A DNA stretch of 64,000 nt from Candidatus Omnitrophota bacterium (GTDB lineage Bacteria > Omnitrophota > Gorgyraeia > Tantalellales > Tantalellaceae). The translations under genes and the position numbers were made by a program. Under the pieces are notes generated by a model, which was not told the DNA's origin, did not search any database, and saw only the letters and a list, made by a program, of their open reading frames with translations. Where the stretch lies: assembly GCA_015231405.1 (NCBI GenBank), contig JADGBR010000004.1, forward strand, positions 189 to 64,188, in the 5' to 3' direction. Shown in pieces: positions 1 through 64,000 of the stretch (within the stretch, counting starts at the first letter, position 1; the number at the start of each line of letters is the position of its first letter).

Positions 1-76
1 TTTTTTTTGGGGAAGGGGCAGTGAGTTATGAAGCTGCTTTATTCTACCCAGATTTGTTCTGGAAGTATTTGTTTTT

Positions 77-310
77 TTAGATGGTTATGGACAGCGTCTT
101 CAGGTCCTGCGGCACGGGCTGGCTACCATGCGTGATACCCGGATTTGTTGCATATCTTATTTCTTCGTATGTAGTTCGATATCGTGTCTGCTTTTTGCTC
201 TCAAGCTTCCTGGCTACTCCCGCTTCGCCGGATAACCAACCGGAAAAATAAATCCTCGATAGGATAAGAATGCAGATAAAAACTAGTACTATCGTTAAAG
301 GGCCAAGCAT
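77..310 (-). CDS. hypothetical small protein with N-terminal TM helix
   Basis: 77-aa ORF. The N-terminal hydrophobic stretch LGPLTIVLVFICILILSRIYF is followed by a charged tail. It is the last minus-strand ORF downstream of the giant gene. No recognisable family. Confidence 0.3.
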   Translation of the reverse strand: MLGPLTIVLVFICILILSRIYFSGWLSGEAGVARKLESKKQTRYRTTYEEIRYATNPGITHGSQPVPQDLKTLSITI

Positions 311-357
311 TGCGATATTGATATTTAATATCCCTACTCCCGGATTTGTTCCTTGTT

Positions 358-747
358 TTACCTCTTTTGCTCCGTTTTATCCGTAAACATAACTTTTGTC
401 TGGTTTCTGGCCAGATAGAAAATAATAAACGCTGATACAGCCAGTCTGAATATGGCTCCTGATAATTCTATCGAATTGAATTGGCCTCTTGCGACAAAGA
501 TCTGGGAAAAGAGGTTTTCAGCGATCGCCAGAGAAAAGATTATGACCGACAGGATCCGCGCCCAGTTCTTGAGCTTAAAAAGGCCTGTGCCTATAACCAG
601 ATATAGCATACCTGCTGCCGTAAAAACAAAAACGAATATTGGATGGACTGACTTGGACATTGAGTAAGTGAAGCCGGCTAAAAGAGCGAAGAGACCTATT
701 AAATAGTGCAGGGCTGCAATTGCAATAAGCATTTTAGATTTCTTCAT
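358..747 (-). CDS. hypothetical polytopic membrane protein (about 4 TM helices)
   Basis: 129-aa ORF with four hydrophobic segments, beginning LIAIAALHYLIGLFALLAGF. It sits 16 nt downstream of the 86-aa ORF on the same strand. Confidence 0.45.
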   Translation of the reverse strand: MKKSKMLIAIAALHYLIGLFALLAGFTYSMSKSVHPIFVFVFTAAGMLYLVIGTGLFKLKNWARILSVIIFSLAIAENLFSQIFVARGQFNSIELSGAIFRLAVSAFIIFYLARNQTKVMFTDKTEQKR

Positions 748-763
748 AAAACACCATTTGAAA

Positions 764-1024
764 TTATTTTTCCCGCAGCCATTTCTTCACCTGTTCACAA
801 TTATCTATAAATGGGCCTCCCCAGGCCGCTGAGGCTTCATTCAACATGGATATAACCCGTTTTTCTCCACCCGGCTCATTAATTGTTTCGACAATGGACT
901 TCCCTTTTAATGCCGGTATTTTTCTACTTACCCGATCTTCATAATAAGCATTGTCTTTACCCGGATATAATTGTTTGAAATGTTCCCTGATACTCGCTGG
1001 AAGATCTTCAAAGTGTTCTATCAT
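764..1024 (-). CDS. hypothetical 86-aa soluble protein; candidate immunity protein for the C-terminal domain of the giant protein
   Basis: Its start overlaps the giant-gene stop by 4 nt (ATGA), implying translational coupling. It is small, acidic and soluble, and lies immediately 3' of a PT-TG-like/C-terminal domain, which is the usual toxin-immunity gene order. It has no recognisable motif, so the call rests on context only. Confidence 0.35.
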   Translation of the reverse strand: MIEHFEDLPASIREHFKQLYPGKDNAYYEDRVSRKIPALKGKSIVETINEPGGEKRVISMLNEASAAWGGPFIDNCEQVKKWLREK

Positions 1025-4000
1025 GTTATTTCCTCCGCGCCTTTTTCAAATAAGTGTATAACCAGCCCCGGGATGTCATCAACACCCTCAAACCGTGCTG
1101 ATGGAGCAATAATGCCATTATAACCCCCGTAATAGGCAAAGTCACCTATTAACCGAGTTATGGTTGTATTTTCCTGTATTAAATCACTATTTTTTATCCC
1201 CAGTTTCGTAAGTATCATCGGATCTGTTAAATCAAGCATATTATTTACCATGACATTTTTCACACCAAAGGCAGTTTCCATAAAATCCCTATCTAAATGC
1301 GCTAGTTCACGCAAAGTTGTTGTTGAATTAGCCCCTGCGGATATAGTACCAATCCCAAATGGAGCATATCGATTTACACCTGAAAATTTATCGTATGTGG
1401 TCACCCGCCATATGTCATTCTTATATTGCTTTGGAACACCTCGAACAATCCTCCCGTCATAAACTACCCCTCCTGGTAAGTCATTTGCAATACCCAGCTG
1501 ATCTAATTTCCAGGCAACTGTACTCGCATCTGATAATTCATCCGAATGAACAAGCGCTTTTTCTGCATAATTAACAACCTTCGTTTCATGGACACCTTTC
1601 ATGAAATCTAAAATGTCATCAGATTTAGTTAATAATGATTTCCCACCATGCCTAACAAGTGCAGACCCCACACATGGCATCATTAGACATGTGCCGGAAA
1701 CAGCTCTTTCAAGCGGGGTAAGAGTTTCTCCGGTAATTATATCTTTACCGAACATCACCTGTATGCCATCGTGGAGCTCACCAACTACCGGCATGAACCC
1801 GGCCGCGATACTTGCGCCTATTTTCCATAACGGTATTCCCTGCACAGCGGGATCTGTTTTGTCGATCATACCGTCAATATCTTTCCCGGACAGGACAACC
1901 CGGATTTTTCCCGACGCGCATGACCCTTCCGCGCCGGCTTGTACATCGATGTAGGAACTCGTCAAGTTTGAACTTTCTCCGTCCGCGAATGCGAGAAGAC
2001 CGTCGTCGTCTTCATCGATAACTGAACCCATCGACATCCTATAACTGTAATTCCCATCGGGTCCGATGGCTGTGTATGTATTTCCGTTCAGGACATCATC
2101 TATCTCCGCGTCGAGATAATTTCTATACGAATCATAGTATAAAGAGCCTCCTTCTTCATTGGGTCTGACCCAGCATAGCGTTTCGCCTGTTATGGTGTCT
2201 ATAATTCTCGCTCCGGACTGTACTCCTCCGTTTATATCAAGCGTTATTCCTAGTCCCGGGATATAGCTACCATCAAGATATCCGTTCAAAAGAGCCATCT
2301 TGCCGTTACCGTCCACACCGATCTCGCCGAAAAGAAGAGTTTCTCCCTCTTTAAGTCCGATTATGTTGCCTTCCGAGTCGAAGAGCAGGATGCTATCGGT
2401 ATTTTCTGCCCTGATTCCATCGACAGTTGTGTCATCTTTGAGTGTGACCTGTTCTTTCTGGCCGGCTTGCCATTTATCGTAGAAATACCGGCCTATGGTC
2501 TTTCCGGAACTCGCTATGGCGTTTACGGCGGTCGTATTGAAGAAGCCGGTGGCATAGGCATTGAGGGCTTCGACTATACCCCTTTCTTTCACGACATCGG
2601 AGAATGTCATGACCGAATCCATGTACGCTATCCTGCCGATAGTGTAGGCAGGTTCGTCAGAGCTTATATTTCCTCCGAAAAAGGCGATGGCATTCGATCT
2701 ATAGCTTTCATACATGAATTTGAATATATCAAAATCTTCATCCCCGCTGAACATTCCACGTAATGTTCCATTGATCGCCGTAGATATCGCTGAGAAGCCG
2801 ATATTGGCAAGCATCGGGTTAATATCAAGCTGGTCGATCGCGTAATCTATCCCGATCTTTGCCACACCCTGCACCAAGCCATCCTGCACCGCCTGCCACA
2901 TATTCTCAGGGTCCTGGCCGTCTGAAAAGCCCACGTTCAGCATATCCCTTACTGCTATCCCTGCAAGATTCGATAGTTCCGCAGGTAGTCCTATAGTTTC
3001 TCCCATCCTGAGTATCCCGTAGTAGCTGATCTCTTCTGCCGCGTATGGGACTATCGTTGAGCCTATTTCTTGTGAAAGAAGATCGTATGCTTTTGACAGA
3101 CTTCCGTCCGGGCCTGACATGCCCGTCAGGAACGCCCCGCCCATGCAGGCCGCACCCGTAGACATCATGTCGGAGAGAAACGGGTCTAGTCCGGTTTCTC
3201 TTCCTACCAGGCTCACGCCGGTTTTTATCGTGCTGGTCAATGCGCCGGTTAGGAAGTCGCTTCCGCCCGAGTAGCCGCCGGTCATGAAGGAGGCGGTAAT
3301 CCTTGAGATGTCATTGTTTACGCCGAGTGTGTCCATAGCATTCGTGATGGCGTAGTTGTAGGTGAACATTTTTATGCCGTCGAGGAGGGTTTTGCCAAAA
3401 TCGCCGAAGAAGGTCATTATGGCGTGAGTGCCGCCCTCGACTAGTTTGCCTAATGCGGTAAATACGCCCCCTACTCCCTGTGTAACGGTCTGTAATCCGC
3501 TGAAAAACCCTCCTATTATATTCGGGAGGTTCGCTATGATACTCGCGGCGCTGAAGACCAGAGTTACTATTCCAAGGATCTTACTTACCAGCTGGCAGAT
3601 GCTGTTGTCTATGAAACTCAAAGCTACCGATATGGCGCTTAGCCAGTAGAATATGGCGGGGAGGGCGAAGAGGAAATTGCCTTTTACAAGAAGTGATTCG
3701 TTAGTGGTGAGTTCGCGGAACGAGTTCGGGGCTTGGTTTGGGTTCGCGGGCGGGGCTCTGTCAGCTAACACATAACCGGTCCAGTTCATGAGGAAGGTTT
3801 TCTCGTCGAGTGTTATGCTTTCGCCGGCTGTGTTTTTGTTCGGTTCATAATAGGTGACGTCCCCATTTTCGGCGATGTCGGTGACAATGACGTAGTGGTT
3901 GCTCGAGAGGTGGACTATAATGTCTCTACCCTCATCTTTGACCAGCCATTTAAGCCCGGCGATATCCGTCTTCGCCGCCTTAAATTCGGCACTCTGTCCC

Positions 4001-7000
4001 CTGTCCTCTCGCCTCTCGCCTCTTAACCAGTTATCCAAATATCTATCCATCGCGAACAATGAAATACTGAGCGTACCTTCGGTAAAAGTATCGATCGACC
4101 CCATGAATACCTCTATAAGGAGAATATCCCGGGCTATATTTTTCATGGCCTGGGTTCTTTCCGCCGGGGTTGCGAATACGGCTCCGTTATTTTCCATAAG
4201 TTTAAGCACCGTCTCGAACGCGCATCGGCCAAGGTTTATCTGGTTAGTCTTCAGCCAGTCGATGATCATGGCGGCGTCCTTACTGCCCCAGCCGGTATTG
4301 TTATGCGCGGTTACCTCCGTTTCCGTGAGGCCCAGGGCCGTAAGAATAGCGGCTCGGCCGGCCTGTGCCGCATCCGGGTCAGTATAACTATTCAAAACGG
4401 TCTCGACATCGGTTATGACCGAGTTATTAAAAGCGACTTTGTCCGTATATTCAGGAAGGCTTTTTAGTTCGCTTTCTAGATCGATCACGTCGAGGAAAGC
4501 TACCCTAAGCACCGGGTTAGCGCATCCGGCGCTCTTTGCCATCGTTATCCAATACGACATCTCATCCGTCCCCCCGTTCGCCGACGTCTCGCCGGGGTTA
4601 CGGCCGAGGATCTTCAAGTAATAAATATTAATTATCTGCCTCACTTCCTGTTCCAGTATATTCCTCTCGGCTGTTTCCTCCTGGGCCCGGACGGCGGCGA
4701 TAGTGGTCGAGTATTCGCTCATTATCATCCCATGGGCATTCGATATGTCGCCGGGGACTTTCATGTACTCGTCGTTTATGTACCGGACAGCCTCGTTCTT
4801 GCTGTCTTTAACATTCTGTATCTGGACCTCGATCTCGTTCCTCATGCTGTTCTTCTTTTTCTTATCGGACGGCCAGAATGGGTTCCAGCTGTTTATTGCC
4901 TGGAGCTGGGCGTATAACTGGTTAAGAGCGTTATCGCATTCGTTTATTATCTGAACTTTCTGATCGTTCAGATAATAGATCGCCGAATCTTTGGCTTTAG
5001 CAAGATCCAGGAGAGCCTGGTCTTTCCTCGACTCGATATCGAGCTTCGTCTTTTCCAGCTCGAAACGGGTGCTTCTACGCATCCCGTCATAATCTATATC
5101 GACGATGTTCTGGTCTTCGTCGTAGCTGTACCTGACGACCGGGTTCCAGTCGGTATCGGTCACTTCTACAAGCAGCCCTCTCGCGTCGTAATGCTCGACG
5201 CGGTTATCTCCTTTATACACGTATTCCAGCCGGCCGAACTTGTCATAGACGCTTTTCATGACCCAGCTCGTATCCTTGAAATAGTTTGGTAGATGTTCTT
5301 TCGCGAGCGTGACCTCGGAGGCAAGGGCCTCTTCAAAACCGAGGTTATAGTTATTCCTCTTCGCGTAATCGGCAAGTGTGCTCATATCCACAAGGCGTTT
5401 AGCGGGTTTCGAGTTAAATACGTTCGGGTTTGTCTCGTTCCGGAAATATATCTTATCCTTGAACGATATGCCCGAATCCGCTCCGCATGAGAATTTGAGG
5501 CCTATATTGACTATCCTTGTCGGGTCGAAACCTTCCGACGTAACGCCCCCCGGTATTTCGCCATAACCCGGTTTCAATGTGACCTCGAACCATTCACCTT
5601 CTCTTGTAATATTTACATAATTCCCGTATTCGTAATTATAGTTCTCGTCTTTCACGAATACCTGCGCCCAGCTTGAATGGATTCCGTCGCCTATAAAACC
5701 GGCCGGGGCTTTAACCCTGAATTTTAGTTCTTTATCAAGCAGGTCCAGCGGCCCTTCGTAAACATATCCGCTGCCGGCAAGGTCGTAACGCAGGTCTATA
5801 TATACTTCGCCGTCATTGTTCGTCTCGCTGCCGGCCGCCATATCGGCGTTGAGCGCCCAGGCGTCGAGAGTGTTATCCAGCGTAACGGCTTTTATCCCCT
5901 GTGAATATTCGATATTCTGGGCGCGCCACGAGCCGTCCTCAAGCACCAGCGGTTTATTCACTACCTCACCCGGTTCCTGCCGGGCCGGGACATTATCCCA
6001 CATCCTGAAATTCGGGTTACCCACCGAAGAGCCATCCCATATTATCCCCACATAAGGTTTAACGGAGTCTTCCGGGACGAGGAAAGGAGCGCTCACATAA
6101 CTACCCCCGGGACATGTACCGTAGTTAGCGTCGACTATGGATATACCCCCGTTATAGTTGAAAGTGCGGTCATAGTCGTCGCGAAGGCGTACGCCTATAA
6201 GCCTCACTTGTTTCGGATCGAAATTAGCGCTTTTTATCCCGAATAATGGTTTATCGTCCGATACGACAAGCTCGACCTTGTACCACCCGTTGTCGTTCGT
6301 GATCGTCACTTCGGTACCGTATAAGTCCCCCCAAACACCGCTGTCCTCGGATTTGGCGAAGATCTGCGCGGTGACGCTTTTACCCGGGGGAAGGGTCCCT
6401 TCGTCGAGTTTTATATAGAAACTGGCCTTCTTGCCGCTAAGGTCGCGGGTGCCCTGGTCGAACGAGTTCGGCTCCGGGTACCGGAGATCGACATAAGCTT
6501 CACGCCAGTCCCTGGACAAAAGATCCGCGTTTATATGCATTGTTTCGGCTGAGCCCCGATAATTATCGCCGGAACCCGGATCCGGATCCCGCCATTGGTT
6601 GCCGCCTCCGGTCAGCCTTTCACCTATCTTTTCCTGTTCGCCTGTTCTGTAAAGGTCGTCTTCACCGGGGATAGCGATATCCATGAATTTAACGAGCTTA
6701 TAGTTCGCGTATATACCGGCAAGGCTGCCGCTTTTGTAGAATAGCCGCGTGCCGTCGTTCGCGGTGACGTTTACCCAATCCCCGTCGATGACTGAGGCTC
6801 TTTGTGCACCGTCAGCCATAACTACCGTGAACTTTTTCAGTCTCGGTAGGCCGTTATTGTCCTCTATCATGCCTATATCCTCGAGGACAACGCCGTTAGG
6901 GCATGTTACATAGTCGACGGCACCTTCCTTATAGTAGACCACGCGCCCGTCATCGTGATGTTCTTCCGCGAGTTCCGCTATCATGCTGCCGTCCGCGTTG

Positions 7001-10000
7001 TATAGGTAGCGGTATGCCCGGCCTTTACCGTCATAAAAGTGAGTGAGCTTGTTATTTGTGTCGAATTCCCTGACCGTGCCGGTATTGTCCGCTAGTGTGA
7101 TCTTCGCGCCGTACGTGTAAGTGAATACGTTCATTCCCTTATCGCCGCGTTTCTGGGTTATCACGCTGATCTTTTGTTCGCCGCCGATCGTTGTGTACTC
7201 GTAATCTGTCTCGAGACCGAGCTCATTCACCTGATAGATAATATTATCATCGCGGTAATGCCTTTCAATTTTGGCGATGGTATCCGTTACGACGACCGTT
7301 TCCGTCCCGTTTGCGTCTTTAACATATTTATAGGTATAGAGCCGCCCGTCGGGGTACCTGGCGCTAATGATCTTATTATCGTCGTCGAGCACATACGCGA
7401 CACCTTCCCCGTCCCTTATCTCGGATAATTTCGTGCCGCTATAGATGTACTCGACGTCTTTCGGATCCTTTATGCTGGTTATATCCCCGGAAGTGCCAAA
7501 ATTGACGACGGTATCATCGGAAGTGATAAGTTTTATTAGAGCCCCGTTTTCGTTATAGATACGGGCTATATCGTCGCGATCGATCTCGAATTTGGCGCGC
7601 GACTCTTGATCCGACGGGTCCAGCGTAATGATCGCCGACAGGGTATTGCTGTCAGTAACGGTTATATTCCCTTCTGAGATATTGATGGTCTCCCCGGCGC
7701 TATTGGTCACCACCGTTATTTCCCCGCCCGGGCCGTAAATAACGCTAACTGGAACCGCGTCGTCGGTTGTTACTCCCGTTAGCGTCGACCTGTTACCCGC
7801 CGGATCGTACGCGTACCTATATTCAACGCCGTTACGGTTCACCCTCAAAATATGCCCGTTCTCGAATTCCGTGTATTCCCCGTTCGGACCGGAGAAAGAA
7901 ACGGGGATACCCGAAGCGTCATAGATACTCGTCCATTCTTCGCCCGTTATCCGCGTTCGTTTTAGCTCTCCCCGGGCGTCCCTGTACAAACTGTACAGAT
8001 TTAAACCAGTCCGGGGTGAATATTCAGCGGAGATGTCGTTACCCCTCGATATCTTTATCGTCCCGTCTCGGGCTATAAGCTCCATAAGTTCCCCGTTGTA
8101 TACGACTCCTATGCCGCCGTCAGGATAACTCACAAGAGCTCTATCGAGTTTGCCCTCCCCGGAAAGGACTATACCGCTTAACCGCGATCCGTTTTCCTTG
8201 AGTATCACCGAATCGAGATCCCCGTTTTTATAACGGATAATATCACCGTTATCGTTCGTTATCGACACAAGACCCTCGCTAACCGGAGGCACGATACCGT
8301 CAACTGCAGGATCCCATACATATATGCTTTTCCCTGACGGGTCGAATACCTCGATATGCCCGTCTTTACATAGATCGCGGTAAGAGATAAGCGCGCCGTT
8401 CGGATCCCTCGAATATTCACGGTAATTGCCGGACGCGTCCAGGCTCCTCGTTAGAGTGCCTGTCACAGAGTCATATTCGTTAAAACCTGAAATTTCTCCG
8501 GTTTTATAGTTTTTCTCAGCCCTCGTTATAATAACATCACCCGATCCGTTCTCCCCGTAACCTAACTCGAATGTCGTGCTTTTATCGCTTATCTTCCCCG
8601 TATCCTCCCACGACGCGCCGATGACCGTGCCGTTAATGCCGTTCACCCGGTCTATAATGCCGGTACCGGTGCCTTCGTCCATGTCCCATGCGGATACGAG
8701 GGACGCTGACGCGCCGGCCCCGCTCGACAATTTTACGTTCTTTATCGCGCCCGCGAGGCTCGCTGTGCCAACCTGGCGGTAGCCGAAGAACATGTCACCG
8801 TCGAAATCCAGGCCTTTACATGCTCCGGCGGGATAGGTCTTACTTATGACTTCACTGCCGTCGACATACACTGTGACTGTTGCGCCATCATACCTCATTT
8901 CGAGGCTATACCATTTGTCGAGCTGGTCGAGGCTTCCGACGCTCCCGGAAACGTCGTCCCCAAACTCGCCGCCGGGCATGCTTATATACACCCGTCCTGC
9001 CCCGCTCTTCCATATCTCGAGCCTGTCGGAATTACTGAGCCGTTTAGTGAATACCGGCACCCAGTTACCCTGGGAGCCGGATGAGAATTTAACGTCCATT
9101 GATATCGTAAAAGCGCCGAGGCTGTGGAGGGCCGAAGACTGTACGGTCACGCCGTCGCCGGTGCCGTCCAGTGCGAGGACGCTTTCACGTTTTATCTCGT
9201 CTACCTTGACAACTCTTCCAGGTCCGTTCCCGGCAGTGTTATCATCATAATGGAATATTATTGTATTACCTATATTAGGCTCGCCTGCGAGATCCTCCGC
9301 TTGGGCGGTTATTCCATCAGGGATATTCTTACTGAATTCTTTTCGCGAGAGGTTACCGCTATCCTCATAATATGTTTCTTTGTATACCAAATCCCCAGCG
9401 GGATGATCTTTCTTTGTCTTCGAAAATAGTTTTGACGCGCCCTCAGCCGTCTCGCCGTAATACTCGAATTCGTATGTTACGCTTTTTTCCGTTATATCGT
9501 CCGTGTTTTCCCATACGGGGCCGATCACCGAGCCGTTATTGGTCCCGACCCTGTCGGTAACACTCCAGCCGCTACCTTCGTTCATGTCCCACGCGGATAC
9601 CAGCCCGGCCGTTATATCCACGCCGGAATTAATGGCCATGACCTCGCCCGTCGTTATCATCCTGTCAAAGAGCCTTACATCCCTAATACTCCCGGGGAGC
9701 GACGAGTTATCAAATTTACGGTAGCCGAGGAACATCTCAGCGCTAAAATCCATGCCTAGGGAGTCCCAGCTCTGGGTTATGACCTCTATCCCGTCCACGT
9801 AAACTTTTATGGTATTCCCGTCATACCCCAGGGCTATGTTGTACCACCTGTTAACTCCCGCCAGGCTGTACCCGATCTCCTTTTTGTCCAGGCCGCCGTT
9901 ACTACCGGGGAAACTTATATAGACCTGTCCTACCCCGTTCTTCCATATCTCGAACCTCTCGTCGACGCTTGTACCCCGTTTCGTGAGTATCGGTACCCAC

Positions 10001-11493
10001 TTGCCGGAGGCGCCGTCGCCGATATTTACGTCCAGCGATATCGTGAATGTTTTAAGATCGTGGCTTGGATCAACGCCGAGGCTTACTCCGTCCATATAGC
10101 CGTCGAATTTGAGAAGCGTTATAGGATCCTCTACCTCGATCCTTTTGATATTCCCGTCACCCGTTCCCGCGGGGTTGTCATCGTAATGTATTATTATGTT
10201 CTTACCTTGGATATCCTCACCGACCATAGCTATAACCACTCCGGCAAGGTCCGGCGTCAGATCTCTGTAATACTCACGCTTCATGATCTTGCCGCTACCT
10301 GAGTAGAAAGCCTCTTTGTAAATCGGTTTACCGTCCGAAAGGCGCGCAATCGTCTTTATCAGGATCTTATCGTTCTCCGGGTCGTTCGGATCCGCGTATA
10401 CTATCGCATGCCGCTCGCTTTCGGGTCCGGGCAATGCCGATAGCGACCACGTCGGACCGGTTATCGTCCCGTCATTTCTTCCGATAGCGTCGTTTATCAC
10501 CGTTCCAGTCCCTTCATCCATTGCCCAATCCGATACTTTCCCTCCCGTAACATCGTTATCGTTACTAACGGCGTTCACTTCACCCGAAGATAGGGCGCGA
10601 TTATAAAGTTTAACGTCTTTAATATCACCCGCGAGCGTCGCGCTATCAACGGCCCGATAACCAAGGAACATCTCCGCGTCGAAATACATGCCGTCAGACA
10701 CCGCGCTCTTCGTTATTATCTCCACGCCGTCGAGATACGCCTTCAGTTCGCCGGCGGTATAAGTAACGGTAATGTTCCGCCAGACGCCTACGGTGTTCAG
10801 GCTGTAATCCGTACCGTTAAATGTCTCGCCTTCTATTCCCCCCGGGATAGTTACACTTAACCTGCCGTTATTTGTTTTCCAGATCTCGAACCTCGTCACC
10901 GCGGAACCGCTTCTTTTAGTGAGGAACGGCACCCACACACCGGACGACCCTTCATCGATCTTCACGTCCATCGATACCGTGAACTCACTCAGCTTATGCG
11001 TTGTATTATTCCCGAGGCTGACTTTGTTGCCGTTCGCCATGAAACCTAGCTCATACTCATCGTCAATGACATCGACCTGGCTCACCCTCCCCTCGCCGTC
11101 CCCGGCGTCTTCGTCAATATAGGTATATATGACGTGCTTACCCTTATATTCTCCTTCGGCGGGCTCATCGAAGACTTCTCTTGTCTTAAGCCTCCCGGAT
11201 CCGTAATGTGTGTCTTTGTCGGGGATAGTTAGCGCCATCATGAGGTTGGTAGTTTCTCCGGAGTCGGCCGCTTCGGCCGACTTGTTATTTCTTATAAGAT
11301 CTTCCGCCGCGTTCCGCGAATCGACCTTCGCCTGGTTAGCTAGACGGGCCGTTATCGACTCTGCGGAAATAATATTCGATCCGTGATCGGGATCCAATTT
11401 ATTAGCGACGCCAAGATCCCCCGCCAGGGCCACCTGTTCTAAAAAATAGATCACCGCGGTTAAAGCTGAAATGGTTTTGAATATGTATTCCAT
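1021..11493 (-). CDS. giant secreted multidomain protein (3,490 aa) with the architecture of a polymorphic toxin: signal peptide, 3 LamG-like modules, YD/RHS-type repeats, 2 CBM-like modules, coiled coil, DUF4214, C39-like peptidase domain, TM block, PT-TG-like motif, C-terminal ~230-aa domain
   Basis: Single uninterrupted ORF with an AGAGGTG Shine-Dalgarno 5 nt before the ATG.
- N-terminus MEYIFKTISALTAVIYFLEQVALA looks like a signal peptide.
- Three ~280-aa modules each carry a YDD/HYDDNxAGxGxG segment and a LamG-like segment (e.g. FTVSMDVKIDEGSSGVWVPFLTKR, FTISLDVNIGDGASGKWVPILTKR, FTISMDVKFSSGSQGNWVPVFTKR, each followed by EIWK...YVDGxEVI...MFLGYR).
- YD-repeat-like motifs (YRYAYDPAGNRS, YTYKYVKDANG, RAYRYLYNADGS) follow.
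- A DUF4214-like motif ILGRNPGETSANGGTDEMSYWI is encoded at ~4556-4640.
- C39 peptidase signatures are a Q/Cys region NQINLGRCAFETVLKLMENNG at ~4213-4270 and a His region NHYVIVTDIAENGDVTYYEP at ~3880-3918.
- Hydrophobic helices FLFALPAIFYWLSAISVALSFI and ILGIVTLVFSAASIIANLP lie at ~3540-3700.
- GKDIITGETL is encoded at ~1700-1750. Confidence 0.85.
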   Translation of the reverse strand: MEYIFKTISALTAVIYFLEQVALAGDLGVANKLDPDHGSNIISAESITARLANQAKVDSRNAAEDLIRNNKSAEAADSGETTNLMMALTIPDKDTHYGSGRLKTREVFDEPAEGEYKGKHVIYTYIDEDAGDGEGRVSQVDVIDDEYELGFMANGNKVSLGNNTTHKLSEFTVSMDVKIDEGSSGVWVPFLTKRSGSAVTRFEIWKTNNGRLSVTIPGGIEGETFNGTDYSLNTVGVWRNITVTYTAGELKAYLDGVEIITKSAVSDGMYFDAEMFLGYRAVDSATLAGDIKDVKLYNRALSSGEVNAVSNDNDVTGGKVSDWAMDEGTGTVINDAIGRNDGTITGPTWSLSALPGPESERHAIVYADPNDPENDKILIKTIARLSDGKPIYKEAFYSGSGKIMKREYYRDLTPDLAGVVIAMVGEDIQGKNIIIHYDDNPAGTGDGNIKRIEVEDPITLLKFDGYMDGVSLGVDPSHDLKTFTISLDVNIGDGASGKWVPILTKRGTSVDERFEIWKNGVGQVYISFPGSNGGLDKKEIGYSLAGVNRWYNIALGYDGNTIKVYVDGIEVITQSWDSLGMDFSAEMFLGYRKFDNSSLPGSIRDVRLFDRMITTGEVMAINSGVDITAGLVSAWDMNEGSGWSVTDRVGTNNGSVIGPVWENTDDITEKSVTYEFEYYGETAEGASKLFSKTKKDHPAGDLVYKETYYEDSGNLSRKEFSKNIPDGITAQAEDLAGEPNIGNTIIFHYDDNTAGNGPGRVVKVDEIKRESVLALDGTGDGVTVQSSALHSLGAFTISMDVKFSSGSQGNWVPVFTKRLSNSDRLEIWKSGAGRVYISMPGGEFGDDVSGSVGSLDQLDKWYSLEMRYDGATVTVYVDGSEVISKTYPAGACKGLDFDGDMFFGYRQVGTASLAGAIKNVKLSSGAGASASLVSAWDMDEGTGTGIIDRVNGINGTVIGASWEDTGKISDKSTTFELGYGENGSGDVIITRAEKNYKTGEISGFNEYDSVTGTLTRSLDASGNYREYSRDPNGALISYRDLCKDGHIEVFDPSGKSIYVWDPAVDGIVPPVSEGLVSITNDNGDIIRYKNGDLDSVILKENGSRLSGIVLSGEGKLDRALVSYPDGGIGVVYNGELMELIARDGTIKISRGNDISAEYSPRTGLNLYSLYRDARGELKRTRITGEEWTSIYDASGIPVSFSGPNGEYTEFENGHILRVNRNGVEYRYAYDPAGNRSTLTGVTTDDAVPVSVIYGPGGEITVVTNSAGETINISEGNITVTDSNTLSAIITLDPSDQESRAKFEIDRDDIARIYNENGALIKLITSDDTVVNFGTSGDITSIKDPKDVEYIYSGTKLSEIRDGEGVAYVLDDDNKIISARYPDGRLYTYKYVKDANGTETVVVTDTIAKIERHYRDDNIIYQVNELGLETDYEYTTIGGEQKISVITQKRGDKGMNVFTYTYGAKITLADNTGTVREFDTNNKLTHFYDGKGRAYRYLYNADGSMIAELAEEHHDDGRVVYYKEGAVDYVTCPNGVVLEDIGMIEDNNGLPRLKKFTVVMADGAQRASVIDGDWVNVTANDGTRLFYKSGSLAGIYANYKLVKFMDIAIPGEDDLYRTGEQEKIGERLTGGGNQWRDPDPGSGDNYRGSAETMHINADLLSRDWREAYVDLRYPEPNSFDQGTRDLSGKKASFYIKLDEGTLPPGKSVTAQIFAKSEDSGVWGDLYGTEVTITNDNGWYKVELVVSDDKPLFGIKSANFDPKQVRLIGVRLRDDYDRTFNYNGGISIVDANYGTCPGGSYVSAPFLVPEDSVKPYVGIIWDGSSVGNPNFRMWDNVPARQEPGEVVNKPLVLEDGSWRAQNIEYSQGIKAVTLDNTLDAWALNADMAAGSETNNDGEVYIDLRYDLAGSGYVYEGPLDLLDKELKFRVKAPAGFIGDGIHSSWAQVFVKDENYNYEYGNYVNITREGEWFEVTLKPGYGEIPGGVTSEGFDPTRIVNIGLKFSCGADSGISFKDKIYFRNETNPNVFNSKPAKRLVDMSTLADYAKRNNYNLGFEEALASEVTLAKEHLPNYFKDTSWVMKSVYDKFGRLEYVYKGDNRVEHYDARGLLVEVTDTDWNPVVRYSYDEDQNIVDIDYDGMRRSTRFELEKTKLDIESRKDQALLDLAKAKDSAIYYLNDQKVQIINECDNALNQLYAQLQAINSWNPFWPSDKKKKNSMRNEIEVQIQNVKDSKNEAVRYINDEYMKVPGDISNAHGMIMSEYSTTIAAVRAQEETAERNILEQEVRQIINIYYLKILGRNPGETSANGGTDEMSYWITMAKSAGCANPVLRVAFLDVIDLESELKSLPEYTDKVAFNNSVITDVETVLNSYTDPDAAQAGRAAILTALGLTETEVTAHNNTGWGSKDAAMIIDWLKTNQINLGRCAFETVLKLMENNGAVFATPAERTQAMKNIARDILLIEVFMGSIDTFTEGTLSISLFAMDRYLDNWLRGERREDRGQSAEFKAAKTDIAGLKWLVKDEGRDIIVHLSSNHYVIVTDIAENGDVTYYEPNKNTAGESITLDEKTFLMNWTGYVLADRAPPANPNQAPNSFRELTTNESLLVKGNFLFALPAIFYWLSAISVALSFIDNSICQLVSKILGIVTLVFSAASIIANLPNIIGGFFSGLQTVTQGVGGVFTALGKLVEGGTHAIMTFFGDFGKTLLDGIKMFTYNYAITNAMDTLGVNNDISRITASFMTGGYSGGSDFLTGALTSTIKTGVSLVGRETGLDPFLSDMMSTGAACMGGAFLTGMSGPDGSLSKAYDLLSQEIGSTIVPYAAEEISYYGILRMGETIGLPAELSNLAGIAVRDMLNVGFSDGQDPENMWQAVQDGLVQGVAKIGIDYAIDQLDINPMLANIGFSAISTAINGTLRGMFSGDEDFDIFKFMYESYRSNAIAFFGGNISSDEPAYTIGRIAYMDSVMTFSDVVKERGIVEALNAYATGFFNTTAVNAIASSGKTIGRYFYDKWQAGQKEQVTLKDDTTVDGIRAENTDSILLFDSEGNIIGLKEGETLLFGEIGVDGNGKMALLNGYLDGSYIPGLGITLDINGGVQSGARIIDTITGETLCWVRPNEEGGSLYYDSYRNYLDAEIDDVLNGNTYTAIGPDGNYSYRMSMGSVIDEDDDGLLAFADGESSNLTSSYIDVQAGAEGSCASGKIRVVLSGKDIDGMIDKTDPAVQGIPLWKIGASIAAGFMPVVGELHDGIQVMFGKDIITGETLTPLERAVSGTCLMMPCVGSALVRHGGKSLLTKSDDILDFMKGVHETKVVNYAEKALVHSDELSDASTVAWKLDQLGIANDLPGGVVYDGRIVRGVPKQYKNDIWRVTTYDKFSGVNRYAPFGIGTISAGANSTTTLRELAHLDRDFMETAFGVKNVMVNNMLDLTDPMILTKLGIKNSDLIQENTTITRLIGDFAYYGGYNGIIAPSARFEGVDDIPGLVIHLFEKGAEEIT

Positions 11494-11699
11494 GTCACAC
11501 CTCTCTTATTTGGTTTACCAGTGATCTGTTTTCATTTTTTTTACCTTCCTTACGTTCAGGCATTGCTTTCTATACTTCTAATTTCTAATACATTATAACA
11601 CTTTAAGTGATACATGTCTTCGGTAAAACTGCCTACTTTTTTATCTCTAATTGTGATTTTTATGCTTAGGAACAGAGGTTTGGCGAGGGGTATTACTCA

Positions 11700-13119
11700 T
11701 TATTTCAGATATTCTTCACGAACATATTCGTTCCACATCGACTCGAACACTGGGAGGGAGAGGTAGAATTCCTCGTCCACTATGTTGGCTATGTGTTCGC
11801 GTCCTTTCATCCTTTCCAGGATCTTCCGAACGGACGACCAGCCCCATCTTTCGGTTATGAAAGCTACGGCGGTATAAGCGCCTTCATAACTTAGGCCAAC
11901 GAGACCAAGGTCCTCCATCTGGGCGAACCCTTTTTCAAGCAGCGCCACGCTGAGCTTGCCGCCCGAATCGGAAAAAGCTTTTACATGCCCCGGAGGGTAG
12001 GGCGCGTACACTTTCTGCTCGAACACGGCCATGGCTTCATTGAACCATGGCGGGCAATTATTGTCGGTCATATAGGAAACAACGGCATGCGTATACTCAT
12101 GCGCGATGACGGCTTTGAACATCGGATCGTTGATATCGGGAATGAATACCATCTTGATGCCGCTACCGTCATAGAAACCCCGGACTATGCCTTTCTGGTC
12201 GAATACTGTCCGGAAATCATCCTCGGTGTAGAACGTTATGGAAGTCCCTTTGGGAAGATAAATGCCGAGATCATTACCCACACGCTTGTATATATCAACA
12301 AGTAAAGAGCTCAAAACATCCTTGTCTATATCGTATTCCTTGAACAGACCAACCTTGAAATAGCCCATCTCGATCTCGTCCATCTTATCTCTCATCGCGA
12401 GTTCTCTAGTGACCTTTTCAAACTCGGATCTTGCGTCGGTATCGTCCGGGGCGGCATGAACGGCCTTCTCCCAATAGAACCTGGCCTTTTCAAGGTCGGA
12501 CTCCTTGTAAAAATGGTACGCCAGCATTTTTATTGTCTCCACCCTCGGCCACAGCGAGTAGGAGATGTTCGCGAAAATGTACACCGTGCGCGGGTCGTTC
12601 TTCGCGTACGCTTCTGCGGCCTTGTTAAACAGGTATATCGACACGTTCTTCCTGGCCTTCTTAGACCGCATAGCTATATCCACGGCTTTTTTCACCCTGT
12701 TCATGGCGAGGACATAATCCTTGTCTTTCGCGAGCCGGGCCGCTTTAGAGATGAGGAGTATCGCGAGGTCGTTCATTACGAGAAGGTCCTTGGGGTCGAG
12801 TGACGACGCTTTCAGAAGGCACTCGATAGCCGCGTCGAGGTCCCCGCTGTCGTTCATTCCCCGGGAGCACTTCACATATTCCTGAAGAAGGACCTTCCTC
12901 ACATTCTCGCCCGACGGCGCCTCCTTAAAAGCTTTAGCTAACACCTGCATGGCGTCTTTGTATTTCTTCGCTTCTATCTGCGCCTCGACCTTGCGGATAT
13001 ACTCGTAGATGCCGATCTCATGCCTGAACCCGTAATGATAGAACGCCCAGCTGAGGATGATGATCACCACCATCGACACGATGAAAATATTTATATTCTC
13101 TTGATATGAATCGCTCATC
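11700..13119 (-). CDS. TPR-repeat protein with C-terminal HExxH zinc-metallopeptidase-like domain (peptidase MA-like), N-terminal TM anchor
   Basis: I chose the start MSDSYQENINIFIVSMVVIIILSWAFYHYG (ATG at 13117-13119, with a GGGGG stretch 8 nt upstream). The longer 11700..13361 ORF in the track would overlap the upstream radical SAM gene by 240 nt across a GC-rich stretch. The protein has a TM helix, then TPR-like helical repeats, then HEYTHAVVSY (HExxH) with downstream FNEAMAVF. Confidence 0.55.
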
Positions 13120-13123
13120 CTAT

Positions 13124-14254
13124 CTACCCCCGCCCCCTGCCTGCCTTGCCGGCAGGCAGGCTCCCTGCACCATGCGCCATGCCTCTTATCTTCCCCTCTA
13201 CCAACTGCCGAACGAACCTGAACTCCGGCCACCATCCCCCACCCACGAACTTCCGCACCTTCGGGAACACGGCGCACTTGAGGCACGGCGAGGCCGGGTC
13301 CGGCTCGATACGCCCCATTAAGACCTGTTTCATACGGACATACTTCTTCCCTTTCACGCACTCGCGAAGCCCGGACTCGAACACATTACCCAGATCCCCC
13401 CACTCGTTCAGACAGCAGCCCAGAAGTTTACCGTCCCAGTTTATCATCGGGGAGAACCAGAGCTGATAACAGGGGAATTTATACATGCTCGAGGTCTTTC
13501 CCTCATACTCCTCGCGGGAGGCATACCCTATCTCTTTCCTGACAAATTCCTTATTTTTAACGGGCGAATATTCCGGGTGGGCGTTCAGCTTAGGCCGGAA
13601 ACTCATGCCAAGGGTTCGGGCCATTTCCCTGGCGAGCGGGATATCATGTTCATTATGCCCATAAACTATGAATTGCCATGTAAGAGCCGGATACTCCGAT
13701 CCGTATTTTTTCTTAAACTCGTTAATTTTCCTGATATTCCCGATGACTTTATCAAAATCGCCGTTCACACGGTATATCTTATACGTGGCCGCGCTTGCCC
13801 CGTCCAAAGAAACATACATCGACCTGAAACGGTACTTGACCAGGGCCTCCAGCATCTCATCCGAAACGGTATTAAGGTTAACCCCGTTCTCTGCCGTAAG
13901 GATCACCCCTTTTTCAAAAGCGTACCGGATGATCTCCAAAAGCTCGGGATTTAGGAATATCTCCCCGTAATTCGACAGCTCTATCCGCTTGAACCCCGGG
14001 AACCTTTCCACAAACCCTTTAAAATCCTTGAACTTCAGGTACCCCTTCCCGATAACCCCCATATCCCCAACCCCTTGAGGACACTCCGGGCACCTGAGCT
14101 GGCAAACAGAAGACGCCTCCAGGCGTACCTTATCCCCCAGCACGCCGTACCTGATATAATTGCTTATAATCGAACTGATCCTCATTATCTTAATATCCCG
14201 GCCTATTCTCCTGGTATATTGTGTAATTTTACCCGCACTTATGGGTGTTGTCAC
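13124..14254 (-). CDS. radical SAM protein with C-terminal SPASM/twitch-like Cys cluster (first of four paralogues)
   Basis: CQLRCPEC (CxxxCxxC) lies near the N-terminus. The C-terminal Cys-rich region reads FPCYQLW...LLGCCLNEWGDLGNVF...PCLKCAVF. It is a paralogue of the ORFs at 26638, 44401 and 48044. The true start may be the internal Met (MRISSIIS, near 14185). Confidence 0.7.
   Translation of the reverse strand: MTTPISAGKITQYTRRIGRDIKIMRISSIISNYIRYGVLGDKVRLEASSVCQLRCPECPQGVGDMGVIGKGYLKFKDFKGFVERFPGFKRIELSNYGEIFLNPELLEIIRYAFEKGVILTAENGVNLNTVSDEMLEALVKYRFRSMYVSLDGASAATYKIYRVNGDFDKVIGNIRKINEFKKKYGSEYPALTWQFIVYGHNEHDIPLAREMARTLGMSFRPKLNAHPEYSPVKNKEFVRKEIGYASREEYEGKTSSMYKFPCYQLWFSPMINWDGKLLGCCLNEWGDLGNVFESGLRECVKGKKYVRMKQVLMGRIEPDPASPCLKCAVFPKVRKFVGGGWWPEFRFVRQLVEGKIRGMAHGAGSLPAGKAGRGRG
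13136..13160. repeat. perfect GC-rich hairpin (10-bp arms CCTGCCTGCC / GGCAGGCAGG, 5-nt loop) at the radical SAM / TPR-peptidase gene junction
   Basis: Read directly from the sequence: cctgcctgcc ttgcc ggcaggcagg. It lies within a locally GC-rich stretch (13120-13340). Confidence 0.85.
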
Positions 14255-14356
14255 TCCAAAAACATCTTAATTAAGAAGATATAGCGTACACACCTGTCCT
14301 GTGATAATATAATTTCGATTCGCGTCGAATCTGTCGAACCGACCCGGGAGACAATA

Positions 14357-15733
14357 TTGAAACTTTCCGTACTCATACCCGTCTATAACGAGGTCAACAC
14401 CCTAATACCTCTCGTTGAGAAAGTGCGCCGGACGCCGTATGAGAAAGAGATCATCGTTATAGACGACGGCTCTACCGACGGCTCTACGGGTTTGATACAT
14501 AAGCTCCCCGCTGACATAAAGAAGGTTTTCCTCGAGAAGAATAGGGGTAAAGGCTTCGCTCTCCGCGCCGGCGCCGCCGAGATAACGGGAGACATCGTTA
14601 TCATACAGGACGCGGACCTCGAGTATTACCCGGATGAATACAACCTCATCATCGCCAAGATAATCGAGGGCAAAGCCGACGTGGTTTACGGCACAAGGTT
14701 CATGGGCGCGAGGCGCGTGTTTTATTACCACCATTATATAGGTAATATAGTCCTGAATACCGCGGCCAATATCCTCTATAACGCCATATTGAGCGACCTC
14801 ATGACAGGTTTCAAAGCGTTCCGGTCGGAATCGTTCAAAAGCCTGACCCTACGGGCGGACGGGTTCTCGGTCGAGGCCGAGATAACCGCGCAGGTCTTCA
14901 AAAGGCGTCTCAGGGTATATGAAGTGCCCATTTCGTATAACGGCCGTTCGTATTATGAGGGCAAGAAAGTTTCCTGGAAGGATTTTTTCACGTCCCTTTA
15001 TGAACTCGTTATTAACAGGTTCAGGAGCTTCAATGTCGGAGAGGATACACTCTACCGTATAAGGCTATTGGATAATAACAACAAGTGGATATTCGACAGG
15101 ATAAAGCCGTATTTAGGCGAGCGTATAATGGAAATAGGCTCGGGGATCGGCAACATCTCCCGATTCTGCATAAAAGAGAACCGAACGCTCGTCTTAAGCG
15201 ACCTGAACGACAAATATCTGGAATACCTGAGAGAATTCTTCGGAGGGAATCCAAGCGTAACCGTCGTCAAATATGATGTCACGCGTCCGGGGTTTACGTC
15301 AGGGAACCCCGCCCCGCGCGGTATCGATACCGTAATATGCGTCAATGTGCTGGAACATATAGAGGACGACTCCCGGGCACTCGCTAACATGCGCGATCTC
15401 CTCTCACCCGGTGGCCGGCTGATACTCTTGGTCCCGGCGATGAAGGAATTATTCGGCAGCCTGGATATCAAATTAGGACATTATCGAAGATATGAAAAGG
15501 ATGAACTGACCAACAAACTCGGTTCCGCCGGTTTCGACACGGAAGATATTTTCCCGCAGAATATATTCTCGACGCCCGGCTGGTACATTAACAGTAGATT
15601 ATTGAAAAAGGGCATCCTTTCCCCGCCGCAGTTGGTCATCGCCAATTTCCTTATACCTCTATTCGCCTTTATCGAGGACCGTATCAAAGTGCCTTTTGGA
15701 CTGTCACTTATCGCCGTCGCGAGAAAAAAATAG
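14357..15733 (+). CDS. polyprenyl-phosphate glycosyltransferase (GT2; GtrB/ArnC/DPM1-like) fused to a C-terminal class I SAM-dependent methyltransferase domain
   Basis: The start is TTG with a GGGAG Shine-Dalgarno 7 nt upstream. The N-terminal domain reads LSVLIPVYNEVNTLIPLVEKV...IIVIDDGSTDGST...IVIIQDADLEYYP, typical of the DPM1/ArnC family. The C-terminal domain has MEIGSGIGNIS (motif I) and VICVNVLEHIEDD (motif II/post-I). Confidence 0.75.
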   Translation: MKLSVLIPVYNEVNTLIPLVEKVRRTPYEKEIIVIDDGSTDGSTGLIHKLPADIKKVFLEKNRGKGFALRAGAAEITGDIVIIQDADLEYYPDEYNLIIAKIIEGKADVVYGTRFMGARRVFYYHHYIGNIVLNTAANILYNAILSDLMTGFKAFRSESFKSLTLRADGFSVEAEITAQVFKRRLRVYEVPISYNGRSYYEGKKVSWKDFFTSLYELVINRFRSFNVGEDTLYRIRLLDNNNKWIFDRIKPYLGERIMEIGSGIGNISRFCIKENRTLVLSDLNDKYLEYLREFFGGNPSVTVVKYDVTRPGFTSGNPAPRGIDTVICVNVLEHIEDDSRALANMRDLLSPGGRLILLVPAMKELFGSLDIKLGHYRRYEKDELTNKLGSAGFDTEDIFPQNIFSTPGWYINSRLLKKGILSPPQLVIANFLIPLFAFIEDRIKVPFGLSLIAVARKK

Positions 15734-17785
15734 GAAAGACGCCAATATAGCCAGGAGAGCCATTAATAGAACAAGCGTGAACCGTGGGTATTTCATCTCT
15801 ATCACAGAGTCCCCGGCGGCCGGAGCGCGGAAACTTATCTCGCCATCATTATTTTCAAGCGGCACAGACTTGCCTTCATAGAACGCCTTCCAGGCCGGAA
15901 AATAATTGGACCGCAAGGTGACCCTCGCCCCCCGCGCGACGCCCGCGAGGGCGACTTTTTTCCCGTAGAAATCGTTATCCGTGACTTCCGCGTTCCCTCC
16001 TCCTTCCACAAAAGCGCTCGCGAGATCAGCCCCGCCGAACATGAATATATTCCACGGACCGTACTCCCCCATCTTTTGATAATATTGCGGATACCCCGAA
16101 AAATAATTTTTCGACTTTTCGTTCCACATCACCAGGTATTTAACGCCCCATTTGCGGAGTATACCGTTCATTTCGTCGATCCCGCACTCGTCGATCAGTT
16201 TCCCCCTGAAATACCCGCCCGTGAACCCGTGCACCCTATAAGGCGAATGATGGAACCCGTCCTGGCCGTTGGAAAAGAAAAGCTTACCGGTCTCCAATTG
16301 AAGAAGAGGTATCCAGTGGAATTCCGGGATAACGACCCTGCCCCAATGCAGGAAATGCTGGTTATTTTCAACCGCTATGAACCGCCCCGGAAGATGTTTT
16401 ATGACTTTTACCAGTTTATTCTCTGAGAATTGCGCGGGATCCAGATAACGCATTTTCTCGGGACCCCAGATGCTTCCGATAAAAGCAAGAGCGAGACATA
16501 TTGTCCCTATAAAAACGGGGATATTCCTTTTTCCGCCGTATGACGCGGCCACAAATGCCCCAAGTATAGCGCTTATAAAGAACGGCATCATAGAGTGTAT
16601 CCTGCTGAAGATAAGCTGATATTCCATAGGGTAAATGATATGGATGACTACAACCGCTACCGCCGAGATCGCCGGAAAAGCGTATCTCCTGGCGAACACA
16701 AACACATAAATGATCAAAGCGATAAAAATGAACAAAAACTGCGCGCCGTTCGAGAATTCCCAATTGCCCGGCCATAAAACACGGACCAATTTCGTTAATG
16801 TCTCTTGCGCCCAATTATAGGCAGTAACGCCACCCGGTATATATTTTTCATTTTCGGAGATAATATATCCGGGATATAGGAACTGGTAGATCGTGAACGG
16901 AAGCGTCGTAAAGAACATCATCGCTCCCATAACCGGAAGTTTTCTTATCACCTTCCATCCCGGACGGACAACCGTATAAACACCCAAAAAGAGCACGGTA
17001 TAAAAGAAAACCCCCAAATGGGCGTAGAATATCAGGGTCAGCGTCAATAGCGTCATCGGGAACGCGAACGCCTTACCGTGCTTAGCCCTCTCGTAAAAAG
17101 CGAAAGCCGCCGGAGCCAGGACTACCCCCAGAAAACACCCCACCATCCCGAAATAAAGCAGGTCCTGGATAAAAACCAGTTCCAGAATACCGGCCAAAGG
17201 CATTACCGGTATGAACTTTTTCGAGTCCTCCAGGGGAAAGGCGCTCTTAAGGTAAAAGAACACTGCGGCCGGAAATAACAGAAAAAAAGAAAAGAGCATC
17301 ATGTGATACGCGACTTTCCACCCGGCAAAAAGAAAGGGCCAAATGAATAATATCAGGTTCGTCCCCATTTCCGTCGCGGTAAAATACCCGCCGACAAGCG
17401 ACGAGTTCCACCCGAAATACCCGCCCTGCTTAAGCGCCTCGAGCCCCTTGACCGTATGGTAATATACGACCGGAAAATCGTCTTCCGCGATATATTTACC
17501 CCAGTCCTTCAAAGGGAACACGCTGATAAACGCCGCCGCCAGGAAAAGCAAGGTCAACCCCGGCAGTATGAACCGGTTTTGTACGATACGGGCGGGTACA
17601 CCGGAAAGGATATTCTCCGGAATAAAATAACTCGCCGCGAAAATAGAGTAAAAACCGCAAATCGCCCACGGGTTCGGATTGTAAGCCACACCCTTAAAAG
17701 CCCCCAACGACATTAGCCCAAAAAAAGCCAGCGTTAGAGCCCAAAACTCTTTCTCAAAAAAGTGGAATTTGAATATCTTTCTCAT
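15704..17785 (-). CDS. large polytopic membrane protein, putative GT-C-type glycosyltransferase (YfhO-like)
   Basis: 693 aa with more than 10 predicted TM helices in the N-terminal 430 aa and a soluble C-terminal domain. It sits divergent to the GtrB-like gene and within a glycan locus. Family assignment is tentative. Confidence 0.45.
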   Translation of the reverse strand: MRKIFKFHFFEKEFWALTLAFFGLMSLGAFKGVAYNPNPWAICGFYSIFAASYFIPENILSGVPARIVQNRFILPGLTLLFLAAAFISVFPLKDWGKYIAEDDFPVVYYHTVKGLEALKQGGYFGWNSSLVGGYFTATEMGTNLILFIWPFLFAGWKVAYHMMLFSFFLLFPAAVFFYLKSAFPLEDSKKFIPVMPLAGILELVFIQDLLYFGMVGCFLGVVLAPAAFAFYERAKHGKAFAFPMTLLTLTLIFYAHLGVFFYTVLFLGVYTVVRPGWKVIRKLPVMGAMMFFTTLPFTIYQFLYPGYIISENEKYIPGGVTAYNWAQETLTKLVRVLWPGNWEFSNGAQFLFIFIALIIYVFVFARRYAFPAISAVAVVVIHIIYPMEYQLIFSRIHSMMPFFISAILGAFVAASYGGKRNIPVFIGTICLALAFIGSIWGPEKMRYLDPAQFSENKLVKVIKHLPGRFIAVENNQHFLHWGRVVIPEFHWIPLLQLETGKLFFSNGQDGFHHSPYRVHGFTGGYFRGKLIDECGIDEMNGILRKWGVKYLVMWNEKSKNYFSGYPQYYQKMGEYGPWNIFMFGGADLASAFVEGGGNAEVTDNDFYGKKVALAGVARGARVTLRSNYFPAWKAFYEGKSVPLENNDGEISFRAPAAGDSVIEMKYPRFTLVLLMALLAILASFLFFSRDGDK

Positions 17786-17951
17786 AATAATATTTGAACA
17801 TTACGTAGTATACTCCAAAGTATTCTAATAATAAAGGTTTACAGCCTGTCTGGCCGTCAATAATTCATGCACAGATCAGCGGATTTATTTGCACAAAATA
17901 ACATGACACCTCCTCTTTACTTCCAGACAAGCTCCATGATAAACTTACCAA

Positions 17952-18851
17952 ATGACGCCAACGTTCATATCTATAATCATTCCCGCGTTCAACGACTCGA
18001 AAGGGCTGAGAGCCACGCTCGACTCGCTCCTGGCTTTGACATATCCCCGCGACCGAACGGAGCTTATCATCATCGACAATAATTCGACAGACGGCACGTT
18101 CGAGGCCGCGGTATCATACAGGGATAAATACTCGTCCCTCATAAAGTCCGAGAAAGAAACCTCGCGCCAAAGCTCTTATGCCGCCCGCAATAAGGGGATA
18201 TCGCTCGCTTCCGGCGAAATAATTGTTTTTCTGGACGCCGACATGACAGTCGCCCCTGACTTCCTTGACAGGATAAACGCGTTCTTCAATACCACCGGCG
18301 CCGAATATGCCGGGTATGATGTCCGGATCCTTACCGGGGATAAACCAAATATCTATGAACTCTACGACAAACTGAACGCCTTCCCCGTAAAAGGATACCT
18401 GGAAGCAAGGCACTTCGCCCCCACATGCGCGCTGGCCGTAAATAAAAGGATATTCGATAAGACAGGATCATTCGACAGCACCCTCGGATCAAGCGGGGAC
18501 TACGAATTCGGCAACAGGGCGCATAATAAAGGCATTAAACAACATTTCGTTCCCGATATAACCGTATATCACCCCGCAAGGGCAACTTTAAGCTCACACT
18601 TCTCAAAAGCCATCCGAATAGGAAAAGGCCGTTCCGTTGTAAGATCTAAAGGCATAAAACTAAGCTATGAACCCGGAAAAGAATATTACCGTTATGGTTT
18701 TATTAAGAAAGAAAAGGACACCTTGGCCCTCTGGGATTCTGTCGGACCCACCAAGAAACTCCTGATGATCATACTTTCAAAGGCCCTATTCATAGTCAAA
18801 TCCCTTAGCTGCATTCTCGATACCGCCAGCAGGTGGTCAGGTGGTCGTTGA
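17952..18851 (+). CDS. glycosyltransferase family 2
   Basis: ISIIIPAFNDSKGLRATLDSLLALTYPRDRTELIIIDNNSTDGT followed by the DxD-like FLDADMTV, a typical GT-A fold signature. Confidence 0.7.
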   Translation: MTPTFISIIIPAFNDSKGLRATLDSLLALTYPRDRTELIIIDNNSTDGTFEAAVSYRDKYSSLIKSEKETSRQSSYAARNKGISLASGEIIVFLDADMTVAPDFLDRINAFFNTTGAEYAGYDVRILTGDKPNIYELYDKLNAFPVKGYLEARHFAPTCALAVNKRIFDKTGSFDSTLGSSGDYEFGNRAHNKGIKQHFVPDITVYHPARATLSSHFSKAIRIGKGRSVVRSKGIKLSYEPGKEYYRYGFIKKEKDTLALWDSVGPTKKLLMIILSKALFIVKSLSCILDTASRWSGGR

Positions 18852-19398
18852 CGAGCCCGGTCGCCTGCATATGAGCGTAAATGATCGTAGACCCGACGAA
18901 TGACATGCCGCGTTTCTTCAGGTCCTTCGACAAAGCGTCGCTTTCCTGACTGGTCACGGGGATATCTTTCATTGTTCGGCGGCGGTTCACGATAGGCTTA
19001 CCGCCCACAAAAGACCAAATATATCCGTCAAAACTCCCGAACTCCTTCTGTATCGCGAGAAAGGCCCGGGCGTTCTTACGCGCGGAAAAGATCTTAAGCC
19101 GGTTCCTGATGATCCCGGGATCGCTCATCAGCTTTTCAAGTTCCCCGTCCGTCATTACGGCGACTTTCCTGGGATCAAAATCCCTGAACGCCTTCCGGTA
19201 GCCTTCCCTCCGGCATAATATCGTATACCAGCTCAATCCCGCCTGCGCGCCCTCAAGTATCAGGAACTCAAAATGCTTCCGGTCATCCCGAACCGGCATT
19301 CCCCACTCGGTATCATGATAACGCGCGTAAACAGGCTTATCCATAACTCCCCAGGGGCAACGGATCCTGTCTTTCGTTTTTTTTGGCATATTTTTCAT
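18805..19398 (-). CDS. tag: DNA-3-methyladenine glycosylase I
   Basis: RCPWGVMDKPVYARYHDTEWGMPVRDDRKHFEFLILEGAQAGLSWYTIL and C-terminal FVGSTIIYAHMQATGLVNDHLTTCW align collinearly with E. coli Tag. It overlaps the upstream brnA-like stop by 4 nt. Confidence 0.85.
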   Translation of the reverse strand: MKNMPKKTKDRIRCPWGVMDKPVYARYHDTEWGMPVRDDRKHFEFLILEGAQAGLSWYTILCRREGYRKAFRDFDPRKVAVMTDGELEKLMSDPGIIRNRLKIFSARKNARAFLAIQKEFGSFDGYIWSFVGGKPIVNRRRTMKDIPVTSQESDALSKDLKKRGMSFVGSTIIYAHMQATGLVNDHLTTCWRYRECS

Positions 19399-19652
19399 TG
19401 CACAGCGACTTTGTGGACGATCTCTGAAATGAATGTCTGATATCCCACACCAAGTTTAGCGGCCTTTTCCTTGATCTTTCTTATATCGCCGCTATTGACC
19501 CGTATCGTCATCACTTTGTCTTTTTTTCTGGCAAGAAGCGCCTGTTCCACTTCCCGCAATTCTTTGCCGCTCACTTTAACATACTCTCCCCGCATCAAAG
19601 CGTTCTCTATGGCTTTTTCTTCTTTGGTTAGTTTTATCTTCTTCATTCGCAC
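19395..19652 (-). CDS. brnA: BrnA-type (CopG-like) antitoxin, no cognate toxin gene adjacent
   Basis: 85 aa. The C-terminus KDKVMTIRVNSGDIRKIKEKAAKLGVGYQTFISEIVHKVAV matches the BrnA pattern (ITIRLDxDxIxxxKxxAxxxGxGYQTxINxxL). A strong AAGGAG Shine-Dalgarno lies ~10 nt upstream. The upstream 130 bp carries no BrnT-like ORF. Confidence 0.65.
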   Translation of the reverse strand: MRMKKIKLTKEEKAIENALMRGEYVKVSGKELREVEQALLARKKDKVMTIRVNSGDIRKIKEKAAKLGVGYQTFISEIVHKVAVQ

Positions 19653-19674
19653 CTACTCCTTTTTTTACATGTTT

Positions 19675-19703
19675 ATTTTATATTAATTTTAGTATATTTA
19701 CAA
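19675..19703 (-). promoter_or_regulatory. candidate sigma70-type promoter for brnA-tag (-35 TTGTAA, 17-nt spacer, -10 TAAAAT)
   Basis: Read on the minus strand: TTGTAA at 19698-19703, then a 17-nt spacer, then TAAAAT at 19675-19680. That places it ~20 nt upstream of the Shine-Dalgarno/ATG of the 19395..19652 gene, in an AT-rich gap. Confidence 0.25.
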
Positions 19704-19780
19704 GTGTAAACACATACTCACCTTACAGATTCTTGCGATCGGTGCAAAATGGTACTAGTTCTGTTATGGTAGAGATAAAA

Positions 19781-19938
19781 GCGCCGCGCCGTCATGCCAC
19801 GCCGTCATTGCGAGGAGGCCAAAGGCCGACGAAGCAATCCCTGTAAAATATTTCCCGATACTTGTATTTTGAAAATTTGGATAATTGATGGGATCGCTTC
19901 GTCGCTTCGCTCCTCGCGATGACGGCGGTATATCTCGC
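19781..19938. repeat. inverted pair of a short palindromic repeat family (CGTCATTGCGAGGAG-N-GACGAAGCAATCC) flanking a 40-bp AT-rich spacer; MITE/REP-like
   Basis: The left copy at 19801-19850 is GCCGTCATTGCGAGGAGGCCAAAGGCCGACGAAGCAATCC. The right copy at 19891-19927 is its reverse complement with small differences (GCCGTCATCGCGAGGAGCGAAGCGACGAAGCGATCC). It lies in a 366-bp intergenic gap. Confidence 0.55.
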
Positions 19939-20018
19939 AACTTAACTTTTACGCAAAATGCGAGTTGACTCCTGGCTTTACAACACCTCACACACCGTGC
20001 TAAACTGAAAGTATTCTT

Positions 20019-21860
20019 ATGGTTATCCTTATCCCTATCTGTTTCCTGTTTCTCTGGGCTGACATTTTCATTCGTAATAGATCGAAGAATGAAGACAGCC
20101 CTCTAAGAGTTTCTTTCCTTTACACCTCTATCTTTCTCGGCACAGCGATAACTTTCATCAATGAAACGTTGAGCCTGTTCGCCCGGCTAACCTTTAATAA
20201 TGTCGCCATATTCTGGCTGGCTACCATAATTTTCGCTATTGTCTGGCTTATAAAACAAAAGCAAGGCTGGAAACACTTTAAAGAGATCATCATCCCGGAG
20301 TTATCCCCCTTCGAAAAATTCATGCTCTCTTCGGTCATAGCCATAGTCGCGCTAATCGGCATAACTGCCGTAGTGGCTCCGCCCAACACCAGCGACGCCA
20401 TGGTCTACCACATGAGCCGCGTAATGCATTGGATCCAGAACAAGTCGGTAAAGTTCTACCCCACAAACATCCTCCGCCAGCTCCACATGAATCCCGGCGC
20501 CGAATACATTATCCTCCACCTGCAGCTACTCGCAGGCGGCGACCGTTTCGCCAACATGGTCCAATGGTTCGCCATGACGGCGAGTCTCATCGGCGTTTCG
20601 CTGATAGCTAAAAAGCTCGGTGCGGATAGAAAAACCCAAATAACCTCGGTTGTGATCGCCGCTACCATCCCGATGGGCATACTCCAGGGCTCAAGCACCC
20701 AGAACGATTATGTGACAACTTATTGGACGGTCTCATTCGTCTATTTCGTCCTATCAGCTCTGAGCCCCGCGAACCCCGCCCGATCTATCCCGTTAGGCCT
20801 TTCCCTGGGCCTGGCCATACTCACCAAAGCCACCGCGTATATTTACAACGCACCGTTCGCTCTATGGTTATTGGTGACAGCCCTGGCAAGAAAACGATCG
20901 GAATTCCTGAAATTGATAACGGTAATTTGTTCGTTAATACTGATATTGAATTCCGGCCACTATATAAGGAATTTTCATTTTTACAATAATCCCATAGGCC
21001 CCATCGAGGAGAGCCCGGCGTCGAAATACACCAACGATATCCTCACCCCGGCGAGCGTATTATCCAATTCCCTTAAGAATATCTCGCTTCACCTGGGAAC
21101 TCCATCCAGAGCGGTCAATAGGCATATAGAGGATGCTCTTCGAAAAATAAACGCCACTACCGGCCTGGATATTAACGACCCCAAAACGACCTGGCCGAAT
21201 TACAAAATAAATAAAATGACGAACCATGAGGATAAAGCCGGTAATCCTGTCCATTTATTACTCATCCTGGCCGCAATTATCTTCATCCCCTTATCGAAGA
21301 AGACCAAGGATAAAACCCAGGCTATGCTATATTGCTCGTCAATTGTTCTTTCTTTCCTGCTATTTTCAGCCATCCTCAAATGGCAACCTTTCCACAGCCG
21401 CCTTCACTTACCGTTCTTTGTTCTTTTCGCGCCGGCTATCGCCATGATAATACCCGGTATAAGATACAAAATACTAACTCCGGTCTTATTGACGCTATCG
21501 ATCCCCTGGGTCCTTTACAACAGCTCCTCCCCCTTAATAGGCAAGCAGAACATATTCTCGAAAGACCGCGCGAGCCAGTATTTTGTCACCCGCACGGAGC
21601 TTGAACTACCATATCGGGCCGCGGGCCGTTACTTTGCTACAGAGTCCGTCGGCATTAAGACTGTAACCCTTAAAACCGGGATCAATTCATGGGAATATCC
21701 GCTCTGGATCATTCTTGAAAAAATGAAGATCGATACCGGCGAGATCAATTACCCCTGGGTATCGGTAGACGACTCTGCCAGAGAACTTAATATCCAGGTT
21801 GATCCTGATAAGAAAATAACCTTTAAATTCGGCCCGGAAAGAAAAATGCTTGATCGGTAA
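20019..21860 (+). CDS. polytopic membrane glycosyltransferase, GT-C fold (GT39/ArnT/PMT-like, dolichyl/undecaprenyl-phosphate-sugar dependent)
   Basis: 613 aa with ~11 TM helices over the N-terminal ~480 aa and a C-terminal soluble domain. The first-loop acidic motif is NTSDAMVYH. It lies next to a GtrB-like gene. Confidence 0.5.
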   Translation: MVILIPICFLFLWADIFIRNRSKNEDSPLRVSFLYTSIFLGTAITFINETLSLFARLTFNNVAIFWLATIIFAIVWLIKQKQGWKHFKEIIIPELSPFEKFMLSSVIAIVALIGITAVVAPPNTSDAMVYHMSRVMHWIQNKSVKFYPTNILRQLHMNPGAEYIILHLQLLAGGDRFANMVQWFAMTASLIGVSLIAKKLGADRKTQITSVVIAATIPMGILQGSSTQNDYVTTYWTVSFVYFVLSALSPANPARSIPLGLSLGLAILTKATAYIYNAPFALWLLVTALARKRSEFLKLITVICSLILILNSGHYIRNFHFYNNPIGPIEESPASKYTNDILTPASVLSNSLKNISLHLGTPSRAVNRHIEDALRKINATTGLDINDPKTTWPNYKINKMTNHEDKAGNPVHLLLILAAIIFIPLSKKTKDKTQAMLYCSSIVLSFLLFSAILKWQPFHSRLHLPFFVLFAPAIAMIIPGIRYKILTPVLLTLSIPWVLYNSSSPLIGKQNIFSKDRASQYFVTRTELELPYRAAGRYFATESVGIKTVTLKTGINSWEYPLWIILEKMKIDTGEINYPWVSVDDSARELNIQVDPDKKITFKFGPERKMLDR

Positions 21861-21866
21861 AGCATA

Positions 21867-22883
21867 TCATTTAATATCCTTGGATAGATACCCCGCTAGC
21901 ACCTGCGCCACGACGTTCTGGCCTTTAGCGTCCCATGAACTGCGCAACCAGACATAACTGCCGTGTTCACCTTCGTATCGGACAGCCTTAGGGACGATCC
22001 CCACGAAAGTGATCCCGTTCTTCTCGGCGGCGGCCTGAATATCCTTAAAGAAAGGATCTTCCTCATCGGACGGAATAATATATATTTTTTTACCTGAGGG
22101 AACGATAGCCTTGATCTTAACTAAAACGGTCTCAAAGTTCCCCCTGGCTCTTTCATAAGACTTGTCTTCACCTTTGCGTATTTTAGCGAATTGTTCTTTT
22201 TGCCTGTTAAGATATAGTTTCCGGTAAATGATATTTCCTATCTCGCTCAAAGCTACCGACCCAAGATCTAACCCCAGAAAGAATAAACCACGATACGAAT
22301 TTTTATAGAAAATTTCACCCTTTTCCGATAAATACGGTCTCGCATGAGTTCTCGCGATAAACCCGGAGGAATAACATTCAGCCTCTAGCATAGGGTCGGC
22401 ATATACGATGTCCGTGAATCTTGTCTGAAAAACTATAATATCCGGATCGATCTTTTTGATCCATTCTTCCAAAACAAGATATTTCTGAAGCATCCCATAC
22501 CCTTCGACGGCATAAACAAATATTTCTATCGCTAAAGAATTCGCGAGAAGCCGCGGATAGGTATACGCGTTTGGCATATATATCGACTGGGTAACTCCGT
22601 CCCCGATAAAGAGGACTTTCTTCTTTCCCTTCGGCTTCAAGCTCCCGAAAGATATGAACCCGTTATCGTCATATTTGATATTCTGCTCATATGAGATCCC
22701 GTAATTGTCCGAAAGAAATCCTTTATATGTGTAGCCCGGCCTGGTTTTCCAACCTAATTTCGCATCCTTAACGATACACCCTCTCCCCGGAACGTCGCTA
22801 AACCAGAATCTGGATCCGGCTTCAATAGCCACCATAGCCACGATGACAAAAACAGCCGTTTTAATTATCTTCACCATTCGCAC
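21867..22883 (-). CDS. membrane-anchored SGNH/GDSL-hydrolase-like protein (putative glycan O-acyl esterase/transferase)
   Basis: N-terminal TM helix IIKTAVFVIVAMVAIEAG. The motif VLFIGDGVTQSIY is GDS(L)-like, and IIVFQTRFTDIV also fits. Weak assignment. Confidence 0.35.
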   Translation of the reverse strand: MRMVKIIKTAVFVIVAMVAIEAGSRFWFSDVPGRGCIVKDAKLGWKTRPGYTYKGFLSDNYGISYEQNIKYDDNGFISFGSLKPKGKKKVLFIGDGVTQSIYMPNAYTYPRLLANSLAIEIFVYAVEGYGMLQKYLVLEEWIKKIDPDIIVFQTRFTDIVYADPMLEAECYSSGFIARTHARPYLSEKGEIFYKNSYRGLFFLGLDLGSVALSEIGNIIYRKLYLNRQKEQFAKIRKGEDKSYERARGNFETVLVKIKAIVPSGKKIYIIPSDEEDPFFKDIQAAAEKNGITFVGIVPKAVRYEGEHGSYVWLRSSWDAKGQNVVAQVLAGYLSKDIK

Positions 22884-23848
22884 CTGCGTTTAATTATTCT
22901 GAGAAACGATACAAGAATAACGTTTTCAATTTTATTTACAAACTGCACGATATGATACAACATTTTGTTTTGCCGTATAAACATTTTTTTCAGGGCCAGC
23001 AGGGATACAGCCTTAATGTTGAGTGGATCCCCCGATAAGGAAAGTTCCATATTATTCCTAGCCGCCTCATCCTGATCTAAAAACAGATAATTAACGGCAT
23101 TATTAAAGAAGACCCTGGATATCATCCTCTTCCTGTCCGGTTCGCGTATCTCGGGATTTCGCTTAAATGTTTTATCCAGAACGTATAGATCTTCGCCCCT
23201 TGCTTTCTCAAGGTCCTTAAGAACTGTTCCCCCGTATTTTCTGTACATGATAAGAGGCTCTTCAACATACCCGGCAGTGAACTTCTCCGCCAGTCTTATC
23301 CAAAGGTCCCAATCCGCCGGGAGAAATATATTTTCATCGTAATAGCCGACATCATCGAAACACTGTTTCCTCACAATAACCGAAGAATTACAGATAAAAT
23401 TGCCAAATAACAGCTCATGCGCCGTTTTTTCCGGCATATAACTTTGGTACTTATTATGTTTTCTTATGATCTTTTTGTCTTCACTCACAATATAAGCCGA
23501 GCTGTACACAAAACCCGTATCCGGATATTTCCCAAAATATTTAACCGTCCTAGCGACCTTTTCCGGCATATAAAGATCATCACTGTCGAGAACCCCGACA
23601 AACTCCCCACCCGCCATTTTTATACCGATATTCCTCGCGACACACGCTCCCTCATTTTTCTTTTTAACATACTTTATCGTGCCTTGAGAAAGATATTTCC
23701 CGAGCGCTCCTTCGGTATTATCAGTCGAACCGTCATCAACCACAATTATCTCGATATCCCCATATGTCTGGGCAATAACGCTTTCGACCGCCTCAGTCAC
23801 TAGATTTGCCCTATTATACGTAGTTATTACGATGGTGACCTTTTTCAT
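22871..23848 (-). CDS. glycosyltransferase family 2
   Basis: VTIVITTYNRANLVTEAVESVIAQTYGDIEIIVVDDGSTDNT, then VLDSDDLYMPEK (DxD). Confidence 0.8.
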   Translation of the reverse strand: MKKVTIVITTYNRANLVTEAVESVIAQTYGDIEIIVVDDGSTDNTEGALGKYLSQGTIKYVKKKNEGACVARNIGIKMAGGEFVGVLDSDDLYMPEKVARTVKYFGKYPDTGFVYSSAYIVSEDKKIIRKHNKYQSYMPEKTAHELLFGNFICNSSVIVRKQCFDDVGYYDENIFLPADWDLWIRLAEKFTAGYVEEPLIMYRKYGGTVLKDLEKARGEDLYVLDKTFKRNPEIREPDRKRMISRVFFNNAVNYLFLDQDEAARNNMELSLSGDPLNIKAVSLLALKKMFIRQNKMLYHIVQFVNKIENVILVSFLRIIKRRCEW

Positions 23849-25218
23849 ATATCGCTACCGGACTTATTCCTAATATCGCAGTATTTTTTCCACAGGACAG
23901 TATTACGCAAACGTTTCTTAAGGAACCTTTTCATATCATACCCGTACACCAGCTTATCCCAATTTTTATGAAAATATCTTATTTTTCGCTTATGCTCTTC
24001 AGGATAGTTCAGCACAGTATCGCGCCTCTCAGAGGAAAAACTGCCGTAAAGTTCTTCATTCACAAGCCCTTCCTCAAAACATTTATCCCCCAGGGCGGTC
24101 CCTTTGTACGGATAAAAGATATTTATCCCGCTCGTTGTCGGCCTTATTCTTCTATTCAGCGCTATCGTATCCCTCATCATTTTTTCAGTCTCACCCGGAA
24201 CTCCGATGATATTAACGGCATTCGTCTCTATCCCATTTTTTCTGACGATCTCAAAAGCGCGAACAATAGTCTCTTCCGACATGTTCCGCCTCATAACGTC
24301 GTTCCTTATATGGTCATTCCCTGACTCAACCCCTATGGTTATACGAAAACACCCGGAATCTTTTAAAAGCCTGACAAATTCCTCATCAATTATATTCGCC
24401 CTCAAAAGACACATGAACTTGATCCCTATCCTTTTCTTATACAATTCGCAGAATTCACGCCTCCACTCCTTATCTATCCCAAATATATCGTCACCTATCA
24501 GAACGCGCGGGATATCCATTTTACTTCTAACTTCCTCTATCTCCCGGATGCTTGACTCGGGACTCCTGTACCTTGGGTTGTTAGACTTTATCCCATACCT
24601 CTTAGCGATAGCGTGATTACTGCAATAAGTACAATTGTAGGGACACCCTCGCGAGAAAAGGAACGGAACATAGTTAGTCTCTCGCAATACATCCTTCATC
24701 GGATATGCGTCTCTATCCGGATATGGGAGAGTGTCCAGATCGCTAATGAGAGGCTTTAACCTGTTCACGACCAGCTCACCCTTCCTCACATATGCAGTGT
24801 TATCGACCTCTCTCGGTTCCTTCCCGTACTCAAGCGCCCCGAGAAATTCGCGAAAAGAGTTCTCGGATTCCCCGACGAAAACCATGTCCAGGTCTCTCGT
24901 CTCAATAACACATTCGGGATACAGGGTAGGATGCACGCCGCCGCAAATATTCAATATCTCTTTGTCAATTGACCGTACTATTCCGGCCATCTCTTTAACA
25001 AAAGAGAATTGTGACGAGACAGAGGAAAACCCGACCAAACGCGGCTTGAATTCGGATACTTCCCGGGCGAACTCGCTGTAATCGTCTTTTGACCGGACGA
25101 CCAAAACCTTAAGCTCCGAACCGCTCTCCCGCGCGACGCTAACTATCGAAGCCAATCCGAAAGAATAGCAATCCACATGATAACCGTTGATATTAGGATA
25201 TACAAATAAACATCTCAC
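23845..25218 (-). CDS. B12-binding-domain radical SAM enzyme (class B radical SAM, probable methyltransferase)
   Basis: The N-terminal Rossmann-like cobalamin-binding region reads RCLFVYPNINGYH...LKVLVVRSKDD. The radical SAM motif is FLFSRGCPYNCTYCSNH. Confidence 0.8.
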   Translation of the reverse strand: MRCLFVYPNINGYHVDCYSFGLASIVSVARESGSELKVLVVRSKDDYSEFAREVSEFKPRLVGFSSVSSQFSFVKEMAGIVRSIDKEILNICGGVHPTLYPECVIETRDLDMVFVGESENSFREFLGALEYGKEPREVDNTAYVRKGELVVNRLKPLISDLDTLPYPDRDAYPMKDVLRETNYVPFLFSRGCPYNCTYCSNHAIAKRYGIKSNNPRYRSPESSIREIEEVRSKMDIPRVLIGDDIFGIDKEWRREFCELYKKRIGIKFMCLLRANIIDEEFVRLLKDSGCFRITIGVESGNDHIRNDVMRRNMSEETIVRAFEIVRKNGIETNAVNIIGVPGETEKMMRDTIALNRRIRPTTSGINIFYPYKGTALGDKCFEEGLVNEELYGSFSSERRDTVLNYPEEHKRKIRYFHKNWDKLVYGYDMKRFLKKRLRNTVLWKKYCDIRNKSGSDI

Positions 25219-25231
25219 AAAATACCGGCTC

Positions 25232-26641
25232 CTATGAGAACAATACCCCGTAATCGACTTCTTTATGGTTAATACCGAGGATCTCCCTCACCTTCGAATA
25301 GTCGACCAATTCTTCGGATAGAGCCCTCAATCCCTCACCAGACAATTTATCATGATCTTTGTATGCTACGCCTATTAAACCCTCAAGATCTATATATCTC
25401 AAATAGTATGGATGTGCCAATTGAACGACCGGCCTATTCATCATCAAGGCCTCCTCTAACACGGTAGATGAAAAACCTATCACCGCACCTGCTCCCTGAA
25501 TATCGTCCGAAAGAGCAACCCCACGGGATATTTCGACTGTTCCTTTTTTATCATACCCATTGACGCGTCGCTTATGTTCCCGGCTCATCTTAGCAAACGG
25601 ATGTAAACGAAGCCTGATCTTACCGGTATTTCCCTTCTCGATCAGCCGGAACATCGCCCCAAGCACAACTTCATTATCGAACCTTGCCAACCCGGTAACA
25701 AAAAGATGATATCCGTCACTCCTTACAGGAACCCGAATATCCTTCCATATGGCGTATCGCGAACTACACCCATATTTGAATAATGTTCCAGGATAATACA
25801 GGGATAAAAGTTCTTTAACCCTTGAGTTAAAGATATACATTACATCCGGCAATACTACCCCCGCTTTTCTCTCCTCTTCATGAGTAAAATACCATGTCTT
25901 AGCCATCGAAATGGAAGCATGCTGAACTGTATATGTCCTTAGCCCGTGCTTCCTCGCGGCATGCCAGACTATCCTGGCCGATGAATGCATTTCCTGCACG
26001 CAACCGGCTTTCTTAATACCCTTTTCTCCAAGAACATGATCGCAAGTCCTCCATACCGCGTCCAACTCGAGCCAGCCTAACCCTAATACCCAGTTTACCC
26101 ATTCGAGAAATAATAAAGCGCTATCACTCAGCTTAGCCCTAGTCCCCGCCAGACATAACGCTTTTAATATCTCCCACTTCTCGATAACACCCAATTCGTT
26201 TATATGGGATACCTCACCCGCTAGACTCTTCCGGGGCCCTATGACAAGACATCGGTCATCTTCTCCTGTTCTCACATATGAGTTTATTAACTTCCCCCCA
26301 TTATCCCAGCGGCAACACATCGCAAAAACCACCAGGATCCTGTCACTGATCTTTCCGGTAATGACGTAACCCCATGATATCCGTTTCTTGAATAAACCCC
26401 ATGGCAGTGAGATCAATCTGACGGCAAATCTGGCCAGATATCTGATCAATATAGCGGCATAATACCTCCGTCTATACGCGTGATGCCATAAACAGGAAGT
26501 ATCCGGACTCCTGGCGCTGAGCGGCGACGCGAACAGCAAATACTCGCGCCCTTTCAAATAACCCGACATTGCCGCGACATATCCCGCCGCGGCTGTTTCA
26601 AAAACATCTGGAATATACATTTTAAGAATTTCGCCCGTCAT
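25232..26641 (-). CDS. hypothetical protein, possible GT-B-like sugar or glycerophosphate transferase
   Basis: 469 aa with no sharp motif. Sits between two radical SAM genes, with the next gene's start overlapping its stop by 4 nt. The C-terminal half (RLHPFAKMSREHKRR...GFSSTVLEEALMMNRPVV) is reminiscent of GT-B C-terminal domains. Confidence 0.35.
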   Translation of the reverse strand: MTGEILKMYIPDVFETAAAGYVAAMSGYLKGREYLLFASPLSARSPDTSCLWHHAYRRRYYAAILIRYLARFAVRLISLPWGLFKKRISWGYVITGKISDRILVVFAMCCRWDNGGKLINSYVRTGEDDRCLVIGPRKSLAGEVSHINELGVIEKWEILKALCLAGTRAKLSDSALLFLEWVNWVLGLGWLELDAVWRTCDHVLGEKGIKKAGCVQEMHSSARIVWHAARKHGLRTYTVQHASISMAKTWYFTHEEERKAGVVLPDVMYIFNSRVKELLSLYYPGTLFKYGCSSRYAIWKDIRVPVRSDGYHLFVTGLARFDNEVVLGAMFRLIEKGNTGKIRLRLHPFAKMSREHKRRVNGYDKKGTVEISRGVALSDDIQGAGAVIGFSSTVLEEALMMNRPVVQLAHPYYLRYIDLEGLIGVAYKDHDKLSGEGLRALSEELVDYSKVREILGINHKEVDYGVLFS

Positions 26642-26676
26642 TGCGAGTCCGCCACAGGAGGACGAAGCAATCTCTC
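26634..26676. repeat. third copy of the short palindromic repeat (GCCCGTCATTGCGAG-TCCGCCACAGGAG-GACGAAGCAATCTC)
   Basis: Shares the CGTCATTGCGAG ... GACGAAGCAATC ends with the 19801-19850 and 19891-19927 copies. It lies at the junction of the 25232..26641 and 26638..27645 ORFs. Confidence 0.45.
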
Positions 26677-27645
26677 TCGCCCGTCAATAACATTGGAATA
26701 CGTAGTAGACACCTGTTTCACTCTTTCCTTAATATCATATTTCGAATTGTAGACCATAACGTCCGATTTATCCTTATTTCGCTGGTCACAATTCTCGCAT
26801 ATCAGCCCGCTCCCTTCATACTCACCTGACTCATGGCAGCTTCTTATCTTAAGATACCTGGGAGACTTAAAGATCTCTTCCAGGGTCATAGTTCTGAGAT
26901 CTCCCAATTCGAGTTGTCCGTTAAAATCAAAACAGCACATATTTACGGTCCCGTCGACCTGGACCTGTAAAGGGGTATTAAACGGCCTGCCGCAAGTCTT
27001 AAGCTTTTCGCTCTGCACCACTCTATACTCCCTGCCGTCTATCCAGTTATGCGGCCTCCACACCTCAAGGAGATCAGTTCTATCTTTCCAGAAAGCTATC
27101 CATTTCTCGACGTCATCATCGTTTATGCCTTTACCTATGTTATAGGATAGTATCAACCTGGTATTCCGCCTGATCCGAGAAACATGACAAAGAACCTTCT
27201 CTATCTTGTCAAAGATATCGGCATTTTTCACATTATGCATTTTTTGATAAGTCTCCCTGCTAGCCCCATAAAAACTTACTCTGAGAGAGCTAACCCCAAG
27301 ATCATCAAGCGTTTTGAACTTTTCGGCGTTTAATAAGGAAGCGTTCGTGAGCATAAGCACTTCCAACCCCTTATTCCTGGCATATTTTATCTTCTCGAAT
27401 ATCCCCTCATCCAAAAAGGGTTCGCCAAAACCTGAAAAAGTACATATTTTATACTGGGAACTTTCCGCAAGTATCTTATCAAGCAGATCAAAAAACAGCT
27501 TGTTGTCCATCGTCCCCTTCCACCGTGTCAACTTCTCGCGTGGACAGATACAACATGAGTAATTGCACAAATTAGTAGTCTCGAACCTGATCTCACTATT
27601 TACGGGTATCATATTCTCCTTCCTGATATCATTAAGCTGAAACAC
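26638..27645 (-). CDS. radical SAM protein with SPASM/twitch-like C-terminal Cys cluster (paralogue 2)
   Basis: CNYSCCICPRE near the N-terminus. C-terminal CGRPF...MCCFDFNGQLELGDL...LICENCDQ. Its extreme C-terminal codons (LLRPPVADSQ) are encoded by the third repeat copy. Confidence 0.75.
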   Translation of the reverse strand: MFQLNDIRKENMIPVNSEIRFETTNLCNYSCCICPREKLTRWKGTMDNKLFFDLLDKILAESSQYKICTFSGFGEPFLDEGIFEKIKYARNKGLEVLMLTNASLLNAEKFKTLDDLGVSSLRVSFYGASRETYQKMHNVKNADIFDKIEKVLCHVSRIRRNTRLILSYNIGKGINDDDVEKWIAFWKDRTDLLEVWRPHNWIDGREYRVVQSEKLKTCGRPFNTPLQVQVDGTVNMCCFDFNGQLELGDLRTMTLEEIFKSPRYLKIRSCHESGEYEGSGLICENCDQRNKDKSDVMVYNSKYDIKERVKQVSTTYSNVIDGRERLLRPPVADSQ

Positions 27646-28816
27646 CCTTCATGCCCTCTATAAACCTTTCGGCATAATGTTCCCAGGTAAAACCCGACAA
27701 TATCCTCATCCTGGCAGATTCACCCATCCCAATGCATTCACTTGGGTTTTCATAATAATAAACGATCTTTTCCTTTAATGCGTCTGCCGATCCTGCCGGG
27801 ACAATAAAGCCATCTATCCCGTTACGGATAACATCTTCGGCACCCGTATTGGGTGTCGCTATTACGGGGATACCGCAGGCCATTGCTTCCATCATTACCT
27901 TAGCTAACCCTTCCTCAATGGAAGGCAGAACAAAAACGGAAGCTTGTGAATAATATTCTCCGAGCTTATTATGGTCAATATGCCCGAACATTTTAAACGT
28001 GCCTTCATATTTTTTAAAAAAAGGAAGCATTTCCCCGGAGTATCCGCCTATAAGCCACAGCTCCGCTCCGGGGATAGAAAGCCCCGAGAAAGCTTCCAAC
28101 AGATAATGCGTCCCCTTCTTAATGCTGGCGCGGCCGCAAAAAACAACTCTGAAGATATTATCTTTCTTTCCCGACTTTTTAAATTTTTCCGCGCTAACAC
28201 CGGAAGGTATTGTTAACAGTTTTTCTTCATTGATATTTTTATCTAAAAATGTCTTCCGCACAAAATTCGACAAGACCGCGATCCGATCCGCGAGTTCATA
28301 TTCCTTAATCCCCTTCTCAATGATCGCCGATGAATTAAGTTCCATATTTATACCGTATTTCACGTATTCTTCCGATATCACAGCGGATTGATATTTGACA
28401 TGAGTGTTCGTCCTGTCCAGTACGCACCGAACTCCTTCTTTGCGCGCAGCCATTATCGTATGAAGAGCGATGTATGATTCCACAAATAATATATCGCAAT
28501 CTGCTTTAAACGCTCCGGCGTTCCGCTTATCTATAAGCTCGTATATCATATATCTTTTATCGTTCTTTTTTATAGCCCCGGAGAGCTTCGAACCGAAAAA
28601 GTATTTTTGCGCCATAGACACGGGGATATCCGTAGTGACCTTCCGTGGATCTATCCTATGCTCATGATTTCTGGTTATCAGTCTCTTTTCAATGAACGGA
28701 TGCTTCCTGCTATAGAAAGGTATATACAATCTCGAAAGAAACCCTTTCCTGTCAAGCTGTTCAGCCAGATACAGCCCCCGAAGTGTTCCTCCGCTCGATA
28801 TTATTGATATTTTCAT
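27632..28816 (-). CDS. glycosyltransferase family 4 (GT-B, retaining)
   Basis: C-terminal EEGLAKVMMEAMACGIPVIATPNTGAEDVIRNGIDGFIV (the E-x7-E motif region). Confidence 0.8.
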   Translation of the reverse strand: MKISIISSGGTLRGLYLAEQLDRKGFLSRLYIPFYSRKHPFIEKRLITRNHEHRIDPRKVTTDIPVSMAQKYFFGSKLSGAIKKNDKRYMIYELIDKRNAGAFKADCDILFVESYIALHTIMAARKEGVRCVLDRTNTHVKYQSAVISEEYVKYGINMELNSSAIIEKGIKEYELADRIAVLSNFVRKTFLDKNINEEKLLTIPSGVSAEKFKKSGKKDNIFRVVFCGRASIKKGTHYLLEAFSGLSIPGAELWLIGGYSGEMLPFFKKYEGTFKMFGHIDHNKLGEYYSQASVFVLPSIEEGLAKVMMEAMACGIPVIATPNTGAEDVIRNGIDGFIVPAGSADALKEKIVYYYENPSECIGMGESARMRILSGFTWEHYAERFIEGMKGVSA

Positions 28817-28818
28817 TA

Positions 28819-29625
28819 TTAAGAGACTTTTTCCGAGACCGCTATTATATACTGGCAGTCCTCTACCCGTCCCGCACCAAGCTTTGTTGCGCCATATTTT
28901 TCAAAGCGTTCATAGACCTTTCTTATGAATCCGGACTTCTTAAACCACGGATATAGCCAAAATGATAGACGCCTTAAAATGCTAAATACTTCCCTTTTTG
29001 GGCCCATCTTCGTATGCCCATTAATACTTTTAATAGTGAAGTACCCCTTTAAAGATTCTCTCAATTTCTCTTCCGTAAAATGTTGATAATGCTTATCAAC
29101 CGGGGGCAATAATATTGATGGGACCGAAAGTATAAGTTTGCCATGATCTTTTAAGAATCCGTACGCTTTTGATACCACCGCCCTAACCTTCTCGAGTGGA
29201 ATATGCTCCAGGACATCCAGCATTACTACAATATCCGCTTTAAAATCCGGATCGACGTCAGCAATATCCCCTTGAATAAACTCAAGACCTGGATTAAACG
29301 CTCTTGCGAAAGCCAGCGCTTTTTCCGAATGGTCTATGCCAACGATCCGCATCGGCATCCCGGCAAACTCATAACAAAATCTCCCGTCGCCGCACCCGGC
29401 ATCAATAAGGGTTTTGCCTTCCGGCTTATCAATGAGTGTTTTTATGAATTTCAGCCTGTTAATATATTCCGCGTGCTCGAAATATCTGTATTCTCCGCTT
29501 ACGAGGGAAAGATAATGATAGGGAAAATAATAACTTTTATCCTGCATGATCTGTTTATTATCCAATGGAATCTCTACCCCATTTCTCGACATACTTCTCA
29601 TTCGCGTACGAAATCGCGGTATCAC
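28819..29625 (-). CDS. class I SAM-dependent methyltransferase
   Basis: LIDAGCGDGRF (motif I) and ADIVVMLDVLEHI (motif II). The start may be an internal Met (MRSMS or MQDKSYY), which would reduce the 68-nt overlap with the upstream gene. Confidence 0.7.
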   Translation of the reverse strand: MIPRFRTRMRSMSRNGVEIPLDNKQIMQDKSYYFPYHYLSLVSGEYRYFEHAEYINRLKFIKTLIDKPEGKTLIDAGCGDGRFCYEFAGMPMRIVGIDHSEKALAFARAFNPGLEFIQGDIADVDPDFKADIVVMLDVLEHIPLEKVRAVVSKAYGFLKDHGKLILSVPSILLPPVDKHYQHFTEEKLRESLKGYFTIKSINGHTKMGPKREVFSILRRLSFWLYPWFKKSGFIRKVYERFEKYGATKLGAGRVEDCQYIIAVSEKVS

Positions 29626-31606
29626 GCGTATTCCCTGAGCTCATTTTTTCATAAAGGTGCCCTATATAACTACCCATCCTCTCCGCGGCTCTCCCGTCGC
29701 GAAAAGGGTCCCTGGAGTCTATATCCTTATAATATTTTATATCACCAATATCCAGGCAATCTTTCCTGCCATTACGCAACCCTTCTACTTTATCCAGCAT
29801 AACATCTATATTATCGAACACGATCACATCCTTGCCCCACAAATATTCCGGATATTCATAGCATCCTTCCAGATCAAGAAATATCGTCCTGTTCCCCGCG
29901 AGCAAATTTTCCAGCCCGACAGTTCCACCTGCCAACAATGTGATCACAATATCTGACGCCTTGCCATATTCTACGGGATATACATTTGGTTTATATCCAC
30001 GTCCGGGATCAAAATAGATCCGACCGCACTCTTTGATCTTTTCAAGCGGCCCACGCAGTCCAGGCAACCTTTCCACAAGCCCGGAAGCATTTTTGGGTGA
30101 ACATATCAACCCTACTTCAGGAGTTTTAAATACATATTCGAACAATTCTTGATAGACTTTAGTCCCAACCAGGCTGGAAGTCATCGAGAACATGCTATCA
30201 GACGCGTGTTCATCAAAATATGATACTATGAACTTCGCTCCCTTTCCCATCATCCTTCTTCGTAAAATACCAGCATTCTCATCAACATGTTGAAATGAAT
30301 AATCCGTCAAATAACCGCAATATAGAATATTCTCACTTAACATCCCGCTGCCAACAAAAGCTTTTTTGTTAGCCGGACCGAAGAGGAACATAACATCCGC
30401 ATTAGTCCCGTAAATAAGCGCGGGAAAAATAGCGTTCGACAACTGGTAACTTATATTAATTCCTCCGCATTCGACCAATGCCAACCTCTCCGCAACCCTC
30501 GAATAGACAACATCCATTCTATCAATATTGATGATTATTTTATTTGTCCTGAAATAATCATGCGCCAGGGAATAGGCCGAAATAAAGTCGATGATCGGAG
30601 CGGTTAATACCCCTGGGTGACCCCCTTGTCTCAAGATGCTTTTCACCATAAATGGAAAAATAGAACCCGCGCAGTTCATTATTTTTCCCAGAAATATTCC
30701 CGAAGCCCGGTATGATGGTATCTTTTTGTCAACAGCCTCATCGTGCAATAGTTTTAAATACCTTATCCCCCTGCTCCTCAGCAGCGCAAGCATTTCCCCT
30801 GTCACAGGAACGTTCTTACGCCTGAAGTAGACCAACACCTTTCCTTCGGGAACATTACACCTCTGCAACCAAGGAAAATCACACCTCCTATCAGGTTCGA
30901 ACGTAATACCAATTCCTGTATAATTTACACCGATAACACCATTAGTTTCGCGTTCACCGTTTGAGGCTTTTCCGAAAGCACTAACGCCGGAATTAAACAG
31001 TGCCCGCGCGACTTTTCCGGCCAGATCGATAATCTTGGAGCAAAAGAACGCAATATTTTTGGCGCACTCGCTTAAAGAAAAAGAATATTCTATATAGACA
31101 TTGAACTTCGTTCTTGAATAATCCCCTAACAACAGTTTATTTATTTTTTTCACTGTCACGAAAAACGTTCTTCCCTCGTATCCCGCCTTATCAAAGAACC
31201 ATTTTATAAAAAGAACCTCAAGAAGCGGGGTTTTTATTAAACCCCCCAGATATTTCTCTAAATATAATTCAAATTCCCGTTGCCCAAATATCCCGCAACA
31301 ACACTTCACTAGAGGATCTTCGCTAAAAACAGCATACCCCTTTTTCGTCAATTCAAGCAGCATAACATCCAATCTTACATAATAACTTCTCCCGTTTTCA
31401 TTCTCCCTTACCTCACTAAGCTTTGGAGTTATTCTCTTCAACCGCCAATTATTCCCAACTATGCCAACTAAAAGATCAAGCACTTTTGAACTGTAGAAAT
31501 AATAGACTCTCCTTTTCTGTCCATGTCTCAATAGCTCAAAGAGATACTCTGCTACCGTTAACCTTTCATATACAATGTTTTCGATATCGTCAGTCATAAA
31601 AAACAT
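29558..31606 (-). CDS. hypothetical 682-aa protein, candidate nonulosonic-acid/sugar transferase (Maf/DUF115-like?)
   Basis: Large soluble protein inside the glycan block with no sharp motif. The Maf-like idea rests only on its position in a CMP-legionaminic-acid-type locus that needs a transferase. Confidence 0.3.
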   Translation of the reverse strand: MFFMTDDIENIVYERLTVAEYLFELLRHGQKRRVYYFYSSKVLDLLVGIVGNNWRLKRITPKLSEVRENENGRSYYVRLDVMLLELTKKGYAVFSEDPLVKCCCGIFGQREFELYLEKYLGGLIKTPLLEVLFIKWFFDKAGYEGRTFFVTVKKINKLLLGDYSRTKFNVYIEYSFSLSECAKNIAFFCSKIIDLAGKVARALFNSGVSAFGKASNGERETNGVIGVNYTGIGITFEPDRRCDFPWLQRCNVPEGKVLVYFRRKNVPVTGEMLALLRSRGIRYLKLLHDEAVDKKIPSYRASGIFLGKIMNCAGSIFPFMVKSILRQGGHPGVLTAPIIDFISAYSLAHDYFRTNKIIINIDRMDVVYSRVAERLALVECGGINISYQLSNAIFPALIYGTNADVMFLFGPANKKAFVGSGMLSENILYCGYLTDYSFQHVDENAGILRRRMMGKGAKFIVSYFDEHASDSMFSMTSSLVGTKVYQELFEYVFKTPEVGLICSPKNASGLVERLPGLRGPLEKIKECGRIYFDPGRGYKPNVYPVEYGKASDIVITLLAGGTVGLENLLAGNRTIFLDLEGCYEYPEYLWGKDVIVFDNIDVMLDKVEGLRNGRKDCLDIGDIKYYKDIDSRDPFRDGRAAERMGSYIGHLYEKMSSGNTRDTAISYANEKYVEKWGRDSIG

Positions 31607-31615
31607 ATTATCAGA

Positions 31616-33184
31616 TCATTTCTGTGCAATATCTTCCAACGTTCTTATCAGATCTTTCTCGTCAGCACGCTCATCCCATAACCCATTATTTTCAAAAACA
31701 TATTTCCTCAGAATATCGTTTAATGCTTCAGTAAGACTCATCCCTACCTTATCGCTTTTTTCAGATCTTCTTATGTATTCATAAAATACGTACGGCAATT
31801 TTACATAGAGCACGAACCTTGCTCCAAGCGCGATCAACTCTTCCCGGGATATTTCGGGAAGAGTTAATGATGGCATTGTGAAATAGTTCATACGGCTCTC
31901 CCCATATTTATAGAACCCGTTCCTTACAGAAATATCCATGCTTTCGGTCCCTTCCAGAGGAAAGAAGAAACCAACATTTGGATACTTAACCCCGCAGGTT
32001 CTATTGAGCTCGACCGTCTCCATTATTGTTTCCCGTGTATCGAAAGGCAACCCTATCATATTAAAAGAAACCGTTTTTATTCCTGCTTCATTGACAAACC
32101 CAAAGGCCCTGATCAATTCCTCTTTGGTTTCTTTTCTTTTAAGTATTTGTGTCCTTAAATAGTCATTCCCGCTTTCTATCGCAAGGGTGAGTGAGACGCA
32201 GTTCATTTCTTTCAACAAAGCGACCTTCTCCCGCGTAACGTTGTACGCGTTGGCCATCGCGGCAAAAGGCACGTTGATCTCTTCTCTATAACGCTTGGCG
32301 AGTCGAGCGAAATATTCATATGGCTTCAGACAAAAATCCGCGTCGTGAAATTTAAAGAATGAAATATCCCATTCGCGAACGAGATATTTGAGTTCATCGA
32401 TAATGCGTTCGACGCTGTAGTATCTGAAATATTTTCCTGTACATGATGAATAGAGCTTACGGTAAGGTTCATGGATACAATATGTACATTTGTTCACACA
32501 GCCCCAGGCTATAATATGATCCGCCCCTTTCTTTATTTCCCCGTCAATAGGCTTCAGCCTATGTCTGTGGTCAAAGATAGAGAAATCCAGAAATGGAAGC
32601 GTGTCCAGGTCCTGGAGAAGAGGACGCATAGGATTTTTAACTATTCTCCCATCTTTTGCCCTATATGCTATATTTCTGACATCCATCGGCGATCTACCTG
32701 CCGAGAAAAGATCAGCGAATTCGATAAAAGCTTCTATCCCCTCCCCTACACATACATAATCCACGTTCTTATCTTCCAATATCGTTCCGCACATAAGCGA
32801 CGGGAACATGTTTCCCCAAATTACCGGGATGTCCCTTTTCCAAGACTTGACGATCTCAGACGCCAGATGTCCGATATCGACCGTATCGAATAATATGGAT
32901 AGTCCTACAATATCAGGCTCGAACTCTTCAAGAATGCTTACCAGTTCTTTCCTGAAATCCAGGCTTTTTCCAGCACCCTCGAATACAGGATAGTCAACTG
33001 GCTTAAAAAAAGGGTTTTTAGCAAAACCCCCGACCGAATCCCCTTCAAGACCGGTATCGATAGTTGTTGTATCAAATAACTTTATTTTATGGCCATTCTT
33101 CTTCAAAGCACCCGAAAGGAGCGCGAGCCCTATCGGCTGAAACCCGAAACTGCCTTTATGCGGCCATATTAAAAGTATGTTCAT
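31616..33184 (-). CDS. B12-binding-domain radical SAM enzyme (class B)
   Basis: N-terminal MNILLIWPHKGSFGFQPIGLALLSGALKKNGHKIKLFD (B12-binding-like). Radical SAM motif GCVNKCTYCIHE. Confidence 0.8.
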   Translation of the reverse strand: MNILLIWPHKGSFGFQPIGLALLSGALKKNGHKIKLFDTTTIDTGLEGDSVGGFAKNPFFKPVDYPVFEGAGKSLDFRKELVSILEEFEPDIVGLSILFDTVDIGHLASEIVKSWKRDIPVIWGNMFPSLMCGTILEDKNVDYVCVGEGIEAFIEFADLFSAGRSPMDVRNIAYRAKDGRIVKNPMRPLLQDLDTLPFLDFSIFDHRHRLKPIDGEIKKGADHIIAWGCVNKCTYCIHEPYRKLYSSCTGKYFRYYSVERIIDELKYLVREWDISFFKFHDADFCLKPYEYFARLAKRYREEINVPFAAMANAYNVTREKVALLKEMNCVSLTLAIESGNDYLRTQILKRKETKEELIRAFGFVNEAGIKTVSFNMIGLPFDTRETIMETVELNRTCGVKYPNVGFFFPLEGTESMDISVRNGFYKYGESRMNYFTMPSLTLPEISREELIALGARFVLYVKLPYVFYEYIRRSEKSDKVGMSLTEALNDILRKYVFENNGLWDERADEKDLIRTLEDIAQK

Positions 33185-33735
33185 TACACTATTTTTTTGA
33201 TCACACGAGCCGGCACCCCCGCAGCCATTACCCTGTCCGGGATATCTTCGGTAACTATGCTCCCCGCTCCCACTACCGAATTCTCCCCTATCACAACTCC
33301 TTTTGTTATCACAGTGTTAGCCCCTACCCAACAGCCCTTTTTCAAGATAGCTTCTCGCGGTTCAGAATACCCCTGGAACAGTATCGGCACATCGGGATCA
33401 TCATAACGATGATTGGCTAAAAATATCTTCACCCCATAAGCAATAGCCACATTATCCTCTATCGTTATGCCTGGCCCGTTTTCACCGGGATGCGCGTGAA
33501 GAATTGTCCCGGGGCGTATCACAACCCCCTTTCCTATCCTGATCTTAGAACATACTATGGCGTATGCGCCCGGCCTAAACTCGGCGCTCTCGTCAAAATA
33601 CGCGAATTTCTCCTTACATAATCTCAACATAGTGGATTTAAAGTAAAGTTTCCAGTGGGTTAGCGGCATGTCCGGACCTATCCTGTCTTCTTTCCGCCAA
33701 AAATCGATCCTTTCTTTCAATTCCTGAATACGCAT
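33184..33735 (-). CDS. hexapeptide-repeat (LbH) sugar acetyltransferase
   Basis: Left-handed beta-helix repeats IGKGVVIRPGTIL, IEDNVAIAYGVKI and IGENSVVGAGSIV. Adjacent to a PtmE-like nucleotidyltransferase, so possibly the GlcN-1-P N-acetyltransferase step. Confidence 0.7.
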   Translation of the reverse strand: MRIQELKERIDFWRKEDRIGPDMPLTHWKLYFKSTMLRLCKEKFAYFDESAEFRPGAYAIVCSKIRIGKGVVIRPGTILHAHPGENGPGITIEDNVAIAYGVKIFLANHRYDDPDVPILFQGYSEPREAILKKGCWVGANTVITKGVVIGENSVVGAGSIVTEDIPDRVMAAGVPARVIKKIV

Positions 33736-33756
33736 TTCAACTCCTACTAAGCTTTA

Positions 33757-34857
33757 TCATAATAATCTTTCAAAATGGCTTATTACCTTCTTATATTCGG
33801 GCCATTGCCCGATATCGGTATAATCGTCTTCCTTCACGGGATAAAACAGAACTTTTTCACCTTTGGCGAGAAGGATACTTATGAGATCGGTCATATCGAA
33901 CTTTTCCCCGTCAGGGATATATTCCAAAACCGACTTATTGGCGACATATACTCCGGTATTTATATTGAACGTGTATTCCGGTTTTTCCTTAAGGCTTTTA
34001 ACGCTCCCTATTTCATCAGACTCTACTACTCCGTAAGGTATTATGTAATCTTTTATGGATGTCAGCATAGTGAGGGCAGCCTTTTTACCGACATGCATAG
34101 CAAGGACCTCCGAGAAATCGGCTTTCACCATAACGTCACAATTGTTCACGATAAAGTTCCCATCTATTTTGTCCCGCAACAGTTTAAGGCTCGCGGCCGT
34201 ACCCATATAACTCACTTCCTTGATGAATTCTATGTCAAAACCATGTTCCACGCCGTTAAAATACGATATCACCATATCGCTCTTATAATTCAATGTCACA
34301 AAGAACTTTTCTACCCCCTGGTCGCTGAATTTATTCATTATAAGCTCAATAATTGGCTGTTCGTTAATTGGTATGAGAGGTTTGGGAAGTATTTTCGTGA
34401 AAGGCGCCATTCTTTCTCCCCGTCCTCCGGCCATAATAACCACCGGGATCGATATAGTCCCATGCTTAAATACTTCCCCGTATTTTTCCTCGAAGAGCAT
34501 ATCCCACGTTATGTAGTCGACAAGCCGTTCTTCGTCATCGACTATCGGCAAAAGCTCCAACCTGTTACCCACTATGATCTCCTTCACCTCGTCAGAGCTG
34601 TACTGCCCTTTTTTCACCCTGGCAGGCGTCCCGCAATAATAGGAGGAGATAGGTCCATTGAGATCCCTGCCATCCAGTATTATTCTCCTGATATCACCGT
34701 CGGACAACGTCCCAAGCAGTTTTTTTCCAGGATCGACAACTAACAATATCCTTTTACCGGTCGAGTTCAGTATTTTGAGCGCCTGTTTAAGGCTGATATT
34801 CTCATTCACCAGAATTTCTTCATCCATTTCTTTTATCCTTTCCTTTTTTGCGGTCAT
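33757..34857 (-). CDS. CBS-domain sugar-phosphate nucleotidyltransferase (PtmE-like, GDP-sugar forming)
   Basis: N-terminal tandem CBS region (LGTLSDGDIRRIIL). The NTP-transferase motif is VVIMAGGRGERMAPFTKILPKPLIPI. Confidence 0.75.
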   Translation of the reverse strand: MTAKKERIKEMDEEILVNENISLKQALKILNSTGKRILLVVDPGKKLLGTLSDGDIRRIILDGRDLNGPISSYYCGTPARVKKGQYSSDEVKEIIVGNRLELLPIVDDEERLVDYITWDMLFEEKYGEVFKHGTISIPVVIMAGGRGERMAPFTKILPKPLIPINEQPIIELIMNKFSDQGVEKFFVTLNYKSDMVISYFNGVEHGFDIEFIKEVSYMGTAASLKLLRDKIDGNFIVNNCDVMVKADFSEVLAMHVGKKAALTMLTSIKDYIIPYGVVESDEIGSVKSLKEKPEYTFNINTGVYVANKSVLEYIPDGEKFDMTDLISILLAKGEKVLFYPVKEDDYTDIGQWPEYKKVISHFERLL

Positions 34858-36001
34858 TAAAGACTTTTTTTATTATGTCCTTAAGCGGCGCCCTTTTAAG
34901 AACACGTAGAACTATTAAAAGCCCGTCTTTGGAGTAATACGGATTAACTGTATTCGCCAGGTTCTCCCTGAACTTTCCGGATAATAGCAATTCTAGGGAC
35001 CTCAAGATAGGCTCGCTTCTAGCTTCACAGTCTATGACGCTTGACCCTTTTTCCCTGCCTTTCTGCCTATTACCGATATTTACGGTCCCTACCTTGAAAC
35101 TCGGCGCTTCTATGATCCCACTTGATGAATTCCCTACCACTCCATCCACGTTTCTCATTGCGGATAAATACCCTATCCGGCCCATAGAGGTAACCGCGAA
35201 GGCTCTTTTCCTATTTGCTTTCACATATCCATCTATCAGGCGGTTAATACTCCTTCCACCGGTATCGGCGTTGGTCTTGGTAAATATGACCGTTATATCT
35301 TTAAATCGGTCCAACGCTTTAATAAGTTCACGCATTTGCCGTTCCTGCGTTCTTTCCTCGAGCGTCACCGGGTGATAGGTTACAAGAAGGTTCTTTGCAC
35401 CGAATTTCACGCCATACTTATTCTCCAGCTCTTTTTTACCCAGAAGATCTTTTGTTTTAATTCCGTCCAGGTGGAACGCCCCGACACGAAAAACCCTTTC
35501 CGGAGCCTCGCCGAGCTGTATCACCCTCTGCCTCGCCCGTTCCGTCAGGGTGAAATGATAATGGCTCATCTTGGTTATGGAATGCCGTATCGCCTCGTCA
35601 ATCGCCCCAACGGTAGTCTCCCCCCCGGCTATGTGAGCTATGGGTATCCTATGGAACATCGCCGCGGAAGCTGCCGCTAATATCTCGTAACGATCCCCCA
35701 GTAAGAGAAGCACATCCGGCCGAAACCTATCGAATATCGCCGAAAAACCCCGAACGCCTTTAGCGAAAGCCGCGGCAATATCCTTTTCCGTATCCCCTTC
35801 AAGACCGATATCCACCCTTTCATTTATGATAAACCCGTCATTCTCTATTTCCCGGACGGTCATCCCGTGATATTTAGAAAGATGCGCCCCGGTCACGAAG
35901 ATATAAAGCTTGAAAGCTTTGTCCTTAGCGATCTTCTCAATGAGCGGCTTCAATATCCCATACTCGGCCCTTGTGCCTGTGACCACAGCGATCTTTTTCA
36001 T
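34820..36001 (-). CDS. legG: UDP/GDP-N-acetylglucosamine 2-epimerase (hydrolysing), NeuC/LegG family
   Basis: MKKIAVVTGTRAEYGILKPLIEKI...HIAGGETTVGAIDEAIRHSITKMSHYHF, the characteristic NeuC N-terminus and HxxGGE core. Confidence 0.8.
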   Translation of the reverse strand: MKKIAVVTGTRAEYGILKPLIEKIAKDKAFKLYIFVTGAHLSKYHGMTVREIENDGFIINERVDIGLEGDTEKDIAAAFAKGVRGFSAIFDRFRPDVLLLLGDRYEILAAASAAMFHRIPIAHIAGGETTVGAIDEAIRHSITKMSHYHFTLTERARQRVIQLGEAPERVFRVGAFHLDGIKTKDLLGKKELENKYGVKFGAKNLLVTYHPVTLEERTQERQMRELIKALDRFKDITVIFTKTNADTGGRSINRLIDGYVKANRKRAFAVTSMGRIGYLSAMRNVDGVVGNSSSGIIEAPSFKVGTVNIGNRQKGREKGSSVIDCEARSEPILRSLELLLSGKFRENLANTVNPYYSKDGLLIVLRVLKRAPLKDIIKKVFNDRKKGKDKRNG

Positions 36002-37044
36002 AATTCTATCTGCTCATCCTTCATGAAATCCCTTTTAGCGCTCTTCCCTATGACCGTATCCCAGGCCACCGGTGATAATCCCGTACCCGGCCGTTTGACC
36101 GTTATATTGGAATTCGCGAATATCTCATTCTTCTTAATATCTTTCGCGGCCACTATGCTTTTCCTGGCATGGGACTTATTAAGAAGTTCTCCCCGTGTAG
36201 ACCGTTTCACGCCATCTCCTATTGCTTTTTCGATATTCCTGATGGATCGGACGAGGGCCCCCAACTCTTTCTGGTCAAGCGAAGCTTTGTGATCGGGCCC
36301 CTTCATTTTTTTATCGAACGTAAAATGCTTTTCTATTACTTCCGCCCCAAGAGCTACTGCGGCTACTGACGCCTCCAGCCCAAGAGTATGGTCGGAAAAC
36401 CCTACTTTGACCCCGAAAACATCCCGCATAGTGAGCATTGCCTTAAGATCAAGCTCGTTAAAAGGAGCGGGATATTCCGTTCGGCAATGCAGCAGTGTTA
36501 TGTCTTTTCTGGCAGTCCCCGCGAATGTGAGGACATCCATAGCGGCTTTTATCTCGCCCATATCCGCCATCCCGGTCGACATTATGATCTTTTTCCCTAA
36601 TTTCCCGACCGCGCGAAGAAGAGGGAGATCGGTTATCTCGCCGGAAGGTATCTTGATAACCTCTAGACCCTGAGAAATAAGCATGGCCAAACTGTCAGTA
36701 TCAAAAGGCGCGGCCAGGAACATGATCTTTTTACGGTCACAATATTTTTTCAGCGCCGCGAACTCCGATCGGCCGAACTCGTACTTTTTGAGCATATCAA
36801 GCTGCGAAATGGCTTTACCGACCGTTTTTGTCTGATACGGCGCCTTGGATGCGGACGATGTTACTATTCTCGAGGCAATGAACGCCTGGAATTTGACCGC
36901 GTCCGCTCCGCTTTCCGCGGCGATATCTATCATACGTTTCGCGAGAGCTAAATCCCCGTTATGGTTTATCCCGGCTTCGGCTATAATAAAGACCTTTTTC
37001 ACCCCGCACCCTCTCCCGTCATCGTACTTTTTCATTATCAGCAA
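35998..37044 (-). CDS. legI: N-acetylneuraminate-synthase-family enzyme (NeuB/LegI-like nonulosonic acid synthase)
   Basis: IIAEAGINHNGDLALAKRMIDIAAESGADAVKFQ. The C-terminal antifreeze-like domain is present (GDGVKRSTRGEL...ITVKRPGTGL). Confidence 0.85.
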   Translation of the reverse strand: MLIMKKYDDGRGCGVKKVFIIAEAGINHNGDLALAKRMIDIAAESGADAVKFQAFIASRIVTSSASKAPYQTKTVGKAISQLDMLKKYEFGRSEFAALKKYCDRKKIMFLAAPFDTDSLAMLISQGLEVIKIPSGEITDLPLLRAVGKLGKKIIMSTGMADMGEIKAAMDVLTFAGTARKDITLLHCRTEYPAPFNELDLKAMLTMRDVFGVKVGFSDHTLGLEASVAAVALGAEVIEKHFTFDKKMKGPDHKASLDQKELGALVRSIRNIEKAIGDGVKRSTRGELLNKSHARKSIVAAKDIKKNEIFANSNITVKRPGTGLSPVAWDTVIGKSAKRDFMKDEQIEL

Positions 37045-37633
37045 CGTTCTTCGACACGATCGCCCCGGCGTTTATGAAACAATCCGTTCCTATTTTCACG
37101 TTCTGCACGATTATTGCCCCCGCCCCGATATGTGTCCTTGCCCCGACATTCACGCCCCCGCATAGTATCGCCCCCGGTGAAACATGGACAAAATCGGCTA
37201 TTACCGAGTCATGGTCTACCGAGGCCGATGTGTTAATTATCGCGTTACGGCCTACTACCGTTCCCGTGACCACCGTGGCCGAAGCGGCTATGAAAGACCC
37301 TTCACCTATACGAGCGTCCGCTGAAACATTGGCTTTAGGATGCATAATGAAGGGGAATCCGTAGCCTATCGCCCTGGCCAATTCATAAAGTTTTATACGT
37401 ATGCCGGGATCTCCTATCGACCCCTTAGTGATAAACGCGTTCCTGACACCGCTGGCATACACTTCTTTTAAAATATCATCGTTCCCAAGCACGGATATCC
37501 CTTTTATACTGACCCCGGCGGCAATCCCGGGATCAATTATGCCGAATATCTCGAATTCTCCCGACGTGGCAATCGCGTCTATCACCACACCCGCATGTCC
37601 GCCTCCGCCTATCAGAACTATTTTTTTACTCAT
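37019..37633 (-). CDS. legH: PglD/NeuD-family sugar N-acetyltransferase (LegH-like)
   Basis: MSKKIVLIGGGGHAGVVIDAI (N-terminal Rossmann-like) followed by hexapeptide repeats. Confidence 0.75.
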   Translation of the reverse strand: MSKKIVLIGGGGHAGVVIDAIATSGEFEIFGIIDPGIAAGVSIKGISVLGNDDILKEVYASGVRNAFITKGSIGDPGIRIKLYELARAIGYGFPFIMHPKANVSADARIGEGSFIAASATVVTGTVVGRNAIINTSASVDHDSVIADFVHVSPGAILCGGVNVGARTHIGAGAIIVQNVKIGTDCFINAGAIVSKNVADNEKVR

Positions 37634-37637
37634 AAGT

Positions 37638-38726
37638 TCACCCTACGATCTCTTTTAATTTGTGACATACTGCCATTATATCTTTCTCGGTGTTCAAAGT
37701 TGATCCCGGGAGACATATTCCGCTATCGAATATCATGTAAGCGTTACTGTAACAGCTTTTATCCTCTTCTTTGTATGGCGGGAATTCGATGAGCGGCGTG
37801 AACACCCTCCTCGTCGGGATATTTGACCGTTTCAGCTCATCTATTACGCCTGTAACATCTATCCCCTCACCGAATGAAATACAGCTAAGCCAATATGAAC
37901 TTCTCGCGCCTTTATATTGTTCCTGGAAAGAGATCCCGTCTACCCCGGAGAGCTCCGCACGATAGATATCGTTAAACCGCCTTTTAAGGGCAAGGAATTC
38001 CCCGACCCGTTCTAGTTGCGCGAGGCCCAGCGAAGCCGCGATATTACTAAGCCTCAAATTATATCCGACCTCTGAATGGAAATAAAAAGCCCCCTCTTCC
38101 CTAGCCTGGTTAACAAGAAAACGTATATGTCCTATCTTATTGGGATCTTTCCCTGATATCATACCTCCGTTCCCGGTTGTGATGAGTTTATTCCCGTTAA
38201 AACTAAAACACCCAAATTCGCCTAAAGTTCCGGTCAGCTTCCCTTTATATTCGGCGCCAAGGCTTTCCGAAGCGTCTTCGATCACCGGAACACCGTGTTT
38301 TTCGCCAATATCAAGCAACTTGTCCATATCGCAGGGGTTCCCATAAAGATGGACAGGGATGATCGCCTTTGTCCTTGCCGTTATCTTAGAAGCGACAAGC
38401 TCAGGTATCATGTTCCAGGTCTTTTCGTCGATATCGACAAAAACCGGTTTAGCCCCGACATAACTGACGGGATATACCGTCCCCACAAAGGTTATGACAG
38501 GAACGATGACCTCATCGCCTTTCGATACCCCGAGCTCGTGAAGGGCCATATGCAAGGCTGACGTCCCGCTCTGACATGAAACACAGGGACCCGCTGCCAG
38601 AAAAGAAGCGAACCTTTTCTCGAACTCGTTCACAAAAGGGCCTATCGACGAAACATATCCCTCGTCTATGGCCTTACACAGATATTCTTTCTCAACGCCT
38701 TTCAAATTCGGAGCGTCCAGGAACAA
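37638..38726 (-). CDS. legC: DegT/DnrJ/EryC1-family PLP aminotransferase (LegC/PseC-like)
   Basis: N-terminal FLDAPNLKGVEKEYLCKAIDEGYVSSIGPFVNEFEKRFA, with the typical fold-type I aminotransferase length and motifs. Confidence 0.85.
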   Translation of the reverse strand: MFLDAPNLKGVEKEYLCKAIDEGYVSSIGPFVNEFEKRFASFLAAGPCVSCQSGTSALHMALHELGVSKGDEVIVPVITFVGTVYPVSYVGAKPVFVDIDEKTWNMIPELVASKITARTKAIIPVHLYGNPCDMDKLLDIGEKHGVPVIEDASESLGAEYKGKLTGTLGEFGCFSFNGNKLITTGNGGMISGKDPNKIGHIRFLVNQAREEGAFYFHSEVGYNLRLSNIAASLGLAQLERVGEFLALKRRFNDIYRAELSGVDGISFQEQYKGARSSYWLSCISFGEGIDVTGVIDELKRSNIPTRRVFTPLIEFPPYKEEDKSCYSNAYMIFDSGICLPGSTLNTEKDIMAVCHKLKEIVG

Positions 38727-38738
38727 TTTACCCCTCCC

Positions 38739-39713
38739 CTAAAGAACAAAACAACTTTTCTTGAAGTCGACTATCTTTTTAAGCAGATCCCTCGAATCCC
38801 CTAAATTCAAAGTACTTTTAACACCTTTGACGCCTATATGATCGAAAAAGTATTTGAGCTGGTCCAGATACATATTGTTTACCCCAGGATCGACGACCGA
38901 GACATTCTTCCCTTTCCCCGAACACACTGTCACCTTGTTATTAAAGAAATCGCCAATGATATACCCGTCTTCATGATCGACTATAAGCTTCCGCTCTTTA
39001 AAATGGCTCAGATAATTCAGATGCATGATCCCCTTAACCCCGTTCTCGAGGGAGAACACTATATCCGCGTAATCCTCCGTATCGACGGTGATATCCGCCA
39101 TCCGGCCGCAAGAGCCGGACAAACATTTTATCGGTGAAAAGAGATACTCCAGATAATCCAGCTCATGAGAAAGATCAAGGATAACTCCACCACCCATATT
39201 CCTATTAGAAGAATAACTCCTGCGCCAATCGCTCATCGATCTCCATTCAGGGAGATAAGAAGACGAGACCGACCTGACATGCAATACTTTAACCCCGTTC
39301 AATAATCCCTTAAGTTTATCCATTACGGGATGGAACCTCATGCAATAAGCTACATAAGCCGTCAGACCTTTCTTGTCGCATATCTTTTCAAGTTCTTCCA
39401 CTCCTTCCATTGAATTCGACAAAGGTTTTTCAATAAAAAGATGCATCCCGCGCTTGGCGCACTCCAAAGCCGTTCCCATATGCATCCCCGTGGGATTTGT
39501 TATAAAAGCGATATCCGGCCTTATCTTTTCGACACTATTCCAGTCAAATATCTCTTGAATATCAAGATCGTTCTTTTCGCGGTCCGAAGAGCTCCGGAAA
39601 GCGAAAAGCTGATGCCCATAATTATCCGCGATGAGTTTCGCGTGCCTGGCCCCTATGGCCCCCAACCCAAAAAATATGATCTTCATCCGTTCACCATGCG
39701 GTATATCCCCCAT
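38739..39713 (-). CDS. Gfo/Idh/MocA-family NAD(P)-dependent oxidoreductase
   Basis: MKIIFFGLGAIGARHAKLI (GxGxxG Rossmann) plus the C-terminal alpha/beta domain. Confidence 0.75.
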   Translation of the reverse strand: MGDIPHGERMKIIFFGLGAIGARHAKLIADNYGHQLFAFRSSSDREKNDLDIQEIFDWNSVEKIRPDIAFITNPTGMHMGTALECAKRGMHLFIEKPLSNSMEGVEELEKICDKKGLTAYVAYCMRFHPVMDKLKGLLNGVKVLHVRSVSSSYLPEWRSMSDWRRSYSSNRNMGGGVILDLSHELDYLEYLFSPIKCLSGSCGRMADITVDTEDYADIVFSLENGVKGIMHLNYLSHFKERKLIVDHEDGYIIGDFFNNKVTVCSGKGKNVSVVDPGVNNMYLDQLKYFFDHIGVKGVKSTLNLGDSRDLLKKIVDFKKSCFVL

Positions 39714-40497
39714 CTACAACTATCTGGGTGCCTGTGACATACGCTGACAGGTCACTTGCCAGATAAGCTACGGCGCCTTTAAGGTCTTCCTCGACGGCCA
39801 TTCTCCCGAGCGGAGTTCTTTCATTATATCTCTCGTGAAATCTCACGTCCTGCCCGCGCCATACGCCTCCGGAAACTATCGAATTCACCCTTACTTCCGG
39901 TGCCAGCGTAGTAGCGAGATATCGCGCCAATTGCGTAAGTCCGGCCTTGGACACGCCATAAGCCGCCGGGCTTGTCATCCTGGTCCCTTCGTATAATCTA
40001 TTATCAGGAGCGATAGCTCCGTGTATCGATGAGATCAGAATTACCGAACTCTTCTTTGACTTTTTTAAAAACGGCTCCGCTTCCTGAGCGATAATAAAAG
40101 CCGAGCTCAGATTGACCTTCATGGCTTTATCCCACGCCACCAAAGTCTGCTCCTTGAACGGCACACCCCATCCGGGAAGGTCCGTAGTCCCTACCAAAGC
40201 GGCCGAGTGGACTATGATATCTATCCCTCCCAACGTTTCGGCCGTTCTCCTCACCCCAAGCCTTACCGCGCTCTCATCCTCTAGATCTACGGCGAACGGA
40301 CAAGCCCTGGCGCCATATCCGCTGGAATTAAGATCCTCGCATCTGGCGCGGCACACCCCGTCCGCGATGTCCCAAACAACCGTCTTCGCCCCGAGTTCCA
40401 TGAGCGCTTCCAGAACAGCCAGCCCGATATGCCCCGCGCCTCCCGTAACAAGCGCCGTTCTGCCGGAAAGATCCATCAGCTCTTTGATCTTCTTCAT
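39691..40497 (-). CDS. short-chain dehydrogenase/reductase (PtmA-like)
   Basis: TALVTGGAGHIGLAV (TGxxxGxG) and the YxxxK region YGVSKAGL. Confidence 0.8.
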   Translation of the reverse strand: MKKIKELMDLSGRTALVTGGAGHIGLAVLEALMELGAKTVVWDIADGVCRARCEDLNSSGYGARACPFAVDLEDESAVRLGVRRTAETLGGIDIIVHSAALVGTTDLPGWGVPFKEQTLVAWDKAMKVNLSSAFIIAQEAEPFLKKSKKSSVILISSIHGAIAPDNRLYEGTRMTSPAAYGVSKAGLTQLARYLATTLAPEVRVNSIVSGGVWRGQDVRFHERYNERTPLGRMAVEEDLKGAVAYLASDLSAYVTGTQIVVDGGYTAW

Positions 40498-40498
40498 A

Positions 40499-41212
40499 TC
40501 AACCGTTCCTTTTTTTGAAAAGATATTCGGCTATCCCTAGGTCTTCTTCCGTATCGATATCCATAGCCCTCTCTTCGGGAACCTCGACCGTCTTCACCTT
40601 CAGGTCAAACAACGACGTCATTCTGAACATCCGTTCGGTGACGCGCACAGCGTAAGCGACCGTCGTAATATCAAAGACCTCTGGAGACTCCTGCCGCCTC
40701 AACACTTTCCCGGCTGGCGGGATCACGAGCGTCGCGTCCCCGTTATCAACGATCTTAACCATATTGAAGAACGGACTTTTCTTTGATCTTGTTACGGTTA
40801 TCACTATATCCGCGTCACTCGCAAGAAGTCTTTCGACACAATTCTCAATATCCACAGGTTTCCGTAGCGGCGAAGTGGCCGGGATCGAGACCAGAATATC
40901 GACATCCCTACCGGTTATTTCCTTCATCGCCGTGACTGCGTGTTTCCAGGATAGCACTTCCGGAGAATCGTCCGAAGCGAGATATGCCGGCCTCATGAAA
41001 GGCACATCAGCCCCGGCCTTACGGGAGATCTCCGCTATCCTTTCATCATCCGTAGATACGATCACACGGTCCAGAAGATCGACCTTCTTCGCGCACTCTA
41101 TAGCGTGGGCTATTAGCGGTTTACCTGCAAAATCCCGGATATTCTTACCCGGCACGGTCTTGGACCCGCCCCTGGCGAAGATCGCGCCTAATATGTACGG
41201 CTTAGTCGTCAT
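40499..41212 (-). CDS. legF: CMP-nonulosonic acid synthetase (acylneuraminate cytidylyltransferase family, LegF/NeuA-like)
   Basis: ILGAIFARGGSKTVPGKNIRDFAGKPLIAHAIE. Family length ~235 aa. Confidence 0.8.
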   Translation of the reverse strand: MTTKPYILGAIFARGGSKTVPGKNIRDFAGKPLIAHAIECAKKVDLLDRVIVSTDDERIAEISRKAGADVPFMRPAYLASDDSPEVLSWKHAVTAMKEITGRDVDILVSIPATSPLRKPVDIENCVERLLASDADIVITVTRSKKSPFFNMVKIVDNGDATLVIPPAGKVLRRQESPEVFDITTVAYAVRVTERMFRMTSLFDLKVKTVEVPEERAMDIDTEEDLGIAEYLFKKRNG

Positions 41213-41979
41213 AAAGACCCTGTCAATCGGATATATTCCTTTGCCGATTCGTAGACCATAGCGGATATAAAATTAATGAACGGTTTATCATCCTTCTCAT
41301 GGCTTTGCGCTTTTTTAATGGCGTCGATATAGTCATTTCTCAGGATAGGCGGGATAATAGTTACAACATATCCTGTCTGCAAAAGCGCGAGATTCATAAG
41401 AAGCCGCGCCGTCCTCCCATTACCATCGACAAAAGGATGTATCGCTACAAGCTCTTTATGCAGACGCGCCGAAAATTCCACGGGATGATATTTTTTGCGC
41501 ATAGAAGCGATACTGCCGGTGAATTTTTTCATAAGAGCGGGGACTTCCGCGTGACTTGGCGGGATATAACTTGATCCTGTTATGAGTACGTTAACATTAC
41601 GGTATTTTCCGGCTTCCTTCTCATCCACGCGATAATAAAACAGATGATGAAGCCTCAAAACATCGTCTTCCGTTATTTCGCTGTTTTTCGCCAGGTCATA
41701 CAAAAAAGAGAACGCCTCACTATGACCCATCGCCTCGTAATGGTCTTTTAACGGCTTACCACCCACGGTTATCCCGTCCTCAATAACGATCTTTGTCTCA
41801 GTTTCGGTAAGCGAGTTCCCCTCGATAGCGTTCGAGGAATATGTCAGTCCTATACGGTAATACTCTTTAAGCTGTTTTAACGCGTTCAGAGACAATGGCC
41901 TCTCAGCATCGATCTTCGTTTTAAGCCCGTCTATCTCACTGATCCGATTTTCGTATTTGATCATACTATCCCCTTTCAC
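41209..41979 (-). CDS. fic: Fic-family protein (AMPylase), class II with N-terminal inhibitory helix motif
   Basis: Canonical HPFVDGNGRTARLLMNLAL (HPFx[D/E]GNGRxxR). The N-terminal SSNAIEGN matches the (S/T)xxxE(G/N) inhibitory motif. Its stop overlaps the legF start by 4 nt. Confidence 0.85.
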   Translation of the reverse strand: MKGDSMIKYENRISEIDGLKTKIDAERPLSLNALKQLKEYYRIGLTYSSNAIEGNSLTETETKIVIEDGITVGGKPLKDHYEAMGHSEAFSFLYDLAKNSEITEDDVLRLHHLFYYRVDEKEAGKYRNVNVLITGSSYIPPSHAEVPALMKKFTGSIASMRKKYHPVEFSARLHKELVAIHPFVDGNGRTARLLMNLALLQTGYVVTIIPPILRNDYIDAIKKAQSHEKDDKPFINFISAMVYESAKEYIRLTGSL

Positions 41980-41988
41980 TTAGGCCAC

Positions 41989-43356
41989 TTAGTCACCAGA
42001 CAACGCCTCCCAATACCCGCCTTTATCAGGGCCAACCCTCTTAATACGTCCCGAATACTTTAACTTCCTCAGATTCCACTCGACTCCGCGGCGCGTAAGA
42101 CCTGTCTTATCCATGATACGCTTTTGTGTGATACGTGGATCATCCTTAATAAGATCGAATATTATCTCCACAGTTTTCTCCACAGTTTTCTCCACAGCCT
42201 TATTTATTCCTATTCCCGGTCCCGCGTCATCTTCCCATTTTGGACGGTAGAAAACCACGACAAAGCCCGTCTTAAGGCGTTTGAACTCTACCTTGATCCC
42301 GGCAGAGACACATTCATCATGGATACGTTTTATACCGCTCCCCCAACGCTCTATATCCTTGGATTTATACATCGTTTCGGCGATCAAAGGATTGCGTAAG
42401 ATTGAATGTTCATTACCGAAAAAGAAATCCTCCGGATCGATCTCATCCGGAAAAAGACCGGGATTATAGATCTCAATACGGTCCCTGAAGATCGCCACCT
42501 CATTCCCCTTAGGGTTGGAATAATCCCGATGGCACAAAGAATTCCCGATAGCTTCACGGACAGCCTCAACAGGGATCTCAGGAATTTCCTTGCGTGGCCC
42601 TGTTTTTATTTCAGCCCGCCACTTCATATTCCCGTTAACGTAGACCTCGGCTTGCTGACGCAAACTAAAGAGATTCCCTTTGAACGATTTGATATCCAAA
42701 AACGTTACTTTGTCTGTCCCGGCAAAGATCGCGGCCTGAACTTCCAGTGTATTGTCGTCACAAAATAAAGTTTCAGCAGCATGCAACAAACGATTCCCAT
42801 TCAACAAATGCAATTTATGCAATGTCGTTTTTACATCAACGAAATCGAAATCTACACGCTTGGCCGTCTTTGCTTTACGCATAAACTCCTTAACGGCTTC
42901 TTCGTTAACATCGTTAATCGTCTTTTCGGATATCTCCCTCTCCCAAAGCAACTTCTTCTTGCCTAAAAAGAGCTTCTCGATCTCGCGAACGCTCAAAGCC
43001 TTATCCGACTCACCGACACGAATATATGCCCTGCCGTATGCAAAATACGGGTTATCGGTGCCATGGGCCTCGACCACGACGCACTCTTTGCCATCAATAT
43101 TACGATGGTCGACCTTAGGGAAAACCCTTGGCTCTGTATTATCGACGACCGCCTGCGTTACGTCCTTGATCGTATTGCGCCCGACCATCTGCCCCAGGAC
43201 CGTGCCATCGTCCGCGATCCCAAAATATACCTCCGCCCGTCCGCGCTTATTAAGCATCGCAACGACAGATATAACCGCTTCTTTAAGTTCCGAGGTCGAT
43301 TTTTTAAATTCTATTGTTTCCGATTCTTTAAAGATCATTATATTCGTCTCCAGCAA
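41989..43356 (-). CDS. AlbA_2 (Schlafen-like) domain + ATPase-like + C-terminal wHTH transcriptional regulator (COG2865-type)
   Basis: N-terminal ESETIEFKKSTSELKEAVISVVAMLNKRGRAEVYFGIADDGTVLG is the AlbA_2 signature. C-terminal HTH ITQKRIMDKTGLTRRGVEWNLRKLKYSGRIKRVG. Confidence 0.7.
   Translation of the reverse strand: MLETNIMIFKESETIEFKKSTSELKEAVISVVAMLNKRGRAEVYFGIADDGTVLGQMVGRNTIKDVTQAVVDNTEPRVFPKVDHRNIDGKECVVVEAHGTDNPYFAYGRAYIRVGESDKALSVREIEKLFLGKKKLLWEREISEKTINDVNEEAVKEFMRKAKTAKRVDFDFVDVKTTLHKLHLLNGNRLLHAAETLFCDDNTLEVQAAIFAGTDKVTFLDIKSFKGNLFSLRQQAEVYVNGNMKWRAEIKTGPRKEIPEIPVEAVREAIGNSLCHRDYSNPKGNEVAIFRDRIEIYNPGLFPDEIDPEDFFFGNEHSILRNPLIAETMYKSKDIERWGSGIKRIHDECVSAGIKVEFKRLKTGFVVVFYRPKWEDDAGPGIGINKAVEKTVEKTVEIIFDLIKDDPRITQKRIMDKTGLTRRGVEWNLRKLKYSGRIKRVGPDKGGYWEALSGD
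42165..42198. repeat. in-frame 12-nt tandem repeat (TCTCCACAGTTT, ~2.8 copies) inside the regulator CDS
   Basis: tctccacagttt tctccacagttt tctccacagc, which encodes VEKTVEKTVE on the minus strand. Confidence 0.8.
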
Positions 43357-43411
43357 TATTGCTTCGTGCTTTTCCGTTTAATAAATATCTGCTCTCCGGA
43401 AGAGTTAACTT

Positions 43412-44404
43412 TTATATGACATAGTTCCGGGATCCATATATATTCGGGCATTTCTTCTGATCCCTCTTAAACCAATCTACCGTTATCCTCAGCCCTTCGT
43501 CTATTGACGTCCCAGGGCGCCATCCGGTCAATTTATACAATTTATCGTTCGATCCCACGAGTCTTTCGACTTCGCTCCCTTCCGGTCTAACCCTAACAGG
43601 ATCTTTATTAATGGTTATTTTTCTGCCGATAATCCCCGATATTTTTTCTGCGACCTCTTTTACCGAGTATTCCGACCCGGTGGCTATATTAATAGCTTCA
43701 CCGATGACATTATCGGATGACGCTATCCGGACGAACCCCTCCACTACATCGGCGACGAACACAAGGTCACGCGTAGGCGTAATATTCCCCAGGGATATTT
43801 TATCCGCGCCCGAGAGCGCCTGCGTAATTATAGCGGGTATAACGGCTCTCGCCGACTGCCTCGGCCCGTATGTGTTAAAAGGCCGAACGGTGACGACCGG
43901 CAGGTTAAATGACTTGAAAAAAGCCTCAGACATGGCGTCAGCGGCTATTTTCGTGGCGGAATAGGGTGATTGTCCCTGTTTTGGATGACCCTCATCTATA
44001 GGAACTCGCAACGCGGTCCCGTACACCTCGGAAGTCGAAGTTACGAGGACCCTTTTCACCGACAGCTCACGGGCGGCCTGTAAAACATTGAGCGTACCTT
44101 TAATATTCGTATCCACATAGCTGTCCGTGGCATGATACGAATACGGGATACCTATAAGCGCCGCCAGGTGGAATACCGTATCAATGCCCTTAACTATCTG
44201 CCTCACATGTACTGGATCCCTCACGTCACCCAAAAAGATCTCAATATTATCCTTAATTTCGGTATCGAGAGTATCCAGCCACCCGTTGCTGTTGAAAGAA
44301 TTATAGCAACATAACGCTCGGACTTTCATCCCATCAAGGACCAGCCTTTCCGCTAAATGACTGCCTATAAAACCGTCGGCTCCTGTGACCAATACTTTCC
44401 TCAT
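43412..44404 (-). CDS. legB: NAD-dependent sugar-nucleotide 4,6-dehydratase/epimerase (LegB-like)
   Basis: MRKVLVTGADGFIGSHLAERL (GxxGxxG) and SPYSATKIAAD (YxxxK). The extended SDR fold is present. Confidence 0.75.
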   Translation of the reverse strand: MRKVLVTGADGFIGSHLAERLVLDGMKVRALCCYNSFNSNGWLDTLDTEIKDNIEIFLGDVRDPVHVRQIVKGIDTVFHLAALIGIPYSYHATDSYVDTNIKGTLNVLQAARELSVKRVLVTSTSEVYGTALRVPIDEGHPKQGQSPYSATKIAADAMSEAFFKSFNLPVVTVRPFNTYGPRQSARAVIPAIITQALSGADKISLGNITPTRDLVFVADVVEGFVRIASSDNVIGEAINIATGSEYSVKEVAEKISGIIGRKITINKDPVRVRPEGSEVERLVGSNDKLYKLTGWRPGTSIDEGLRITVDWFKRDQKKCPNIYGSRNYVI

Positions 44405-45420
44405 ACCCCTTCCTTCTTTTGTATCCCGGACAACTTGCCGTTAAAATCATCCCTAGACCTATCGTCCATTTCATAGAAGATCACACAATCTTTACAGGTA
44501 TCAATAGATCCGCGCATGAACTCATTCTGAAGCGCCCTTCTCGCCGGAGACCTGATTATCTCCTTTAACCCAGTCTTCTTGATATCCCCGAGAACAATAC
44601 GGCCATTAAAGTCCTGGCAACATATCACCGCTTTCCCTGAAGGGGAGAAAGTTATCGTTTCAAATATATTAGCGCAATAATCGACGTTTTTTCGAAGCTG
44701 GAACGAATACATATTGGCCCTGCACCGTTCATCCTTAAAATCTCTGTAACGTATCCGCCCTTCTTCCCAGTCAAATACTCCCATGGTTTTACCATAATCG
44801 ACCCGGTCGACATATTTTGACCACAAGCCATTAAATTTCTCGATATCGGTCTCCCTATTAACCATTACTGAGATCGAAATATATGGTTTAATTTTCTGCC
44901 CCGACAGGTATTCCTTAAAAGCTCTGATATTACTGAGTACGACGTCATAGCTGCAGTTCTTTCTGTAATACTCATAGCTTTTTCTATCCCACCCCTCAAT
45001 GGAATATTTTATCCAATCCACCTTTGATAAGGCTTCAAAATGCCGATCAAGGAATTGTGCGTTCGTAGAGATGATCACATGGAACTTTTTGTCTTTTAGA
45101 TAACGTATGTATTTATCGATATTCGGATGGAGCAATGATTCTCCGCTCGCGTACAACCTCGTCTCCTTTATTCCCAGATGATCCGCCTGATCGACCAGAT
45201 CGTAAAAAACCTGATCTTCCATATTAACTCCAGGGCCGGAAGACACCAAAGTCCTGGGGCAAAAAGGGCATTCGGCGTTACATATACTTGTTACGTCTAT
45301 CACTATAGTACTAGGAAAAAACAAACCGCCGAAAAGGCGCTTCTTTATACGATCCCTCACTCCGGCATTCCCGATCTTTTTAACTCTTCTAAGCAAAAAA
45401 TTCTTTAAATATTTTCGCAT
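44401..45420 (-). CDS. radical SAM protein with SPASM/twitch-like C-terminal Cys cluster (paralogue 3)
   Basis: CNAECPFCPR. C-terminal CANIFETITFSPSGKAVICCQDFNGRIVLGDI...CKDCVIF. Confidence 0.75.
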   Translation of the reverse strand: MRKYLKNFLLRRVKKIGNAGVRDRIKKRLFGGLFFPSTIVIDVTSICNAECPFCPRTLVSSGPGVNMEDQVFYDLVDQADHLGIKETRLYASGESLLHPNIDKYIRYLKDKKFHVIISTNAQFLDRHFEALSKVDWIKYSIEGWDRKSYEYYRKNCSYDVVLSNIRAFKEYLSGQKIKPYISISVMVNRETDIEKFNGLWSKYVDRVDYGKTMGVFDWEEGRIRYRDFKDERCRANMYSFQLRKNVDYCANIFETITFSPSGKAVICCQDFNGRIVLGDIKKTGLKEIIRSPARRALQNEFMRGSIDTCKDCVIFYEMDDRSRDDFNGKLSGIQKKEGV

Positions 45421-45424
45421 AATT

Positions 45425-46591
45425 TTACGGTCTACTGGGCTTATTCCATAGACTGTTCTCGGTCTTTTTGGAAGTTATCACATTTACTCGCGCCGAAACA
45501 ACAATGCTCTCTATCTGCTTATAGATATGATGATATTTCCCGTCATTAATGATCATATCCATTGCAGCTTCCCGCTTATTCTTTCTTTCCCGACCTTTTT
45601 TGTCAAAGTATTTGAAATTAATCGTCTTAAGTTTTCTTGCCAATGGATCTGGCAAGCATTTATCTATTATCATAGCCGGCAAATAACTACGCTTATTGCT
45701 TTTCCTTCGCCCGCCCGCTATCGATCTTTCAAGATATTTCCGGAAGAAATCATTTGCGACCTCGATGTCAACATTGTCATATTGAGCAAGATATCTAGCC
45801 AAACAACACGATGCCTTATCGAGCCGCTGAGCATAATCCGCCCTATCCCTCACTGGGATATATGCATCACCTTCCCTTAGTGTATTTTTCGATATCGGTA
45901 TTACCTCACGAAACATATAGGGTTCATTAAAGACCTTCAGCTTGCCAAATATTATACTTAACCCCTGAGGGATCAATTCGCCAAAATACGGATCCGACGT
46001 GTTGTCGACCACTTCTTTCCACATCTTTCGCATATGCTCCGTCCGATGAACACCGTAAAAGCTGCTCCCCCTGTATTCATTATACAGGCTCTTTATCCTC
46101 TCGAATGGGCTATCCTGGTCGATTGACTTCGTAGTATAGTACAAAAGATTGTTCTTGAACTCCAACACCCTGTTCTCGTTTTCCTCTATATAGTGCGAGT
46201 AATATATACCGTGAGCGACCGAGTAACTCCTATTTTCCTCCAAATATGATATACACTTTTCCACCGTCTCAGGAATAATAAAATCATCATCCGCGCAAAT
46301 AACTACGTACGGCGTCTCAATTTCGTCAAGCGCATATTTAATTTTCGCCATGTAGAGTTCTTCGGACTTTACTTTTCTATATTTAATTTGCCTTATATTG
46401 AAATATTTCTCGACAACCTCGAACCCGTCATAACGGTCGCTGGTATCCATAACTATTATTTGCATAGGATACGCATAAGATTCATAGAAACGGAACAATC
46501 TTGACAGAAATAGGTACCTGTTCATCGTTGGAATGATCATCGTAATTTTGTCAAAAAGCCCGGTATTCATTTTTTCAGTTTTCATACACAT
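45425..46591 (-). CDS. GT-A-fold glycosyltransferase-like protein
   Basis: ITMIIPTMNRYLFLSRLFRFYESY...IIVMDTSD with DxD-like ICADDDFIIPE. The family is uncertain. Confidence 0.45.
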   Translation of the reverse strand: MCMKTEKMNTGLFDKITMIIPTMNRYLFLSRLFRFYESYAYPMQIIVMDTSDRYDGFEVVEKYFNIRQIKYRKVKSEELYMAKIKYALDEIETPYVVICADDDFIIPETVEKCISYLEENRSYSVAHGIYYSHYIEENENRVLEFKNNLLYYTTKSIDQDSPFERIKSLYNEYRGSSFYGVHRTEHMRKMWKEVVDNTSDPYFGELIPQGLSIIFGKLKVFNEPYMFREVIPISKNTLREGDAYIPVRDRADYAQRLDKASCCLARYLAQYDNVDIEVANDFFRKYLERSIAGGRRKSNKRSYLPAMIIDKCLPDPLARKLKTINFKYFDKKGRERKNKREAAMDMIINDGKYHHIYKQIESIVVSARVNVITSKKTENSLWNKPSRP

Positions 46592-46636
46592 TCATTTCCC
46601 GGAAGGCAGCTAACTTACTAGTACCATTTCAAGCCA

Positions 46637-48016
46637 TCAACCTTTCAAAATATTTAAATATTGCGGAGATACCGGTACTCCTATCGGCTTCTTCAATAGA
46701 TCATTCATGACACAAAAATAATACTCCAAAACATCATCAGGCAAATTAGTAAGATTGATCTCTTTTTCGTAGAAAAGATTCCCCAGGCTACTGACAAATT
46801 TCCATTGGTCCTTAACCACCCCTGCGTTTATACAATCCCTCCACAAACGTGTACCCGGCAATGGGGTCAAGTATGAAACTTTTCCCTTATTCTCTAATCC
46901 GTTCCTCCTTATAAAGCTTATCATCTCCTTTAGATCGTTCTCAGTGTCCTCGGGAAACCCTATTATGAAGTTAACCGCCACATCTATACCGTATTTTCTT
47001 AAAAGCCCTATTTTTTCTTCCATAATGTTCACATCGATATTCTTATTAACTTTATTAAGGGTCTGCTGGTTGACTGATTCGATCCCGATGGATATCACCC
47101 TCAATCCGCTATCCCTTCCCCATCCGCAGATATCCGGGTCGATCGCGTCGACCCTGCATTGGCCAATATAACTAAAATCCATTTTTCTTTCAGTTTTCCG
47201 CCTAACAAAGTCTTTAAAGTTGCTCTTTATGTCCAGAAAGTTTTCGTCGACAAAATAATATTTATTGTAGTCATACCTCGTCCTGACATAGCTTATCTCA
47301 TCCAGGACCGAATCGACGTCCCTTAGCCCTAAACCTTTTACTATTTTACTACAAAAAGAACAGTTTCCCTTACAGCCCCTTGAAGCCATGATCTCAAAAG
47401 ATTGCCCTGTTTCCCGCAGATAATTTATATAAAATTCCATATGCAACACGCTGTAATCAGGCTGAGATAGGTCCGATAACTTATATAGACCCCCGCTCTT
47501 TTTTCCCGCCAGTATCCTATAGCCTCTCTCGCCAACGACCCCATTCTTATTTCTCGCGTAACAGTCCAATGGCATCCCGGCTTTTTCACTGCCCCCGTTT
47601 ATATAATTAATTAATTCAGGGAACCTGGCTTCTCCTTCCCCGCAGACTATATAATCGCAAACACAATTATTCAATATCAGTTCAGGATCCGAAGTCGGAA
47701 GCGCCCCGCCATAGACTATTACGTTCCCGGGATCGATCGCTTTTGCGAGTCTCGCGAAGTGTTCTACCTGGTTAATATGGTCGTTACCGGCAAGAACGCT
47801 GAAGCCGACTATGGAGCCGGAGCCCGACAACCCAGCCCGGAAATGGTCATCCCGTTTTTCCGGATCAACGGGCACAAGATCGATCACTCTTGGTTCGATC
47901 CCGTTCTTTTTAAGCGCGTTAGCCAGCACAGCCAGCCATATCGGCAACTGGACCGCGACGCATTTCCTGGTCACATTCACTAAAATTACTTCTTTGCTTT
48001 TGCCAATATTTATCAT
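46637..48016 (-). CDS. B12-binding-domain radical SAM enzyme (class B)
   Basis: N-terminal VILVNVTRKCVAVQLPIWLAVLANALKKNGIEPRVIDL (B12-binding-like). Radical SAM motif MASRGCKGNCSFCSK. Confidence 0.8.
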   Translation of the reverse strand: MINIGKSKEVILVNVTRKCVAVQLPIWLAVLANALKKNGIEPRVIDLVPVDPEKRDDHFRAGLSGSGSIVGFSVLAGNDHINQVEHFARLAKAIDPGNVIVYGGALPTSDPELILNNCVCDYIVCGEGEARFPELINYINGGSEKAGMPLDCYARNKNGVVGERGYRILAGKKSGGLYKLSDLSQPDYSVLHMEFYINYLRETGQSFEIMASRGCKGNCSFCSKIVKGLGLRDVDSVLDEISYVRTRYDYNKYYFVDENFLDIKSNFKDFVRRKTERKMDFSYIGQCRVDAIDPDICGWGRDSGLRVISIGIESVNQQTLNKVNKNIDVNIMEEKIGLLRKYGIDVAVNFIIGFPEDTENDLKEMISFIRRNGLENKGKVSYLTPLPGTRLWRDCINAGVVKDQWKFVSSLGNLFYEKEINLTNLPDDVLEYYFCVMNDLLKKPIGVPVSPQYLNILKG

Positions 48017-48043
48017 ATCTTCACCAGGCTTCCCGCCGGAAGT

Positions 48044-48955
48044 TCAGGCAATTATTTCCTGCTTCTTTTCGCTTGAAAGGATATTGCATTCACGGCATAT
48101 TTTAATGCTGTTCTTATTCCCCGAGGAATGTATTTCCCTTAAACCCGTTATTTTACGGCCGTTAAATATCTGTATCGGGGAGTGATCATTGACATCTCCC
48201 AAAACATATTGACCATGATGAAGGTCTGAACAGCATAAAGGGACCCTGCCATCCCAGAATACCATAAACCTATCCCACAAGTGGTGACAGGCTATATCAC
48301 TTATATCATCCTGTCCCTCCCCCCCGGGATTTCCATCTCCCCTTATTTCTCCTCCCCATGAGTGCATATCATAGCCGATGATCATATCTTTTTTGCCCCT
48401 ATCGATCACGTTCTCCCAATAATTTTTAAACGCTTTCCATTCGTCAATATTGTTTTTCTGCCGTATGAATCTCATGACAAAACGGGTTTTATACCCCGCC
48501 CTGTCCCTTTTATGGATAATATCCCGGGCGTTGTCTGTTACTCTATCGAAATCGACACCCCCTCTAATGGCTTCATGCGTTTCTTTATTCACGCCGTCAA
48601 TGCTAAAAATTACCGTATCTAATCCCGAATCCAGGATCTTGTCCTGCCTTTGAGCATCCAAAAGGTCCCCATTTGTAGCGATAGCGATATTCCTATAGCC
48701 TTTGGCTTTTAAATAACTTATCTTATCAAAGATAGTTCTATCCAATAACGGTTCCCCCAAACCCCATAGATCAACCTTCTCGATTTGCTCATTATAAGGC
48801 GCCAGATCATCGGCGACCTTCCTGAAAAGCTCCATTGCCATTGTCCCTTTTTTCCTGTCCGTAGGCATGTCTATCGGGCACATACAGCAATGGGCGTTAC
48901 ACCCAAAAACCACCTCTATCTGTATCCTTTTTGGAACAATAATATCACTGCTCAT
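48044..48955 (-). CDS. radical SAM protein with SPASM/twitch-like C-terminal Cys cluster (paralogue 4)
   Basis: CNAHCCMCPID. C-terminal CHHLWDRFMVFWDGRVPLCCSDLHHGQYVLGDV...CRECNIL. Confidence 0.75.
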   Translation of the reverse strand: MSSDIIVPKRIQIEVVFGCNAHCCMCPIDMPTDRKKGTMAMELFRKVADDLAPYNEQIEKVDLWGLGEPLLDRTIFDKISYLKAKGYRNIAIATNGDLLDAQRQDKILDSGLDTVIFSIDGVNKETHEAIRGGVDFDRVTDNARDIIHKRDRAGYKTRFVMRFIRQKNNIDEWKAFKNYWENVIDRGKKDMIIGYDMHSWGGEIRGDGNPGGEGQDDISDIACHHLWDRFMVFWDGRVPLCCSDLHHGQYVLGDVNDHSPIQIFNGRKITGLREIHSSGNKNSIKICRECNILSSEKKQEIIA

Positions 48956-50111
48956 TTTTCTTACTCCTCAGCAATTCCTTGGGCTTTTCTATTTCGATCA
49001 AGGTCTTGTAAACCTGCCCGCCCCTGTGAACAAGAATATCGGGATATTTGGACAAGAATTCCAGAGCCCCATACAGTCTCTTATTTATTTCTTCCTGCGG
49101 ATAGAACTGGACACCGATCTTTTCGATCTTGGCATGAGGAAACCTCTCAAACGCGTGGACAGCGACCTCATCGAATATCTCAACGACATATTCTAATGTT
49201 TCTTTTTCATCAGATCCAGAAGCCGTCGGAAAGCCCACCATTATGTCCGTCCGCAATACAATATCAGGCCTCATTCTTTTAAGCTTTTTCAGATCGTCAT
49301 ACAGTCCAAGAACTACCGGCCGACGCTTCATCATGGACAACAAACGATCGCTTGTTGTCTGGATCAATACCTGAAAATCCTTTATTTTATTTTCACGCGT
49401 TAATAACCCGAACAGAACATCCTTATATTCATACGCCCAATCAGCGTTCACCTGGGTAAGATGAACAGCGGGAGCTATCTCCAAAACCTTTTTTATTAAA
49501 TCAGGGAAATATGGTCCGCCCAGATCCGTACCATAAGAACCCGTGTCATTGCCATGCAAAATAATGGTATGAGCGCCCGTCAGAACAGAGTTCCGCACAT
49601 CCTCGATTATTTGGGCAAAGGGCCGGCTTTTCAACTCACCGATCCCAAGTTTATGAGGACAATACGGACAATCAGACGAACATCCAGTCTGTATCAGGAT
49701 GAATCTTTTCCCGGGATCATAAAGTCTGTATTCCTCCTTGGCGGCGAATACATCCGGGTAAGGTACAGCCTCCAGAGATACCGAAGGATCGCTGACAATA
49801 TCCCCAAGCCTCTCCCACTCACCGGCGCCGATGGCCTGATCAGGGGCCAGTGTTCCAACCTCCTCGGGAAAAACCTTTGTCAAACACCCGAAAACGATCA
49901 CTTTAGCGCCTGTCCCCTTCGCCTCTTTGATCAAGCCCAAAGCTTCGTATCCGAGACTTTTAAACGCCCCGCAACAACCGACAATATGAACATCGGCGCA
50001 TTCCTTATCCGAAACCTTCTCCCATCCGTTAATATCAAGGAATCTGCCTACCCTGTTAAGTATAAGCTTGTACGGAGTGCAGACATTATCTTTTATTATA
50101 TATTTTTTCAA
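48945..50111 (-). CDS. MiaB/RimO-like radical SAM enzyme (methylthiotransferase N-terminal domain + radical SAM core, no obvious TRAM domain)
   Basis: The N-terminal MTTase-like Cys region reads VHIVGCCGAFKS...VIVFGCLT. Radical SAM motif GCSSDCPYCPH. Confidence 0.6.
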   Translation of the reverse strand: MKKYIIKDNVCTPYKLILNRVGRFLDINGWEKVSDKECADVHIVGCCGAFKSLGYEALGLIKEAKGTGAKVIVFGCLTKVFPEEVGTLAPDQAIGAGEWERLGDIVSDPSVSLEAVPYPDVFAAKEEYRLYDPGKRFILIQTGCSSDCPYCPHKLGIGELKSRPFAQIIEDVRNSVLTGAHTIILHGNDTGSYGTDLGGPYFPDLIKKVLEIAPAVHLTQVNADWAYEYKDVLFGLLTRENKIKDFQVLIQTTSDRLLSMMKRRPVVLGLYDDLKKLKRMRPDIVLRTDIMVGFPTASGSDEKETLEYVVEIFDEVAVHAFERFPHAKIEKIGVQFYPQEEINKRLYGALEFLSKYPDILVHRGGQVYKTLIEIEKPKELLRSKKNEQ

Positions 50112-51268
50112 CGCAATTCTCCCCAGGCAATTACATCCGCGTTCGCTCCGATCTCGCTCAGCTTTCGTATTATCTCGCTTTTATAGACTCCATTCATTAC
50201 TAATATCTTTTTTTTGACGCACCCTCTCAAGACATCAGGGGAAAAGATCTTCTTCGCCACCCTGGGCAAATATTTTTCCTGCTTATTCGGGTTTATATCT
50301 ATTACGTATTCTATATTTTTAAGTATCTCATCCGGCAGATTATTCAGAAAAACAACCCCCTTACCGGAAGCTCCCCATACGGATAGTTTTCCTGAGTCCC
50401 TAACAAATGAAATGTCACGCACCCTGGCGCTGTCAATGCGAGCACTGTCATATTGACGCCGCCCGAGATGTCCCTTCCCCGCCTCATAATCCTTGCCGGT
50501 ACGTCCATAATACGCTGACAATAGGATATATTGCCCGCCGTAAACGTTCCTGACATTCTCTATGCCGAAACCCAGATCAGCCAACATCGTAGCCAGCGAA
50601 GCTTTGGTGAAATAATTACAATGTTCATATGTAATGTCAATGTAAGCGCCATTTTCCATTATCCATTCAAGGTCAGGCACCTCCGCTATCAATAAAGTCC
50701 CTTGCTTAATGGCGGGGCTTTTCGTCAACCTCCGGAGAAAAGATACCGGCTCGCCCAAATGCTCCAAAACATGTCTGAGTATTACCGCGTCAAAACACTG
50801 TTTTTCATTTTCAGGGGCAAAATACTCTTTGGCAATATCAACCCCGCCGGTCCCAGGCGAATTACCTTTGTAAGCATTATCGTAACCTTTACCCTTGGCA
50901 CCTGTTTTTTCGCACAGTTTTTTTAAAAACTCACCTTGTCCGCATCCGATCTCAAGGATTTGCCAGGTTTTGTCAATGAATGAACTCAGCTGGCCGACTA
51001 CTTCATCGATATACGCGTTGTAAACGCCCGAATATTCCCTTGAACTCTCATAATTATCATCATAATCAAAATCTGAGACGTTAAAATCAACGTTAAAAAC
51101 CAACCCGCAACTGTCACATTCCACTAGCCCTATCTCTCCATTTTTACATCTGGAAGCTTCGTCCTGTATGTCGTACACCACATTATTCAAAACAGGGCAT
51201 CTCCCATTCCTGTATATGACATCACGTGTGATATCTTTTTCACAACCGGTACATTTACATTGCCCCAT
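50108..51268 (-). CDS. sugar C-methyltransferase (Zn-ribbon N-terminus + class I SAM MTase; TylC3/NovU-like)
   Basis: N-terminal Cys4 ribbon CKCTGC...CDSCG. MTase motif ILEIGCGQGEF. C-terminal C-methyltransferase-like domain. Confidence 0.7.
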   Translation of the reverse strand: MGQCKCTGCEKDITRDVIYRNGRCPVLNNVVYDIQDEASRCKNGEIGLVECDSCGLVFNVDFNVSDFDYDDNYESSREYSGVYNAYIDEVVGQLSSFIDKTWQILEIGCGQGEFLKKLCEKTGAKGKGYDNAYKGNSPGTGGVDIAKEYFAPENEKQCFDAVILRHVLEHLGEPVSFLRRLTKSPAIKQGTLLIAEVPDLEWIMENGAYIDITYEHCNYFTKASLATMLADLGFGIENVRNVYGGQYILLSAYYGRTGKDYEAGKGHLGRRQYDSARIDSARVRDISFVRDSGKLSVWGASGKGVVFLNNLPDEILKNIEYVIDINPNKQEKYLPRVAKKIFSPDVLRGCVKKKILVMNGVYKSEIIRKLSEIGANADVIAWGELR

Positions 51269-51279
51269 TGCGCCCTTTA

Positions 51280-51999
51280 TTACGTTATTCTTCTCAGGAA
51301 ACCGTTCGGGCTATATGTAACACCCATACGGTTGTAATAATTATCGATCGCCCAGTTTGGATATTTCCCGACAAACTCCTCGATGGCGCGCAACGGATTA
51401 TCATGGGACCATTCAGGCTTACCCGTCGGGACGTCACTCAACATTTTCTGCACACCGTCCATAACTACCATGTAACTCCCTGGGGTAACGACACTTGAAT
51501 ACAGCATGATCTCCTTACGAACGTGATCATAAGTATGATTTGAATCCAGGACAACCAGCACTTTCTCGTCCTCCCTGATCAATTTTTTGGCCTCTAGAAA
51601 GACCTCTTCACTGGTGGAACTCCCCTCTATCAGAGTGATCCATTTCGCCATAGGGTGGTTAATTATGTTATTTCTATTATGATCCCTAATCTCAATATCT
51701 ATCCCTATTACTCTGCCCCCGCCTAGCAATTGCAGGATCGACGCGTAAAAAATAGCCGAACCGCCGTGAGCGACGCCTGTTTCCACTATCACATCCGGTT
51801 TAATTTGCCATATCAGTTCCTGCATCATGACTATGTCAAAGGGCAGCTGGATTATCGGTATACCCAGCCATTTGGGATGATAAACTATCCGATGAAGAAA
51901 AGACGCTTTCAGCCATAACTCATTCAGTAATTCCATGCCTTTATCACTGTAAACATCTACTTCCTCTAAATACCCGTCTTTGTCAGTTCTTATCTTCAT
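51280..51999 (-). CDS. CmcI-family (cephalosporin hydroxylase-like) O-methyltransferase, rhamnosyl/sugar O-methyltransferase type
   Basis: GIPIIQLPFDIVMMQELIWQIKPDVIVETGVAHGGS, the characteristic CmcI-family core. Confidence 0.7.
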   Translation of the reverse strand: MKIRTDKDGYLEEVDVYSDKGMELLNELWLKASFLHRIVYHPKWLGIPIIQLPFDIVMMQELIWQIKPDVIVETGVAHGGSAIFYASILQLLGGGRVIGIDIEIRDHNRNNIINHPMAKWITLIEGSSTSEEVFLEAKKLIREDEKVLVVLDSNHTYDHVRKEIMLYSSVVTPGSYMVVMDGVQKMLSDVPTGKPEWSHDNPLRAIEEFVGKYPNWAIDNYYNRMGVTYSPNGFLRRIT

Positions 52000-52045
52000 G
52001 ATCCCTTCCCGGTTAGAAACAACTTACCGCTGCTCAGTTATTAAA

Positions 52046-52879
52046 TCATGGCTTGATCATCAACCCTTGCCCTGTGGGAAGAGTCAGTATTTCCACCCCT
52101 AAGGATAAAGCGACTTTATCGATAGCTTCTTTCTGCTTCTCATGCCCGCCCCATCCGTAATCGTCAAATACGACAATTGCCCCCGGGACAAGTTTTGGCC
52201 AAAAATACTTAATGGATTCTACTTCCGGAATAACACAATTCATATCTATCGACAAATAAGCGACTTCACCGATCTCCACAGTTTGTAAAGTCCGTGGCAC
52301 AGGGCCCCTTACTATTATCACATTTGAATACTTCTTAAAACTATCGCGGACGTAATCGTAAAGATCCTCTTCATAGACTTTAGCCAAACGGTCATACTCC
52401 CACGTTGTCGAAAAATCTTTGTCCAATCCTTTAAATGTATCGAATAAGTAAAATTTTCTATCAGGCATACCCGCAAAATCCAGATATTGAATGATCGACA
52501 TGGCATTACTGCCTTTCCAGACGCCGCATTCGACGAAATCTCCCCTGAGATTCCTGGCATGATATGCCGCCCATAAGTTTACATGCCGCGGCCAACCTTC
52601 AAAATTATCATCATGCGCGCCTATCTGTCTCATACCAATTTCACACGATTTAATAAAATTAGGATTTTTCATGAAATCACAGTTCTTAAAAGACATCAAC
52701 CCGCTTTTATAATATTTGGGCCTTCCGATAACTATGGCCCTTTGTCCATTGAGCAGCTGAACGACCCTTGCCCCTAAAGGTGTTTTCCTTAACATGTTTT
52801 TTACAGCGATAACAGCCGCAGTGGCTAAACGCGACAGGCCCGGATATTTCCTCTTAAGATAACTTCTGATCTGTCGCAT
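52046..52879 (-). CDS. TylF/MycF-family sugar O-methyltransferase
   Basis: GDFVECGVWKGSNAMSII and the VFDDYGW region are typical of the macrocin-O-MTase family. Confidence 0.7.
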   Translation of the reverse strand: MRQIRSYLKRKYPGLSRLATAAVIAVKNMLRKTPLGARVVQLLNGQRAIVIGRPKYYKSGLMSFKNCDFMKNPNFIKSCEIGMRQIGAHDDNFEGWPRHVNLWAAYHARNLRGDFVECGVWKGSNAMSIIQYLDFAGMPDRKFYLFDTFKGLDKDFSTTWEYDRLAKVYEEDLYDYVRDSFKKYSNVIIVRGPVPRTLQTVEIGEVAYLSIDMNCVIPEVESIKYFWPKLVPGAIVVFDDYGWGGHEKQKEAIDKVALSLGVEILTLPTGQGLMIKP

Positions 52880-52897
52880 TCTTTCTCCTCCAGGCCT

Positions 52898-53914
52898 CTA
52901 GACTTTAACTTCGGACCTTTTCCATGACACATCGCAATCGCTGATGTATATTATTTTGCTCCCTTGAGACTCAAAATTGAAACGGCTTTCCTTAAATCCG
53001 GCAAATGTCAGCCTTAAGTTATCCTGGTATTTTTCCTCGCAATAAAGCAGCAAAAACCCCCCCCCGCCGGCACCGAGAAGTTTTCCGCCGCGCGCGCCGG
53101 CTTTCAAAGCTTTCTTATACATGGTATCGATCTCGTCGTTGGTGATACCATCGGCGAGCTGGACCTTATTCTTCCAGCATTCGTTAAGGATATCCGCGAA
53201 AGCGTCAAGATCATTATTGACGATCGCCATTCTTAACTCTTTTGCCAGAGCTACCAGCCTGTCCAGGTATCTTGTCTTTTCGGGTATATTTTTATTCTGT
53301 TTTTCCAGGATGGTAGATGAGACCCTTGTCACTCCGGTATAAAAAAGCATTAGCCTGTTATTTAACGTCTCTTTTAGCTCGCGGGGGCAGATCACCGGAT
53401 CCACAAAAATACTGTCGTCGTGGTTGAACTGTATGTAATTGAATCCTCCGTACGCCGCGGCATATTGGTCCTGTTTACCTATAGGATGCCCGAGGATATC
53501 GATCTCTATCCTGCAAGCGTCTTCGGCCAGCTTTTGAGGAGAGGCATATCTGCCCGTATACGCGTAGAGGGCGTTCAATACCCCTACAGCCAGGCTGCTG
53601 GATGAGCCCAAACCGACGCCTGCGGAGCCTAAAGGGACATCCCCCATGTAAACTATGTCGATCCCCTTGTCTATCCCTACGAGCTTCAGCGATTCCCGTA
53701 TTATATTGTGCTCGATCTTATCTACGCTGTCTACGATCTCGGTACTCGAATAACTGACTCTGATAAGATCGTCAAATTTTTTATTGACCGTTATGTAGAT
53801 ATATTTGTCGACCGCCGTGCTTACGACGGCTCCTGATCCGTTGCGGTAATAATTCTCGAAATCAGTCCCCCCCCCGGCGAAACTGACCCTCATCGGCGTT
53901 CTTGAAATGATCAT
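52898..53914 (-). CDS. hddA: GHMP sugar kinase (D-glycero-D-manno-heptose 7-phosphate kinase HddA-like)
   Basis: MIISRTPMRVSFAGGGTDF and the GHMP motif PLGSAGVGLGSSSS. Confidence 0.8.
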   Translation of the reverse strand: MIISRTPMRVSFAGGGTDFENYYRNGSGAVVSTAVDKYIYITVNKKFDDLIRVSYSSTEIVDSVDKIEHNIIRESLKLVGIDKGIDIVYMGDVPLGSAGVGLGSSSSLAVGVLNALYAYTGRYASPQKLAEDACRIEIDILGHPIGKQDQYAAAYGGFNYIQFNHDDSIFVDPVICPRELKETLNNRLMLFYTGVTRVSSTILEKQNKNIPEKTRYLDRLVALAKELRMAIVNNDLDAFADILNECWKNKVQLADGITNDEIDTMYKKALKAGARGGKLLGAGGGGFLLLYCEEKYQDNLRLTFAGFKESRFNFESQGSKIIYISDCDVSWKRSEVKV

Positions 53915-53936
53915 TTCCCTCCTATTAGGATCGTAC

Positions 53937-54812
53937 TCATGCCCACCCCGCGATCGTTTCCCTGATACCTTCCCCTATGCCGTATCGAGGTTCCCAGCCT
54001 GTTTTATTTTTGATACGCGTTATATCAGCCCAGTAATCGTGATCAGTTGTATCATGGCCCATCCCCGGTCTACCCAGGGCCATCCCGAATTCCGAGGCTA
54101 TGATATCCGCTATTTCAGACACACGTGTAGAGTACCCGGACCCGACATTATAGATCCCTGGCTGTTCGCCTTTCTCGAGAATATCGCACATAGCGGAGGC
54201 CGCGTCTTTCGCGAAGATAAAATCATTTTTCACTAAAGGAGTTTTAATAGCGGGTTCTTCACCCTTGATCAAACGATCTATCATGCAGGGTATCAGCGAT
54301 CCTTTTTTCTGTCCGGGTCCATACGCGTAGAATACTCTAGCCCAGAAAAAGTTAAACCCCTTATCCTCCGCCAATTTCTGTCCAAACTCTCTTATCCGCC
54401 TCTTCGCCCGGGCAAAATCATTTATAGCCTTCTCCTCCATTCCTTCACTCAAGGCCCCGTAATAGGCCCCATACTCCCAGCAGCTCCCCGCGCAAAGTAT
54501 TTTCCCGCATTTAATACCGGAAAGGAAGGAGAGAAGCCCCTCACCCATCTCGGCGTTTTTCGCTGAGATATCGGAAGAATAATCAGGCAGTCCCTCCCAA
54601 GCCATATGTATCGCGGCTTCCGGCAGAAAAGCGGCCACTTCCTTGCTCCAACCCGACATATACGAAAGGTCTCCCCTGATATAGCCCGCCGTCAGGTCCG
54701 AACTCCCGGGGATGCTCCGTGACAACACCAGTACTTCGTGTTTTCTATTTAATAGTTCGCGAACAACATATTTGCCGATAAAACCTGTCCCACCGGTTAC
54801 GAACACGCGCAT
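53937..54812 (-). CDS. NAD(P)-dependent sugar epimerase/reductase (extended SDR)
   Basis: MRVFVTGGTGFIGKYVVREL. ~290 aa. Confidence 0.75.
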   Translation of the reverse strand: MRVFVTGGTGFIGKYVVRELLNRKHEVLVLSRSIPGSSDLTAGYIRGDLSYMSGWSKEVAAFLPEAAIHMAWEGLPDYSSDISAKNAEMGEGLLSFLSGIKCGKILCAGSCWEYGAYYGALSEGMEEKAINDFARAKRRIREFGQKLAEDKGFNFFWARVFYAYGPGQKKGSLIPCMIDRLIKGEEPAIKTPLVKNDFIFAKDAASAMCDILEKGEQPGIYNVGSGYSTRVSEIADIIASEFGMALGRPGMGHDTTDHDYWADITRIKNKTGWEPRYGIGEGIRETIAGWA

Positions 54813-55378
54813 TATCCTTCCAACCCCCCAAATTTATCGTTAAACTCTTTAAAACTCCACGCCCCCAGATCCCTATCGGAAATTACCGGATCATTGACCG
54901 GCCAGTCGATCCCGATGTCAGGGTCGTTCCATTTAATGGCCCCCTGTTTATCAGGAGCATAATAGTTATCCATTTTATACTGGAGCGCGCATTTATCGGT
55001 GAGCGAGCAAATCCCCATCGCGAAGCCCCTTCCTACATAGAGCATTTTTTCTCCATTCCCTTTAAGCATCTCGCTACCCCACTCACCAAAAGTCTCTGAA
55101 CCTTTCCTCAAGTCCAGGAAAACGACATAGATATCACCGTAGAGGGCCCTGATTAGTTTTGTTTCCGCAAAAGGCTGGAACTGAAAATGCAGTCCCCTTA
55201 CAGTTCCCTTTTTTTCCGAATACGAATGGTTTTCGTTTACCCATTCCCGGTGCAGCCCTTTTTCCCTGAACGCCCGGTCATCATAAGTTCTCATAAAATA
55301 GCCCCTTTCATCCCAGAGCGGGGCAAGTTTTACGACAAAAACGCCCTTAAGACCCTTTTCAACTATTTCCATGAGCAT
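54812..55378 (-). CDS. sugar-nucleotide 3,5-epimerase (RmlC-like cupin)
   Basis: GVFVVKLAPLWDERGYFMRTY...VRGLHFQ...QYKMDNYYAPDKQGAIKWNDPDIGIDWP matches the RmlC signature throughout. Confidence 0.85.
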   Translation of the reverse strand: MLMEIVEKGLKGVFVVKLAPLWDERGYFMRTYDDRAFREKGLHREWVNENHSYSEKKGTVRGLHFQFQPFAETKLIRALYGDIYVVFLDLRKGSETFGEWGSEMLKGNGEKMLYVGRGFAMGICSLTDKCALQYKMDNYYAPDKQGAIKWNDPDIGIDWPVNDPVISDRDLGAWSFKEFNDKFGGLEG

Positions 55379-56621
55379 AACACCGTCCCTCTACAACATC
55401 GATGGAAGGTAATGGCACGATAAAACCCCCGGAATAACCGTAGTTTTTCCTGAGATCATCAATGATCTCGTCCTTAAAATTCCAGGCGAGTATCAACACA
55501 TGATCGGGATCATTTTCCATTAGCTCGGCAGGTGATACTATCCTGATATGTGTCCCCGGTGTATATTTCTTTTGTTTCATAACATTCTTATCGGCTATAT
55601 CGGTTAATAATTCAGGTCCGATCCCGCAGAAATTCAATAAAGTCGAACTCCTGGCCGAAGCCCCATACCCGGCAATAATGTTCCCGTCATCTCTTATTCT
55701 CCGCAAAACAGCCAAAAGTTCCTTTCTATGATTATCGGCCCTGACGGCGAAAGTTTTCCACACGGAAAGCTCATTTATTCCGGAAACCTCTTCTTTGTTC
55801 CTGTACGAGCAAACAATGTCGTTTCCAGAAGCTTCTCCTTTCCGGATGAACAATATGATATTCCCAGCGTTTATCGGGCTTCTTTCTATGTCCTGCACGA
55901 ACAACCCATAGCGGTTGAACAATAATTCGGCGCTTTTCAAAGTATAATAAAATAAATGTTCGTGATATATCGAATCGTAATGCAGATCTTCAAGAATGGC
56001 CCCCGCATAGTGAAATTCAACGACCAGTAAACCAGCGTCCGACACGACAATGCTGAGCCCTTTAACAAAATCGGTCAAATTAGCGACGTGCGGTAAAACA
56101 TTCCTCGCGATGACGATCCCGGCCTCCCCATATTTCTCTACTACCTTACGGGCGGCGTCTTCGCCAAAGAAACCGCATTCCGTCCTTACTCCGTTTTGAT
56201 CGGCCAATTCAACGATATTGGCGGCCGGGTCCATCCCAAGAACTTTGAATCCATTCTCTAAAAATGGCTTTAAAAATGTTCCGTCATTACTGGCCGCTTC
56301 AAATATATACCCCGGATCAAGGCCGCGCTTACGCTCATCGACCATATCGAAGAATCTTTTCGAATACCCTATAGTCGTCGGAGATGTACCGCTTACCCAG
56401 ACATACTTTGAGAAGAGCTTCCCGGGATCGACGGTATGGTCCAGCTGGATAAGAGCGCAATCGGGGCATCTGACCAGGGAAAGCGGATAAGTGATCTCGT
56501 CCTCTACCCGCGAATCGGTGAAAGAATTGGCGCATGGATGCTTCCCAAGATCGAAAAACCGTTCCAAACGGCGGCCGCCGCATGATCTGCAAAGGTCCAC
56601 ATGGCCTTCCATTTTATCCAT
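55359..56621 (-). CDS. sugar C-methyltransferase (Zn-ribbon + SAM MTase + C-methyltransferase C-terminal domain; TylC3-like), second copy
   Basis: CRSCGG...CPDCALIQ ribbon. MTase GMDPAANIV. Same architecture as the 50108..51268 gene. Confidence 0.7.
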   Translation of the reverse strand: MDKMEGHVDLCRSCGGRRLERFFDLGKHPCANSFTDSRVEDEITYPLSLVRCPDCALIQLDHTVDPGKLFSKYVWVSGTSPTTIGYSKRFFDMVDERKRGLDPGYIFEAASNDGTFLKPFLENGFKVLGMDPAANIVELADQNGVRTECGFFGEDAARKVVEKYGEAGIVIARNVLPHVANLTDFVKGLSIVVSDAGLLVVEFHYAGAILEDLHYDSIYHEHLFYYTLKSAELLFNRYGLFVQDIERSPINAGNIILFIRKGEASGNDIVCSYRNKEEVSGINELSVWKTFAVRADNHRKELLAVLRRIRDDGNIIAGYGASARSSTLLNFCGIGPELLTDIADKNVMKQKKYTPGTHIRIVSPAELMENDPDHVLILAWNFKDEIIDDLRKNYGYSGGFIVPLPSIDVVEGRCYAHGNS

Positions 56622-57654
56622 TTGAATTAACCCTCAACCCTTTGTCCAGCTTACCGAGACCCATCAACTCTTTAAGCTTTATGAGCCTGTTAAATTTACT
56701 ACCCCTGAAATCATATTCTTTCAGATCGGCTTTCTCGAACATACCAACAAGTTCCTTTCCGCCTTTACGGAGGTCCCACTCAGGCTTATAGAAATCTTTC
56801 AATTTAGTCAGTATTTTTTCAAAACTGACCCTGTAAGTTCTGGAATCCGATCCATGCTCCCCCGTAAATGTCAATTCGCTGCCGGGCACAGAATCTCTGG
56901 CGGCTTCAGCCAGTTCCCTGACGGTATAATTACCGTTCTCTATGCCAACGTTAAAAGATTCGCCGTTCACCAGTTCAGCCGGTGCTTTTACTCCGGCTAA
57001 AAAAGCGCTGGAAACGTCCCTCACATGCACCACCGGCCTCCAAGGAGTCCCGTCGCTCTTTATCTCTACCTTCTTCGTAGTATAAGCGCTGGCGACCAGA
57101 TTATTAAAAACGATATCGCACCTTAGCTTCGGGCTTACCCCGAAAACCGTGGACGGGCGAAAACAAACCACTTCAAAGTGATCGGAAGATAGTTCTTTAA
57201 TAGCGCATTCGGCTTCCCACTTTGTTCGGGCATAAGAGGTAAGCGGAGCTTTTTTGCTATTATCCTCGTCAAGTTCACCCGCAGTATCGGAAACACCGTA
57301 CATGCTTTGCGATGACGCGTAAATAAAACGCCTTACCCCGGCGAGCTTGGCTAACTTCGCGGCTCTGACCGTTCCATGGAGGTTGATATCTTCAGTCAGG
57401 TGCGGCATCAGTTCACCTAAAGGATCATTGGAAAGGGCCGCGAGATGGATAACACAGTCGATACCCTCAAGGTCCGCGGCATCGATATCCCTAATATCTT
57501 TTTTTATCTGCCTGATATTCAACGGGTTGTCATACAGAAAACAATCGGAATAATAATCGATATCGAACCCGGTAACATTATACCCGTTCTCTAAAAGCAC
57601 TTCGGTCAGGATCGACCCTATATATCCCATATTACCGGTTACCATTATATTCAC
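56614..57654 (-). CDS. NAD-dependent sugar-nucleotide epimerase/dehydratase (extended SDR)
   Basis: MNIMVTGNMGYIGSIL and YARTKWEAE (YxxxK). Confidence 0.8.
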   Translation of the reverse strand: MNIMVTGNMGYIGSILTEVLLENGYNVTGFDIDYYSDCFLYDNPLNIRQIKKDIRDIDAADLEGIDCVIHLAALSNDPLGELMPHLTEDINLHGTVRAAKLAKLAGVRRFIYASSQSMYGVSDTAGELDEDNSKKAPLTSYARTKWEAECAIKELSSDHFEVVCFRPSTVFGVSPKLRCDIVFNNLVASAYTTKKVEIKSDGTPWRPVVHVRDVSSAFLAGVKAPAELVNGESFNVGIENGNYTVRELAEAARDSVPGSELTFTGEHGSDSRTYRVSFEKILTKLKDFYKPEWDLRKGGKELVGMFEKADLKEYDFRGSKFNRLIKLKELMGLGKLDKGLRVNSNG

Positions 57655-57664
57655 AATGTTCCCC

Positions 57665-58387
57665 TTATTTTGTGGTTATATCCATCGTCGATAAAAATTC
57701 AGCCGTTACGGTAAGATCCCGTTCGGTCGTTATGTAGTAATACCCCGCGTCTGTCCTATAAGCGGCAAGCAGCCTCTTCGCCGCTATGACAGGCAGAACA
57801 TCCTTCTCAAACGAAATATTCCCGTCCGGTATGAACTCGAGGATCTTTTTATCGAGGACAAAGAACCCTATATCGACCCCGTTAAGGCCTTTCTCCCGCC
57901 TTTGCTTATCGTATTTCACGACAAAGCCTTCTTTGTCCAGCATAATATTATTTTCATACCCGTATTCCCCTCGGCCGTCGGTATTATTGTAAACGGTCGT
58001 CATGAATAAAGCGCCGGAACGGTCGTAAAACTCTGTCATCCTATCAAGATCCAAAGGCCAGTAATTATCGCAATACAACAATAGGAACTTATCTTCCAAT
58101 AACTCCGCCGCGTTTTTAAGCCTTGTTCCCGTTTCCATATCTACCGCGCCCGAAGAGTACCTTATCGTGAGCCCCAGCGTTGATCCATCAGAAAAATATT
58201 CCATGATCTTTCCCCCTAAATATCCGACCAAAATAACAATATCGGATATCCCGCGATCCTTCAGCATCAGAATAAGATGACGCAAAAAGGGATAACCGTT
58301 GACCATTACCATCGGCTTGGGGCAGAGATCCGTCAACGCACCCAACCGGCTCCCCCTCCCTCCCGCGAGTATAACTGCCTGTTTCAT
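57665..58387 (-). CDS. hddC: sugar-1-phosphate nucleotidyltransferase (HddC/RmlA-like)
   Basis: MKQAVILAGGRGSRLGALTDLCPKPMVMVNG. Confidence 0.8.
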   Translation of the reverse strand: MKQAVILAGGRGSRLGALTDLCPKPMVMVNGYPFLRHLILMLKDRGISDIVILVGYLGGKIMEYFSDGSTLGLTIRYSSGAVDMETGTRLKNAAELLEDKFLLLYCDNYWPLDLDRMTEFYDRSGALFMTTVYNNTDGRGEYGYENNIMLDKEGFVVKYDKQRREKGLNGVDIGFFVLDKKILEFIPDGNISFEKDVLPVIAAKRLLAAYRTDAGYYYITTERDLTVTAEFLSTMDITTK

Positions 58388-58402
58388 TTTATGCCCTTTC
58401 TC

Positions 58403-60220
58403 CTATATTTTCGCGAGTTTGGTGTATAACCCGTTATTCCTAAGCAGCTCCTCCGGAGTTCCTCTTTCCAAAATGCCGCCCTTTCCCAAAACTATTATAT
58501 CGTCAAAGTCCCGGAGGAACGAAAGCCTGTGAGCGACGCTTATAATTGTCTTTTCTTTACCAAATTCTTCCAAAGCCGATTTGATCGCGCGTTCAGATTC
58601 CGCGTCCAAGTCCGAAGTTGCCTCGTCAAAGATCAGAATATGAGGATTCACGAGTATCGCCCTCGCGATAGCTATCCTTTGCCTCTGGCCACCCGACAAC
58701 AAAACCCCCCTATCCCCGACTATCGTATCGAACCCCTTAGGCAAACTGAGTATAAAATCATTGATATGCGCTTTTTTACACGCTGAAACCAGCTCCTCCT
58801 CACTGGCGGTCCCTCTCGCGAACAGGATATTGTTCCGCACAGTGTCCTGGAACAAAAACACATCCTGGTCCACAACCCCGATGGCCCTTCTCCATATCCT
58901 CACGTCAAACTCTTTCAAATTCAAGCCATCGATAGATATATCTCCAGAGCAGGGATCGTAAAATCTCAATAACAAGTTCAATATCGTTGTCTTGCCGCAG
59001 CCTGAAACTCCGACGATACCCAGCCTTTTCCCGGCACGGATATCAAAAGAAACATTGTGAAGCGCGCTCCCCCTTCCTTCGTAATTGAACGTCACATTAT
59101 TAAAACATATCCTGTTGAAAGACCCGGTAAAAACCCTTTCCCCGCCTATAACGTAGGGTTTATTCTTCCTGTCAAGGAAATCGATGACCCGACGGTACGC
59201 CGGCATATTAGTTGCGGTTATGTTCTTTACATAATTAAACTCATTTATCGGAGACATCATCCTGTAGAATATTATGATGAACATGAAAATCAGCGATAGG
59301 TCACCTGCTTCGCCTTCCTTAACTAGAACGAATGAACTTACCGCGAGTATCAGCGCCAGGCTGATTGCCCCGTAAAACTCAAGAGCCGGCTTCAGGGATC
59401 CTCTTAACATCAATAATTTGTAAGATGTGCCGTTGACCATATCAACTTCATTTTCGAATCTTTTCGTAGAACTTTTTTCCCTGTCAAACAAGCGAACGAC
59501 CCTGACACCATGCAAAGCCTCTAGAAAAAGGTTGTTCAGCTCCATAATTTTCGTATAGTACAGCCTTGCGGTGCTGGCGGATATTTTCTGCAGCATGCCG
59601 ATAAGCATCGCCCCGGCACCCATTATCAGGAAAGCGAAAAGGGTTAATTTCCAGGACAAAGAAATGAGCAACGCTACGCAAACTAACATTATGCAGAATT
59701 TGGAGATATATTTCCCTATGCCCCCTATCATGATCCCGATCGAGCTTGTAAAATCTACGGCCATGGTCTGCAAATGACCCTTTTTCTGATCATCAAGATA
59801 CGCTACCCCGACATCCATGACTTGTTCGAATATCTTCATCCTAAATTTTTTGGTTATAAGGTTCTGAAATTTGATCGTCAGATTATTATTTAAAAAGAAG
59901 GAATAAGATTTAAGGAGCGTAAAAAACACAAGCAAACCGGATATCCAGCGTAAACGGCTCGCGATCGTATGATCTTTGAACACGTCCAAGATCCTGCCAA
60001 AAGGAAAAGGCAACTCGGCGGTTGATACTGGATGCACCCCTTCCAATAGCGGCATGATAAGACCCAAAGTTACGCCCTCAAACACCGCACATAAAATACC
60101 CGTAACTACTATAAAAAATACCAGGGATCTAAATTCTCTTACAACCTCAAGGATAGGAGAAAGCATCCTCTTAGCGTCTTCGACCCTCAATTTGATTTCT
60201 GACATCACAACGGTCTTCAT
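58403..60220 (-). CDS. ABC exporter, fused permease-ATPase (MsbA/PglK-like, candidate lipid-linked glycan flippase)
   Basis: The N-terminal 6-TM domain is followed by the Walker A GVSGCGKTT, the signature LSGGQRQRIAIAR and the Walker B ILIFDEATSDLD. Confidence 0.85.
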   Translation of the reverse strand: MKTVVMSEIKLRVEDAKRMLSPILEVVREFRSLVFFIVVTGILCAVFEGVTLGLIMPLLEGVHPVSTAELPFPFGRILDVFKDHTIASRLRWISGLLVFFTLLKSYSFFLNNNLTIKFQNLITKKFRMKIFEQVMDVGVAYLDDQKKGHLQTMAVDFTSSIGIMIGGIGKYISKFCIMLVCVALLISLSWKLTLFAFLIMGAGAMLIGMLQKISASTARLYYTKIMELNNLFLEALHGVRVVRLFDREKSSTKRFENEVDMVNGTSYKLLMLRGSLKPALEFYGAISLALILAVSSFVLVKEGEAGDLSLIFMFIIIFYRMMSPINEFNYVKNITATNMPAYRRVIDFLDRKNKPYVIGGERVFTGSFNRICFNNVTFNYEGRGSALHNVSFDIRAGKRLGIVGVSGCGKTTILNLLLRFYDPCSGDISIDGLNLKEFDVRIWRRAIGVVDQDVFLFQDTVRNNILFARGTASEEELVSACKKAHINDFILSLPKGFDTIVGDRGVLLSGGQRQRIAIARAILVNPHILIFDEATSDLDAESERAIKSALEEFGKEKTIISVAHRLSFLRDFDDIIVLGKGGILERGTPEELLRNNGLYTKLAKI

Positions 60221-60241
60221 TTTTCTTGTTTTAACTGCGTA

Positions 60242-60751
60242 TTATTTCAAAAATTGTTCCAGCAACTGCAAATTATTCGTCAACCCCTTCATCTTTGTGA
60301 GCATCTTATCCATTTCCTCTATTTTTGTCCTGTGTTTTCTTATTTCAGATTGCTGTACCTCGTCCATTTTAGAGATATCAACTGAACTGATCTTGTTTAA
60401 TGACCTACTGACCAATGCTTCCCCTCTATTTAAGATACTCGCAAATATCTCTTTTCCCCTTGTCATGACAAACCCCATGATATTGCTATTGGCTACGTAG
60501 TAATCCTTACGGCTCCCGTTACTGAATGTTTTTGTAACTGCGTTCCAACGTTCAAGATGCCTTATATTTATGCTCGCGTTTCCCTTACTCATACGGCACT
60601 TTTTGGCAAGCTCATCTAATGAAACAGGATTCTCGCTAAAATAAAGCGCGGCATATAATTGCCCCATCGACTTATTCAACCGCATTTTCATCGCGATCTG
60701 TCCCGCATTGAAGATCACATCGTCAATTATATCCTGATAGTCTTTGGCCAT
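60242..60751 (-). CDS. HTH transcriptional regulator (GbsR/MarR-like)
   Basis: LDELAKKCRMSKGNASINIRHLERWNAV (winged helix) with a C-terminal coiled coil. Confidence 0.6.
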   Translation of the reverse strand: MAKDYQDIIDDVIFNAGQIAMKMRLNKSMGQLYAALYFSENPVSLDELAKKCRMSKGNASINIRHLERWNAVTKTFSNGSRKDYYVANSNIMGFVMTRGKEIFASILNRGEALVSRSLNKISSVDISKMDEVQQSEIRKHRTKIEEMDKMLTKMKGLTNNLQLLEQFLK

Positions 60752-60871
60752 TATTTCCTCCGTTTAATGCATTCTAAATGATTTAAATTCTATATCAACC
60801 AGCCACAGTTGTCAACATAAGGTATGGTAAATCGCGATTTGGGTATTATGATCTGTTATTCGCGGAAGGGG

Positions 60872-62248
60872 CTATTTCCCGGGGAATTTATCCTGCTTTC
60901 TAATCTTCTTAAATCTTTTATTGAACTGTTGTTCTTCGGTTATCGTTATCCCAACCGGGACCTTATAGTCATCCAGTCTACCAGAGCAATGGCTCTTAAC
61001 GCGTAAGGTCAAATTCTTCAGGTCTTCCTGAACTAATAATTTAATTTTCGCGCAAACGATATTTCCTACTATGGGATTTTTCTCCCCGTAAACAACGGCA
61101 TCTTCAATGTTTTCCAATTCCTTAATAACGCTCTCAACCTCAGCGGGATAAACTTTTTCGCCGCCAACGTTAATAATTTCAGAATCTCTCCCAAGTATCT
61201 TTAGATATTTCCCGTCCACATCCACAATATCCCCCGTATTAAACCAACCGTCTTCACTGAAGGGGTTTTCCGCGTTAAGATACCCCAACATCGCGGAATC
61301 AGTTCTTATGTGTAAAACACCGTCAACGATCCTTGTCTCGTAGCCCTCTCCGCCGATCTCCATCCAAAGCGAATCCGGCCCCTTAGATCTTGAGTGAAGT
61401 ATCCCCAACTCCGACAAACCGTAGGTCTGCTTAAGTTTAATAGCCGGAAAATACTCGTTAAACCTTCTAAGTGTACTCTCAAGCATGGGCTCCGTTCCAT
61501 AGGTAATAAGTTTCAGGGAACTCAGATCATGCCGCTTATATGCCTCACTTATCAAAACAAGGTTAAGAAATGTCGGTGTAGTTGGTAACAATTCCACTTT
61601 ATTTTTCTCGACGGCCGCCAAAACATCATCGGGCGTCAGTGACTGAGGGACTACGATAGTCCCTTCGTTATGAAGTGTATATAAAAGGGTATTTATCCCT
61701 CCGATGTGATCAAATAACAAAAATACCAGAGTCCGGTAGGCGTTATTGGAGATATTGAACTTGCTCATAAAAAGGGAAAGATCGTGGATGGCGGCCTTAC
61801 TTTCCCCCGTAGAACCTGACGAAAAAAAGATCATCCCCGGATGTCTTCTCTCCCTTAAGCGGTCATAATAATTATTTGAAGAGATCACGCCGGCATCAAT
61901 GACTTCAACTTTATCTTCCGCTTCAAACCTGACCGTTACTTCAGGCCGCGCTATTGCCATATACTTATTCCTTAATTCGTCCCGAACACGGGTAAGAGGA
62001 ACTATTATGTTATTCAGCTTTATAAGCGAAAGCAATAACGCTATAGAGTTAGGCGAAAAATCACCTTCAAGAAAAACAACCTTTCCATCTTTATGGCCCA
62101 GACTCGCCAGATAGTTAGTCCAATAATTTATACGCTCCACCAGCCATCCATACTTAAAAGATACGGACCCGCGAATAATAAGCTCTTTTTCCTTTATCCG
62201 CTCAAATTTTCTCTCTAAACGCTCTATCATTTCGTTCATGCCTGACAA
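60872..62248 (-). CDS. AMP-dependent synthetase/ligase (acyl-CoA / acyl-ACP ligase)
   Basis: FFSSGSTGESKAA (AMP-binding motif I), YGLSELG and GDIVDVDGKYLKILGRDSE (hinge/A8 region). Confidence 0.8.
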   Translation of the reverse strand: MSGMNEMIERLERKFERIKEKELIIRGSVSFKYGWLVERINYWTNYLASLGHKDGKVVFLEGDFSPNSIALLLSLIKLNNIIVPLTRVRDELRNKYMAIARPEVTVRFEAEDKVEVIDAGVISSNNYYDRLRERRHPGMIFFSSGSTGESKAAIHDLSLFMSKFNISNNAYRTLVFLLFDHIGGINTLLYTLHNEGTIVVPQSLTPDDVLAAVEKNKVELLPTTPTFLNLVLISEAYKRHDLSSLKLITYGTEPMLESTLRRFNEYFPAIKLKQTYGLSELGILHSRSKGPDSLWMEIGGEGYETRIVDGVLHIRTDSAMLGYLNAENPFSEDGWFNTGDIVDVDGKYLKILGRDSEIINVGGEKVYPAEVESVIKELENIEDAVVYGEKNPIVGNIVCAKIKLLVQEDLKNLTLRVKSHCSGRLDDYKVPVGITITEEQQFNKRFKKIRKQDKFPGK

Positions 62249-62556
62249 TTCCCGTTTTTTTGCTCTTCCACAAGCAATACGACAAAATCAATGAATCTCC
62301 CCAAAGTGCTAAACGGGCTTATTTGCTCCAATATCGCCCTTTCGCTCCCGATAACTATTTCGACGCCATATTCGCCGGCAACTTCGTTTTGAACAGCCGC
62401 TATCAGATGGACAAGGCCAAGAGAATCAATGTTACCCCTTTTACCATAAAGAACTCCGTCAAGATCTTTAGGGATACTCCTTTTCCTGGGAAACGCCTTA
62501 TGTATTTCATCGACGGCATTCATCACTATCTTTGTTATTGTACTTTTATAGTCCAT
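62236..62556 (-). CDS. acyl carrier protein
   Basis: 106 aa with GNIDSLGLVHLI (a DSL phosphopantetheine attachment site). Its stop overlaps the ligase start by 13 nt. Confidence 0.65.
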   Translation of the reverse strand: MDYKSTITKIVMNAVDEIHKAFPRKRSIPKDLDGVLYGKRGNIDSLGLVHLIAAVQNEVAGEYGVEIVIGSERAILEQISPFSTLGRFIDFVVLLVEEQKNGNCQA

Positions 62557-62573
62557 TTCCTCTTCCTTTTAAC

Positions 62574-63764
62574 TCATGAAACAAGATATTTTAAAATCCA
62601 TTTTCCGTATTCTTTCTCCCAAACATTGGATCTCTCACGATACAGGTCCATTACCTGCCAGAAAAACTCTTCCGTGATGGCAAGATACCCAAGGAACCAT
62701 TCAAAATTCTTTTTGGGAAATTCGTGATCATATCTCCTGACAAGGGCAACCCCTTCTTCACGCGTTATGTGGTTCCTTCTAATATCCTGCTGCGCGTCGC
62801 GGGAGGCTCTCCCTAAACCAAATTTCATATACCCCAGATAAAAATGATATCCGTCGGCTCTATCGTCCAAGCTCGCGTATTTTGTATAGGTACTCTCGGT
62901 ACGGCCTTTGTCGTTAAGCCTGAAACCGGTATTTTTTAAAGCGTAGTAGAAATTCTCCTGGGGCGTCCATTTGACATAGTAAGAATACCAGTGCATCTCT
63001 ACCTTCTTTTTTTCTATGATCTCCGGAGCCGGCGCTTTATACCACTGGAACGTCTTTTCTTCGACATCTTTTTTATTGAGTATCCCTTTTTCGATCCCGA
63101 ACCTGACGAGTTCATCTACCGAAGAACCTTTGTAGTACTGGCGGGCCCATTCCTCCGGGCCTTCTTTTGCCATATTCTTGTATTTATCCGTCCCTCCGTA
63201 TTCCAATTCACCGTTTTCCCCGTACATAATGAAATTGATCCCGAATTTTTCGGCGATGTGAAAAGCCCAGGCTTTTTGTCCATACGCGAAAGGCTCCCAC
63301 GCGTCCCCGAGCAGCTCGAAAGCGAGCCTCGCAAGCTTCCGGTGGATCAAACCGTTCGGCTGGCCGATGATGTTGTTATAACCTGCGGCTACAAAGTTCC
63401 TGAGATTCTGCCAGCCTATATCGGTCCATTCGAAAGGGGCCCACGTAACGCATAGAGGGTGCATCCCGAATCTGTATTTAAGCTGATGGGCGACAAATCC
63501 GCTGTCTTTCCCTCCGCTTCCCGGGACAACGACGTCAAAACTGCCGTCTTTACTTCTATACCGGCCGCATAATTCCTCCAATTCCCCGAGGCGGGAATCC
63601 CAATCCACAACATGGTCTTTTTCATAAGCCCACTGGCAGGCGGAACATACTCCCTGTTCGTTGAACAGGGTCCTCGGCCTCTGGTTCGAAACGACGCAAT
63701 TGCGGCAGAACCGGATTTCTTCCGGCAGATCATTAAACTGTCTATCAAGAGACAAAAGCGCCAT
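62574..63764 (-). CDS. N-acetyl sugar amidotransferase (WbuX/PseA/PtmG family, PP-loop ATPase)
   Basis: N-terminal Cys4 CRNC...CSAC. PP-loop VVPGSGGKDSGF. Confidence 0.85.
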   Translation of the reverse strand: MALLSLDRQFNDLPEEIRFCRNCVVSNQRPRTLFNEQGVCSACQWAYEKDHVVDWDSRLGELEELCGRYRSKDGSFDVVVPGSGGKDSGFVAHQLKYRFGMHPLCVTWAPFEWTDIGWQNLRNFVAAGYNNIIGQPNGLIHRKLARLAFELLGDAWEPFAYGQKAWAFHIAEKFGINFIMYGENGELEYGGTDKYKNMAKEGPEEWARQYYKGSSVDELVRFGIEKGILNKKDVEEKTFQWYKAPAPEIIEKKKVEMHWYSYYVKWTPQENFYYALKNTGFRLNDKGRTESTYTKYASLDDRADGYHFYLGYMKFGLGRASRDAQQDIRRNHITREEGVALVRRYDHEFPKKNFEWFLGYLAITEEFFWQVMDLYRERSNVWEKEYGKWILKYLVS

Positions 63765-63778
63765 CCTTTCTTATTCTC

Positions 63779-64000
63779 CTACAGTTCCGCGAAGTTCTTA
63801 AGTATCTTTAATCCGGCTTCACCGCTTCGCTCCGGATGGAACTGGCAGCCGGTAATGTTATTTTTTTTGATAATGGAAGAGAACCTGTTCCTTCCGTAGA
63901 TCGTTTCCGCCAGGATATCGCGGGTGTCGGAAGCTATAACATAATAAGAATGCAAAAAGTACATGTAAGCCTTTTCATCGACCCCATCCAGAACAGTGCC
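63779..64000 (-). CDS. hisH: imidazole glycerol phosphate synthase HisH-like glutamine amidotransferase subunit (WbuY-like), 5'-truncated by the window end
   Basis: C-terminal ...GVDEKAYMYFLHSYY...ITGCQFHPERSGEAGLKIL (the HisH catalytic His/Glu region). The reading frame stays open to the window edge. Confidence 0.7.
   Translation of the reverse strand, partial: GTVLDGVDEKAYMYFLHSYYVIASDTRDILAETIYGRNRFSSIIKKNNITGCQFHPERSGEAGLKILKNFAEL

Follow-up and report, generated by a model that had tools for sequence, protein, structure and literature searches.

Between a LegB-like dehydratase gene and a LegF-like cytidylyltransferase gene in the window (the whole 64,000-nucleotide stretch of DNA analysed here) lie two intact minus-strand genes, one encoding a Fic protein and the other a protein of the COG2865 type (Table 1). 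The open reading frame positions reported in the first-pass annotation were correct: the maximal frames span 41209-41979 for the Fic gene (256 aa from GTG) and 41989-43356 for the COG2865 gene (455 aa from TTG). Homologue N-termini (MQYENR...) together with a GGGGA Shine-Dalgarno-like sequence moved the Fic start to the ATG at 41964, giving a protein of 251 aa, and homologue N-termini of the form M..KESETIEFK... moved the COG2865 start to the ATG at 43338, giving 449 aa. The 9-nt gap described earlier between the two genes holds from the COG2865 stop to the Fic GTG, but with the homologue-based Fic ATG the gap becomes 24 nt. A G-rich stretch before the ATG was also observed in Fic homologues.

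Table 1. Features of the two-gene insert and its immediate flanks, in window coordinates
Feature	Position	Strand	Basis
LegB-like NAD-dependent 4,6-dehydratase, gene upstream of insert	43412..44404	-	TIGR04180 score, Pfam GDP_Man_Dehyd/Epimerase
73-nt spacer, LegB stop to Schlafen-GHKL-HTH ATG	43339..43411	-	Sequence reading; no terminator-like site
Prokaryotic Schlafen (AlbA_2) - GHKL ATPase (HATPase_c_4) - winged-HTH protein, COG2865, 449 aa	41989..43338	-	Pfam; start from homologue N-termini
ESETIEFK, match to Schlafen nuclease catalytic motif Ex4(E/D)xK	43303..43326	-	Motif conservation
EAIGN, ExxxN motif of GHKL ATPase domain	42541..42555	-	E262 and N266 invariant in homologues
Perfect 12-nt x 2.8 tandem repeat encoding (VEKT)n, linker before wHTH	42165..42197	-	TRF
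C-terminal winged helix-turn-helix (HTH_24, PF13412)	42040..42162	-	Pfam E 2.6e-6, residues 399-439 of 455-aa ORF
24-nt spacer with GGGGA Shine-Dalgarno-like sequence before Fic ATG	41965..41988	-	Sequence reading
FICD-like class II Fic protein, 251 aa	41209..41964	-	Pfam Fic, FICD match, PADLOC
SNAIEG, match to (S/T)xxxE(G/N) auto-inhibitory motif, N-terminal to Fic core	41818..41835	-	FICD alignment, homologue conservation
HPFVDGNGRTAR, Fic catalytic motif	41404..41439	-	Kept in 116/120 best homologues
ATGA, Fic stop (TGA) overlapping legF start (ATG)	41209..41212	-	Sequence reading
LegF-like CMP-nonulosonate cytidylyltransferase, gene downstream of insert	40499..41212	-	Pfam CTP_transf_3

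Both genes belong to known protein kinds, as further members, and the domain calls made for them earlier were borne out by Pfam (Fic in one; SLFN_AlbA_2, HATPase_c_4 and HTH_24 in the other). The Fic domain (PF02661; E 6.7e-22, 78.6 bits against a cut-off of 24) was the sole Pfam match in the 256 aa; with a score above the gathering threshold and the HxFx(D/E)GNGRxxR motif present as HPFVDGNGRTAR, the protein falls within the Fic/Fido group. The catalytic His comes 132 residues after SNAIEG, and both motifs were kept together in 116 of the 120 best Fic homologues. Alignment placed the inhibitory SxxxEG on the TVAIEGN helix of human FICD, so the class II assignment proposed at first was right: by a motif in the same polypeptide, this is a class II, predicted auto-inhibited, Fic protein. 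Among solved structures human FICD was also its closest relative, with E 2e-36 across some 220 residues, and no bacterial Fic structure scored as well. PADLOC matched it to the PDC-S04 profile PDLC04840 (E 1.6e-30, profile positions 13-200 of 227), PDC-S04 itself being an unverified PADLOC candidate, and to the SoFic profile (E 5.4e-28, positions 62-270 of 361); the NCBIfam VbhT and DOC_P1 models scored far under their cut-offs. The protein is 100% identical to P0001, and its family is strongly conserved across phyla, with 64-78% identity in Elusimicrobia, Planctomycetota, Oligoflexia and Deltaproteobacteria.

Other copies of the Fic family were found with an HTH gene directly upstream. Xre-type HTH_3 genes of 59-61 aa precede the copies in loci L134 and L222 (58% mutual identity), and the copy in L007 follows an 89-aa ORF with a helix-turn-helix-like stretch recognised by eye, with no Pfam match on record. 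When these three HTH partners were used as tblastn queries, no match was obtained in the window.

Analysis of the COG2865 protein revealed three domains, SLFN_AlbA_2 (PF04326, 1e-17), HATPase_c_4 (PF13749, 8e-19) and HTH_24. PF04326 scored 65.2 bits against a cut-off of 25.3 and is accompanied by ESETIEFK, the domain and motif that define a prokaryotic Schlafen (pSlfn). The Ex4ExK motif was kept in 107 of 110 full-length homologues; E5, E10 and K12 of ESETIEFK were invariant in 40/40 aligned sequences, as were E262 and N266 of ExxxN in 40/40 homologues. PF04326 is followed by PF13749 in one protein, both above cut-off and with ExxxN present, the arrangement of the Schlatpase supradomain, and judged by motif the ExxxN would be equivalent to E314/N318 of RzAgo (preprint 10.64898/2026.05.29.728809). 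The PADLOC pAgo and Aga_SIR2-PNTD profiles likewise matched the Schlafen-GHKL part. A more fitting name for the protein is thus prokaryotic Schlafen-GHKL-HTH protein ("Schlatpase"), its Ex4ExK predicted nuclease motif being intact. Its first description as a COG2865 regulator was right about the AlbA_2 and HTH domains, but "regulator" was too modest a term for what appears to be a fusion of Schlafen nuclease, GHKL ATPase and HTH in which the catalytic motifs are intact (PMC13056530). In the literature the name "COG2865" appeared in just 8 papers, none of them functional.

P0121, from a Candidatus Omnitrophica MAG, matches the Schlafen-GHKL-HTH protein at 100% identity. The in-frame VEKTVEKTVE repeat noted in the first-pass annotation is real, corresponding to the perfect tandem repeat in Table 1. 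Most homologues carry other repeats of four-residue period (KVKS, REKT, GQTG...) in the same linker, and VEKT is not peculiar to the window gene. An AlphaFold2 model of the protein was of low confidence (pLDDT 58.8, pTM 0.40), probably because alignment diversity was too small; the wHTH was the best modelled part (pLDDT 81-88). Foldseek with this model ranked 3lmm first (E 9e-17) and further matched winged-helix domains and the CA domains of histidine kinases; in view of the model's low confidence we take these matches as no more than consistent with the Pfam domains.

The surrounding cluster is leg-type, a candidate legionaminic-acid (leg) biosynthesis cluster. NeuB, NeuC and NeuD scored above their NCBIfam cut-offs. 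LegB scored 473.9 bits against a cut-off of 475 (NCBIfam TIGR04180) and LegC 385.9 against 420, and the cytidylyltransferase matched the NCBIfam PseF model alone, under its cut-off (153.6 vs 205.7). PtmE-like CBS-NTP-transferase, SDR and Gfo/Idh/MocA genes are also present.

The 4-nt overlap between the Fic stop and the legF start is real, with TGA and ATG sharing ATGA, and the legF ATG lies within the Fic gene's own 3' end. A Fic homologue in an unrelated context (L004) has the identical ending TCTTTATGA. The window LegF begins MTTKPY; most near homologues begin MKPY. The overlap had been read as translational coupling to legF, but it is not specific: 4-nt overlaps occur at 6/37 junctions of the operon, and relatives show a 4-nt overlap onto legF whatever gene stands upstream. 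Another member of this Fic family lies in a heme operon and overlaps hemB there, which argues that tight packing on the downstream gene reflects an insertion habit and not a leg-specific link. Between 40300 and 44600 we found 5 promoter-like sites against 5.8 expected, with no excess and none in the spacers, and 2 terminator-like sites against 3.5 expected, again with none in the spacers.

About 220 related loci were compared, among them 120 leg-type loci (1.58 Mb) and 92 Fic loci; absence from the leg-type loci was scored at E <= 1e-5. Relatives of the Fic or COG2865 gene were detected in none of the 120 leg-type loci. A LegF scan of genome contigs found distant relatives only (<=38% identity) and fed this absence count, not the fine synteny. 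Three loci with near LegF relatives (58-61% identity) run Gfo/Idh/MocA, LegF, SDR, NeuB without an insert, and LegB is followed directly by LegC in 30/80 related loci and never by Fic or COG2865. The "fixed position between legF and legB" proposed at first is therefore contradicted by all 120 loci, including the three with near LegF relatives. A recurring Fic-COG2865 unit fared no better, with the COG2865 gene absent from all 92 Fic loci, as were leg genes, and Fic absent from the four other COG2865 contexts.

Homologue contexts were inspected in detail for five Fic and four COG2865 relatives. The five Fic homologues (72-83% identity) all had different neighbours: one follows GH77 genes and adjoins a HicA-like gene, one is flanked by cobalamin and PTS genes, one lies inside a heme operon, one in a zeta/BrnA island, and one beside an AAA_14/DUF4143 gene. 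The four COG2865 homologues (70-79% identity) also differed from one another: one adjoins BrnT/BrnA, one closes a type I RM-TIR-SIR2 island and has an integrase as neighbour, one adjoins LexA/ImuB, and one follows an RM-SMODS-SIR2/HerA island and has a Y1 transposase beside it. For both families these were mostly toxin-antitoxin, restriction or transposase neighbourhoods, and the two genes were never paired. The statement that Fic and COG2865 genes are frequent in defence/TA islands was thus confirmed. The first-pass annotation had named unrelated contexts with no association to leg genes as what would speak against a leg connection, and these contexts are of exactly that kind.

Both genes have closer relatives than their flanks do: nearest non-self identity was 85% for Fic and 79% for COG2865, compared with 60% for LegF (58-61% among its nearest non-self homologues) and 64% for LegB. 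Plasmid records with relatives numbered 757 for Fic and 96 for COG2865. In viral contigs, Fic relatives were at most 52% identical and the single COG2865 relative 28%, giving no sign there of phage carriage of the pair. The deviation in GC or codon usage suggested as a check was not found. Fic had a GC of 0.439 and GC3 of 0.480, and COG2865 0.463 and 0.518, against means of 0.456 and 0.510 for the 42 window genes, so that both lie within 1 to 1.1 SD; this comparison is uninformative because the cluster itself is heterogeneous. A search for insertion scars found no direct or inverted repeats at the flanks longer than chance would give, and no tRNA, integrase or transposase in the window. No near-isogenic leg cluster without the insert was present in the collections searched (best LegF 60-61%, LegB 64%), and we infer the insertion rather than see it, because the closest leg cluster is about 60% identical. 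The "captured module" alternative offered earlier fits these data.

Taken together, these data probably reflect two separate, horizontally mobile accessory genes that ended up as neighbours where modules of a mosaic surface-glycan operon meet, outside the nonulosonic-acid pathway and not as a conserved pair. The landing site would be the junction between LegB and the LegF-SDR block of a roughly 42-kb operon in this Candidatus Omnitrophota genome. Both genes would most likely be transcribed along with the operon by read-through, given that they are not marked off from it by any terminator or promoter signal, and translation of LegF would now start from the ATG of the Fic gene's native 3' end (TTATGA). 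By homology with other bacterial Schlafens, the Schlafen protein may oligomerise through its ATP-binding GHKL domain and cut tRNA when triggered. Homology likewise suggests that the glutamate of the N-terminal SNAIEG helix keeps Fic inactive, and that once released Fic could AMPylate a target or switch between AMPylation and de-AMPylation like FICD. Most plausibly, both genes are anti-phage or stress modules of the kind that pile up in variable loci.

A different reading of the Fic gene, under which its location would still be incidental, is that its product is no defence toxin but a housekeeping-type enzyme that, like FICD, reversibly AMPylates and de-AMPylates a conserved cellular protein, for instance an Hsp70-class chaperone. 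Human FICD outranks every bacterial structure as its solved relative, and it AMPylates and de-AMPylates BiP through the inhibitory-helix glutamate (PMC6826200); the 64-78% identity across phyla, in addition, suggests a conserved target. We nevertheless consider this reading unlikely. The gene is patchy, its context shifts among close homologues and is often a TA or defence neighbourhood or a plasmid, a distribution unlike that of a housekeeping gene, and the protein has neither the TPR nor the membrane segments on which the substrate specificity of FICD depends (PMC8065156). It is more doubtful still that Fic and Schlafen-GHKL-HTH form one two-gene module, in which the HTH protein regulates or antagonises Fic in place of a small HTH partner or both effectors cooperate in one defence system. 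Their common strand and 24-nt spacing, the HTH genes directly upstream of the family copies in L134, L222 and L007, and the SoFic-type Fic with its fused C-terminal regulatory domain and small antitoxin partner (PMC12249575) would suit such a module, but the adjacency does not recur (0/92 Fic loci, 0/4 other COG2865 contexts) and each protein already carries a control of its own, an inhibitory helix in the case of Fic and a GHKL switch in that of the Schlafen protein.

Readings that tie the pair to the glycan itself have less in their favour. We give very little credence to an undescribed two-effector module (tRNase plus AMPylase) wired into a surface-glycan operon, which would tie abortive-infection effectors to a phage-receptor glycan, or to a variant in which Fic AMPylates a Leg enzyme and turns the glycan off during infection. 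Least probable is that the two genes act as an inserted regulator of glycan synthesis, in which Fic AMPylates a Leg enzyme or glycan target, the wHTH protein controls the operon and coupling to legF keeps the stoichiometry. Such a role would accord with the position inside the operon, the ATGA overlap with legF and the lack of a terminator between, and no paper among the top full-text search results joined Fic/AMPylation with "legionaminic acid". Against it, neither gene occurs in any of the 120 leg-type loci, all nearest homologues sit in non-glycan contexts, and the 4-nt overlap is generic in the operon and at legF starts elsewhere, with the same Fic family overlapping hemB in a heme operon.

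The main value of the two-mobile-gene reading is corrective, in that a tidy "regulator inside a pathway operon" becomes two mobile accessory genes, and a gene annotated "COG2865 regulator / RecG-like" joins the bacterial Schlafen-GHKL nucleases, a group recognised only recently. Neither membership of an operon nor a 4-nt overlap says much about shared function. If the defence reading is true, defence-type genes can lodge in the long surface-glycan operons of small-genome, uncultured Omnitrophota and be expressed there by read-through, even supplying the start codon of the next pathway gene. Possible leads are the FICD-like bacterial Fic, highly conserved across phyla and often with an HTH gene upstream, and the hypervariable four-residue-repeat linker of Schlafen-GHKL-HTH proteins.

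Among known systems, human FICD/HYPE (PDB 4u04, 6i7g), a class II Fic AMPylase/de-AMPylase of BiP, shares with the window Fic the AIEGN inhibitory helix and the HPF(V/I)DGNGRT(A/S)R catalytic loop. Unlike FICD, the window protein consists by Pfam of the Fic core and inhibitory helix only, without a TPR domain; its 251 aa leave no room for the roughly 100-residue N-terminal region, and the alignment begins at FICD residue 99. Orthology with FICD/HYPE is not supported, there being no TPR domain N-terminal to the Fic domain. Like the single-gene anti-phage system SoFic (Millman et al. 2022, preprint 10.1101/2022.05.11.491447; PMC12249575) and PDC-S04, the window Fic is a stand-alone class II Fic matched by PADLOC profiles. 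SoFic membership was rejected on an NCBIfam NF046030 score of 28.3 bits against a cut-off of 550 and a length of 251 aa against about 361-374 aa at full length. The window Fic differs from SoFic in having no C-terminal domain that regulates toxicity and no small antitoxin-like gene downstream, because legF follows directly. PDC-S04, a candidate without experimental support, was inactive in one native-host test (preprint 10.1101/2024.12.20.629700). With the Fic/Doc toxin-antitoxin modules (class I FicT-FicA, VbhT-VbhA) the window Fic shares the Fic core, a mobile distribution, TA-rich neighbourhoods and, beside some family members, HTH or small partner genes. Unlike class I Fic/Doc modules, it carries the inhibitory motif in the same polypeptide and not as a separate antitoxin. 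A type II Fic/Doc toxin-antitoxin was rejected, since the window has no adjacent small antitoxin gene and the neighbours are the 449-aa protein and legF.

The closest counterparts of the COG2865 protein are pSlfn HisKinase-HTH (Perez Taboada et al. 2026, PMC13056530) and "Schlatpase"-HTH (Kuzmenko et al. 2026, preprint 10.64898/2026.05.29.728809), with which it shares PF04326 with ESETIEFK, PF13749 with the invariant ExxxN, and a short C-terminal HTH. Schlafen-HisKinase-HTH ranks second in frequency among bacterial Schlafen types, and 69.6% of its genes have known defence genes within 10 kb; when HisKinase-type Schlafens were assayed in E. coli, they did not protect against the phage panel used, and tRNA cleavage and phage protection have been published for other pSlfn architectures only (PMC13056530). 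SLFN-pAgo forms tetramers in an ATP-dependent manner and cleaves tRNA by means of its Schlafen plus GHKL "Schlatpase" unit (preprint 10.64898/2026.05.29.728809). As with pSlfn HisKinase-HTH, homologues of the window protein adjoin RM, TIR, SIR2, SMODS and TA genes; unlike the pSlfn genes of defence islands, the window copy sits in a glycan operon.

The window carries one long glycan-biosynthesis cluster (~21.8 kb to 63.7 kb) in which every gene lies on the minus strand, with the Fic gene and the COG2865-type gene between the LegB-like and LegF-like genes. Both proteins of this pair were 100% identical to annotated proteins of a Candidatus Omnitrophica metagenome-assembled genome. Every sequence element listed in the first-pass annotation was found: the Fic catalytic motif HPFVDGNGRTAR; the inhibitory motif SNAIEG, which fits (S/T)xxxE(G/N) and lies 132 residues upstream of HPFVDGNGRTAR; the ATGA common to the Fic TGA and the legF ATG; and VEKTVEKTVE, a perfect tandem repeat of 12 nt x 2.8. 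Both open reading frames were also real, with two small corrections to their starts. Homologue N-termini and Shine-Dalgarno-like sequences point to a start at ATG 41964 instead of GTG 41979 in Fic, and at ATG 43338 instead of TTG 43356 in the AlbA_2 gene; because the Fic start moves to ATG 41964, the spacer is 24 nt instead of 9.

Features of the window, with Fic-associated genes at three other loci (L007, L134, L222) in their own coordinates
Feature	Position	Strand
Giant ORF, 3490 aa	1021-11493	-
3-methyladenine DNA glycosylase	18805-19398	-
PtmE-like CBS-nucleotidyltransferase	33757-34857	-
NeuC	34820-36001	-
NeuB	35998-37044	-
NeuD-type acetyltransferase	37019-37633	-
LegC-like aminotransferase	37638-38726	-
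Gfo/Idh/MocA	38739-39713	-
SDR	39691-40497	-
CMP-sugar cytidylyltransferase (LegF-like)	40499-41212	-
Fic	41209-41964	-
Fic/legF overlap, ATGA	41209-41212	
Fic catalytic motif, HPFVDGNGRTAR	41404-41439	
Fic inhibitory motif, SNAIEG	41818-41835	
Spacer, AlbA_2 gene / Fic, 24 nt	41965-41988	
AlbA_2 + HATPase_c_4 + HTH_24 protein	41989-43338	-
Linker repeat, VEKTVEKTVE	42165-42197	
Nuclease motif, ESETIEFK	43303-43326	
Spacer, LegB-like gene / AlbA_2 gene, 73 nt	43339-43411	
LegB-like 4,6-dehydratase	43412-44404	-
Radical-SAM, SPASM	44401-45420	-
GT2 glycosyltransferase	45425-46591	-
Radical-SAM, B12-binding	46637-48016	-
Further radical-SAM genes	13124-14254, 23845-25218, 26638-27645, 31616-33184, 48044-48955, 48945-50111	-
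ABC exporter	58403-60220	-
MarR-like HTH protein	60242-60751	-
Large ORFs, 338-693 aa	15704-17785, 21867-22883, 25232-26641, 29558-31606, 62574-63764	-
L007, 89-aa ORF upstream of Fic	9717-9986	
L007, Fic	10001-10774	
L134, Xre-type HTH_3 upstream of Fic	7805-7990	
L222, Xre-type HTH_3 upstream of Fic	7810-7989	

The pair had been proposed to hold a fixed position among leg genes. We searched 80 metagenome loci around LegB homologues (57-64% identity), 36 genome loci around LegF homologues and 4 loci (3 distinct neighborhoods) with near LegF relatives (58-61% identity) by tblastn with both proteins (E <= 1e-5, 1.58 Mb); no Fic or COG2865 relative was detected in any of the 120 loci, and the proposal fell. 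The near-LegF loci retained the core order Gfo/Idh/MocA, LegF, SDR, NeuB, and LegC directly followed LegB in 30/80 LegB loci. The window has another order: the pair comes after LegB, LegF-SDR comes next, and Gfo is shifted behind SDR. The pair thus occupies a junction between two blocks whose arrangement differs at other loci.

The two genes were also examined in relation to each other. No COG2865 relative or leg-type gene was identified in 92 Fic loci, comprising close relatives and relatives on viral contigs. The nearest Fic homologues (72-83% identity) lay in five different neighborhoods: following two giant GH77 genes and preceding a HicA-like gene; flanked by cobalamin/heme genes on one side and PTS genes on the other; in the interior of a heme operon directly before hemB (L007); in an island that also contains BrnA and zeta-toxin genes; and adjoining an AAA_14/DUF4143 gene. 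The nearest COG2865 homologues (70-79%) occupied four, adjoining a BrnT/BrnA pair, at the end of a type I RM-TIR-SIR2 island with an adjacent integrase, adjoining LexA/ImuB genes, and after an RM-SMODS-SIR2/HerA island with an adjacent Y1 transposase. These contexts are unrelated and share no leg link, contrary to the suggested association. Nearest non-self identity was 85% and 79% for the inserted genes compared with 60% for LegF and 64% for LegB, and Fic family identity was 64-78% in proteins labelled Elusimicrobia, Planctomycetota, Oligoflexia and Deltaproteobacteria. Plasmid-borne relatives exist for both genes. The varied neighborhoods, higher identity than the flanks and plasmid relatives point to a pattern of mobile accessory genes. 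A deviation in GC or codon usage was not apparent, as GC, GC3 and codon usage of both genes were within 1 to 1.1 SD of the window genes. No flanking repeats were found around the pair, no tRNA was found in the insertion-scar search, and promoter-like and terminator-like sites showed no excess.

Close Fic homologues often had an HTH gene 10-14 nt upstream. At L134 and L222 this encoded an Xre-type HTH_3 protein of 59-61 aa (58% identical to each other); at L007 an 89-aa ORF had a helix-turn-helix-like stretch by eye, with no Pfam hit on record. This suggests an HTH-Fic two-gene unit at these loci; the window Fic has no such HTH gene.

The 4-nt overlap of Fic with legF had been read as translational coupling. 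Overlaps of this length occurred at 6/37 junctions of the window operon and are ordinary there, and legF was overlapped by 4 nt by the upstream Gfo/Idh/MocA gene in 2/3 near-LegF neighborhoods. All 250-aa Fic homologues ended at the same residue (...RLxxSL*), and the Fic copy at L004, in an unrelated context, had the same 3' nucleotides, TCTTTATGA, as the window Fic; the legF ATG is thus part of the native Fic 3' end. The LegF N-terminus, MTTKPY in the window versus MKPY in most near homologues, is consistent with a junction where the original legF start was replaced. The L007 Fic gene (81% identical) has lost its stop, gained 7 codons and overlaps hemB (ALAD) at a terminal GTGA, a second case of this family abutting a housekeeping gene without a spacer. 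Tight downstream abutment therefore seems to come from the way these Fic genes are placed in operons, and is no leg-specific coupling.

The architecture of the "COG2865 regulator" corresponds, by its domain matches, to a prokaryotic Schlafen that is joined to a histidine-kinase-like ATPase and HTH. Among 55 bacterial Schlafen architectures this one ranks second in frequency, and 69.6% of the genes encoding it have known defense genes within 10 kb (PMC13056530). Its nuclease motif Ex4(E/D)xK, which reads ESETIEFK in the window, was kept in 107/110 full-length homologues and invariant in 40/40 aligned sequences; ExxxN was invariant in the GHKL domain. The Schlafen + GHKL unit has been named Schlatpase, and most proteins that carry it are small, some ending in a short HTH and some lacking it (Kuzmenko et al. 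2026, preprint 10.64898/2026.05.29.728809); a PADLOC pAgo profile match to residues 21-330 fits this relationship. Foldseek matches of a low-confidence AlphaFold2 model (pLDDT 58.8) to full-length 3lmm (E 9e-17) and to histidine-kinase CA and winged-helix domains are in line with the domain calls and add little. The GHKL-wHTH linker, in the window and in homologues P0122-P0160, consists of hypervariable repeats with a 4-residue period (VEKT, KVKS, REKT, GQTG...). Its length and sequence vary among homologues otherwise 70-79% identical, probably through in-frame slippage of 12-nt units.

The surrounding locus is a sugar-modification cluster unusually rich in radical-SAM genes (at least 8: three B12-binding, four SPASM and one other), beside numerous methyltransferase genes. 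For five large ORFs in or beside it, Pfam gave no match at the thresholds applied. Near its 5' end lie a MarR-like HTH protein, matched only weakly (E 4e-5, under the Pfam cut-off), and an ABC exporter; these are more plausible candidates than the pair for regulating the operon and exporting the glycan. Outside the main operon, a gene for a 3-methyladenine DNA glycosylase (Adenine_glyco, E 1.9e-79) lies between glycosyltransferase genes. The giant ORF contains three Laminin_G_3 domains together with an RHS repeat and a PT-TG pre-toxin domain, and so resembles a secreted protein of the polymorphic-toxin or RHS type.

Both genes of the pair are intact and conserved; they were not paired at the other loci examined and were missing from the other leg clusters searched. 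We consider it probable that two independent mobile accessory genes lodged side by side, incidentally, at a recombination-prone boundary between modules in a variable surface-glycan locus. Each would be a plausible single-gene defense or stress effector with built-in auto-regulation, co-transcribed with the operon by read-through, the Schlafen protein acting as a putative ATP-switched tRNase and Fic as a putative glutamate-gated AMPylase. Defense function is less certain than incidental insertion, with perhaps an even chance of being right, because phage protection has been shown for no member with either exact architecture. The 24-nt spacing, and the HTH gene directly upstream of other copies of this Fic, would suit a true two-gene module, but the pairing does not recur and we regard this as improbable. 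An FICD-like proteostasis role for Fic is in line with its similarity to FICD and conservation across phyla but does not fit its patchy, island-like distribution; it is unlikely, though somewhat less so than the two-gene module. Regulation of glycan synthesis by the pair, as first proposed, has no comparative support and is very improbable. Placement inside a nonulosonic-acid operon looks odd, but comparison lends a functional link no support; the main value of the analysis is a corrected annotation and a warning against inferring function from operon position.

The Fic protein matched Pfam Fic, and its closest solved structure was human FICD (E 2e-36). Since SNAIEG aligned with the inhibitory TVAIEGN helix of FICD, the window protein is predicted to be a class II Fic. 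The SoFic assignment was rejected, as the protein fell far below the NCBIfam SoFic equivalog cut-off and lacks the SoFic C-terminal domain. The protein also matched PDC-S04, PADLOC's unverified Fic candidate, for which defense activity was absent in one native-host test (preprint 10.1101/2024.12.20.629700). FICD carries a TPR domain whereas the window Fic does not, which rules it out as an FICD orthologue. Both the Fic and the Schlafen-GHKL-HTH genes belong to known kinds.

Follow-up and report, generated by a model that had tools for sequence, protein, structure and literature searches.

Which sugar is made by a tightly packed block of nine genes on the minus strand of a Candidatus Omnitrophota MAG, and on what kind of molecule does it end up? 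The block lies at 50108-58387 of the 64-kb stretch of DNA analyzed here (the window). The original prediction read it as a GDP-heptose-type branch, resembling the 6-deoxy-heptose pathways of Campylobacter and Yersinia, with two sugar C-methyltransferases and two O-methyltransferases. The analysis establishes which domains, catalytic residues and folds the proteins have and how far synteny is conserved; what each enzyme acts on, which nucleotide is used, where the methyl groups go and what accepts the sugar are all inferred from these. Probably, the operon represents a widespread nucleotide-sugar C-methylation cassette in a heptose form, with a product predicted from sequence and modeled folds. 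Most likely, it activates a seven-carbon sugar, oxidizes it at C4 and adds both C- and O-linked methyl groups.

The Locus and Its Surroundings

The nine genes are real: all lie where they had been placed, on the minus strand, and each has the named domain type in Pfam and NCBIfam. The ORFs are all intact, retain their catalytic residues and are separated by gaps of -20 to +46 bp. The conserved unit reaches beyond these genes to about 44401, which adds a MiaB-like, two SPASM and one B12-type radical SAM gene as well as a glycosyltransferase gene. At the other end, a MarR-type regulator (60242..60751, minus strand; a weak Pfam MarR_2 match under the cutoff) probably heads the transcription unit. 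Just upstream of it, at 60815..60787, is a promoter-like site (TTGACA-17-TAGAAT) that agrees at 11 of 12 positions, a match to the consensus only. A fused TMD-NBD ABC exporter of the HepA/MsbA/PglK type (58403..60220, minus strand; Pfam ABC_membrane and ABC_tran) scores 422 bits with HepA_fam_ABC and 387 bits with MsbA in NCBIfam, both under the cutoff, and a gene 33% identical to it occupies the same position in the related locus L089. It is a candidate for export of the glycan or of a lipid-linked sugar. An AMP-binding ligase gene and a 106-aa ORF are also found just upstream of the block.

The regulator, exporter, ligase and small ORF, together with TylF-, CmcI- and TylC3-type enzymes that are classic antibiotic tailoring enzymes, might suggest that the modified sugar ends up on a secreted small-molecule natural product, as C-methyl sugars do in actinomycetes, rather than on a surface glycan. 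This is highly improbable: domain scans of the ORFs detected no PKS, NRPS or aglycone genes in the 64 kb, and the neighbors of the block include a complete legionaminic-acid-type pathway, GT2/GT4 glycosyltransferases, a WbuX amidotransferase and a PMT_2 membrane glycosyltransferase. Related modules adjoin a Wzx-type flippase, sulfotransferases, or FlgM and TPR-GT2 genes. The generalization that C-methyl sugars belong to actinomycete antibiotics and not to surface glycans does not hold, since the two-methyltransferase cassette occurs commonly in CDP-hexose glycan clusters and the LPS O-antigen of Coxiella burnetii contains virenose (6-deoxy-3-C-methylgulose), of proposed GDP-sugar origin (PMC5843353, PMC3204966). 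Like the product predicted here, virenose carries a C-methyl branch and belongs to a cell-surface glycan, although it is a 6-deoxyhexose derived from GDP-mannose and not a heptose.

Predicted Activation of the Sugar

The GHMP kinase (52898-53914, minus strand) has HddA as its best NCBIfam match, and its top PDB matches are 3k85, 4usk/4usm and 4n3o (E 1e-38 to 1e-41). Fucokinase follows at 1e-14, 27 orders of magnitude behind the HddA-type kinases, and galactokinase is likewise a far weaker match. The nucleotidyltransferase (57665-58387, minus strand; Pfam NTP_transferase) has its top matches, at 3e-19, in 6jq8/5xhw, deposited as a Yersinia 6-deoxy-D-mannoheptose pathway protein that we take to be HddC. 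However, the glucose-1-phosphate cytidylyltransferase 1tzf scores level with this entry, and in NCBIfam the enzyme also resembles Man-1-P, Glc-1-P and MurNAc-1-P enzymes. Both proteins miss their equivalog cutoffs (162 bits against 600 for HddA, 82 against 300 for HddC).

The window contains neither gmhA nor gmhB, as originally stated: six-frame tblastn with GmhA-like and GmhB queries from related loci was negative across the 64 kb, and no SIS or HAD domain was detected among the ORFs scanned. The SIS slot of the relatives is represented by a 10-bp gap. The case for heptose is made through these relatives only, because there the orthologues of the kinase and transferase adjoin GmhA-like and GmhB genes. 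In 8 of 10 related loci they have a GmhA-like SIS gene beside them, a GmhB domain fused to them, or both. The transferase orthologues in L001, L005, L007 and L168 (41-52% identical) carry the GmhB domain at their C-terminus; the fused HAD domain clears the GmhB equivalog cutoff (184.5 against 178 bits), and GmhA is the best match of the SIS genes. Orthologues of the kinase are 62-69% identical across phyla, and in the kinase family more widely, counted over loci of at least 8 kb (n = 39), an SIS gene is nearby in 24 and an HAD gene in 17. On this sequence evidence, the branch is most likely of the heptose type. The nucleotide is uncertain, GDP being the likeliest, both because the equivalog cutoffs are missed and because the RmlC-type enzyme of the block resembles dTDP enzymes more closely than GDP-heptose epimerases. 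The heptose part of the original GDP-heptose reading is supported.

The same weak equivalog scores, the resemblance of the transferase to hexose-1-phosphate enzymes and the empty window could instead mean that a salvage-type pair activates a hexose or another sugar-1-phosphate, and that the cassette yields a C-methyl hexose, like the CDP-hexose versions, where the same methyltransferases accompany CDP-glucose enzymes (L087 and many other loci). The original prediction had itself named hexose-1-phosphate enzymes as one outcome that would overturn it. We consider this unlikely, as orthologues of both the kinase (62-68%) and the transferase (41-52%) are embedded with GmhA-like/GmhB genes, the hexose kinases lag far behind HddA-type kinases, and a GDP-heptose-specific enzyme is the nearest match of the partner SDR.

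The branch might also be a decaying or non-autonomous remnant that lost gmhA and gmhB and now makes nothing, a reading suggested by the empty SIS slot and by a transferase without the HAD fusion that is present in four relatives. It is very unlikely, given the intact, closely spaced ORFs with their catalytic residues. Moreover, L008 is also devoid of SIS and HAD genes in the 13.8 kb retrieved, and producers of LPS-core heptose carry gmhA and gmhB elsewhere in the genome.

Predicted Oxidation, Epimerization and Reduction

The 346-aa extended SDR (56614-57654, minus strand) has its best PDB match in 6vo6 (E 6e-33, with the runner-up at 1e-19), and an AF2 model (pLDDT 90.9) has its best fold matches in the Cj1427 structures 6vo8/6vo6, which contain GDP-heptose (TM 0.83-0.87). 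Its family is 58-71% identical across phyla. The motif SSQSMYG...YARTK provides an S-Y-K triad and lacks the dehydratase Asp/Glu. In 4,6-dehydratases, the acid/base residues are found in motifs such as STDEVYG (Asp/Glu) and STSELYG (Glu), the former readable in 2hun. By sequence and modeled fold, the protein is most likely a Cj1427-like NDP-heptose C4 dehydrogenase, so that the 6-OH is probably retained and the sugar is not a 6-deoxy-heptose. The chemistry of Cj1427 is described in PMC10680097 and PMC7949155.

This bears on the reading originally proposed, which can be spelled out as a GDP-6-deoxy-heptose pathway of the Campylobacter/Yersinia DmhA/DmhB type in which one SDR is a 4,6-dehydratase, the other a reductase, and both C-methylations take place on the 6-deoxy-4-keto intermediate. 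The enzyme classes do match (kinase, transferase, cupin epimerase and two extended SDRs), and all solved C3-methyltransferases use 6-deoxy-4-keto sugars, according to their PDB descriptions. A different SDR occupies the slot of the 346-aa SDR in L090, and a 6-deoxy variant may thus exist elsewhere. For the window, it is distinctly unlikely: a 4,6-dehydratase assignment for the 346-aa SDR is contradicted by the missing acid/base residues and by its neighbors in both sequence and fold, which are Cj1427 and 4-epimerases, the first 4,6-dehydratase appearing at fold rank 45. The second SDR has no dehydratase motif either.

That second, atypical SDR (291 aa; 53937-54812, minus strand; Epimerase/GDP_Man_Dehyd domains) is presumed to carry out the C4 reduction. 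It was rejected as an ordinary, canonical reductase, since in all orthologues Phe replaces the catalytic Tyr. F133 aligns with the YxxxK Tyr of 2hun, 4zrm, 6dnt and 3vps and is invariant in six orthologues, along with K137, C111, E113 and Y114. Because the presumed reductase lacks this Tyr, the final core step is left without an assigned enzyme.

The RmlC-type cupin epimerase (54812-55378, minus strand) scores 173.6 bits with TIGR01221 (cutoff 155.75) and contains RGLHFQ, TKLIRA, QYKMDNYY and SDRD. It matches dTDP-RmlC at 1e-41 and the C. jejuni GDP-heptose epimerases at 1e-17. From its sequence, it would epimerize C5, and C3 too only if it acts before methylation.

The Methyltransferases

Two TylC3/NovU-type C-methyltransferases had been predicted. 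Both do belong to the C3-methyltransferase superfamily, but only the first is canonical. This enzyme (55359-56621, minus strand; Methyltransf_13, 70 bits; Methyltransf_23; Methyltransf_14, 148.8 bits) aligns over its full length with the actinomycete MtmC (4rv9, 3e-68), KijD1 (5t64) and TcaB9 (3ndi). It shares the three domains of these proteins and of TylC3, and retains the four Zn cysteines, Tyr76, His181, Tyr222, Glu224 and His225 (TcaB9 numbering). In the phylogeny, it falls among C-methyltransferases of heptose modules, beside the characterized enzymes, and by sequence it is a canonical sugar C3-methyltransferase. It differs from the actinomycete enzymes in its predicted substrate, a 4-keto-heptose with a 6-OH rather than a dTDP-2,6-dideoxy or 6-deoxy hexose, and in its host, an uncultured Gram-negative-type bacterium with a glycan-operon context.

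The second, MT2 (50108-51268, minus strand; Methyltransf_23 and a partial Methyltransf_14 match of 30.2 bits), is 24% identical to the first (E 3e-14). It still has the CxxC...CxxC zinc site, along with the equivalents of His181, Glu224 and His225; in the family alignment, C51, C54, H170, E215 and H216 are invariant, and C6 and C9 nearly so. However, MT2 forms a separate clade and has lost Tyr222. Its AF2 model (pLDDT 91.9) has full-length fold matches solely with MtmC, KijD1 and TcaB9 (TM 0.80-0.83, other methyltransferases reaching at most 0.39). By sequence and model, MT2 belongs to an uncharacterized sister family of sugar C3-methyltransferases with the same three-domain fold. Relatives of MT2 are confirmed at 533 places in a collection of species-representative genomes.

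The CmcI- and TylF-type assignments agree with Pfam. The CmcI/rhamnosyl-O-methyltransferase family enzyme (51280-51999, minus strand; RMNT_CmcI 241 bits; NCBIfam RhmsylMtase 98.6 bits against a cutoff of 400) is a conserved module member, 54-59% identical in L001 and L005-L007. The TylF-family gene (52046-52879, minus strand; 71 bits, cutoff 23) is a variable accessory gene, missing from the corresponding position in L001, L005 and L006 and located elsewhere in L007 and L090.

The Radical SAM Genes

Directly after MT2, here and in three related heptose loci, is a MiaB/RimO-like radical SAM gene (48945..50111, minus strand) without a TRAM domain (TIGR00089, 145 bits against a cutoff of 251, model positions 23-339 of 429). 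Its C11, C46/C47, C76 and CxxxCxxC are invariant in the orthologues of L005, L006 and L007 (53-59% identical). A radical SAM/SPASM enzyme (48044..48955, minus strand) has counterparts of 49-50% identity in L001, L006 and L007. The class B B12-binding radical SAM enzyme (46637..48016, minus strand; B12-binding and Radical_SAM domains), 53% identical in L001, matches B12-rSAM methyltransferase families in NCBIfam, all under cutoff, and by sequence is a candidate C-methylase. The glycosyltransferase (45425..46591, minus strand; TIGR04440, 171 bits, cutoff 70; Pfam GT2), 29% identical in L007 and L090, is a candidate for transfer of the modified sugar. A second radical SAM/SPASM gene (44401..45420, minus strand), with weak relatives in L006 and L007 (21-23%), is the final one and borders on LegB, a gene of the nonulosonic-acid block.

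Related Modules and Known Pathways

The module is present in several phyla, and every relative that carries its heptose form is uncultured. The shared order is NTP-transferase (with or without the HAD fusion), SIS, 346-aa SDR, an optional C-methyltransferase, RmlC, 291-aa SDR, kinase, CmcI, MT2 and radical SAM genes. It is common to L001, L004-L008 and L088-L090; in L168 these genes occur in a different arrangement.

The two C-methyltransferase-type genes recur, accompanied by a CmcI gene, in CDP-hexose glycan clusters of many phyla. The apparently uncharacterized version in Noviherbaspirillum denitrificans (L087) shares the C-methyltransferase, RmlC, SDR, MT2 and CmcI in a similar order. Unlike the window, it lacks the GHMP kinase and the Cj1427-like SDR and is fed by RfbF (Glc-1-P cytidylyltransferase) and RfbG (CDP-glucose 4,6-dehydratase), which lead to a 6-deoxyhexose. 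No radical SAM genes were detected in the CDP-hexose cassette except for two weak matches (21-28% identity).

A close known parallel for the heptose part is the GDP-D-glycero-L-gluco-heptose pathway of Campylobacter jejuni, in which GmhA/HddA/GmhB/HddC are followed by Cj1427 (MlghA), Cj1430 (MlghB), Cj1428 (MlghC) and later O-methylation of the heptose (PMC10680097, PMC7949155, PMC3546167). Both systems pair an HddA-type kinase with an HddC-type transferase. Each also has a Cj1427-like C4 dehydrogenase, which spares the 6-OH, together with an RmlC-fold epimerase, another SDR, heptose methylation and an adjoining GDP-based legionaminic acid pathway, although the enzymes are only about 30% identical. 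The window differs in having one or two C-methyltransferases between oxidation and epimerization, Phe for the catalytic Tyr in its last SDR, an epimerase nearer to dTDP-RmlC, no gmhA/gmhB in the locus, and four radical SAM genes that follow.

A Predicted Pathway

The proposed reaction order tracks the gene order. With GmhA and GmhB activities supplied from outside the window, the HddA-like kinase would phosphorylate O1 of D-glycero-D-manno-heptose-7-phosphate to give heptose-1,7-bisphosphate, and the HddC-like transferase would combine heptose-1-phosphate with an NTP, probably GTP, into an NDP-heptose, most likely GDP-heptose. The Cj1427-like SDR would then oxidize C4 to a 4-keto sugar with no 4,6-dehydration, and the C-methyltransferase would methylate the carbon adjacent to the 4-keto group, C3 by analogy with all solved relatives. 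Epimerization at C5 by the cupin would be followed by reduction of C4, by the atypical SDR or another enzyme. The CmcI- and TylF-type enzymes would add O-methyl groups and MT2 a further methyl, possibly a second C-methyl, after which the MiaB-like, SPASM and B12 radical SAM enzymes may modify the sugar further. The glycosyltransferase would finally move it onto a surface glycoconjugate whose assembly would also draw on the neighboring legionaminic-acid-type sugar.

To our knowledge, no C-methyl heptose is known, and none was found in the literature searched. The predicted branched heptose would thus be a hitherto undescribed sugar, made by a variant of known heptose-modification pathways.

Gene Cluster and Transcription Unit

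The block comprises nine ORFs within 50108-58387, all on the minus strand. In the direction of transcription, they encode a 240-aa nucleotidyltransferase (57665-58387), a 346-aa extended short-chain dehydrogenase/reductase (SDR; 56614-57654), a 420-aa methyltransferase with all three C-methyltransferase domains (55359-56621), a 188-aa RmlC that exceeds its NCBI equivalog cutoff (54812-55378), a second extended SDR of 291 aa (53937-54812), a 338-aa GHMP kinase (52898-53914), a 277-aa TylF-family methyltransferase (52046-52879), a 239-aa CmcI-family methyltransferase (51280-51999) and a second C-methyltransferase-type protein of 386 aa, here called MT2 (50108-51268). Pfam and NCBIfam searches thereby recovered, in each of the nine ORFs, the domain type named in the original prediction.

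The intergenic gaps are only −20 to +46 bp, and the nine ORFs were therefore read as one operon. The run of minus-strand genes extends beyond the block on either side. 5′ of the MarR gene at 60751, a promoter-like site matches the consensus at 11 of 12 positions, and an ABC exporter gene follows MarR, so that the transcription unit may reach from about 60800 to at least 44401. GC skew is below zero in every 2-kb bin of the window (1-64000), with a steady cumulative drop to −5.8, consistent with the location of nearly all window genes on the minus strand. Scans of the window found no tRNA genes or Rfam families.

Predicted Heptose Activation

The kinase scores 162 bits against the HddA equivalog NF049969 (cutoff 600), and the nucleotidyltransferase 82 bits against the HddC equivalog NF049965 (cutoff 300). 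On these equivalog scores alone, the case for a heptose would be weak. Among solved proteins, the kinase matches those of the HddA type (3k85, WcbL 4usk and 4n3o) with E-values of 1e-38 to 1e-41, and the next class, fucokinase, follows at 1e-14. The best-scoring PDB entry for the nucleotidyltransferase, from Yersinia, was deposited as a protein of the 6-deoxy-D-mannoheptose pathway and is taken here to be HddC; a glucose-1-phosphate cytidylyltransferase scores equally well.

The decisive evidence is comparative. Relatives of the kinase with 62-69% identity are found in metagenome-assembled genomes (MAGs) of Omnitrophota, Nitrospirota, Desulfobacterota and Planctomycetota and in one Asgard archaeal MAG. 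Ten related loci were compared, and all but one share a common gene order: nucleotidyltransferase (in some cases with a HAD domain fused to its C-terminus), a GmhA-like SIS gene, the 346-aa SDR, an optional C-methyltransferase, RmlC, the 291-aa SDR, kinase, CmcI, MT2 and radical SAM genes. The exception, L168, has the same module genes in a rearranged order, on a contig that encodes a protein identical to one of a Parcubacteria MAG. The SIS gene is present in seven of the ten loci and a GmhB-type HAD in four. Every SIS protein has GmhA as its best match, with a score under the GmhA cutoff, and the HAD domain fused to the transferase in locus L001 scores 184.5 bits, above the GmhB equivalog cutoff of 178. 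Most of the relatives returned by a metagenome scan with the kinase were more distant (40-54% identity) and just three were close, so that the scan informs the GmhA/GmhB association and says little about C-methyltransferase frequency; in loci of at least 8 kb from this wider family, a SIS gene lies within 10 kb in 24 of 39 and a GmhB-like HAD gene in 17 of 39.

Because SIS and HAD genes accompany the kinase and transferase in related loci, the pair is predicted to work in a context of the GmhA/HddA/GmhB/HddC type, with heptose-7-phosphate as the putative substrate and GDP as the likeliest nucleotide. The idea of a GDP-heptose-type branch thus survives through the related loci, even though the HddA and HddC equivalog cutoffs are missed. 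The 64-kb window itself lacks both gmhA and gmhB, as had been noted from the sequence, although related loci do carry them; the slot that SIS occupies in the relatives is a 10-bp gap in the window.

Probable C4 Oxidation Rather Than 6-Deoxygenation

The original prediction likened the block to the Campylobacter/Yersinia 6-deoxy-heptose pathways, and the 346-aa SDR was read as a dehydratase. Motif, nearest solved relative and fold all oppose this. The active site, SSQSMYG...YARTK, holds a Ser-Tyr-Lys triad without the Asp/Glu needed by 4,6-dehydratases. The best solved match is 6vo6 (E 6e-33; runner-up 1e-19), and a Foldseek search with the AlphaFold model (pLDDT 90.9) returned 6vo8 and 6vo6 at the top (TM 0.83-0.87), followed by 4-epimerases, with the first 4,6-dehydratase at rank 45. 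According to their PDB titles, which name NADH and GDP-D-glycero-D-mannoheptose, 6vo6 and 6vo8 are Cj1427 from the GDP-heptose route of Campylobacter jejuni. With its triad, the absence of the dehydratase acid/base pair and Cj1427 as its nearest relative in both sequence and modeled fold, the 346-aa SDR is predicted to be an NDP-heptose C4 dehydrogenase of the Cj1427 type.

Cj1427 oxidizes GDP-heptose at C4, and its bound NADH is recycled with α-ketoglutarate (PMC10680097, PMC7949155); the NADH is tightly bound, and this recycling follows a ping-pong mechanism (PMC10680097). Since the nearest relative of the 346-aa SDR oxidizes C4, the 6-OH of the window's heptose is, by analogy, probably retained. 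The pathway would thus resemble the Cj1427/Cj1430/Cj1428 route with C-methylation inserted, and would differ from the 6-deoxy-heptose route.

The Thr-(Asp/Ser)-Glu motif of 4,6-dehydratases is found in neither SDR of the block, which read SSQSMYG (346-aa) and GSCWEYG (291-aa) at this position. The 291-aa SDR was considered as the missing dehydratase and rejected because its motif does not fit. Elsewhere, in locus L090 (6330-7300), a different SDR, 26% identical to the LegB-type dehydratase of the window, occupies the Cj1427-like slot of an otherwise collinear heptose module, and this locus may represent a 6-deoxy variant of the pathway.

Two Sugar C-Methyltransferase-Type Enzymes

The 420-aa enzyme can be aligned from end to end with MtmC (4rv9, E 3e-68), KijD1 and TcaB9, and Methyltransf_13, _23 and _14 each exceed their Pfam cutoffs. 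It keeps the four zinc cysteines as well as Tyr76, His181, Tyr222, Glu224 and His225 (TcaB9 numbering), the active-site residues named in PDB entries of TcaB9 mutants. On these features, it is a canonical sugar C3-methyltransferase, with methyl transfer to the carbon beside a 4-keto group predicted.

MT2 is only 24% identical to this enzyme. Pfam detects a weak, partial C-terminal C-methyltransferase domain and no Methyltransf_13 zinc domain, and for that reason a generic O- or N-methyltransferase was considered; this reading was rejected in light of the family alignment, the tree and a fold search. The MT2 family has an invariant CxxC...CxxC, which corresponds to the zinc site, as well as an invariant His170 and Glu215-His216, the counterparts of His181 and Glu224-His225. 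MT2 keeps Tyr76, His181, Glu224 and His225, and Thr replaces the Tyr at position 222 (TcaB9 numbering). The MT2 model (pLDDT 91.9) matches only MtmC, KijD1 and TcaB9 over its full length (TM 0.80-0.83), with other methyltransferases at 0.39 or below. The three domains of this class, a Cys4 zinc domain, a SAM-binding Rossmann domain and a C-terminal NDP-sugar domain, are all present in the 420-aa enzyme and can be recognized in MT2 from the conserved cysteines and the fold.

In a neighbor-joining tree, built without support values and without NovU, EvaC or SnoG sequences, the 420-aa enzyme falls in a clade with MtmC, KijD1 and TcaB9. Its closest neighbors there are C-methyltransferases from other heptose modules, a group placed beside the enzymes of actinomycetes and of the CDP-hexose cassettes described below. 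MT2 belongs to a deep sister clade with no characterized member. The proposal of two TylC3/NovU-type C-methyltransferases holds in its canonical form for 55359-56621, whereas 50108-51268 represents a separate sister family without Tyr222. Since it is a sister family that keeps the zinc site, the His and Glu-His residues and the fold, methylation of carbon by MT2 is plausible.

An Atypical SDR in the Reductase Slot

The 291-aa SDR occupies the slot of the presumed C4 reductase. In this protein and five orthologs, YxxxK has an invariant Phe (F133) in place of its catalytic Tyr, and K137 is kept; Cys111, Glu113 and Tyr114 are likewise invariant in the six sequences. In profile alignments, F133 stands where four solved SDRs have their Tyr. 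Five of the six sequences have an intact Rossmann motif, and the sixth is truncated at the N-terminus. The Tyr in YxxxK that marks SDR sugar 4-ketoreductases of the Cj1428, RmlD and Rmd type is thus missing, and a role as a plain 4-ketoreductase appears unlikely. MtmC is reportedly both a methyltransferase and a ketoreductase. Either methyltransferase of the window could in principle reduce C4 in place of the 291-aa SDR.

O-Methyltransferases and Radical SAM Genes

The remaining two methyltransferases bear out, at the level of the Pfam family, the CmcI- and TylF-type assignments made earlier. The former belongs to PF04989 (241 bits, cutoff 23.2) but falls short of the NCBIfam RhmsylMtase cutoff (98.6 bits vs. 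400). The latter scores 71 bits against PF05711 (cutoff 23), over profile positions 88-231 of 264, and has no NCBIfam match.

A MiaB/RimO-like radical SAM gene directly follows MT2 in three of the four MT2-carrying heptose loci (L005, L006 and L007). L006 and L007 then carry SPASM and B12 radical SAM genes, and L007 also a glycosyltransferase of the type found in the window, which has the same radical SAM/glycosyltransferase series at 44401-50111. The MiaB/RimO-like protein of the window (48945-50111), inside the sugar operon, lacks a TRAM domain; it shares three N-terminal cysteines and a CxxxCxxC motif with all of these orthologs. Methylthiolation of the sugar by this enzyme is conceivable.

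The window has four further radical SAM genes (13124-14254, 23845-25218, 26638-27645 and 31616-33184), two of them B12-binding and two with SPASM domains, so that the glycan island holds eight radical SAM genes in about 36 kb. Large ORFs with no Pfam match are found at 15704-17785, 21867-22883, 25232-26641 and 29558-31606.

A Widespread CDP-Hexose Cassette

MT2 relatives were confirmed at no fewer than 533 places in a scan of species-representative genomes. Among the matches listed, a canonical C-methyltransferase lies within 10 kb at 56 of 83 loci with an MT2-type gene, and such loci usually also hold RmlC, SDR and CmcI. MT2 is found with CmcI in methanogen genomes as well.

One such cassette, in Noviherbaspirillum denitrificans (L087, 5576-12978), has RfbF (474 bits) at its head, together with CDP-glucose 4,6-dehydratase (464 bits), and continues with RmlC, a TylC3-type C-methyltransferase, SDR, MT2 and a CmcI methyltransferase. 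Some 55 further loci among L008-L087 carry the same cassette, which is distributed over Verrucomicrobiota, Bacteroidota, Planctomycetota and Pseudomonadota and appears to have no characterized instance. Cultured carriers include N. denitrificans TSA40, Pelagicoccus mobilis KCTC 13126 and Desulfoluna spongiiphila AA1. From its gene content, many environmental bacteria are predicted to make a 6-deoxyhexose with C-methyl and O-methyl groups. The block in the window would be this cassette in a form where heptose activation and an oxidase of the Cj1427 type take the place of the CDP-hexose front end. The radical SAM genes of the module have only two weak matches (21-28% identity) in the CDP-hexose cassette, which suggests that they go with the heptose form.

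C-methylated sugars had been regarded as typical of actinomycete antibiotics and not of the cell surface. The breadth of the MT2 family speaks against this, as does the O-antigen of Coxiella, which carries a 3-C-methyl sugar on the cell surface (PMC5843353). Paired C-methyltransferase-type genes are common in the glycan clusters of many phyla in this survey, which speaks against assigning branched sugars to antibiotic producers.

Glycan Context

Downstream of the block, on the minus strand, lies a near-complete legionaminic-acid-type pathway (33757-44404). LegB scores 473.9 bits (cutoff 475); the rest of the pathway comprises a DegT aminotransferase, a PglD-like acetyltransferase, NeuB, a 2-epimerase, a CBS-domain nucleotidyltransferase, a CMP-transferase, a GFO/IDH/MocA oxidoreductase and an SDR. 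LegB is separated from the rest by a Fic gene (41209-41979) and a Schlafen/AlbA_2-HATPase_c_4-HTH gene (41989-43356). More radical SAM genes and glycosyltransferases are found further downstream. 5′ of the MarR gene are a WbuX N-acetyl sugar amidotransferase (62574-63764; 328 bits, cutoff 203), a 106-aa ORF with no family match that is possibly a carrier protein (62236-62556) and an AMP-binding acyl ligase (60872-62248). The window has no PKS or NRPS genes. In other genomes, the module adjoins a Wzx-type flippase (L001), an ABC transporter ATPase (NBD) gene and a sulfotransferase (L005), or FlgM, CheR and TPR-GT2 genes (L006). The likely destination of the modified sugar is a surface glycoconjugate.

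The rearranged heptose/C-methyltransferase module of L168 (685-4333) is located beside ATP sulfurylase, APS kinase and sulfotransferase genes and near NeuB, and its glycan may be sulfated as well. At the other end of the window, on the minus strand (1021-11493), is a 3490-aa ORF that looks like a giant RHS-type polymorphic toxin: it encodes Laminin_G_3 domains, an RHS repeat and, close to the C-terminus, a Pre-toxin TG domain.

A Proposed Branched Heptose

We infer every chemical step of the pathway from sequence. On balance, we favor an overall scheme in which C-methylation is inserted into a Cj1427-type heptose route. A broader proposal, which we put forward tentatively and consider rather doubtful in its entirety, is that the product of the conserved module, which has about 13 genes, is a hyper-modified heptose of a new class. 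This sugar would be C-methylated at one or two ring carbons by both TylC3-superfamily enzymes, O-methylated, and reworked by radical SAM enzymes, with C-methylation that depends on B12 and, possibly, a methylthio group added by the TRAM-less MiaB-like enzyme. It would be displayed on the surface of Omnitrophota, Nitrospirota, Patescibacteria-like and other uncultured bacteria, and both MT2 and the Tyr-less SDR would catalyze reactions new for their folds.

To our knowledge, the known heptose modifications in bacterial glycans are epimerization, deoxygenation and O-methylation. Literature searches on C-methyltransferases, heptoses and lipopolysaccharide returned no C-methyl heptose and no pathway making one. 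The carriers of the heptose form are all uncultured, and its MT2, Tyr-less SDR, TRAM-less MiaB-like radical SAM and B12 radical SAM enzymes have no characterized close relative. If the scheme is true, TylC3-type chemistry would accept 4-keto-heptoses in which the 6-OH is kept, and a carbon-branched heptose would be a new type of monosaccharide.
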